Shown piece after piece: positions 1-35,857 of a DNA stretch of 35,857 bases. Numbering within the stretch: the stretch's first letter is position 1; every line of letters begins with the position of its first letter. The translations under genes and the position numbers were made by a program. The DNA comes from a virus. A model generated the notes under the pieces. That model was not told where the DNA came from, did not search any database, and worked only from the letters and a program-made list of their open reading frames with translations. The stretch lies in the UHGV virus genome UHGV-0063910, one strand, 5' to 3'.

Positions 1-415
1 GCTCGATGCGCCAGCGGCTGATCACCTCCTGCTCCGGATCGGCGTCACTGTTTCCATTGACGAAGTTCACCGCATCCAGAAAACGGGCGTAAACCTTACG
101 CCTGACCACCGTTCCGCCGACCAGACTCTGCAGATCTTCCGCCATCCCGGTGACCATACCGTACAGGTTAGAAACCGTCAACGTGGGGCGCGTACTGGTG
201 CCTTTGCCATTCAGTTCAAAACCACTCCCCTGAATGGGATACGGCTGATACTGTCGCCCCTGCCAGGTGACCGGCTCACCTTTTTCGTTCTGCTCATTAC
301 AGAAAAAATAACGTTCTCCACCGACCTCTGTCAGATCGATTTCCCAGAGCACCACGCTGGCCGACTGCTCCGCACGGGTGCATTCATTCAGTGTTTCCTG
401 CCGGATATCCTGCAT
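1..415 (-). CDS. L: Minor tail protein L, 5' portion (gene runs off the window start)
   Basis: Reverse-complement translation from ATG at 413-415 reads MQDIRQETLNECTRAEQSASVVLWEIDLTEVGGERYFF..., matching lambda gpL as recalled. Its ATG overlaps the M stop (ATGA). Confidence 0.85.
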   Translation of the reverse strand, partial: MQDIRQETLNECTRAEQSASVVLWEIDLTEVGGERYFFCNEQNEKGEPVTWQGRQYQPYPIQGSGFELNGKGTSTRPTLTVSNLYGMVTGMAEDLQSLVGGTVVRRKVYARFLDAVNFVNGNSDADPEQEVISRWRIE

Positions 416-744
416 CAGTTCACCACCTGTTTAAACTCTGCGCTGAACTCAACACGCAACATACTGACCTGCGACGACCATTTTGCGCAGGTCACCTTTA
501 TCTGCCTGTAACCATAAGGCGGCGTCCACAGAAAGGCCTTCCAGCCCCCGTGCTCAGCCAGAAACGACTCCAGCGCCGTGGCCTCCTCACGGGAGACAGA
601 CAGCGTCACGCTGTACGTTTTCAGGTCAGCGTTCAGCCCGGCAGGCGCACGCTGGGAATAGCCATCACCAAAGCGCACCTCCCTGACGGAAGGAGCCGAT
701 GTCACATCCATCCCGGGTTTCACTTTCCAGCGGAAGGTTTTCAT
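415..744 (-). CDS. M: Minor tail protein M
   Basis: 109-aa ORF MKTFRWKVKPGMDV... matches lambda gpM in sequence and length; sits between H and L as in lambda. Confidence 0.9.
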   Translation of the reverse strand: MKTFRWKVKPGMDVTSAPSVREVRFGDGYSQRAPAGLNADLKTYSVTLSVSREEATALESFLAEHGGWKAFLWTPPYGYRQIKVTCAKWSSQVSMLRVEFSAEFKQVVN

Positions 745-3320
745 CGTCCACCTCCGGAGAACAGACCACCATCGCGCATCTGTGCCTGGATTTCATCACG
801 GGCACCCTTGCGGGCCATGTCATACACCGCCTTCATCATCTGTGGACCTGGCAGACCATTCGTACCGTCGTTCTGAATCACCACGTTGTTGTTCTGCTCA
901 AACCTGATACCCTCTGAACGCCGCATTTGCGCCGGACTTCCGGTGCCACCGACATAACCGCCGGTGGCATAGCCGCGCATCAGCCGGTAGAGATTTCCCA
1001 CGCCAATCCGGCTGGTTGCCTCCTTCGTGAAGACAAATTCACCACGGTGAACAATCCCCGCTGGCTCATATTTGCCGCCGGTTCCCGTAAATCCTCCGGT
1101 TGCAAAATGGAGTTTCGCCGCAGCGGCCTGAATGGCTGTACCGCCTGACGCGGATGCGCCGCCACCAACAGCCCCGCCAATAGCGCTGCCGATACTCCCG
1201 ACAATCCCCACCATTGCCTGCTTAAGCAGAATTTCTGTCATCATGGACAGCACGGAACGGGTGAAGCTGCGCCAGTTCTGTTCACTGCCGGTCAGCATCG
1301 CCGCCATATTCTGCGCAATACCATCAAAGGTCTGCGTGGCAGCACTTTTAACCTGCGACATACTGTCCGTGGCACTCTCTTTCCACTCGCTCCAGCCGGA
1401 CCTGAGGCCTGCCATCCAGTTCCCGCGAAGCAGGTCTTCAGCCGCCCAGGTCTTTTTCTGCTCTGACATGACGTTATTCAGCGCCAGAGGATTATCGCCA
1501 TACTGTTCCTTCAGGCGCTGTTCCGTGGCTTCCCGTTCTGCCTGCCGGTCAGTCAGCCCCCGGCTTTTCGCATCAATGGCGGCCCGTTTTGCCCGTTGCT
1601 GCTGTGCGAATTTATCCGCCTGCTGCGCCAGCGCGTTCAGGTGCTCCTGATACGTAACCTTGTCGCCAAGTGCAGCCAGCTGGCGTTTGTACTCCAGCGT
1701 CTCATCTTTATGCGCCAGCAGGGATTTCTCCTGTGCAGACAGCTGGCGACGTTGTGCTGCCTCCTCCAGTACTGCGAACTGATTTTCTGCCTTCCACAAA
1801 TCCCGGCGCTGCTGGCTGATTTTCTCATTCGCTCCGGCATGCTTCTCCAGCGTCCGGAGTTCTGCCTGAAGCGTCAGAAGGGCAGCATGAGCACTGTCTT
1901 CCTGACGATCGCCCGCAGACACCTTCACGCCGGACTGTTTCGGCTTTTTCAGCGTCGCTTCATAATCCTTTTTCGCCGCCGCCATCAGCGTGTTGTAATC
2001 TGCCTGCAGGATTTTCCCGTCCTTCAGTGCCTTGTTCAGTTCTTCCTGACGGGCGGTATATTTCTCCAGCGGCGTCTGCAGGCGTTCGTAAGCCTTCTGC
2101 GCCTCTTCGGTATATTTCAGCCGTGATGCCTCAGAGTCGGCCCAGTCCTTTGCTGCCATCTCTCTGGCCTTTTCCAGATCGGCCTGCAACGTGGCAGCTG
2201 AAAGCCCAAGTTGCGCATTCGCTCTGTCCTCCCATGCTCCACGGAGATTGGCAAGAAATGCTGAGGTTTTACCGCGCCGGTGGCTCCGGCTCTGATACCA
2301 CTGCCATTTTTTGTCCGCCTCATCAAAAGCCTTTTCTGCTTTCTCCAGCATTTCCTGGGCTGTGTCCGGGCGACCAATATCCAGCACCGAATCCCACATG
2401 GATTTGAATGCCCGCGCAGTCCTGTCTGCCCAGGTCTCCAGCGTGCCCATGTTCTCTTTCAGGCGGCGGGTCTGGTCATCAAACCCTTTCGTTGCGGCCT
2501 CGTTCGCTGCCTGCAATGCCCCGGCCTCATCGCCGGAACGCTGCAACTGAGCAACATACGCAATTTGCTCCGCCGTCACGTTATGGAACTGGCGCGCCAT
2601 CGCCGTCAGCCCCGACGTCGGGTCAGTGGTCAGCTTCCCGAAGGCTTCAGCGACCTTGTCCACCTCCACGCCGGATGCAGAGGAGAAACGCGCCACACTC
2701 TGGCTGATGGACGCAATCTGAGCCTCACCGCTTACCCCCGCCTTAACCAGTGCACTGAGTGACTCGCTGGTCTGGTTAAACGTCAGCCCTGCCGCCTGCC
2801 CGGCTCTGGACAGGACCAGCATACGATCTGCCGTCAGACCCGACTGATTACCGGAAAGGACCAGCGTTTTGTTGAAATCGGACAGGGTTGAGTTACCCTG
2901 ATACCAGGCATACGCCAGCGCACCGGTCGCCACCGCCAGCGAGGTGGCCCCGACCATCGGCAGGGTGATCGCACCGGCAAGCCCCCGGAACATGGGGATC
3001 ATCCCGCCGAAGGAGTCCTTAACCTGACCACCCTGTTGCAGCAGGATCAGCCACGGACTTTGCCCGCCTGCAAGCTGCGTGGCCACGTCGGTGAACTGCG
3101 CAGGCAGCATACGCATGGCAGCTTTATACTGCCCGACGGAAATCCCCGCTTTCTGTGCAGCCAGCGCCTGCCGGTTCATCGACTGTTCAACGACTGCCGC
3201 TGTTTTTTTCGCATCAGTTTCCGTACCGGAAAAATGACGCCTGACTCTGGCCATCTGCTCGTCAAATCTGGCCGCATCCAGACTTAAATCAACGACCAGA
3301 TCGCCTACCGGTTCAGCCAT
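741..3320 (-). CDS. H: Tail tape measure protein H
   Basis: 859-aa ORF with long coiled-coil-like Ala/Gln/Glu/Lys-rich middle and Gly-rich C-terminus, directly after G/T. Lambda gpH is about 853 aa. Confidence 0.9.
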   Translation of the reverse strand: MAEPVGDLVVDLSLDAARFDEQMARVRRHFSGTETDAKKTAAVVEQSMNRQALAAQKAGISVGQYKAAMRMLPAQFTDVATQLAGGQSPWLILLQQGGQVKDSFGGMIPMFRGLAGAITLPMVGATSLAVATGALAYAWYQGNSTLSDFNKTLVLSGNQSGLTADRMLVLSRAGQAAGLTFNQTSESLSALVKAGVSGEAQIASISQSVARFSSASGVEVDKVAEAFGKLTTDPTSGLTAMARQFHNVTAEQIAYVAQLQRSGDEAGALQAANEAATKGFDDQTRRLKENMGTLETWADRTARAFKSMWDSVLDIGRPDTAQEMLEKAEKAFDEADKKWQWYQSRSHRRGKTSAFLANLRGAWEDRANAQLGLSAATLQADLEKAREMAAKDWADSEASRLKYTEEAQKAYERLQTPLEKYTARQEELNKALKDGKILQADYNTLMAAAKKDYEATLKKPKQSGVKVSAGDRQEDSAHAALLTLQAELRTLEKHAGANEKISQQRRDLWKAENQFAVLEEAAQRRQLSAQEKSLLAHKDETLEYKRQLAALGDKVTYQEHLNALAQQADKFAQQQRAKRAAIDAKSRGLTDRQAEREATEQRLKEQYGDNPLALNNVMSEQKKTWAAEDLLRGNWMAGLRSGWSEWKESATDSMSQVKSAATQTFDGIAQNMAAMLTGSEQNWRSFTRSVLSMMTEILLKQAMVGIVGSIGSAIGGAVGGGASASGGTAIQAAAAKLHFATGGFTGTGGKYEPAGIVHRGEFVFTKEATSRIGVGNLYRLMRGYATGGYVGGTGSPAQMRRSEGIRFEQNNNVVIQNDGTNGLPGPQMMKAVYDMARKGARDEIQAQMRDGGLFSGGGR

Positions 3321-3753
3321 ACCGGACTCCTCCTGCGATCCCTTCTGATACTGTCATCAGCATTACGTCATCCTCCGTCATGCCCGTCACATCCGGGGAA
3401 GCGGGGATAACTTCATTCCCGTCCGGGTCAAAGCGGACGCCTCCGGCAAGCCCTGCCGCTTTCTGCATCAGCACATCATATTCAGGCTCTTCGTCAGCCT
3501 CACGCCGGTTCAGCAGACTGAAATCCAGCGGATGCATATCCGGATCGCTGAAAAACAGGCTGAGTACGGTGTACGTCAGCCCGGAAAAGTGCATATCCAG
3601 CAGAACATCATGAAAATAGTGGGTACTGTAAAAGCGGTGCCAGTCGGCATACTCCGTGGATGACATCCCGGCAAGCATGGCGCGCCAGTCGGGTCGCCCC
3701 ATCTCACGCGCCAGTTTCAGGGCAAAACTCAGCTCACCGTCGAACACTTTCCC
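3313..3753 (-). CDS. T: Tail assembly chaperone T portion, expressed as G-T fusion by programmed -1 frameshift
   Basis: ORF in -1 frame relative to G, with no credible independent start. Slippery heptamer GGGAAAG lies at 3747..3753 (minus strand) at the end of G, as in lambda. Confidence 0.8.
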   Translation of the reverse strand, partial: GKVFDGELSFALKLAREMGRPDWRAMLAGMSSTEYADWHRFYSTHYFHDVLLDMHFSGLTYTVLSLFFSDPDMHPLDFSLLNRREADEEPEYDVLMQKAAGLAGGVRFDPDGNEVIPASPDVTGMTEDDVMLMTVSEGIAGGVRYG

Positions 3754-4151
3754 GCAGAAACAGGCTCTGCAGGCCCGGCGTCCTCTGCCTGTTCAGGGGC
3801 ATTATTCACCACAAACTCAGACATACCGGACAGCCGGTACACCACGTTTTCAGCATGAGAAATTGCCTCTGTGGGCCAGGTGGTAAGCACTTCCTGCTCA
3901 ATCTGTTTAACGGCCTCATTCATGGACGGCATCTGCGTCTTCTTCGGATGGTTATGCCACAGGGACATCGCCACCACAAAAGCGCCGGTTCTGATGACGT
4001 CTTCCACAGTAACCTGCCGGTTGCTGTCTGACTCCGCCTGTTCTGCCTGCCGTTTCATCAGGGCAAGATGCTCAATACGCTGCAGGGCTGACAGTTCAGA
4101 AAGCGTGACGGTCACGCCGTTATGTTCAAATGATTCGGTTTTCAGGAACAT
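3729..4151 (-). CDS. G: Tail assembly chaperone G
   Basis: 140-aa ORF MFLKTESFEHNGVTVTLSEL... matches lambda gpG; the last codons contain the G GGA AAG slippery site. Confidence 0.9.
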   Translation of the reverse strand: MFLKTESFEHNGVTVTLSELSALQRIEHLALMKRQAEQAESDSNRQVTVEDVIRTGAFVVAMSLWHNHPKKTQMPSMNEAVKQIEQEVLTTWPTEAISHAENVVYRLSGMSEFVVNNAPEQAEDAGPAEPVSAGKCSTVS

Positions 4152-4166
4152 CGCTGACTCTCCGGA

Positions 4167-4907
4167 TTAACTGGCGGTGACGGTGATTTCTGCAACCGCA
4201 GCAAACTCACCATTACCGGATACAACCGGAATGTTGACCCTGCCTGCAGCAACGCCGTTCACGGTGATGGTCATACCACTGACCGACACGGTGGCTTTTG
4301 TTTTATCCGCAGACACCGCACGGAAGCTCTTGTCGGTTGCGCCTTCCGGCTGGAATGCCACGGTCAGCGTCGTGCTCTGCCCTTTCACCACCGAGGTGCT
4401 GGCAGGCGTCACGGTCATGCCGGTTGCCGCTGTGACCGTGCTGCGATCTTCTGCCATCGACGGGCGTCCCACATTGGTGACCTTCACCGTGCGGGTGATC
4501 ACTTCCTTCGCCGTCACCGCTTTACCGATACTGCTGACCCAGCCACGGAACACATCGACCGTGCCGTTCGGGAAGCGGATTTTATAGGCACGGGTATCAC
4601 CTTCATTAAACCACGCCAGCAGCGCCTGCTGCCCCTGTTCTCCGGGCATCCACGCCAGCGTGAAGCTGGTATCTCCGGCTGATTTCTGCCCCTGCCCGGT
4701 CGCAGTCCAGTCCGCATCTTCATCATCGAGATAGCTGTCGTCATAGGACTCAGCGGTCAGTTCGCCGGGCGTCAGGTCTTTAACTTTTGCCAGACGCGAC
4801 CAGTCCACGTCTGAAAGCGGGTTCGCATAAGGGTCACCGTTCCCCTTATAAACCCACAGTGTGGTCCCGGCACCTTTCACCGGCATTGTAGGATTTGGTA
4901 CAGGCAT
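4167..4907 (-). CDS. V: Major tail protein V
   Basis: ORF contains [22 protein letters not shown]..., the lambda gpV N-terminus. Start placed at the internal ATG 4905-4907 with GAGGA RBS (the track ORF extends to 4937). C-terminal Ig-like Thr/Val-rich region. Confidence 0.9.
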
Positions 4908-4914
4908 ATCGTCC

Positions 4915-5310
4915 TCACATTTCATAGGTAATGACATAAGTCAGATCGGCTGAACTCCACAGGCCCGCATCATCGTCGCGTCGGTAGTCATAGCCACTGG
5001 CCACCATACTGGTGATCAAATCTGACAGTGCCGGGATATCGCTCATCACCGGATAAATCCGGGACTCCATCCACGAATCCAGCGCTGAATCCGGCACCTG
5101 AGCAGGCAGGAAAACTTCAATATGCAGCTCCGCCTGCCAGGTATCGCTGTCCAGCTCTTCGCCCGTGTATTCAGCGCCGGTGAGATAAACGGCAATTGCC
5201 GGAAAATCCGCCTCATCAAAAACAGCGGGGCGACCATCAAAAAGCGTCGCCCCGGTGTCATGTTTTTCCAGTGCATCCAGTACGGCTGCACGGAGTTCAG
5301 TATGTTTCAT
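4915..5310 (-). CDS. U: Tail terminator protein U
   Basis: 131-aa [36 protein letters not shown]... matches lambda gpU. Confidence 0.9.
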
Positions 5311-5885
5311 CGCTTTATTACCATCCTCAGTTGATGCTGCAGCGCATAGCCCAGCTCTTTCGGAAGACGCTCACGCCGTATCCGCTCAATATTCTGTTTA
5401 AACGCCGTGGTCAGCGGCACCGCCATCGGAATTTTCACCACATCAATGGGGTAACGGTTTTTCCCGGCCACACGCTGCATGACATGCCAGCGGCCATTTT
5501 TCAGTTGCTGAATAAACGCGCCGGGAATACGACGGTTTCCCACCACAAGCACGCTGCCGCCACCTTTCAGGGATGAACGCTGCCCCTTTTTACGACGCCT
5601 GCGTCGGGACAGGACAACCCGCACGTTACCCAGCCTGATTACGGGCAAATCCCCCCGGTTAACTTTGATTCTGGCCTGCGGATTTTTGACTGTGGCCCTT
5701 TTCAGCCTGGCCCTTTCCTTTACCAGTTTCCGGCGTACCTTTGTCTCACGGGCAACCTGTGCCACCGACTGCGATATCGCGGATGAAGCAACGCGGTTAA
5801 TGGCCATTGCGGCGGCACCGGGCACCGCCGTTCTGCTGATACGGCTGAGGTTTTCAACGGCCTGCTCAAGACCTTTTATGGCCAT
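5307..5885 (-). CDS. Z: Tail completion protein Z
   Basis: 192-aa ORF MAIKGLEQAVENLSRISRTAVPGAAAMAINRV... matches lambda gpZ. Confidence 0.9.
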   Translation of the reverse strand: MAIKGLEQAVENLSRISRTAVPGAAAMAINRVASSAISQSVAQVARETKVRRKLVKERARLKRATVKNPQARIKVNRGDLPVIRLGNVRVVLSRRRRRKKGQRSSLKGGGSVLVVGNRRIPGAFIQQLKNGRWHVMQRVAGKNRYPIDVVKIPMAVPLTTAFKQNIERIRRERLPKELGYALQHQLRMVIKR

Positions 5886-5896
5886 ACATCCCCCTT

Positions 5897-6250
5897 TCAG
5901 CGGCGACGGTTAACGGCAGGCGGTACGCCCCGCCCAAGCCAGAGATGACAGCTTCCGCCATCATCCGGCGAAATCCGGTCTATCCAGAAGTTTTCCTCAC
6001 CGATGGTCAGCGTGTCGCCGCGCCGCAGCTGCCGCACATCATCAGTCCGGACAAACAGGGACGGGCTGGAGCCTTCAACGCGCACGCCCTGTCCGGCATA
6101 GCTGATATTTTCAGGGTCATCAAAAACACCACGTATCACAGCACCGGACTGCTCACCGGATGTCATGGTGGCTGACGTTCCCATGTACCCGCGTATCGTT
6201 TCATCGGCGCAGGCAATGGCAGCATCGAACAGGTTATCGAAATCAGCCAC
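5897..6250 (-). CDS. FII: Head-tail joining protein FII
   Basis: 117-aa ORF MADFDNLFDAAIA.ADETIRGYMGTSAT... matches lambda gpFII. Confidence 0.9.
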   Translation of the reverse strand: MADFDNLFDAAIACADETIRGYMGTSATMTSGEQSGAVIRGVFDDPENISYAGQGVRVEGSSPSLFVRTDDVRQLRRGDTLTIGEENFWIDRISPDDGGSCHLWLGRGVPPAVNRRR

Positions 6251-6261
6251 AGCGCCTCCCG

Positions 6262-6657
6262 TTATTGTATTCTGGCCAGGCCGCGCTCTGTCATTTCAGC
6301 TGCCACACCGGCAGAGACACGGAACGCCGTTCCCGGCAGCACAAATGCCACAGCCTCATCCCGCGTGGCGTGAAGTGCATCAGTATGCAGCGTCACCAGT
6401 GCCACAACCGTGACCAGATCAGCCGTATCAGTCACGGTATCCGGCTGCGCTGATACAACCTCATTTTCATGTCCGGTCAGCACATTTTCCGGGCTGAGAG
6501 GGATATCCTGACCGGCAGTGTCGCCCGTGTCATCAAGCTCTTCTTCCAGTTCTGCCACACGGAGCGCCAGTTCTTCTTTCGTCCCCGTCAGGCTGATATC
6601 ACGGTTCAGTTGTTCACCCAGCGAGCGGAGACGGGCAATCAGTTCATCTTTCGTCAT
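6262..6657 (-). CDS. FI: DNA packaging / head completion protein FI
   Basis: ORF contains MTKDELIARLRSLGEQLNRD..., the lambda gpFI N-terminus; start placed at ATG 6655-6657. Confidence 0.85.
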   Translation of the reverse strand: MTKDELIARLRSLGEQLNRDISLTGTKEELALRVAELEEELDDTGDTAGQDIPLSPENVLTGHENEVVSAQPDTVTDTADLVTVVALVTLHTDALHATRDEAVAFVLPGTAFRVSAGVAAEMTERGLARIQ

Positions 6658-6698
6658 GGACTCCTCCACAGAGAAACAATGGCCCCGAAGGGCCATGA

Positions 6699-7489
6699 TT
6701 ACGCCAGTTGTACAGACACGAACTCATCAGGGTCAGCCAGCAGCATCAGCGGTGCTGACTGAATCATGGTGAACTCACGCGCCGGGTCGCCGGTGGTCAC
6801 CCAGTTTTTCGGGTAACGGGCAGAGGCGTTAATGCCTTCGCGCTGTGCGTCCGCATCCTGAATGCAACCATAGGTGCGCAGACCGCGTGCCTGAGTGTTC
6901 CCCAGCACCATCGTGTTGTCCGGCAGGAAGTTCTTTTTGACGCCGTTTTCCACGTACTGTCCGGAATACACGACGATGGCCACATCGCCATACATTCCCT
7001 TATAAGACACCGCTTTGCCCAGGTCTTTTACCGCTGTCTCCAGCTCGGAATGAGAGCCGCGACGGGTATCCAGCTTCTCCTTGACGGCTTTGAAGGAACG
7101 GAACAGCGCCCAGCCTTTCGGATCAAACACGATGATATTCACCACACCGCTGGCGTTCAGCGCGTAGGCTTCGATATCGTCGGTCGGGTCATACGTGGAC
7201 TTGTCACGCTTGCTCCACTCCGTGCCGCCGGACTGCGTGATGTTATTCGCCTCACTGCGGCCCATATCCACCTCAACCGGATCGAAGGCTTCACCGGTCA
7301 TGGTATATTTGCCCTTAAGCACGGCAGAAACTGCCTGCATCTCTTCGACCTGGGCAATCGCCAGATTTTCATCCAGCATATTCTGCCGAATAATACGGCG
7401 ACGACGGTAAGCCGGGTCAGCCAGGTTCTGCGGATCTTCATCCGGCAGGCGACGCAGGGTCATCTGCGGATTCACCTCATGCTTGGGTT
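6699..7489 (-). pseudogene. E: Major capsid protein E, 3' portion (lambda E codons ~82-341), cut off from its 5' end by the island
   Basis: Translation PKHEVNPQMTLRRLPDEDPQNLADPAYRRRR...DPDEFVSVQLA matches the lambda gpE C-terminal ~260 aa. The reading frame is preceded by a TAA where the island begins. The N-terminal 82 codons are at 18606..18849. Confidence 0.9.
7480..7489. repeat. Left copy of 10-bp direct repeat TGCTTGGGTT flanking the island (putative attL core)
   Basis: Identical 10-mer at 18606..18615. Outer flanks on each side are the two halves of the E reading frame (cctca on the left, tgacata on the right). Confidence 0.8.
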
Positions 7490-7608
7490 ACATGAGTCAA
7501 ATATGAAAGGATGTGAATGATTTTTAGTGATAATATGCTTCAGAATTACTTCCAAAACGAACCGTTGCAATACATCATGCAATACACAGGATATGTAAGG
7601 AGTTATTA

Positions 7609-7794
7609 ATGACTAATTCAGTTGATGTTCAAACCCGTAGAGAAGAATTTGAGCAAGGATATCGAGATGGCTTTCGTTCGGTTCAGGGCAATGTTTTACC
7701 CCCAAAAGCTCCAAGAATTGTACTTGAAACGGGTTCAAAACCTTACGATCAAGGCCATGCTTACGGGGTCAGAGATGCTGGAGGCAAGCGGTAG
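7609..7794 (+). CDS. Small hypothetical protein (61 aa), first gene of the island cargo region
   Basis: ATG at 7609 with AAGGAG 8 nt upstream; AT-rich region; directly upstream of the Abi-like gene. Confidence 0.45.
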   Translation: MTNSVDVQTRREEFEQGYRDGFRSVQGNVLPPKAPRIVLETGSKPYDQGHAYGVRDAGGKR

Positions 7795-7838
7795 CTATCA
7801 CTGGTATAGTCCATAGAAAAAGTGTAAGGGGTCCTAAA

Positions 7839-8600
7839 ATGGATAATTTTCTCAATGAGTTTTCGTCGGATCAGGAACGAGCTAGACATTTAGAGAACTT
7901 ATTAATTAAGGTTGCTCGAGGAGGACCTCGAGATAATAGTGAAAATTATATTTCTCTTAGATCGTACTTTATACAAAACTCTGTATTAAAACTGTTGCTT
8001 CCTGCATTCGTAAGAGAAAACAGAAGCCTAAAAAAATTTTGGGGATTCATACAGCAGAAGTTCCCAACATATAAAGAGCGCGAGTACTTCATCTCAACTG
8101 AATTCACACCGTTATTCGATTATTTCGAAGAGAATCATGCTACGCCTTCGGATGTTCACATAACTGACGGATTAAGAAGCTATGATGAGTGTGGCGTGAA
8201 TGAAGCTTGGGCAAAAGCTCTAGACAGAAGAAACAACGATCCTGAAGGGGCTATTACAGCATCTAGAACATTGCTTGAGACGGTTTGTAAACACATTCTT
8301 GATGATTTAAGTATTACTTATGATAGAAATCTAGACATGAGTGAACTTTATAAACTAACATCCAAAGCACTTAATTTGGCTCCAGATCAGCACGGAGAAC
8401 AGATTTTTAAGCAGATACTTAAAGGTTGCTCATCTGTGGTAAATGGCCTTGGCAATTTACGTAATAAATATGGCGATGCTCATGGCATAGGGAAAAAACC
8501 AATAAAACCTGCTGATCGACATGCTCTTTTAGCTGTTAATCTTGCAGGAAGCATGTCAGTTTTCCTCATTCAAACATGGCAAAACTTGTCAAACAAATAA
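7839..8600 (+). CDS. Abortive-infection-like protein with C-terminal HEPN-type motif (candidate anti-phage cargo)
   Basis: 253-aa ORF with AAGGGG RBS; motif LRNKYGDAHG fits the Rx4-6H HEPN signature. AT-rich composition by eye, at the island edge. Confidence 0.5.
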   Translation: MDNFLNEFSSDQERARHLENLLIKVARGGPRDNSENYISLRSYFIQNSVLKLLLPAFVRENRSLKKFWGFIQQKFPTYKEREYFISTEFTPLFDYFEENHATPSDVHITDGLRSYDECGVNEAWAKALDRRNNDPEGAITASRTLLETVCKHILDDLSITYDRNLDMSELYKLTSKALNLAPDQHGEQIFKQILKGCSSVVNGLGNLRNKYGDAHGIGKKPIKPADRHALLAVNLAGSMSVFLIQTWQNLSNK

Positions 8601-9308
8601 TACCTAATTTTTAACCTCAACTGATTAAATTTCGGTCAAACATCCGTTAGTGAAATACAAGTTGCTATGTAAATACACACCTGCAACTTGTATTACCAAC
8701 CAAGTTTAGCTCCCGATATTACTCATTTCCATTATTTTTCCTTGGCTAGCGCTTCGTCGAACATTTTTACGTGTTATCTTCAAGGTAGATGCTCGCAGAA
8801 ATGATAGTACCACCGATTCGGCGTTGACCATAAGCCAGCAGAACAAGATCCCCTTGGCCGGTTGTATTCGTTACACCACCAAATGCATAGAATGCCTTGT
8901 TATCAGTATCTTGCTTACTCGGCTACCCACAAGATTGTGGGGATAGCATTTGAGCAACGTAGCCTATCGTCACAGAAGCCCCTACTACAAACATCATATT
9001 ACTGGACGCTATACGCGCTCCTGACATTCAGATAGACACAGCAACGCAAATCATTTGCAGCAGACCAGAGCTTTTACTTTCCACAATAACTGGCACAAAT
9101 ACGAATTTCCCGACCCTCAGTAGAGAGCACAAGCGCATCTTTTCCAATATTCTGTTTCCTATGAAAAATACAGAATGTCAGCTCGCGAAATTTACTAGTA
9201 TTCAGATACTTTTCTAATCGAACCTCTCAGTTTAATCGTCATCATTACCTTATAGCTCTGCATTTCGAGTTCCTACAGTAGAGTAAGTGTTCAGTAACCC
9301 AAGTTCAG

Positions 9309-9517
9309 GAGAAAGGAAACGATCATGCCATTTTCAGTCCCAAATAATGCTTTCCATTTCCTTTCTTTTCAGGTGGTGTTTTAAATAAAAACATAAAGTT
9401 ACGGCGAAGAAGAACGGAAACGCCTTAAACCGGAAAATTTCCATAAATAGAGAAAAACTGCGCGCCTTCCGCCCCGTAGTCTGCCGGATTGCCGGAAAGG
9501 ACCCGCCAGCCAGAGCG
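9309..9517. other. Island cos-like site, homologous to the prophage cos
   Basis: About 210 bp alignable with 24828..25037. The ggttacggcgaagaagaacggaaacgccttaaaccggaaaatt block is near-identical. The cosN-like segment (about 9463..9474) differs at several positions and the R1-like hairpin has diverged. Confidence 0.75.
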
Positions 9518-9530
9518 GGCCCTAATTTCA

Positions 9531-9875
9531 TCAACCAATCAACTTATTGCGCCCTTTCAGGGCATTACGCCTGGCGCGTTCAATCTTGAGGCATAACGCC
9601 GCATCAGGTTTTTCCGGTGTGGGTACGAGGCAATAGTTTGATGCTCGCGGGATATTGTTAATCCACTCAACAACCTCGCTTAAATACCAAGCCTTACGCC
9701 CTTCCGTAACCTGCACACGCTCAGGGAACTCTCCACGAGCCTCAAGGTTTAGCAGTGTACGGCGACTCAGGGTTGTAAGTTCCATCACCTGATTCATATC
9801 GACAAGACGCTCGCTTAAGCGCATTTTGTCATCGATATCTAATAGCTCTCGTAGCTGACTATCTCTTTCAATCAT
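9531..9875 (-). CDS. AlpA/MerR-type HTH protein next to the cos-like site (regulator or packaging-specificity factor)
   Basis: 114 aa; segment ELTTLSRRTLLNLEARGEFPERVQV...WYLSEVVEWINN fits the AlpA-family HTH pattern. GAGG RBS; last gene of the E-like/D-like operon. Confidence 0.5.
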   Translation of the reverse strand: MIERDSQLRELLDIDDKMRLSERLVDMNQVMELTTLSRRTLLNLEARGEFPERVQVTEGRKAWYLSEVVEWINNIPRASNYCLVPTPEKPDAALCLKIERARRNALKGRNKLIG

Positions 9876-9884
9876 TCTCGTACC

Positions 9885-10226
9885 TCACACACGTGCCAGC
9901 GGCTGAACAGAAATACCTGAGCCAACAAACGCAGCAACTTTTGCTGATAGTTGTGTTACAGACTCAGGCCAGTTCAGAGCATCAACATTTAAGACGCCGG
10001 TTTTATAAACCTGAGCCTGCGTTTTTGTCGCTGTATCGATTTGTACAGCGGAAACATAAACAGCTTTGCCTGCGCTCGTTCCATCCCATACCACCAGTGC
10101 ACCAGTTGCATCTTCTTGCATCAGTGGCGTAAATGCAGGAATTACCCCTTTATTAGCTGAAAATATCCCCAACGTAGTAACCAGTGCTTCAGTGCCAGCC
10201 ATGAGTTCAGTGTAATGAGTAGCCAT
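9885..10226 (-). CDS. Head decoration protein, lambda gpD-like (island-encoded)
   Basis: 113 aa; aligns with lambda D over TPLM...LVVWDGT..GKAV...YKTG....LNWPE.....AFVGSGIS. AAGGGGGAG RBS; immediately downstream of the E-like gene. Confidence 0.75.
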   Translation of the reverse strand: MATHYTELMAGTEALVTTLGIFSANKGVIPAFTPLMQEDATGALVVWDGTSAGKAVYVSAVQIDTATKTQAQVYKTGVLNVDALNWPESVTQLSAKVAAFVGSGISVQPLARV

Positions 10227-10235
10227 TGCTCCCCC

Positions 10236-11276
10236 TTAACCAATGCGAACGGTAACAAAACGATTGATGCGGGCCGGTATTGGCTGTGGTGCAGAGTGCG
10301 TTTGTACGTACTCAATAGCCGGATCTCCAGGCACAATGTAGTTTTTCGGTGCGAGTTCGGCTTTAGTCAGCCCCATTCGGATTAGCTCCGGATCCTGAAT
10401 GCCACCGTATGCAACGATGCCCTGAAGTGATGTATTGCCAAGAACCATCAAATCAGGATCAAGGAAATATTTTTCTGTTCCGTCCTCGTCGGTATAACGT
10501 CCGCTATACACAACAATAGCCACATCGCCTACGTAACCCTTAAAACTGACGGAATCCCCAAGATTTTTCAGGGCCGTTTCAAGAACGGAATTAGATCCCC
10601 GTCGAGTATCAAGGCAATCTTTTACTGCTTTAAAGGCGCGGTATTTTTTCCATACGTTGCGTCCCATTACGATGATATTTGTAGTCCCTTCGCTGATTTC
10701 TGCGTACTCTTCGATGTCATCATTTGGATCAAATGTTGATAAATCTCTACCGCTCCACTCCGTGCCGCCGGACTGCGTGATAATATTTTGTGGTTTTATA
10801 TTCCAGTCCAGTTCATAACGTTCAATGCCATCGCCCTCAATGATATTTTTCCCCGTTGTGATTGCCTGAACAGCAAGCCATTCAATACGTGCGCGAATGG
10901 CCTGCGCTTGTCTTACCATCGCTCGCTTTATTTTGAAATTGCGTGATGAATATGCATTGAATTGTTCCGGTGATACGCCTGGTTGACGAACGGCTATTTT
11001 ATTTGGGTCTATACTACTTTTTGGCTTCATGTAGCCAGGGCGAATTACTTTTGATTCGTAGCCTTCATCGCGTGATACTTTACTACCAACCATAGGGGAA
11101 CAAAATGCAGCCATCGGGATGTCTGGATCGTCAATAATATCAAGCGCAATATCCCGCGTCTCAAATGTAACGACTCGCTTAAAAAACAGGTTTATAAATA
11201 AAGAGTTAATCTGCCATTGAATATCTTCGGCATTAACAGTCTGTATTAACTCCGCTGGCGAATATAAACCACTCAT
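10236..11276 (-). CDS. Major capsid protein, lambda gpE-like, full length (island-encoded second copy)
   Basis: 346 aa. Conserved blocks ITQSGGTEWS, DTRRGS, GDVAIVVYSG, YG.IQD shared with lambda E and the split prophage E. Divergent from the prophage copy (roughly half of positions differ by eye). Confidence 0.85.
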   Translation of the reverse strand: MSGLYSPAELIQTVNAEDIQWQINSLFINLFFKRVVTFETRDIALDIIDDPDIPMAAFCSPMVGSKVSRDEGYESKVIRPGYMKPKSSIDPNKIAVRQPGVSPEQFNAYSSRNFKIKRAMVRQAQAIRARIEWLAVQAITTGKNIIEGDGIERYELDWNIKPQNIITQSGGTEWSGRDLSTFDPNDDIEEYAEISEGTTNIIVMGRNVWKKYRAFKAVKDCLDTRRGSNSVLETALKNLGDSVSFKGYVGDVAIVVYSGRYTDEDGTEKYFLDPDLMVLGNTSLQGIVAYGGIQDPELIRMGLTKAELAPKNYIVPGDPAIEYVQTHSAPQPIPARINRFVTVRIG

Positions 11277-11461
11277 ATAACCTCTTAATACTTAGTAAAA
11301 GTGTCGTATTAATTTTATCATCTGCCTTGATCGGCATCTTTATGCATTGCTATGCAATATTGTGCAAAGTTTCAATCTTCGTTTATTTATCCGGCGTTAC
11401 GTGTCATTCTGTACAGCGTTACAAGTTCAAAGACATAAATTATTCTCTTTGGTGATGAAAG

Positions 11462-11487
11462 GGTCGGAATATTCCGGCCTTTTTTTT
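11462..11487 (+). terminator. Intrinsic terminator on the plus strand (hairpin + T8)
   Basis: ggtcggaatattccggcc palindrome followed by tttttttt. No plus-strand ORF upstream, so it may end an unannotated small or antisense RNA. Confidence 0.5.
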
Positions 11488-11510
11488 GCGTGGTGTGACG
11501 GACTCAACTG

Positions 11511-11532
11511 ATAAAAGCCGGATTTCTCCGGC
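11511..11532 (-). terminator. Intrinsic terminator for the island replication operon (minus strand)
   Basis: On the minus strand gccggagaaatccggc followed by ttttat, immediately after the ssb-like stop. Confidence 0.5.
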
Positions 11533-11540
11533 CTGTGCGT

Positions 11541-11947
11541 TCAGAATGGAATATTGTCACCGTAGAGATCATCCCCTCCCGCTGGTGGTGTGTTGCCCTG
11601 TGTGCCTGTGGTTTTACGTCTGTTCCCGCCAGGTCGCACCGTTCGCGCACTGATTACGCTGTCTGCGATAACCTGCCAGCGCTGCCGCGTTTCACCGTTC
11701 TGTCCAGTCCACTGGCTCACCTGCATGTTACCCGCCACGCTCAGGAGTTCGCCTTTGTGATGCTTTGCCAGCGTGTCGGCTTGTCTGCCAAACGCCAGGA
11801 CAGATAACCACATCGTCGCCTGACCGTCATCCGACTGCAGGGCAGTGATACCGCCATACGCGCCAGCGTCATGGGGATGCCCTTGCTGGTCTGTTTTGTC
11901 TGCGGGTCGTCCACCAACCTCCCGTAAACTGATATTTGCGCCGTCAT
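11541..11947 (-). pseudogene. ssb: ssb-like gene split over two reading frames (frameshift near 11838..11850)
   Basis: The 11947 frame gives an SSB-like N-terminus (ISVYGRLVDDPQTKQ...). A different frame gives the OB-fold C-half (WLSVLAFG...KGELLSV...WTGQNGETR) and an acidic tail ending DNIPF. Confidence 0.55.
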
Positions 11948-12201
11948 GCTGCCTGCTCTCCGGACTTAATATTGATGGTTGTCACTTCCTCCGCTTCAGC
12001 AATCTCCCGTTCGGTCAGAGTGGCAAAGTTTGCAGCCGCCGTTGTCATGAATGCGCTAATCAGTTCGGGATGTGCTTTCGCGTATCCTTCACCGGCGTTG
12101 CGATCTATTGCCTTAATCGCCACCCTTAGCCAGTGTTCAGCCATATCAAGGGCGCGGTAATGTGGCTTTATATGTTTGTTCAGTTTTCCTGATGTGTGCA
12201 T
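11944..12201 (-). CDS. Hypothetical protein (85 aa), between the ori and the ssb-like gene
   Basis: ORF whose stop overlaps the ssb-like start; weak RBS. Confidence 0.4.
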   Translation of the reverse strand: MHTSGKLNKHIKPHYRALDMAEHWLRVAIKAIDRNAGEGYAKAHPELISAFMTTAAANFATLTEREIAEAEEVTTINIKSGEQAA

Positions 12202-12246
12202 TTTTATTTTTACCCCCTCGTTTAAAAAGTTTTGAAATGTGGTGCA

Positions 12247-12475
12247 CCTCCTCTACCTCTCTACCTAATCATCTTTCAGGTCAGTAATGGCGCGGCTTTC
12301 AGATGGGTAGAGGGCTTTCGGGGCCCTCTACCCATCCTCTACCCGCCCCTCACAAATGACCTTAATCATGGTGGAGGAGGTAGAGGGCTTTTATTTGCCT
12401 TCTACCTGACCCTCTACCTGCTTATCATATTGAATAATATATATTTATTTTCTTTAGGTAGAGGAGGTAGAGGGC
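12247..12475. repeat. Iteron array (about 9 copies of GGTAGAGG/CCTCTACC, both orientations) flanking an AT-rich stretch: putative island origin of replication
   Basis: Iterons at about 12251-12265, 12306-12313, 12325-12344, 12379-12386, 12399-12420, 12457-12473; AT-rich core 12421-12456; immediately 3' of the primase-helicase gene. Confidence 0.75.
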
Positions 12476-12487
12476 TTTTGTCTAAAA

Positions 12488-14239
12488 TTATAAAAACGCG
12501 TCGCAATCCTCTGTTGTTGTCACATTGGTTTGCGTAAGTCCTTTAACCCTGCGCGTTATATATTCACATCCGTAAACTTTCGCCGCTGGCTTCATGGCCT
12601 TGCTGAAATCAGCCACGTTTAGCGGCTTGCTTCTGCCTGCGTATGCCATAAACGCCAGATAGACGCGGTAAAGGCTGTTTCTGGTCGTGTACTTCACGGA
12701 ATCGCCACCGCCACCCATCATCAGGCCGCGCGCTTCCTCCAGAAAATTCAGAAACTGGCAAAACTCAATAACCGGATCCGTCTGTTGCTTTATCGCCAGT
12801 GCTTCTTCACCGTCGCGCTGTTCAATCAACAAATGTCGCGCCTTTTCTGGATCAGCAAAGTTTGCCAGCAATCTGCGGATAATCACGGGGATTTCAGCCG
12901 CGACCTTCTCCGGTAAATCCTTGTCCTTTTCTGCCTCGCTAACGATATTGTCGAAGCGGAAAATTACGCGACGACGTGACACACCTCCGGCCCGTTCGGT
13001 GAATATCATCGGGTTATTGTTGGTAGCCAGCACCACCGCCCTGATTACCTCCGTAAAACGCTTTTCATATTTCGGGTTTATTTCCACGGGGTCGCCGCCC
13101 GTGATTTTCTTGATGCCCGTGCCTTCGCCTGTATATTTCGGCTGGTCAGCCAGGACGATAAGACGTCTCCCGACAACCTGAGCACGCCCACCAGCATCAT
13201 CAAGCGAAGTCATTTCAGCGCTTACCGTGTTCTGTTTCCCTGCCAGAAGGCTGGCTATGTGCGTGAATGTACTCTTTCCGCTCCCGCCGTCTCCGGTGGC
13301 CTCAATAAACATCTGCCAGTCGTACCGGTTCGCCATAATCATGTACAGCGCGGCACATATACGCATCATCTTGCGCGGGTCTTTTCCGGCTGCGTGATCA
13401 AGCCATTTATGAAAGTTTGGCGCGTTGTCGCGGATGTTCTCCCCTGGTGCTGGTGGCGTGTACTCAATGCCGTTGTGCGTGGTGATCCAGTTCTCCGGCG
13501 AGTGCGGGGAAAATTCCCCCGTTTTCAGGTCAAGCACACCATTGGCGAACGGTAGCAAATCACCGGACGGCTCCCCCATGGGGTCGGCAATAACTTTTAA
13601 CGCCTCCACGGCGTTATTAATTGCACGCTTGCTGAATGTGGCCCTGTGCTCTGAATAGATCGCCACCATTTCGCGGCTCAGCTCCATTGTGCTGACCGGA
13701 CACCATACCCCGCCGCGCCATACGTGGACGATTTCACTTTCTGCATGAACACACACACCATCAAAGCGATCGGCAAGTAGTTGTGCACGTTCACTGTCTG
13801 CCATCTGTGAAAGTTGCGCCTTTTGCTTCGTCGGAAGATTAAGCACCAGACTTTCCCCACGCTCGCATTCCTCTTTGAGTCGCGGCAACTGGTCGGATAA
13901 ATCCACGGGGCTGGTGTCAGTAATCCCCGCGTATTCGTGTACGGTCTTCACTCCAGCCACAGCCAATAACGTAACAATCTGCGTCATGCTGTGCTCTGTG
14001 ATATGTCCTGCGCGGTAAACACGCACACACTGACGATCTTCATCAATGATCCGGTAATCGGTGATATTTTTCAGTTGCTCATCAGCCAGCACGACAGGCG
14101 GCACATCGTCGGCGGCAATATGTTTACCCGCCCATTCCTGCCACTCTTTCGCATGGCTCCACGCATCACTACCTGCAAAGATGATTACCTCTGTCAGTCT
14201 GTCGCGTGGCTGTTTTTTTAAGTTCGGTGCCAGTTTCAT
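12488..14239 (-). CDS. Primase-helicase (D5/P4-alpha-like, SF3 helicase with Walker A)
   Basis: 583 aa; Walker A motif GDGGSGKST in the C-terminal half; location between regulatory genes and ori typical of satellite replication modules. Confidence 0.8.
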   Translation of the reverse strand: MKLAPNLKKQPRDRLTEVIIFAGSDAWSHAKEWQEWAGKHIAADDVPPVVLADEQLKNITDYRIIDEDRQCVRVYRAGHITEHSMTQIVTLLAVAGVKTVHEYAGITDTSPVDLSDQLPRLKEECERGESLVLNLPTKQKAQLSQMADSERAQLLADRFDGVCVHAESEIVHVWRGGVWCPVSTMELSREMVAIYSEHRATFSKRAINNAVEALKVIADPMGEPSGDLLPFANGVLDLKTGEFSPHSPENWITTHNGIEYTPPAPGENIRDNAPNFHKWLDHAAGKDPRKMMRICAALYMIMANRYDWQMFIEATGDGGSGKSTFTHIASLLAGKQNTVSAEMTSLDDAGGRAQVVGRRLIVLADQPKYTGEGTGIKKITGGDPVEINPKYEKRFTEVIRAVVLATNNNPMIFTERAGGVSRRRVIFRFDNIVSEAEKDKDLPEKVAAEIPVIIRRLLANFADPEKARHLLIEQRDGEEALAIKQQTDPVIEFCQFLNFLEEARGLMMGGGGDSVKYTTRNSLYRVYLAFMAYAGRSKPLNVADFSKAMKPAAKVYGCEYITRRVKGLTQTNVTTTEDCDAFL

Positions 14240-14535
14240 TTTTTGCCCCTGAATGCGTTAATCATGCTTTTCATTTTCTGGATGTTTCCCCGCGCTTTTT
14301 CCCTGCTGATGGGGTTACTGCGGGGTGCGGCATATACCAGGGAAAAATCACGCCGGAACTGATAAACAGGCATCACGCAGTCATAGCTATACCCCTCACG
14401 GCGGTAAGTGATGCGCCGTTCTGCCACGCCTTTAATCGTTACCGTGCCGCCGTATTTATCGCGGTAAATATCGCCGTTCATAAATTCAGGCCGAGCGGGG
14501 CCGCTGGCAATAAAGCCAGAATTTTTCATTTCCAT
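14236..14535 (-). CDS. Hypothetical protein (99 aa), translationally coupled to primase
   Basis: Stop overlaps the primase ATG (ATGA). Confidence 0.5.
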   Translation of the reverse strand: MEMKNSGFIASGPARPEFMNGDIYRDKYGGTVTIKGVAERRITYRREGYSYDCVMPVYQFRRDFSLVYAAPRSNPISREKARGNIQKMKSMINAFRGKK

Positions 14536-14552
14536 ATTATTTATTCCTCGAC

Positions 14553-14774
14553 TTAACTCGACTTATTTGATAGCAGGGCACTATTTATTGCGTCATTGAG
14601 TTTTTCTGCTGCTTCATCAATAAGTGACAACAGGCCATAAGCAATATTTGCATCTTCATTGTCATTTATGCAATCAAGCCACATATTTAATATTGCTTTT
14701 GCTGAATTATTTAAAGTTAATGAACTTTCTGCACATGCTAACAATTTAAAAAAGACTTCCCGTTCTGTATTCAT
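14553..14774 (-). CDS. Hypothetical small protein (73 aa)
   Basis: ORF in the tightly packed minus-strand operon; AT-rich codons. Confidence 0.4.
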   Translation of the reverse strand: MNTEREVFFKLLACAESSLTLNNSAKAILNMWLDCINDNEDANIAYGLLSLIDEAAEKLNDAINSALLSNKSS

Positions 14775-14966
14775 TTAATCCCCCACCAGCTTACTTTCTT
14801 CCTCAATCAAAAAACTAGCGACACTTCCCGAAAGACGCGCCAGTAGGCTCGCCAGTGCGGATATATCAGCATCTGTAATTTTGTTCGGGTATACCTCAAG
14901 AAGGCGGCAAATAATTTCTGTCTGGTGCGCACGTTCAGCGGCTTCGTGTAATGTAATTTCCTGCAT
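14775..14966 (-). CDS. Hypothetical small protein (63 aa)
   Basis: Abuts neighbouring ORFs in the same operon. Confidence 0.4.
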   Translation of the reverse strand: MQEITLHEAAERAHQTEIICRLLEVYPNKITDADISALASLLARLSGSVASFLIEEESKLVGD

Positions 14967-15151
14967 TAATGCACCTCTTTTAATTCATACACTGCTGAAA
15001 TAATGACTTGTGATAAGCCATATTCTGATGATTCGCTTCTCACCGCAGCAATAGCCGTCTGAACATTAACAGCCTTCACGTTCTGAGCGATACCAATTGT
15101 GTGGCCTAGTGGGTTAACCGCACGAGCAAATACACGGAAGGTTTTAAGCAC
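14966..15151 (-). CDS. Hypothetical small protein (61 aa)
   Basis: Abuts neighbouring ORFs in the same operon. Confidence 0.4.
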   Translation of the reverse strand: MLKTFRVFARAVNPLGHTIGIAQNVKAVNVQTAIAAVRSESSEYGLSQVIISAVYELKEVH

Positions 15152-15508
15152 GGCATACCTCCTGACGAATACGGGCGGCGAATATCATCACGCAGCCAGT
15201 TGGGGATTGTTGGCGGGCTTCCTGTTCGCTGGTGGCCTCGATGTGTATTACGCGTGGTTGTGCGGTGCTCAGGGCGATAAAACGCCAGATGAAATTGTTT
15301 TCGCATTTCTGAATAAACAGCGTGTTTTCTTCACGCCCTTTCCAGAAAGCCGCAGTATAGCCCATCTCCTTAACCATCTTGCGGGCATCAACCAGCGTGT
15401 CAGCGGCAACATGTACCGTAGTTGCTCCATCTGCCATGCGGTCGTGGTGTAGTGCCAGAAAGGTGTATATAAATTTAGGGTGAGTTTGGGTATGCTGTGT
15501 TCCAGCCA
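15144..15508 (-). CDS. Hypothetical protein (121 aa), first gene of the island early operon
   Basis: ATG at 15506-15508 with GAGG RBS. The track ORF upstream of this ATG (to 16058) is antisense to the regulator gene and Ser/Arg-rich, so treated as spurious. Confidence 0.5.
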
Positions 15509-15595
15509 TAATCGTTACCTCGTTTAACGGTTTGGTTAGAAGCCCGGTTAGTGTTCGCGCACTGCCGGGTTTCGTCGTTTTTATGAATCGATCAT

Positions 15596-15699
15596 TGTGA
15601 GATACATAGCGACCATAATGTGAGATATACATTATATTGTGGTGATATACATTGCAAGTGTTTTTATATCTCACTTTTGTGTATAGTGATATACACATA
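15596..15699. promoter_or_regulatory. Divergent control region with 5 copies of a GTGA(G/T)ATA(T)ACA(T) operator-like repeat
   Basis: Copies at about 15596-15608, 15619-15632, 15640-15651, 15665-15674 (inverted), 15687-15699, between the minus-strand operon start and the plus-strand regulator. Confidence 0.55.
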
Positions 15700-15717
15700 A
15701 CAAATTGGTGATTAACT

Positions 15718-16020
15718 ATGTCTGTATACAAAAATGCAAAATCGCAAATGACAACGATCAGGGTTCCCCACGATGTTATGGAGGGCATGGAATCCGTAAA
15801 ACTGGACGGCGAAAGCAACGCCGGATTCATAGTAACCGCCATGCGCGGTGAGATCGCCCGCCGCCAGGCAGAAGGAAGCGGAGAAAATCCCCTCGTGTCT
15901 TCACTGGATGCCTTAGCTAAGGTCGAACAAATCGGCATCAAGGCAGCGGAGGAAATCGGGCAACTCGTAGCCGTCGCTCGTGAAGAACTCCAGCGGCGTA
16001 AAGCCAAAGAATCTGAATAA
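15718..16020 (+). CDS. Putative ribbon-helix-helix-like DNA-binding regulator (candidate island repressor)
   Basis: 100 aa; N-terminus QMTTIRVPHDVMEGMESVKLDGESNAGFIVTAMRGEIARRQ fits a strand-helix-helix layout; immediately downstream of the operator repeats. Confidence 0.4.
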   Translation: MSVYKNAKSQMTTIRVPHDVMEGMESVKLDGESNAGFIVTAMRGEIARRQAEGSGENPLVSSLDALAKVEQIGIKAAEEIGQLVAVAREELQRRKAKESE

Positions 16021-16370
16021 TTAGTATCAGCGCCGTGATGTGAGTAACTACGGCGCATTGCTATGTAAATACTGGCAATAAACAGAAAAGGTAGTTCTAC
16101 TCCGAATAATTTTATCTGACACTACTCCTGAACTAACATGCGCTTATCTTACAGGATATAAATATAAATCCATAAAATCACGATTAAATAAAGTCGCTCC
16201 AAACATAAACCACACCCAACGCTTAACAAGATAGCAACAAACAGGTAAATAACTTGCAGAAATATTTATCGCAAGGATTATCATTATTAATGACAAATCA
16301 CTTTACCAAGTCATTCCCCTCTCTTATCATAAAGAGAAAGTAATAAATAAGTTAAGGGAGTTAGAATGCT

Positions 16371-16907
16371 ATGAATCTAAAAAAAATAGCCACAAACACA
16401 AAAAACAAGATAACAGAAACATTTAATAAACTTATATTGGAGGCATCTAAAACCCCCACGCAAGATGAAATTAAAATACTTGAGAGAAGGAGTAAGAAGT
16501 TTAATTACTCCTTTTTCTCATACGCAGTCACAGGAGCTATAATAGTTTTTTGCTCTCAACCATTAATTAAATACGCAAACCCAATACTTATTTTATTGAG
16601 TGGTCTGTTACTGTCTATCATCATTATCATTCTCAGAATGATTTATATTTCACAAGCGAATGCATCATGGACAACCAAAAAACGCTCACATGTACTAGTT
16701 CATTTTCTTTCTGCATGTTTCATAGCATCAACATTGACGTTGCTATATCAGGCTTACGATAATAACATCACACACAAATTGTACTGTAAAAATATACAAC
16801 AACTTATTGAAAAAAGGATAGAAATAGAAAAAAACATCAGCATATTCAGTGGGATGCAATGCACCCCGGTATATGATTACTCTTTATTTGGATTTAATCT
16901 CTTATAA
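16371..16907 (+). CDS. Small membrane protein (about 3 TM helices), AT-rich cargo
   Basis: 178 aa; hydrophobic stretches FFSYAVTGAIIVFCSQPLI, ILILLSGLLLSIIIIILRMIYI, VLVHFLSACFIASTLTLLY; Lys/Asn/Ile-rich; preceded by GGGAG. Confidence 0.5.
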   Translation: MNLKKIATNTKNKITETFNKLILEASKTPTQDEIKILERRSKKFNYSFFSYAVTGAIIVFCSQPLIKYANPILILLSGLLLSIIIIILRMIYISQANASWTTKKRSHVLVHFLSACFIASTLTLLYQAYDNNITHKLYCKNIQQLIEKRIEIEKNISIFSGMQCTPVYDYSLFGFNLL

Positions 16908-16927
16908 AGAATGTTATTACTGATTTG

Positions 16928-16961
16928 AGTACAAATTCTCAAATCAGTAATTCATAATATT
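16928..16961. terminator. Bidirectional terminator hairpin (13-bp stem) between the membrane-protein gene and alpA
   Basis: ttactgatttgag ... ctcaaatcagtaa inverted repeat with an 8-nt loop and T-rich flanks on both sides. Confidence 0.55.
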
Positions 16962-16976
16962 TTATTCTGAGATAAT

Positions 16977-17213
16977 TTAAACTACCCACTCACCTCGAAT
17001 CCATGCCTGCACTTCTGAAAGACGATATGCAACAGCAGTGGAACCAATCTTGATCCGCTTAGGAAATTTTCCTTCCTTCTCCAGCTTCCAGCGTGTGCTG
17101 TTCGCAAGAGTGGTTAGCTCCCGACATTCTTTCTCACGGATCATTCGGTCAATGTTAGGAATGTACTCCAGACCCTTTTTATCAACAATTGCCATTTTTT
17201 TCATGTTAACCAA
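16977..17213 (-). CDS. alpA: AlpA-family HTH regulator / excisionase-like protein
   Basis: 78 aa; ELTTLANSTRWKLEKEGKFPKRIKIGSTAVAYRLSEVQAWI matches the AlpA pattern; directly downstream of int, overlapping it by 8 nt. Confidence 0.7.
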   Translation of the reverse strand: MVNMKKMAIVDKKGLEYIPNIDRMIREKECRELTTLANSTRWKLEKEGKFPKRIKIGSTAVAYRLSEVQAWIRGEWVV

Positions 17214-18441
17214 CCTTTTGTTTGAGGATTGTCACTTTTGAATCAGCACCTGCGATGCTATTGAGATATGTAGTCCAGAGTTCCAGAGCATCCAGTTTTT
17301 TAGCCATAAACTTACTCCGGTTGTAAACACCTGCCACGCCAGGTAGCGCATGGCCTAACAGTTGTTCTACTACATAAAATTCAACACCGAGATCACTTAG
17401 ATGAGTAGATAGCGTTCTTCTAAGGTCGTGTAGTGACCATTGTTTTTCATGGCCCAAACGTTTACCGATTTTCCCCCCAATCTTGCTTACGCTTTCTCTA
17501 ATTCGCAGACTTCCCAGCACATAACCAGTATGTTTTGTCTCTTCGTGAACATCCGTTACCCACTGTCGTAGAATTTCAGGTACTGGTCTGACGATTTCAA
17601 CACCAGTTTTTGAGTGATCTTTTGGTACAGTCCAAACCCAACTTTCGAGATCCCATTCGCTCCATTCTGATAATCGGGCTTCACTCATTCGACATCCAAA
17701 TACTGTACAAAGCACAAACATTTTTCGCGTGTATTCAGACATTAGTTTTAAATCAGGCTCGACAAAAATTGCCTTCCAGAGCTGGCCGAGTTCGGCTTCA
17801 TCCAGAACCCGATCCCGCTTACCTGCAATCTGCCCCACATCACTCATGCGCAAATCCTTTAAAGCATCACACGTCGCGTACTGGCGTACCCGACAAAAAC
17901 GAAGAGCTAATTTAGTGTCAGAAAAAACATACGCCGCCATAACTGGTGCATTACGTTTAATTCGGTCAAAACAGTCCAGCCATTCATATAGGTGAGTGTC
18001 ATTTACGGGCAAATGACCGATATAGGGAAAGATATGCTTTCGAAATCTGCCAAGCGTTACAGCATGAGTTTTACGACGCACCTTACAGTAATTTTCATAC
18101 CAGTAATTTAGTGCATCCTCCACTGTGACCGGCTTTAAGCGTTCTTCAGCCTGAATCTTAATCTGGATACGCGGATCACGTTTGTCAGCCAACCAACCAC
18201 GGCACTCGTCGCGCTTTTCCCTTGCCTGTTTGAGTGACATATCAGGATATTTACCCAACGTTAGCCAGACCGGAGCAGCCCGGCCACCTGCTAACCTGTA
18301 GAAGAAAACAAAGCTTACAGCCCCTTTAGTACTCACACGAATAGAAAGCCCCTTTCCATCAGCAATGGTGATCTGCTTTTCTCTGGGTTTCCCCAGATAT
18401 CCTTTAAGCGCTTTGTCGCTCAGTTTGTTCTCGCCAGCCAT
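17206..18441 (-). CDS. int: Tyrosine integrase (P4-type)
   Basis: C-terminal catalytic region with HDLRRT...LGH...Y residues; sits next to the right repeat. Start placed at ATG 18439-18441 (MAGENKLSDK...); the track ORF extends to 18492. Confidence 0.85.
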   Translation of the reverse strand: MAGENKLSDKALKGYLGKPREKQITIADGKGLSIRVSTKGAVSFVFFYRLAGGRAAPVWLTLGKYPDMSLKQAREKRDECRGWLADKRDPRIQIKIQAEERLKPVTVEDALNYWYENYCKVRRKTHAVTLGRFRKHIFPYIGHLPVNDTHLYEWLDCFDRIKRNAPVMAAYVFSDTKLALRFCRVRQYATCDALKDLRMSDVGQIAGKRDRVLDEAELGQLWKAIFVEPDLKLMSEYTRKMFVLCTVFGCRMSEARLSEWSEWDLESWVWTVPKDHSKTGVEIVRPVPEILRQWVTDVHEETKHTGYVLGSLRIRESVSKIGGKIGKRLGHEKQWSLHDLRRTLSTHLSDLGVEFYVVEQLLGHALPGVAGVYNRSKFMAKKLDALELWTTYLNSIAGADSKVTILKQKVG

Positions 18442-18605
18442 TTTTAGCCCCAAAAAGCAATACAAGCTGCAATACAGAGATGATTGCAACACACAGATAA
18501 CGAGGAAAATTCAGTGAAAGCACCAGATAAACTTATTCTTTATTATCAAAAGATTAAGTGTAAAAACCAGCAACTACACGAAAGCCTCAGAAAGCCATGC
18601 TAAGT

Positions 18606-18615
18606 GCTTGGGTTT
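18606..18615. repeat. Right copy of 10-bp direct repeat TGCTTGGGTT (putative attR core)
   Basis: Identical to 7480..7489; lies inside the codons KPKH of the E 5' fragment. Confidence 0.8.
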
Positions 18616-18849
18616 GACATAACCCGGCGTAAATTCAGAGGTGGAGCCGCCACGGGATCGGATAACCTCACCGGAAACAATCGGCGAAACGTACAGCGCC
18701 ATGTTTACCAGTCCCGGAATTTGTGAGAGATAGACTTTTTCCGTGGTGAAAGGATAGGTTTCACGGAAAAACAGGCGCAGAAACAGCGGATCGAACTTAA
18801 AGTGATGCTGGGTCGATGCCAGTAATTCTGCAGTTGTATATACAGACAT
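18606..18849 (-). pseudogene. E: Major capsid protein E, 5' portion (codons 1-~82), reads into island DNA
   Basis: MSVYTTAELLASTQHHFKFDPLFLRLFFRETYPFTTEKVYLSQIPGLVNMALYVSPIVSGEVIRSRGGSTSEFTPGYVKPKH matches the lambda gpE N-terminus, then continues as LAWLSEAFV-stop in island sequence (track ORF ends at 18574). Confidence 0.9.
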
Positions 18850-18904
18850 AAATTATTTCCATAAAAAAAGCCGCACAGGCGGCCTTTGTTGATGAAGGGG
18901 AAGA

Positions 18905-19237
18905 TTAAACGATGCTGATTGCCGTTCCGGCAAACGCGGTCCGTTTTTTCGTCTCGTCGCTGGCAGCCTCCGGCCAGAGCACATCCTCATAACGGAACGA
19001 GCCGGACTTGTAGAACGTCAGTGTGGTGCTGGTCTGGTCAGCAGCAACCGCAAGAATGCCAACGGCTGCACCGTCGGTGGTGCCATCCCACACAACCAGC
19101 TTACGGATAGTGCCATCCAGCATCAGTGGGGTCATTGCAGGCGTTTTCGCACTCAATCCGCCAGGCGCAATTGCTGTATGAGCTGGATCACTGTTACCCA
19201 GCGGCTGGTAATGGTTAAACTCTTCTTTTGTCGCCAT
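18905..19237 (-). CDS. D: Head decoration protein D
   Basis: 110-aa ORF ...[30 protein letters not shown]... matches lambda gpD. Confidence 0.9.
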
Positions 19238-19246
19238 AACTGCCTC

Positions 19247-19654
19247 TTATACCGGTAAAGCTTCAGGTGTATTAAGTAATTCTTTATTGGTATCAGATGC
19301 CAGGTTACCTGCAGCCAGCGGTGCCGGTGCACCCTGCATCAGACGATCCAGCGCAGTGTCACTGCGCGCCTGTGCACTCTGTGGTGCTGCGGCCAGAATG
19401 CGGCGGGCCGTTTCCACGGTCATTCCGGGGGTTTCTGCCAGAACGCGCGCCTGTTCTTCGCGTCCGTGAGCCTCCTCACAGTTGAGGATCCCCATAATGC
19501 GGCTGTTTTCTGCCGCAACCGCTGCGGTGATCTGTGCGTTCACATCCGGCTGCGCCGCGCTGGCGTTTTCGCCCTCCTTCGCAGGCTCCACGGTGGTGAT
19601 GTCAGCCTGCGAAGCAGTGGCTGAAACAGTTGTTGATTGAGTCTCTTTGGTCAT
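19247..19654 (-). CDS. Nu3: Scaffolding protein Nu3 (in-frame internal start within C)
   Basis: Internal ATG at 19652-19654 begins MTKETQSTTVSATASQAD..., as lambda Nu3, sharing the C-terminus of C. Confidence 0.75.
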   Translation of the reverse strand: MTKETQSTTVSATASQADITTVEPAKEGENASAAQPDVNAQITAAVAAENSRIMGILNCEEAHGREEQARVLAETPGMTVETARRILAAAPQSAQARSDTALDRLMQGAPAPLAAGNLASDTNKELLNTPEALPV

Positions 19655-20558
19655 TCGCCCTCCTGAGAGACGGGATTTACGTGCATCCAGTGCATCACGC
19701 ATGACGGTGATCGCATCGCTGCTGTTAACAAGTTCATCAGCCAGTCCGGCATCAATGGCCTCCTGACCGCTGTACACTGCAGCCTCGGTATCCAGCACAG
19801 CCTGCACAGACAGGCCGGTATATGCCGACACCTTCTGCGCAAACATCTGGCGGGTTGCGTCCATCCGGGACTGCAGTGTCTCCCGGACGTCATCCGGAAG
19901 ATGGCTGTAGGGATTGCCATCCACCTTATGGCTGCCGCTGTAAATCAGCGTGATTTCCACACCCTGTTTCTCCAGGACAGCACCGTAATTACTGTGAGCC
20001 ATCATGACGCCGATGGAGCCTGTCCGGGCGGTCTGCGTGACCAGACGCCGGGAGGCGGCACTGGCAAGCAGCTGACCTGCACTGCAGTTCATGTCGTTGG
20101 CCAGCGCCCATACCGGTTTTATGTCACGCACACGGGCGATGATGTCAGCGCAGTCAAATGCCCCCGCCACCATTCCGCCTGGCGTGTCCATATCGAGCAG
20201 AATGCCGTCCACCATCGGGTCGCTGGCAGCCTGTTGCAGACGGGCGATAATGCCGTTGTAACCGGTCATCCCCGAGTACGGCTGCAGCGCCCGCGTCCGG
20301 CTGACCAGCGTGCCGGACACCGGCAGCACGGCGATGCCGTTCATGACCTGATAACTCCGGGCCTGTCGTGGTCCGTCATCATCACCGGATAATGCCAGCG
20401 TCGCGAGTGCCTCCTGGGCAGTCAGGCTGTCGCCGGACACCGCATCCGTCAGGCGGCTGATCCCAAGCTGGCCTGCAAGCGCACAAAAGAAAACCCGCGC
20501 ATAGGCGGGTTCAAGCATCAGCGGCTCATTAAAGGCCATGCTGGCAATATGCGGGAGA

Positions 20559-20578
<20 letters not shown>
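19247..20578 (-). CDS. C: Head maturation protease / scaffold C (ClpP-like), GTG start
   Basis: Sequence from TAELRNLPHIASMAFNEPLMLEPAYARVFF... matches lambda gpC; GTG at 20576-20578 with GGAGGAG RBS. The track ORF extends upstream into B. Confidence 0.85.
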
Positions 20579-24259
<3,681 letters not shown>

Positions 24260-24285
<26 letters not shown>

Positions 24286-24805
24286 TCAGCAACCCCAGTA
24301 TCAGTTCATCCAGCGCGGCTGCTTTGTTCATGGCTTTGATGATATCCCGTTTCAGGAAATCAACATGTCGGTTTTCCAGTTCCGGAAAACGCCGCTGCAC
24401 CGACAGGGGGATCCCGTCGAGAATACTGGCAATTTCACCTGCGATCCGCGACAACACGAAAGTACAGAATGCGGTTTCCACCACTTCAGCGGAGTCTCTG
24501 GCATTCTTCAGTTCCTGTGCGTCGGCCTGCGCACGCGTAAGTCGATGGCGTTCGTACTCAATAGTCCCTGGCTGGAGATCTGCCTCGCTGGCCTGCCGCA
24601 GTTCTTCAACCTCCCGGCGCAGCTTTTCGTTCTCAATTTCAGCATCCCTTTCGGCATACCATTTTATGACGGCGGCAGAGTCATAAAGCACCTCATTACC
24701 CTTCCCACCACCTCGCAGAACGGGCATTCCCTGCTCCTGCCAGTTCTGAATGGTACGGATACTCGCACCGAAAATGTCAGCCAGCTGCTTTTTGTTGACT
24801 TCCAT
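24260..24805 (-). CDS. Nu1: Terminase small subunit Nu1
   Basis: 181-aa ORF MEVNKKQLADIFGASIRTIQNWQEQGMPVLRGGGKGNEVLYDSAAVIKWYAERD... essentially the lambda Nu1 sequence. Confidence 0.95.
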
Positions 24806-24827
24806 TGTTCATTCCACGGACAAAAAC

Positions 24828-25037
24828 AGAGAAAGGAAACGACAGAGGCTAAAAAGCCCGTTTTCAGCACCTGTCGTTTCCTTTCTTTTCAGGGGGTGTT
24901 TTAAATAAAAACATTAGGTTACGGCGAAGAAGAACGGAAACGCCTTAAACCGGAAAATTTTCATAAATAGCGAAAACCCGCGAGGTCGCCGCCCCGTAAC
25001 GGTCTGGATCACCGGAAAGGACCCGCCAACGACTTTC
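24828..25037. other. Prophage cos site (cosB R elements, cosN with 12-nt cohesive end AGGTCGCCGCCC at 24983..24994, cosQ side)
   Basis: Reverse complement contains GGGCGGCGACCTCGCGGGTTTTCGCTATTTATGAAAATTTTCCGGTTTAAGGCGTTTCCGTTCTTCTTCGCCGTAAC, matching the lambda left end/cos as recalled. Confidence 0.9.
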
Positions 25038-25217
25038 GCGTGCAGGCATTAAAAATTTTGCAGTTCCATGCCTAGTTGAAACCTCGATTTCTATAACATC
25101 CAATTTTGTAAATTTAGATATAGCTCAACTTTTCCCAATGTTTTCAAGTGTATAAAAACAATTGGCGTTACGCCATAACACTATACTTAGGATAAGTAAA
25201 GATTTTAAGGAGTTTTA

Positions 25218-26285
25218 ATGAGTCAACATCAATATTATCCACAGCTGAAATGGAAGCCTGCTGAATATGAATCTCTGATGCTTTTAGATCAAACTACGCT
25301 CTCTGGTTTTACTCCGATCATTACCATTCCAGACATAGACTGGGATTATGAAAACGAATGCTACAAGAAGAGTTTGAGTTCTTACTTATCTGACTTCGGT
25401 ATTAACCTTGCGGCATCCTGGAAAGCCAATCGTCCTGTTTTGCTGGATGTTAAATATTTAGATAAACATGGTTCGAGCCGCCATCATCCTCTAGATATGT
25501 GTATCCAAGATGCTAGAGTAAATGGTAAGGAAATTATCCCTGTTGTTTCTCCCGCATATTCAACAAACTATATACATGCTGTTCAACGCAACTTAATCAA
25601 TGGGCTCGCTATATCTATCACCCCCCAGACATGGCACCAATTCACAAGTCTGGTTAACCACTTAAATATTCATCCTAGTTTAATTGATGTAATCATTGAT
25701 TTTGGAGATATTCAAAACGCAACTGATAGTTTAAAACAACAAGCATTAAGCATGGTCAACACATTATCAGGCCAAGCTCCGTGGAGAAACTTGATTTTAT
25801 CTTCAACCGCATACCCGGCATCACAGGCAGGGATACCGCAACATCAAGTTCATCATATTCCGCGCCATGAATACGATCTTTGGATGTACGTAGTACAGAA
25901 TTTTAGCAATGGAAGAACGCCAAGTTTTAGTGATTATCCCACCGCTAGCTCTACCATTACGAGCGTAGACCCACGCTTCATGTCTCAGTATGTCTCAGTG
26001 AGATATTCGAACGATACCTCATGGATCTTTGTAAAAGGTACCGCAGTTAAAGGAAATGGATGGGGCCAAACTAAAAACTTATGTACTACCCTTGTTAGTT
26101 CGCCAGAGTATCAAGTCTTTGGCTCCAAATTTAGTTGGGGGGATGATTACATTTACCAAAGATCATTAGGCGCTAACAAATCTGGCGGCTCTAAAGAATG
26201 GCGTAAAGTTGCACATACGCACCATATTACGTTAGTCGTGAGACAGCTTTATTGGTTGGCGCAGACTCAGCCTGCCAAGCCTTAA
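25218..26285 (+). CDS. Hypothetical protein (355 aa), AT-rich cargo gene next to cos
   Basis: ATG with TAAGGAG RBS. Opposite strand to the phage late genes, in the position lambda uses for bor-type accessory genes. No family recognised with confidence. Confidence 0.6.
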   Translation: MSQHQYYPQLKWKPAEYESLMLLDQTTLSGFTPIITIPDIDWDYENECYKKSLSSYLSDFGINLAASWKANRPVLLDVKYLDKHGSSRHHPLDMCIQDARVNGKEIIPVVSPAYSTNYIHAVQRNLINGLAISITPQTWHQFTSLVNHLNIHPSLIDVIIDFGDIQNATDSLKQQALSMVNTLSGQAPWRNLILSSTAYPASQAGIPQHQVHHIPRHEYDLWMYVVQNFSNGRTPSFSDYPTASSTITSVDPRFMSQYVSVRYSNDTSWIFVKGTAVKGNGWGQTKNLCTTLVSSPEYQVFGSKFSWGDDYIYQRSLGANKSGGSKEWRKVAHTHHITLVVRQLYWLAQTQPAKP

Positions 26286-26847
26286 CTTTCCAGCCTACGC
26301 GTTTCTTTAAGGCTGTTCTGACTTCAAGCCTGAGATTCGCTATTGGAATATTTTCCGCAATAATATTCCATAACTCAAATCGGGGCTTGCTTTTTATTCC
26401 TTTGGAATAGCCCCATCGTTCAAGTACGTCGATACATTCATCTTTCCAAAGCAATTGAGCGAGCATCAATGTGTCATGGTTTCGATTAAGCTTTTCTCCA
26501 CGCATGTGCTTTATAAGAATGGCGCCTTTTGGCCCAACAGAAACCGTTTTAACGCCCCACCAACCTGGGATTAACTTTAATGCTCCCTCAAGGTGTTTCT
26601 CAGCTACGACAAGAGTAACCTTGTCCATTACAGAAGAATAATGCTTGATTTGAAGAGGCAAACGCTCCAAAGAGTCATATTCACTTTTGAGCTCGTACCC
26701 GTGTATAACACCATTTATTACAGCAATGTCTGCTCTACTGGCGCCAAGGGATATGGAAAATTCATCGACCACAAGGCAGTCTGGATCTAAATGCGATTCT
26801 TTCAAAAGCTTATGATGCACCGCGAACCTAACATCTTGATCTTTCAT
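26227..26847 (-). CDS. Hypothetical protein (206 aa) with possible PD-(D/E)xK nuclease-like motif, AT-rich cargo gene
   Basis: ATG with AAGGAG RBS; segment VVDEFSISLGASRADIAVINGVIHGYELK has the D...(E)xK spacing of restriction-endonuclease-like folds. Its 3' end overlaps the 355-aa gene convergently by 59 bp. Confidence 0.55.
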   Translation of the reverse strand: MKDQDVRFAVHHKLLKESHLDPDCLVVDEFSISLGASRADIAVINGVIHGYELKSEYDSLERLPLQIKHYSSVMDKVTLVVAEKHLEGALKLIPGWWGVKTVSVGPKGAILIKHMRGEKLNRNHDTLMLAQLLWKDECIDVLERWGYSKGIKSKPRFELWNIIAENIPIANLRLEVRTALKKRVGWKVKAWQAESAPTNKAVSRLT

Positions 26848-27263
26848 GACTTCTCCTTACTCCCTCCGTTATTGAATTATAGCGCACTGCATTTTACTGC
26901 ATTTGAGAGATTTGACCACTTCAATCACAAAATGCTTATCTGCAGCAACAAGATTCATAGCCATACGACTATGGTGATTACCTTTTGTCTGGAAAACTGA
27001 CCATTCCACGAAGATCAGATAGGTCTATAGAATCTTGGTTTGTCATAGCGTTCGCCTTACTTTGAGATGAACCTTTGCTGCATAGGAGATCAGCCCGTCA
27101 AGGCTCACCAGCACTAACTGACTACTCAAAGGCTCATTCCAAAGGGTTTGGTTCGACGTGGTTGAGTGCGCTCCGGTGCGCGGTGAAATACCTGTACAAA
27201 AATGCCCCGCATCTGCGAGGCATTTTCCTGAAAGTCACGTATAAAATTTCAGTGAAATTAAAA

Positions 27264-27701
27264 TTATTTTAAGCACTGCGTCCTGATGTATTCCTGCAGG
27301 TAGTTAACCTGCGCGGTTATCCTGTCGATTCCACTTCGGAGACGGTAATAATTGAGTTCAGCATCTGCTGTAAGTCTTGGGCTTTCTCCATCGCCCATGC
27401 TGCTGGCTCCGGTCGTTGACTTTGCACAGGTGGCGGAGACTTGCAGGCGCTTACGACCAACAGAAACATCAGCACGGAGACTTTCGATAGTCGCGTTAGC
27501 ATCAGCAAGCTCCTTTGTGTATCTGGCGTCGAGTTCTGCTACATCACGTTGACGCTTCTGCATGTCAGCGATTGTGGATGTGGCTTTATCGCGCTGCTCT
27601 TTGTAGGCGATGGCGTTATCACGGTAATGATTAACAGCCCATGACAGGCAGACGATGATGCAGATAACCAGAGCGGAGATAATCGCGGTTACTCTGCTCA
27701 T
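27264..27701 (-). CDS. Rz: Spanin inner-membrane subunit Rz
   Basis: 145-aa [40 protein letters not shown]... matches lambda Rz. Confidence 0.9.
27317..27508 (-). CDS. Rz1: Spanin outer-membrane lipoprotein Rz1 (embedded in +1 frame within Rz)
   Basis: Embedded ORF with lipobox LVVSAC followed by a Pro-rich segment (SPPPVQ). True start may be an internal Met. Confidence 0.6.
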
Positions 27702-28174
27702 ACCTCAATCTCTCTGACCGTTCCGCCAGCTTCTTTGAATTTTGCAATCAGGCTGTCAGCCTTATGCTCGAACTGACCATAACCAGCCCCCGGCAGTGAA
27801 GCCCAGATATTGCTGCAACGGTCGATAGCCTGACGAATATCACCGCGATCAATCATCGGTAAAGCGCCACGCTCCTTAATCTGCTGCAGTGCAACAGCGT
27901 CCTGGCTTTTTGGAGAGAAGTCTTTCAGGCCAAGCTGCTTACGATAGGAATCCCACCAACGGGAAAGAAGCTGGTAGCGCCCGGCTGCTGTTGATTTGAG
28001 TTTTGGGTTTAGCGTGACAAGTTTGCGAGGGTGATCGGAGTAATCAGTAAATAGCTCTCCGCCTACAATGACGTCATAACCATGATTTCTGGTTTTCTGC
28101 CGTCCGTTATCCGTTCCTTCTGACCATGCCACCATATCGAGGAAAGCTTTACGCTGAGGATTAAGATTTTGCAT
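27698..28174 (-). CDS. R: Endolysin R (lytic transglycosylase)
   Basis: 158-aa ORF ...[47 protein letters not shown]... matches lambda gpR. Confidence 0.9.
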
Positions 28175-28478
28175 TTTTCACCCCTGTCAGTCGTTCCCAG
28201 AAGTACGTCAGTGCAACCGAACCCATCGCACCACTAATCCCCGCTGTCGCGAGAATCATGTAAATACTGAATCCACTTTCGATGCTGATCAGGCCACCAA
28301 TAACACCGGTGAATCCTGATACCACTATCTGAGCCAGAGCATTTATCCAACTCCACGTTGCTTTACTCTGCTTCACATCTATCAGGTAGCGGACTAGACC
28401 GCCCCAACCTGCGATGATCAGCAAAACGAGCCAGAACGCTCCGGCAAGGCTCTCTTTTTCGTGCATATGAATAGCCAA
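28161..28478 (-). CDS. S: Holin (non-lambda-S sequence type)
   Basis: 105-aa hydrophobic ORF with 2-3 TM segments and a charged C-terminus, immediately upstream of and overlapping R; sequence differs from lambda S. Confidence 0.7.
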   Translation of the reverse strand: MAIHMHEKESLAGAFWLVLLIIAGWGGLVRYLIDVKQSKATWSWINALAQIVVSGFTGVIGGLISIESGFSIYMILATAGISGAMGSVALTYFWERLTGVKNAKS

Positions 28479-28581
28479 TGTTTCGCCGCCGACAAAAGGC
28501 CGGGACGTTAAATGTCAGAAATCAGGCTCACGGGGTAATTTAACGACAAAGCACGGAGTTGATGCTCCCCGCAAGCCTGGA

Positions 28582-28606
28582 ATAAAAAAGCCAGCATGTA
28601 GCTGGC
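28582..28606 (-). terminator. tR'-like intrinsic terminator of the short late leader (6S-like) transcript
   Basis: On the minus strand gccagc-tacat-gctggc followed by tttttt, between the Q stop and the holin start. Confidence 0.55.
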
Positions 28607-28787
28607 AACAGAGGGTTAAGCAATATCAACTCAACAGCTGAAGACACCCTGGCTGGGGTACGTTGGAAGGATACTCACCGCCCAGAAACAGAAAAGCCCA
28701 AGGCTTTAAACCTCGAGCTTGAATTTGGATTACTGCCAGTGCGTACAATATTGGCAAAATATCAGATTTATATGAAATATATGCTTT

Positions 28788-29477
28788 TTAATCCAGTTTT
28801 GCAATATTTTGCTGTGAAAATGTCGCCTTTTGTTTTGAACGTGTTCTCGTTAGAAGCAATAAAGCTTCGCTATCAAGCTGTAGAAAAATGTGCTTCATTG
28901 CAACCCAGCGTTCAGTGAATGTCTCAGACCAGTTTTTTGATGTCACTCCCACCAGTGACGCCAGTTCCTGGTATTCATAAGCCTCACGCCCTGCCAGTTC
29001 GCTCTTCACATCCTGTGCCGCCAGCCAGATCAACTTCTTCAGGCGTTCCAGTGTCTTACCTGCAATTTTTCTGGTACCCAACAGAGTCTTAAACTCGCTC
29101 CATGCCCACTGCGTTATGGCAACCTGATGCTCCCAGCGAATATTTTCACTGTAACTCCACAGCAACCATGCTTTCTGATGCTCATCGAGAGACAGAACAG
29201 CGCGGCGCCATGAAGAGGTTGAAAACTCGACCGGACTGATCAGGGCGACAGATGAACCTTTTGCGTACGACTGTTTACCGGAAATCGGCGGATTATCCAG
29301 CATAATAATCTTGCCAGTTACCTCATCCAGAATGCGTCGCTTCTTTCGTTTGTATGTACCAGTATCAAATTGTGCATGCTCCAGCCAGGCTTCAAGCTGG
29401 CCTTTCGTTGCTCCGCTCAAGTCAGCGGTAGCCACCATGAGTTGCTCGCGGACATACTGTAAATATTGGGTATTCAT
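28788..29477 (-). CDS. Late-gene antiterminator Q-like protein (non-lambda type)
   Basis: 229-aa ORF in the canonical position between the nin region and the lysis genes; not similar to lambda Q. Assignment is mainly positional. Confidence 0.55.
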   Translation of the reverse strand: MNTQYLQYVREQLMVATADLSGATKGQLEAWLEHAQFDTGTYKRKKRRILDEVTGKIIMLDNPPISGKQSYAKGSSVALISPVEFSTSSWRRAVLSLDEHQKAWLLWSYSENIRWEHQVAITQWAWSEFKTLLGTRKIAGKTLERLKKLIWLAAQDVKSELAGREAYEYQELASLVGVTSKNWSETFTERWVAMKHIFLQLDSEALLLLTRTRSKQKATFSQQNIAKLD

Positions 29478-29614
29478 GCGGCAGCTCCTTTCAGTGTTTT
29501 GGCGTAATTCCTCAGTATTCGGTAATCGGTCAAAACAGAACCAGGAAAACGATATAAGCGCAGGCGCACCCAGCGGCGGCGAAGACGCTCTGCCATATAA
29601 GACTCAAACATCAT
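29474..29614 (-). CDS. ylcG: Small protein YlcG (46 aa)
   Basis: [46 protein letters not shown], between rusA and Q; both ends overlap neighbours (TGATG / ATGA). Matches the DLP12 ylcG product as recalled. Confidence 0.7.
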
Positions 29615-29973
29615 TCATTCCCCAGTTCAGTGATGGTCAGTTCCAGCTTCCCACCTTTGGTAACAGGCATCTTCACAACGCGGTAATCAACGACCAGCTC
29701 ATCATCCAGCCAGAAACCTGCTTTAGTGAGTGCGTCAAAAGCGGCTTTTTGCAGATTATCCAGGTCACGGCGACGGCGATCCGGCATGTGGCACTCAATG
29801 CGGATTTTCACAGGCATAGCCAGACCGATATCCAGCATTGAGCCTTTAATGATTCGGGCGACGTTATCACGGTATGCCTGCCCTTCTGCGCTGATGTGCG
29901 TGCGCCCGCGATTATGGCGGTAATAGCGATTATTGCTCGGAGGCCAGGGTAATGTGATGCTGTAGGTATTCAC
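29611..29973 (-). CDS. rusA: Holliday junction resolvase RusA
   Basis: 120-aa [45 protein letters not shown]... near-identical to E. coli RusA as recalled. Confidence 0.95.
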
Positions 29974-30260
29974 GCCTTAATAACCCCCTCTTTCAGCCAG
30001 ATAACCTGTGTTCTCGCCATACCTTCCAGCGCGCATTCTTTTGCATATGCAGCATCGACAAAATGTGTGCGGCGGTCGATTTCGTCGTGGCAGGCAGAAC
30101 ATGCAATGGTGGCAATCAGGTCTGGCGGTTTGGTACCGGTGCCGCACAATCCAGCCAGCCGGATATGTGCCAGTACTGACGTTTCAGAATTGCCATTACA
30201 TACGCCAGGGATTCTTACCTGGCATTCCCGACCACGCGCTGCTTTTCTCAAATCAGCCAT
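29970..30260 (-). CDS. ybcO: YbcO-like protein (DUF1364 family, putative nuclease)
   Basis: [65 protein letters not shown]... matches DLP12 YbcO; start at ATG 30258-30260 overlapping the ninE stop. Confidence 0.85.
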
Positions 30261-30423
30261 GATTCCTCCTTGCTGCCAGTCGCAACCATTTTTTATCAAC
30301 CAGGCTAGCGGTATATCCGAGCAGTGTTGGTATTTCGGATGGCTTCAGCTCAGGCTTACGCTTACGACGATTTGATACTCTGTAGATGTGTCCGTTCATG
30401 ACACGAATAAGCGGTGTAGCCAT
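30253..30423 (-). CDS. ninE: NinE-like protein (56 aa), not in the ORF track
   Basis: Manual translation gives [56 protein letters not shown]; overlaps the ybcN stop (TAATG) and the ybcO start. Confidence 0.7.
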   Translation of the reverse strand: MATPLIRVMNGHIYRVSNRRKRKPELKPSEIPTLLGYTASLVDKKWLRLAARRNHG

Positions 30424-30878
30424 TACGCCTCCTGCTTGTCGCGGAGCAGCTGGAACTCGCAGCTCTGCGGAATAGTCAGGTGGCAGCCAATATTCACCGC
30501 CCAGGCTTCAACCTTACACAGGAAGACATACATCTCTCCGGTATCAAGATCGGAGGTATGGCGTAACGACTGGATAGTGGTGATATCACCGGTTACGACA
30601 TCAACCAGGTCTTTGGTTTCATAACCGAGATATGTGTGTTTGAGAGCATCTTTTACCCATGCTGCAGTAGCGAACGATTTCCCCCTGCTTATGAGGTATT
30701 CACTGATTTCGCTGTACCACATGTGGCTAAGTGCATTCTGGGAAAGACTGCGTCTCTCGCGCCACGGTTTAAGCACCATGCGAAAGCATTTGCCGTCCTC
30801 CAGATAAGGCTGGATCTGCTGACCGATAGCGGTGAAGTTACCGCGATGCAGTTTGATGCCATCTTGTGGTAGGTTCAC
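30423..30878 (-). CDS. ybcN: YbcN-like protein
   Basis: 151-aa [63 protein letters not shown]... matches DLP12 YbcN as recalled. Confidence 0.8.
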
Positions 30879-31325
30879 GCTTCACCTCCACAGAGGTCAG
30901 ACGCTGGATGCAAAAAAACGCAGGTGCATTTCTGCATCTGTGAAGGGAGAAGAGAGTTTGGATTGTGTGTGCGCATAAACGTCCCCGTTTAGCGCAGAAG
31001 TCACCGAAGTTGTTCAGGCTCCGGTGATACAATTATGGCGAATTGATTATTCATAATCAAACAAGATAAGGTCTCAAACTTCATGCAAGCCAAGATTTAT
31101 TTCTGACAGAATCATACAAAGAAGCTATTGGTCAGAATCTACTCGGACTGTAAAACATACGCATAACCTTAAGCTCTCACTTTAAGCATTGTTGAAATAA
31201 TAGCCGTCAAGTACAACCTTAACCACGACTGGGATATTTCCCTAGCTACCACGAGTTGTACGGCTATTAAACTGCCGTTAAATTCAGTAAGAGAATTTCA
31301 TCCGATAAGTCAAGGCATGTAAAAC

Positions 31326-32369
31326 ATGAAAATTAACAAGATATTATCATCTGCAACACTATTGTATGGTATGTCAATGGCCATGTCGGTCGGGAGTTGT
31401 GCAACACCTGTCCAGACTAATCTTCCTGGTTACACCCCGGGTGCAGATATCATTAGTGTTTCACCGACCAGAAACCAGGTCGATCTCATTGGTGATGTTG
31501 TTTATTCCCAGATAAAAGGAACTCGTTCTGTCAGACAGCTTCACATGTCAGTTCTTGTCCCACGAACAAATGATTTAAAACCAGCCATTATTTATTATCC
31601 CGGCGGCGGATTCATGTCTTCTGAACATGACAAATTTATTGAAATGAGAATGGCTCTGGCTGAAGCTGGTTTTGTTGTGGCCGCTGTAGAATACAGAACA
31701 ATTCCTGATACATTTCCAGCACCAGTTGAGGATGGGAAAGCTGCAATACGTTACTTGAGAGAACATGCCAGCGATTATGGGATTGATCCTCAAAGAATCG
31801 GAGTTCTGGGTGACTCTGCCGGTGGATGGCTTGCCCAGATGATGGGAACTACAAATGGTGACAAAACCTTTAATAAAGGTGACTTTCTTCAGCAATCAGC
31901 AGATGTTCAGGCAGTTGCCACACTTTATGGGATTTCTGACTTGTTGAATATTGGCGAGGGGTTCCCTGAATCAGTGCAGGAGGTTCATCGATCTCCTGCC
32001 GTAACCGAAGCCTTAATGATCAATGGCCCTGCATTCAGAAGTTTTGCGGGAGCCCCCATAACAGCGTCAAAAGAAAAAGCGCTAAACGCCAGTCCAATCG
32101 GACATATGAAAGGAGTAAAACCCCCATTTCTTATTATGCATGGTAGCAAAGACACTCTGGTTTCACCTGAGCAAAGCGCCAAACTATTCAGGATGTTGAA
32201 GAAGAACGGCGATAACGCTGAGTACGTTCTGGTAGAAGGGGCTGAGCATGGCGATAATACATGGTATCAGCCAATTATTATAAACAGAGTTGTTGAGTGG
32301 TTTACTAAAAACCTGGGAACCCCCATAAAAACCGCTACCCAACAACAAAAAACAAACGCTGACCTGTAA
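31326..32369 (+). CDS. Secreted/lipoprotein alpha/beta-hydrolase esterase (HSL-type), cargo gene
   Basis: 347 aa; N-terminal signal peptide with lipobox-like MSVGSC; PGGGF oxyanion-hole-type motif and GDSAGG nucleophile elbow; hairpin gcccgca-ctta-tgcgggc right after the stop. Confidence 0.75.
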   Translation: MKINKILSSATLLYGMSMAMSVGSCATPVQTNLPGYTPGADIISVSPTRNQVDLIGDVVYSQIKGTRSVRQLHMSVLVPRTNDLKPAIIYYPGGGFMSSEHDKFIEMRMALAEAGFVVAAVEYRTIPDTFPAPVEDGKAAIRYLREHASDYGIDPQRIGVLGDSAGGWLAQMMGTTNGDKTFNKGDFLQQSADVQAVATLYGISDLLNIGEGFPESVQEVHRSPAVTEALMINGPAFRSFAGAPITASKEKALNASPIGHMKGVKPPFLIMHGSKDTLVSPEQSAKLFRMLKKNGDNAEYVLVEGAEHGDNTWYQPIIINRVVEWFTKNLGTPIKTATQQQKTNADL

Positions 32370-32718
32370 AAAGCAGCCCGCACTTATGCGGGCTAACCTA
32401 TTTCACTCGATTCAAAAGAAATTATTTTTAATGGGGGCGTGACCAGCCTCTCGGTGCTCAGATACTTAATGAAGTGGAGTGGCATTCAGGCAAGAGGTTA
32501 ACATCACCTGTTCGCCATAACCAAGCACGTGCACAAAGTTTGTTATCAGTGAATTGTTTTGTGATTGGGTATTGTTGAGCTACTAGAGCAAGAATGCCAA
32601 CATCCAGTGGCAGTGCCTATAGTAAAACTATAGCTCAGGGCGCTTCGTTCAAGATAGTTAATATCATATTAGTTACTTTACTTTCATACCATAGCACGGT
32701 TGAAAAAGTGATTATTAC

Positions 32719-34245
32719 TCAAAAATAAATCTCACCATCAACCATATATTTAAGAGTACTTATCGCCTGCTGGGCGGATATTACTTTCATTAAAGGATAG
32801 TGTTTAAAAACAATGCCATTCATAAAATAGATATCACAGGTTTTATTATCTGTATTAATTATAATTTTTTCGAATATTTTATAGGCAAGTGTTCGACATA
32901 GCTCTCGCCCATTTTTACTGGTTAAATCAATAGCATGAAAATCACCAAGTGAACTCACCCCTTTACTCTTCAAAGTTTTTAATGATACCGAAGCCCTTCG
33001 TAATTCCTTATCTAATAGTCTTATTTTCTCTGCTATAGCGGTAACTTCAGGCGCGACAGACAATGCAACGATTAAATTATTAATTTTCATCTGAAGCTCA
33101 ATAATTTTTAACTCTAAAGTTTCATTAGCATCTTTCTTGTTTTCAACTGGTTGAATTTTGCTACAATTAAAAAGCAATTCATTAATGATATTATAATCAA
33201 CCAAATCTCTTTTTATTGATGGTCTGTCACATCGATGTAATCTTCTCATCGGACAAACATAATAGCCATGCAAACTTCCAGATACCGCATGAACAATCAT
33301 GGTATTACCACAAGCCTCACACTTCATAACTGTTCGAAGTAGATTTATTAGCATAGGATTCTTGCTACTATTGCTAATACCAAAAGGTGCCAACCGAATT
33401 TCCTGTACAGCGTAAAACAAATCATCTGATATGACTCTGGGATAATAGCCAGCGATTTCACTTATCCCTTTCCCTCTTGCACGATATGAAGGTACGCATA
33501 TACCTATCAGAGCTTTATTCGCTAATAATTTTTCAATTACAGAAGGTCCCCATGCACTTTCTTTTCCTGAGAAATTCTTTACAGCATGATCATTTAAATA
33601 CTTGGCTATTGCATTCAATGAGCGCCTTTCCATCCTGAGTTTAAAAATTAGCTCAATAGTTTTCACCCTGTCGGGGTCTGGAACAAAAGCCGTTCTTTTG
33701 TCATCCAATGAGAGCCATCTCGGACAAGAAGCCGTCATAATCGTGCCTGACTCCAGTGCATCCTGCCGTTTTTTCTTCCATGATAATTTAACCCGACTTG
33801 ACTTTATCTCGCTTTCTTCATTTGCCCTTTGTGCTATAAGTATGGCTTTTATTAATGAATATGGCTCATTCAATGAGTCAATATTATAGACTGTATTATC
33901 GCAAAGAGTTATAACATCAATACCGTGATTCAAAATCAATTTCAGACGCTCAATCGCTTCACCGACTTTTTCTCTTGAAAGTCTGTCCAGACTTTCAACT
34001 AACAATGTAGTCCCTGGCAATATATAACCATGTTCTATAGCATCTAAAAATTCCGAAAAAGCTCCTGATTGTGCATGCTTTCCATTGAATGCGCTTAACC
34101 CCAAATCTTCATACGTTACGGTATCAAGGTAATAATCACTATTTACCTTTAGCCATTCAGTAATAAGCCTTCTCTGGCGGTTTAATGAATCACCAGACAT
34201 CTGACCTGGTGATGAAAATCGCATATATGCTATGGCTTTTTTCAT
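32719..34245 (-). CDS. ybcK: Large serine recombinase (YbcK-like)
   Basis: 508 aa; N-terminal resolvase-type catalytic motif AYMRFSSPGQ (catalytic Ser), large C-terminal domain with Cys-rich zinc-ribbon-like segment and coiled coil; AT-rich; position matches DLP12 ybcK next to emrE. Confidence 0.8.
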   Translation of the reverse strand: MKKAIAYMRFSSPGQMSGDSLNRQRRLITEWLKVNSDYYLDTVTYEDLGLSAFNGKHAQSGAFSEFLDAIEHGYILPGTTLLVESLDRLSREKVGEAIERLKLILNHGIDVITLCDNTVYNIDSLNEPYSLIKAILIAQRANEESEIKSSRVKLSWKKKRQDALESGTIMTASCPRWLSLDDKRTAFVPDPDRVKTIELIFKLRMERRSLNAIAKYLNDHAVKNFSGKESAWGPSVIEKLLANKALIGICVPSYRARGKGISEIAGYYPRVISDDLFYAVQEIRLAPFGISNSSKNPMLINLLRTVMKCEACGNTMIVHAVSGSLHGYYVCPMRRLHRCDRPSIKRDLVDYNIINELLFNCSKIQPVENKKDANETLELKIIELQMKINNLIVALSVAPEVTAIAEKIRLLDKELRRASVSLKTLKSKGVSSLGDFHAIDLTSKNGRELCRTLAYKIFEKIIINTDNKTCDIYFMNGIVFKHYPLMKVISAQQAISTLKYMVDGEIYF

Positions 34246-34500
34246 GGTGACATCTGCTAAAGTATGCTTTTATAAACCTTAGTGGTGAGATATGATTTTT
34301 GTTTAATTTTTATTTAAAAAGACAATTAAGGTCACATTATCTTGAATATACAACAATAATCGTATTGCAATTTTCTTACACCATAATCTTGAAAGCACAA
34401 AAGAATGAATAAAAACTAAAGACATTAACAAAAAACATAAAACGAGGCCCATATAAATATACGAGCCTCCATATTTTAGTCGTTTAAAAACAAATTATTT

Positions 34501-34833
34501 TTAATGTGGTGTGCTTCGTGACAATAAATTAATAACCAACACACCGGCACAAATCAACATCATGCCTATAATGGCTGGCAGGTCCAACCGTTGGCCGAAA
34601 AATCCCCATGATAGTAAGCTAATCAGGACAATACCGACTCCTGACCAGATAGCATAAGCAATCCCTGTAGGAATATAAGCCAGCGTCTGAGCTAATAACC
34701 AGAATGATGCACAATAACAAATAATTGTACCAACAGATGGCCATAACCGTGTAAAACCTTCTGAAAACTTCATTAAGGTTGTACCAATGACCTCTGCAAG
34801 TATTGCACCACCAAGATAAATATAAGGATTCAT
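34501..34833 (-). CDS. emrE: Small multidrug resistance efflux transporter EmrE
   Basis: From the internal ATG (34831-34833, AGGAAAG RBS) the 110-aa product MNPYIYLGGAILAEVIGTTLMKFSEGFTRLWPSVGTIICYCASFWLLAQTLAYIPTGIAYAIWSGVGIVLISLLSWGFFGQRLDLPAIIGMMLICAGVL.INLLSRSTPH is essentially E. coli EmrE. Confidence 0.95.
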   Translation of the reverse strand: MNPYIYLGGAILAEVIGTTLMKFSEGFTRLWPSVGTIICYCASFWLLAQTLAYIPTGIAYAIWSGVGIVLISLLSWGFFGQRLDLPAIIGMMLICAGVLVINLLSRSTPH

Positions 34834-34900
34834 AGTATATTCTTTCCTGTTCAAACTGGAGAGAATTGTACTACAGTTTGAACTCAACTCACCTGTTTCA

Positions 34901-35203
34901 TCATTGTGTACCCATTGATGTTCTTTTATATACCCTCAATACCCGTTTCATCGCGGCACTCTGGCGACACTCCTTAAAAATCAAATTCGTGCTCACCTTT
35001 CCTTCCCATTCTTCTCTGGTAGCGAACCGATAATACACCGTTCGCCAGACCTTACCATCAACGACCAGGATTCCTGCCCGCGCCATTTTAGCCGCAGCCT
35101 GATTTATGCTGGTTACGGTTGCGCCTGTTACCGCGGCAACGTCCTGCGCACAGAAGTTCTTATGAGTCCCCAGGTAATGAATAATTGCCTCTTTGCCCGT
35201 CAT
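34901..35203 (-). CDS. ren: Ren protein (Rex exclusion)
   Basis: 100-aa ORF MTGKEAIIHYLGTH..FCA.DVAA.TGATVTSINQAAAKMARAG.LV..GKVWRTVYYRFATREE... matches lambda Ren. Confidence 0.85.
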   Translation of the reverse strand: MTGKEAIIHYLGTHKNFCAQDVAAVTGATVTSINQAAAKMARAGILVVDGKVWRTVYYRFATREEWEGKVSTNLIFKECRQSAAMKRVLRVYKRTSMGTQ

Positions 35204-35857
35204 ACACTTGCTCCTTTCAGCCCAAACTTAGCTTTGATTTCTGCGATCTTCGCCAGAGCCTGTGCACGATTTAGAGGTCTACCGCCCATGACAGGAAGTT
35301 GTTTTACTGGTTCAGGTATCGCCTCACCACGGTTAATTCGCGCGGTCATACAGGACAGTTCATCGGCAGCCTTGCGCCGTAATTCCGCGTCAGTCAACGC
35401 ATTGGCCCGCATGTTCTGATACAGGTTGGTAACCAGCCAGTAGTGCGCGTTTGATTTCCACGGATAAGACTCTGCATCCGGATACAGACCACGCTTCCGG
35501 CAATACTCGTAAACCATATCAACCAGCTCGCTGACGTTTGGCAGCCCGGCGGTAACGGATGCTTCTTCCCGGCACCATGCAACAAACTGCCCGGGTGATG
35601 GCAGAAATGGTCTATTCTGCCGACGGGCAACACGCATTCCGGCGCTCACCTGCTCCATCGTGGTGATCCCGTTTTCCCGGAAAGCCAGAACCCACTGGCG
35701 GCGGATTTCGTTCAGTTCGTTCTGGTCACGATTAGCCAGGCTCGCCGGGAAAGTTGCCAGTAACTGGCTGAATACACCGTTGATTATCTGCGCTACCTGC
35801 TGTACCTGCGGCTTTTCGTCGTACTGTTCCGGCATGTTGTTGGCGATCCGACGCATC
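35200..35857 (-). CDS. P: Replication protein P (DnaB helicase loader), 3' portion; 5' end lies beyond the window
   Basis: 218 aa in window: MRRIANNMPEQYDEKPQVQQVAQIINGVFSQLLATFPASLANRDQNE.NEIRRQWVLAFRENGITTMEQV... near-identical to lambda gpP residues ~16-233. Confidence 0.9.
   Translation of the reverse strand, partial: MRRIANNMPEQYDEKPQVQQVAQIINGVFSQLLATFPASLANRDQNELNEIRRQWVLAFRENGITTMEQVSAGMRVARRQNRPFLPSPGQFVAWCREEASVTAGLPNVSELVDMVYEYCRKRGLYPDAESYPWKSNAHYWLVTNLYQNMRANALTDAELRRKAADELSCMTARINRGEAIPEPVKQLPVMGGRPLNRAQALAKIAEIKAKFGLKGASV

Follow-up and report, generated by a model that had tools for sequence, protein, structure and literature searches.

The locus described here raises the question of what a complete large serine recombinase under strong purifying selection does in phages that already have a tyrosine integrase, and whether it moves the DNA around it. 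The locus belongs to a lambda-like Escherichia coli prophage, viral genome UHGV-0063910, whose whole 35,857-nt stretch is referred to below as the window. The original prediction, that the nin region of this prophage holds non-phage cargo, was borne out by the identities obtained from the open reading frame (ORF) list, Pfam and NCBIfam: from ren to ybcN the order is ren, emrE, ylcJ, ybcK, a convergent esterase, ylcH and ybcN (Table 1), and with ybcN begins the conserved ybcN-ninE-ybcO-rusA block that follows the cargo downstream of ylcH. In all likelihood, we are dealing with a composite moron block in a Perceval/DLP12-type slot, assembled by unequal crossover, in which YbcK is not moving the segment.

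Table 1. Features of the cargo slot and of its borders (window positions).
Feature	Position	Strand	Description
ybcN (NinB-like)	30423..30878	-	NCBIfam PRK09741, 276 bits; weak Pfam NinB match; RefSeq annotation
ylcH	30875..30976	-	small conserved 33-aa ORF; translation compared with K-12 YlcH
Slot right border	30985..31060	-	promoter-like TTGATT-17-CATAAT, then hairpin ATCACCGGAG...CTTCGGTGAC
AT-rich region upstream of esterase	31061..31325	.	about 37% GC; belongs to the esterase cassette
Predicted lipoprotein alpha/beta-hydrolase (esterase)	31326..32369	+	347 aa, convergent to phage operon; BD-FAE 3e-44, Abhydrolase_3 9e-23
Second emrE remnant	32374..32442	-	last 4-5 codons (SRPH-stop), 3' UTR, terminator; repeat D1 copy 1 (32385-32436)
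P22AR-C-terminal-domain pseudogene stub	32439..32610	-	lost start codon, a frameshift, and truncation near codon 57
ybcK 3' flank	32641..32718	-	conserved in window, O157-472 and L008; alignable but more diverged in K-12
ybcK	32719..34245	-	large serine recombinase, 508 aa; Resolvase, Recombinase and Zn_ribbon_recom (Pfam)
ylcJ	34303..34452	-	intact hydrophobic 49-aa small ORF; annotated as ylcJ in K-12
emrE 3' end, 3' UTR and intrinsic terminator	34444..34509	-	repeat D1 copy 2 (34458-34509)
emrE	34501..34833	-	110-aa SMR multidrug/cation efflux pump; Pfam Multi_Drug_Res 2e-35
ren	34901..35203	-	ORF list; near-identical copies named 'protein ren' in RefSeq; left slot border

Gene content of the slot

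The stop codon of ren, a gene with no match in Pfam, is the point from which homology to all the alternative arrays starts, including a chromosomal island located next to fliE. At the other end, ylcH is annotated in every inspected related locus that reaches ybcN, and the promoter-like match (31060-31032) with its hairpin is kept before ylcH in every array of a five-array alignment, all five sharing one right junction. Between these borders (ren, or P, to ylcH) the cargo varies among phages and can be small hypothetical genes, a TIR protein, emrE-ylcJ-ybcK alone, these genes plus P22AR-hyp or plus ybcLM, or an inverse autotransporter with the esterase. The GC content of the cargo (26-44%, versus 49% for the window) is below that of the phage backbone. 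In an LF82 lysogen, which carries a 98.6%-identical copy, RNA-seq tables show emrE, ybcK and the esterase transcribed above the neighbouring phage genes, with values under the 5-fold moron cut-off in LB for all three; the supplementary tables flag the three as significantly up-regulated, in a comparison unspecified here, and EmrE is discussed there as a moron (PMC9928086). Variable cargo between conserved genes, low GC, two terminator-like hairpins and transcription in a lysogen together characterize the block as a moron in a cargo slot.

EmrE scored 240.6 bits with the NCBIfam model NF042984 (cut-off, 226) and its translation contains the membrane-embedded E14; its family membership predicts a proton-coupled SMR efflux pump, encoded with its own terminator. 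It had been placed within 30879-34500, and the gene was confirmed, although it lies one base past the end of that interval. The start codon of ylcJ falls within the stem of the emrE terminator, and its product is identical to the copy in one related array (L008) and shares 42 of 49 residues with K-12 YlcJ.

The secreted or lipoprotein alpha/beta-hydrolase was also correctly anticipated. Its Pfam scores were 151 bits against 26.8 for BD-FAE and 81.5 against 25 for Abhydrolase_3. The protein contains PGGG at residues 92-95 (the GGG oxyanion motif being 93-95) and GDSAG at 162-166 with S164, while D276 and H308 would be the catalytic Asp and His according to the motif alignment with the closest solved chain (6nkf, Lip_vut4, 1e-36). 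A PROSITE-style lipobox pattern matches MKINKILSSATLLYGMSMAMSVGSC, with C25 as the invariant Cys of a predicted lipoprotein. Judging from these motifs, it is probably a convergent serine hydrolase that is exported and held in the cell envelope by a lipid anchor, with both location and triad predicted from sequence. It reached no NCBIfam equivalog cut-off, and no promoter was called on the + strand of the upstream region (31061-31325), which is common to the arrays L019 (from window position 31084) and SaT040 (from the query start, 31040). Relatives were scarce in a scan of one genome per species, with 64-71% identity in Erwinia, Pectobacterium and Enterobacter and about 45% in Selenomonas.

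The AT-rich, YbcK-like large serine recombinase is indeed present (35.9% GC, compared with 49.2% for the window), as an intact ORF with three Pfam domains: PF00239, the catalytic domain (8e-19), PF07508 (2e-14) and PF13408 (8e-08). An alignment of 23 family sequences shows no variation at R9, S11, Q15, D87, R88 and R91, nor at the zinc-ribbon cysteines C309, C312, C331 and C339, and a putative coiled-coil insert can be read from the sequence. The best PHROG was 95 ('integrase', 3e-120), the N-terminal domain also matching resolvase/invertase families (Pfam; PHROG 125); the only NCBIfam match was XisF, at 46 bits far under its cut-off of 375, and no solved chain matched at E <= 0.001. By its family, YbcK appears to be a complete large serine recombinase of the type of phage integrases, competent for catalysis. 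We infer an integrase ancestry because homologues with 51-59% identity sit at prophage ends, behind the gene for tail-fibre assembly; in one case a tmRNA gene is 540 bp away. YbcK is not the integrase of this prophage: related phages encode a tyrosine Int/Xis of their own, and the position of ybcK is within a normal gene order. No functional data on YbcK recombination were found in the literature searched.

That ybcK could be a decaying, functionless relic, an integrase now dead that came with a phage fragment acquired in the distant past, is suggested by its position inside a prophage with no recognisable att partner, by the cryptic nature of DLP12 in K-12 and by the existence of truncated copies (for example, L004). 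This is highly improbable. Six alleles, all intact at 508 codons, gave dN/dS values of 0.06-0.16 (about 0.07) with dS up to 0.18; the family-invariant catalytic and Cys residues are all kept; at least 80% of the ybcK-ylcJ query is retained in 1,400 of the 1,426 genomes with any ybcK match; and the gene is carried by viable phages and transcribed. A functionless relic is contradicted by the selection signal. YbcK is not the catalytically dead enzyme that the original prediction had allowed for, and such strong purifying selection shows that it does something.

Flanks of ybcK and origin of the direct repeat

The flanks of ybcK had been described as 250-350 bp of non-coding, AT-rich DNA. They are AT-rich and measure 255 and 349 bp, but they do contain features. 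Upstream of ybcK lie the emrE terminator (hairpin at 34469-34444) and the intact ylcJ ORF, and the downstream flank consists, in this order, of ~78 conserved bp, the P22AR stub (~170 bp) and the second emrE end with its 3' UTR and terminator (32395-32374). Array-specific sequence begins where the conserved 78 bp end, and the BLAST breakpoints do not coincide (window position 32680 with K-12, 32653 with O157 strain 472 and 32443 with L008). The stub matches genes annotated 'P22AR C-terminal domain-containing protein' at 78-93% DNA identity and covers their residues 1-58 in two frames by tblastn; intact versions of this gene follow ybcK in L008 and L009. The emrE remnant was recognized by blastn (32/38 identities, E 3e-08) and by translation of its frame, and in L019 this type of UTR follows a full emrE.

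The search for direct repeats flanking 32400..34500 did detect one close to there. D1 is 52 nt long, with 77% identity between its copies on either side of ybcK, and its perfect 15-bp core (32419-32433 and 34492-34506) occurs only twice in the 35.8 kb. The two copies are diverged emrE 3' ends, most simply explained as left by unequal crossover of two cargo arrays. A single unequal, non-homologous crossover would have joined two collinear phages, each with an emrE-led cargo, one of them carrying emrE-ylcJ-ybcK-P22AR-hyp and the other emrE-esterase. The joint would be at about window position 32442/32443, and the event would have left behind the P22AR stub and the second emrE 3' end, which is why a direct repeat would now bracket ybcK. 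Arrays of both parental types exist, namely L008 and L009 (emrE-ylcJ-ybcK followed by an intact P22AR gene) and L019 (emrE directly convergent on the esterase, without ybcK), even if they are not the literal parents, L019 coming from another Escherichia lineage and being about 94% identical.

The same repeat could be read differently, as the attL/attR pair of a small element, now or formerly self-integrating, made up of ylcJ-ybcK with ~300 bp of 3' flank and inserted just downstream of the emrE stop codon at a core such as CATTAAAAATAATTT. Some large serine integrases share att cores of about 15 bp. The perfect 15-bp repeat at both ends is in line with this, as is the clean indel of about 2.07-2.08 kb that ybcK plus ylcJ form against two ybcK-less arrays: 2,083 bp between K-12 DLP12 and the fliE-locus island (4 bp in its place, flanks 90-92% identical) and 2,073 bp between the window and L019, where the two alignments overlap by 38 bp at the repeat. 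The recombinase is intact and under purifying selection, and the settings of its family members vary, from prophage ends to a nin region and a plasmid-like locus. A 59% homologue (L028), in the nin region of another phage, likewise lies between diverged copies of a direct repeat, in that case of the end of a neighbouring gene. If YbcK were active and the block had once integrated site-specifically at the emrE 3' end near this core, the YbcK family would be small self-inserting nin passengers that carry the end of their target gene, and the diverged repeats here and around L028 would be explained. However, a second 3' end of emrE can be recognised in the repeat, together with a terminator of its own; K-12, L007 and L008 lack a second core copy or flanking repeat, and no dyad-symmetric att-like pair was seen adjoining ybcK, where D1 is the only flanking repeat. 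Self-integration also takes an extra step, as a circular intermediate would still require the illegitimate P22AR/emrE joint. We consider an integrated element unlikely here, and give the wider idea of a family of self-inserting passengers an equally small chance.

Mobility and inversion across E. coli genomes

Comparison of the locus across strains, using 5,426 complete E. coli genomes, returned the exact array in 172 of them, all collinear and in a single aligned piece, with exactly 172 esterase-ybcK junctions; the closest match was strain SCU-301 (99.9%). The ybcK gene was always beside emrE (1,402 junctions versus 1,400-1,426 ybcK loci), and none was found at the approximately 2,250 chromosomal emrE-ybcLM loci next to fliE. 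Of the 5,426 genomes, none showed the reverse occupancy at either of the emrE loci: there was neither a filled fliE-locus emrE nor an empty phage slot with emrE-ybcL. The filled-versus-empty appearance arises only in comparisons between paralogous arrays. In addition, the downstream end of the ybcK block is not fixed, since the point of divergence is not the same in K-12, O157-472, L008 and the window, which continue into unrelated tails. All this argues against self-integration and against the independently mobile cassette that the recombinase had been proposed to mark.

Neither did the proposed invertible segment find support. YbcK could be a DNA invertase that gives phase variation by flipping a local segment, for instance the esterase or the esterase promoter, given the resolvase/invertase matches of its N-terminal domain and the orientation of the esterase, opposite to that of the operon; serine recombinases of other K-12 cryptic prophages have been reported to invert DNA (PMC12529663). 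Nevertheless, YbcK is a 508-aa large serine recombinase rather than a small invertase, and the repeat search found no inverted repeats flanking 32400..34500, and none with an arm beside ybcK or bracketing the esterase. There was one orientation in 172 of 172 genomes, and that of the esterase relative to ylcH is the same in the window/SCU-301, SaT040 and Perceval arrays. An invertase switch is largely refuted by the genome survey, and we give it almost no credence.

No evidence was found that YbcK excises, transposes or inverts the segment in present-day E. coli. Our best guess is a recombinase of integrase type that was orphaned, is maintained by selection and acts on a site outside the segment. 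Finding this target site could bring to light a new pair of integrase and att sites, or a phage function that has gone unrecognised.

Comparison with known phages, islands and enzymes

The block is already annotated, as accessory genes of a described temperate phage family. Perceval (OV696612), which is prophage 2 of the adherent-invasive E. coli (AIEC) strain LF82, has the same order: P, ren, emrE, large serine recombinase, convergent hydrolase, ybcN/Orf, ninE, ybcO, rusA and Q. In its record the three genes bear the annotations EmrE, 'Large serine recombinase' and 'alpha/beta hydrolase', and the phage carries a tyrosine integrase and an excisionase. Along the full extent of the cargo block (31040-34900), identity is 98.8% with the isolated phages Perceval, 4A7, Lambda_4C10, 1W, 3W and PhiR47_2, and phage D2 covers 96% of the block. 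With Perceval, window positions 29484-35857 form one collinear match (97.7%), whereas 24995-29483 (Q to the lysis genes and cos) have none. The prophage in the window differs also by its major capsid gene, which is interrupted by an 11.1-kb satellite. The practical relevance is modest, a predicted efflux pump and a predicted exported esterase carried by viable phages of gut and extra-intestinal E. coli, among them the Crohn's-associated strain LF82, and the locus would be one more example of how lambdoid phages shuffle fixed-slot cargo by unequal crossover.

As had been stated in the original prediction, recombinase and emrE mirror K-12 DLP12, where the order is renD-emrE-ylcJ-ybcK-ybcL-ybcM-ylcH-ybcN. 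Slot and left part are the same (96.5% identity from ren through ybcK plus about 40 bp), as is the right border before ylcH. In contrast, K-12 ren is split by IS3, and DLP12 has an unrelated ~270-bp tail and then ybcL-ybcM, at the position that the P22AR stub, the remnant of emrE and the esterase occupy in the window, the esterase standing in the place of other genes as foreseen. The emrE-ybcL-ybcM island adjacent to fliE, which at least about 2,250 of the complete E. coli genomes contain, O104:H4 2011C-3493 and LF82 among them, is homologous to the phage slot from the ren stop codon on, and its paralogous emrE is about 91% identical over the aligned emrE region, but it lies outside a prophage and has neither ylcJ-ybcK nor the esterase.

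At the protein level, the esterase resembles the hormone-sensitive-lipase/BD-FAE esterases (Lip_vut4, 6nkf; acetyl-xylan esterases, 6xyc and 6tkx) in its alpha/beta-hydrolase fold, GDSAG elbow and GGG motif, and its HGxxD and H motifs align with 6nkf; unlike Lip_vut4-type enzymes, it is phage-borne and has a lipoprotein signal peptide. YbcK shares with the phiC31, Bxb1, A118/LI, TP901-1 and SPbeta SprA integrases the three domains, the nucleophile serine, the conserved arginines and the four-cysteine zinc ribbon, and differs from these phage serine integrases in being encoded in the nin region of phages that have a tyrosine integrase.

Gene content and occurrence of the cargo segment

The minus strand is the early-to-late direction of this lambda-like E. 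coli prophage, and the ORF list runs from the replication gene P through ren, emrE, ylcJ and ybcK to a convergent esterase gene, beyond which follow, from right to left, ylcH, ybcN, ninE, ybcO, rusA, ylcG and Q. Family scans found Resolvase, Recombinase and Zn_ribbon_recom domains in YbcK and matched the esterase to BD-FAE (3e-44) and Abhydrolase_3; EmrE passed the NCBI EmrE model with 240.6 bits (cut-off of 226). The esterase has a lipobox up to C25, a PGGG motif at residues 92 to 95 and a GDSAG motif with S164, and among solved structures it is closest to the metagenomic lipase 6nkf (E value of 1e-36). The genes lie where they had been predicted, but emrE lies 1 nt past the predicted end of the segment.

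Coordinates of features in the window
Feature	Position	Strand	Location or source
Replication gene P	35200-35856		ORF list
ren	34901-35203		ORF list
emrE (110-aa product)	34501-34833		ORF list
ylcJ (49-aa ORF, very hydrophobic product)	34303-34452	minus	ORF list
ybcK (508-aa ORF)	32719-34245		ORF list
Esterase gene (347-aa ORF)	31326-32369	plus	ORF list
Promoter-like TTGATT-17-CATAAT, then conserved hairpin (~10-bp stem)	30985-31060	minus	Five-array alignment
355-aa "Beta_protein" (PF14350) gene	25218-26285	plus (opposite strand)	Within cos-Q region
P4-type tyrosine integrase	17206-18492		Capsid-gene insertion
Two AlpA-like excisionases	16977-17213 and 9531-9875		Capsid-gene insertion
D5-type primase	12488-14239		Capsid-gene insertion
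Major head protein (42% identical to that of Perceval)	10236-11276		Capsid-gene insertion
Head-decoration protein, the insertion's own	9885-10226		Capsid-gene insertion
Abi_C protein	7839-8600		Capsid-gene insertion

The flanks of the recombinase gene, originally described as AT-rich and noncoding, are indeed AT-rich (26% GC in the spacer above it, with 35.9% in the recombinase gene, 40% in emrE, 44% in the esterase gene and 49% in the window), but they are not empty, containing ylcJ, emrE ends, terminators and the stub of a gene for a P22AR-C-terminal-domain protein (P22AR gene). The ylcJ gene is intact in the window and kept together with ybcK, its start codon lying within the hairpin of the emrE terminator, in the 3' arm. 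In strain SCU-301, ylcJ carries a one-base frameshift. In PADLOC, neither the esterase nor YbcK, EmrE, YlcJ or Ren matched a defence system, and an Rfam search over 30300-35400 gave no match of any kind at an E value of ≤1.

Of 5,426 complete E. coli genomes, 172 contain the 4.6-kb stretch 30700-35300 at full length and in a single collinear piece; the top match is SCU-301 (99.9%), with LF82 and NRG857C at 98.6%. The isolated phages Perceval, 4A7, Lambda_4C10, 1W, 3W and PhiR47_2 are 98.8% identical over the entire cargo block (31040-34900). Perceval (OV696612) is prophage 2 of adherent-invasive LF82 and induces spontaneously, and EmrE has been listed among its morons (PMC9928086). Its record gives, in the same order, "Multidrug transporter EmrE", "Large serine recombinase (DLP12 YbcK homolog)" and "alpha/beta hydrolase". 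In the supplementary tables of that study, the three genes are expressed in LB above the adjoining O, P and NinB genes (PMC9928086). All three are also flagged as significantly up, the recombinase with a log2 fold change of 3.65 (q of 5e-19), in the comparison tabulated there (PMC9928086). Since the Perceval record and this study cover all three genes, the emrE-ybcK-esterase block is already annotated and partly studied.

Cargo slot and origin of the array

The slot was queried with ren joined to ylcH-ybcN, which picks genomes where both are close together, and in 111 genomes they lie no more than ~0.8 to 0.9 kb apart. One comparison locus (L003) has two small hypothetical genes in the slot, another (L004) has a deleted ybcK, and E. 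coli EH10-18-47 has a TIR-domain gene (positions 2141-2953 of its locus, L005); the TIR protein in some prophages indicates that the slot can hold candidate anti-phage defence genes. In O157 strain 472, emrE-ylcJ-ybcK has no intact gene downstream, and in two other arrays (L008 and L009) the three genes are followed by a P22AR gene of ~100 aa and another small gene. In the slot of the SaT040 type (~500 genomes), a 1,302-aa inverse autotransporter, an intimin/invasin-like adhesin, comes directly after P, and the same esterase comes next; the SaT040 prophage (L034/L006), located at icd, lacks ren, emrE and ybcK. At the right border, five aligned arrays share one sequence 5' of ylcH, with the promoter-like motif and hairpin listed in the table, which is a candidate promoter, tR2-like terminator or boundary sequence. 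The ren-ylcH interval behaves as a lambdoid-phage cargo hot spot, and the predicted presence of nonphage cargo (esterase, recombinase and EmrE) in the nin region is borne out by the ORFs, the family scans and the alternative contents of the slot.

Of the repeats sought at 32400-34500, a direct one (D1) was found: 52 nt with 77% identity, at 32385-32436 (copy 1) and 34458-34509 (copy 2), spaced by 2,073 bp. Inverted repeats, searched locally and over the whole window, amounted near ybcK to just short, weak, chance-like pairs, with otherwise no arm near the gene. Copy 2 consists of the final emrE codons, the 3' untranslated region (UTR) and half of the emrE terminator, while the in-frame translation of copy 1 ends in ...SRPH* where emrE has ...SRSTPH*, with a comparable UTR and another terminator behind it. 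Both copies contain one 15-mer without mismatch, and the window has no third occurrence of it. DNA comparison and frame reading showed 4 to 5 remaining emrE codons in the flank 3' of ybcK; tblastn of EmrE against this flank gave no match. Between ybcK and copy 1 lies the P22AR stub (~170 bp), which has lost its start codon, carries a frameshift and is cut off at about codon 57. The ~78 bp adjoining the 3' side of ybcK are conserved in the window, O157-472 and L008, and are more diverged yet alignable in K-12. Comparison rejected the reading of the K-12 ybcK tail as a diverged P22AR gene. An integron-like capture site 3' of ybcK was also rejected, because the breakpoints sit at three positions (32680, 32653 and 32443) and not at a single nucleotide.

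In one Escherichia sp. array (L019), located between bioA-bioB and ybhC in a prophage remnant of the lambda attachment region, a full emrE with a UTR of the copy-1 type is directly convergent on the esterase, and ybcK is absent. The window corresponds to the left part of an emrE-ylcJ-ybcK-P22AR array and the right part of an emrE-esterase array, with the joint at ~32442/32443. Because both arrays exist, we infer that the window array originated by one unequal crossover; a single nonhomologous exchange between two collinear phage genomes would produce its exact structure, D1 included.

The alternative, an old site-specific insertion of the ylcJ-ybcK block, would account for the clean extra block of 2,083 bp (ylcJ, ybcK and 309 bp, starting 7 to 8 bp past the emrE stop) that K-12 shows where a chromosomal emrE-ybcL-ybcM island at the fliE locus has 4 bp, and for the 2,073 bp that the window has in excess of L019. 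Likewise, another lambdoid phage (contig SRR27200988_1169, 7650-10850) has in its nin region a 59% YbcK homologue that adjoins KGG and DinI genes downstream of a SIR2_2 protein and is bracketed by a 181-to-200-bp, 86%-identical repeat of the 5' end of the neighbouring DUF1367 gene, in parallel to the emrE-end repeat of the window. However, such an insertion seems improbable to us, given that 1,402 genomes have the ybcK-ylcJ-emrE junction compared to the 1,400 to 1,426 carrying ybcK, that ybcK at the fliE-locus emrE and ren-emrE-ybcL without ybcK were each found in no genome, and that the right ends of the supposed insertions are unrelated among K-12, O157-472 and the window. A second copy of the 15-bp core or a flanking repeat (one or both sought in each array) was not found in K-12, O157-472, L007 or L008, and the absence from K-12, L007 and L008 also counts against insertion, as does the esterase-ybcK junction, found in exactly the 172 genomes with the full-length collinear match. 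The fliE-adjacent island is present in at least ~2,250 complete E. coli genomes, including O104:H4 2011C-3493 and others (loci L016-L018) as well as LF82. Its homology to the DLP12 slot starts at the ren stop codon, and its emrE, a second, chromosomal copy, is ~91% identical over the aligned emrE region; many strains, LF82 among them, have both copies. With ybcK tied to emrE, variable right ends, no inverted-repeat arm near ybcK and collinearity in all 172 genomes, the proposed independently mobile or invertible cassette found no support, and there is no evidence for present-day excision, transposition or inversion of the ybcK segment.

The nature of YbcK

A catalytically dead recombinase had also been considered, but six YbcK alleles are intact, with dN/dS values of 0.06 to 0.16 (dS up to 0.18), and a family alignment of 23 members shows no substitution at R9, S11, Q15, D87, R88, R91 or four zinc-ribbon cysteines; intact alleles, purifying selection and invariant residues all speak against a dead gene. 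Its top PHROG is "integrase" (3e-120), and phmmer against all PDB chains gave no match at an E value of ≤0.001. E. coli YbcK has no near neighbours in sequence, all other relatives being at most 61% identical. Those from Atlantibacter, Yersinia and Erwinia (51 to 59%) are found at the right prophage end, past a tail-fibre assembly gene (one end per prophage was seen), and in Atlantibacter 540 bp separate the gene from the 3' end of a tmRNA gene; such a position is integrase-like. Further relatives were found in one nin region, one plasmid-like locus and one prophage remnant.

YbcK is not the integrase of the prophage, because related prophages (Perceval, SaT040 and O157-472) have a tyrosine Int/Xis at icd or elsewhere, at the usual location in Perceval, and the genes around ybcK follow their normal order. 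Judging from these comparisons, YbcK is most likely a captured integrase-type recombinase with its substrate outside this segment, which would have entered the nin-region cargo and been retained through some benefit to phage or host. The literature on ybcK and on DLP12 with serine recombinases yielded studies of expression, tolerance and Rho termination, and a recombination function for YbcK was not found there. Taken together, the original observation is confirmed and the cargo reading is supported and already in public annotation, a mobile or invertible cassette is not supported, and the purifying selection on YbcK is the one lead of interest in the segment.

Comparison with Perceval and DLP12

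Outside the segment, an 11,115-bp insertion (7490-18604) lies inside the lambda-E-type major capsid gene, which is uninterrupted in Perceval, with a copy of a perfect 10-bp repeat, TGCTTGGGTT, on either side (7480-7489 and 18605-18614). From its gene content, the element resembles a capsid-encoding phage satellite (PICI/P4-like) whose integration site is the capsid gene of a likely helper-type prophage, a situation seemingly more unusual than the cargo segment. The region from cos to Q (24995-29483) is also unmatched in Perceval. According to the gene lists, the interval from Q to the holin includes an nmpC/ompC-like porin gene in K-12 and Perceval, whereas the window is without one.

K-12 DLP12 has the order renD-emrE-ylcJ-ybcK-ybcL-ybcM-ylcH-ybcN and is 96.5% identical to the window from ren to ~40 bp beyond ybcK, with matching resumed leftwards from ~31036. 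This agrees with the predicted DLP12-like arrangement of emrE and the recombinase gene, the esterase cassette of the window occupying the place of ybcL-ybcM in DLP12.
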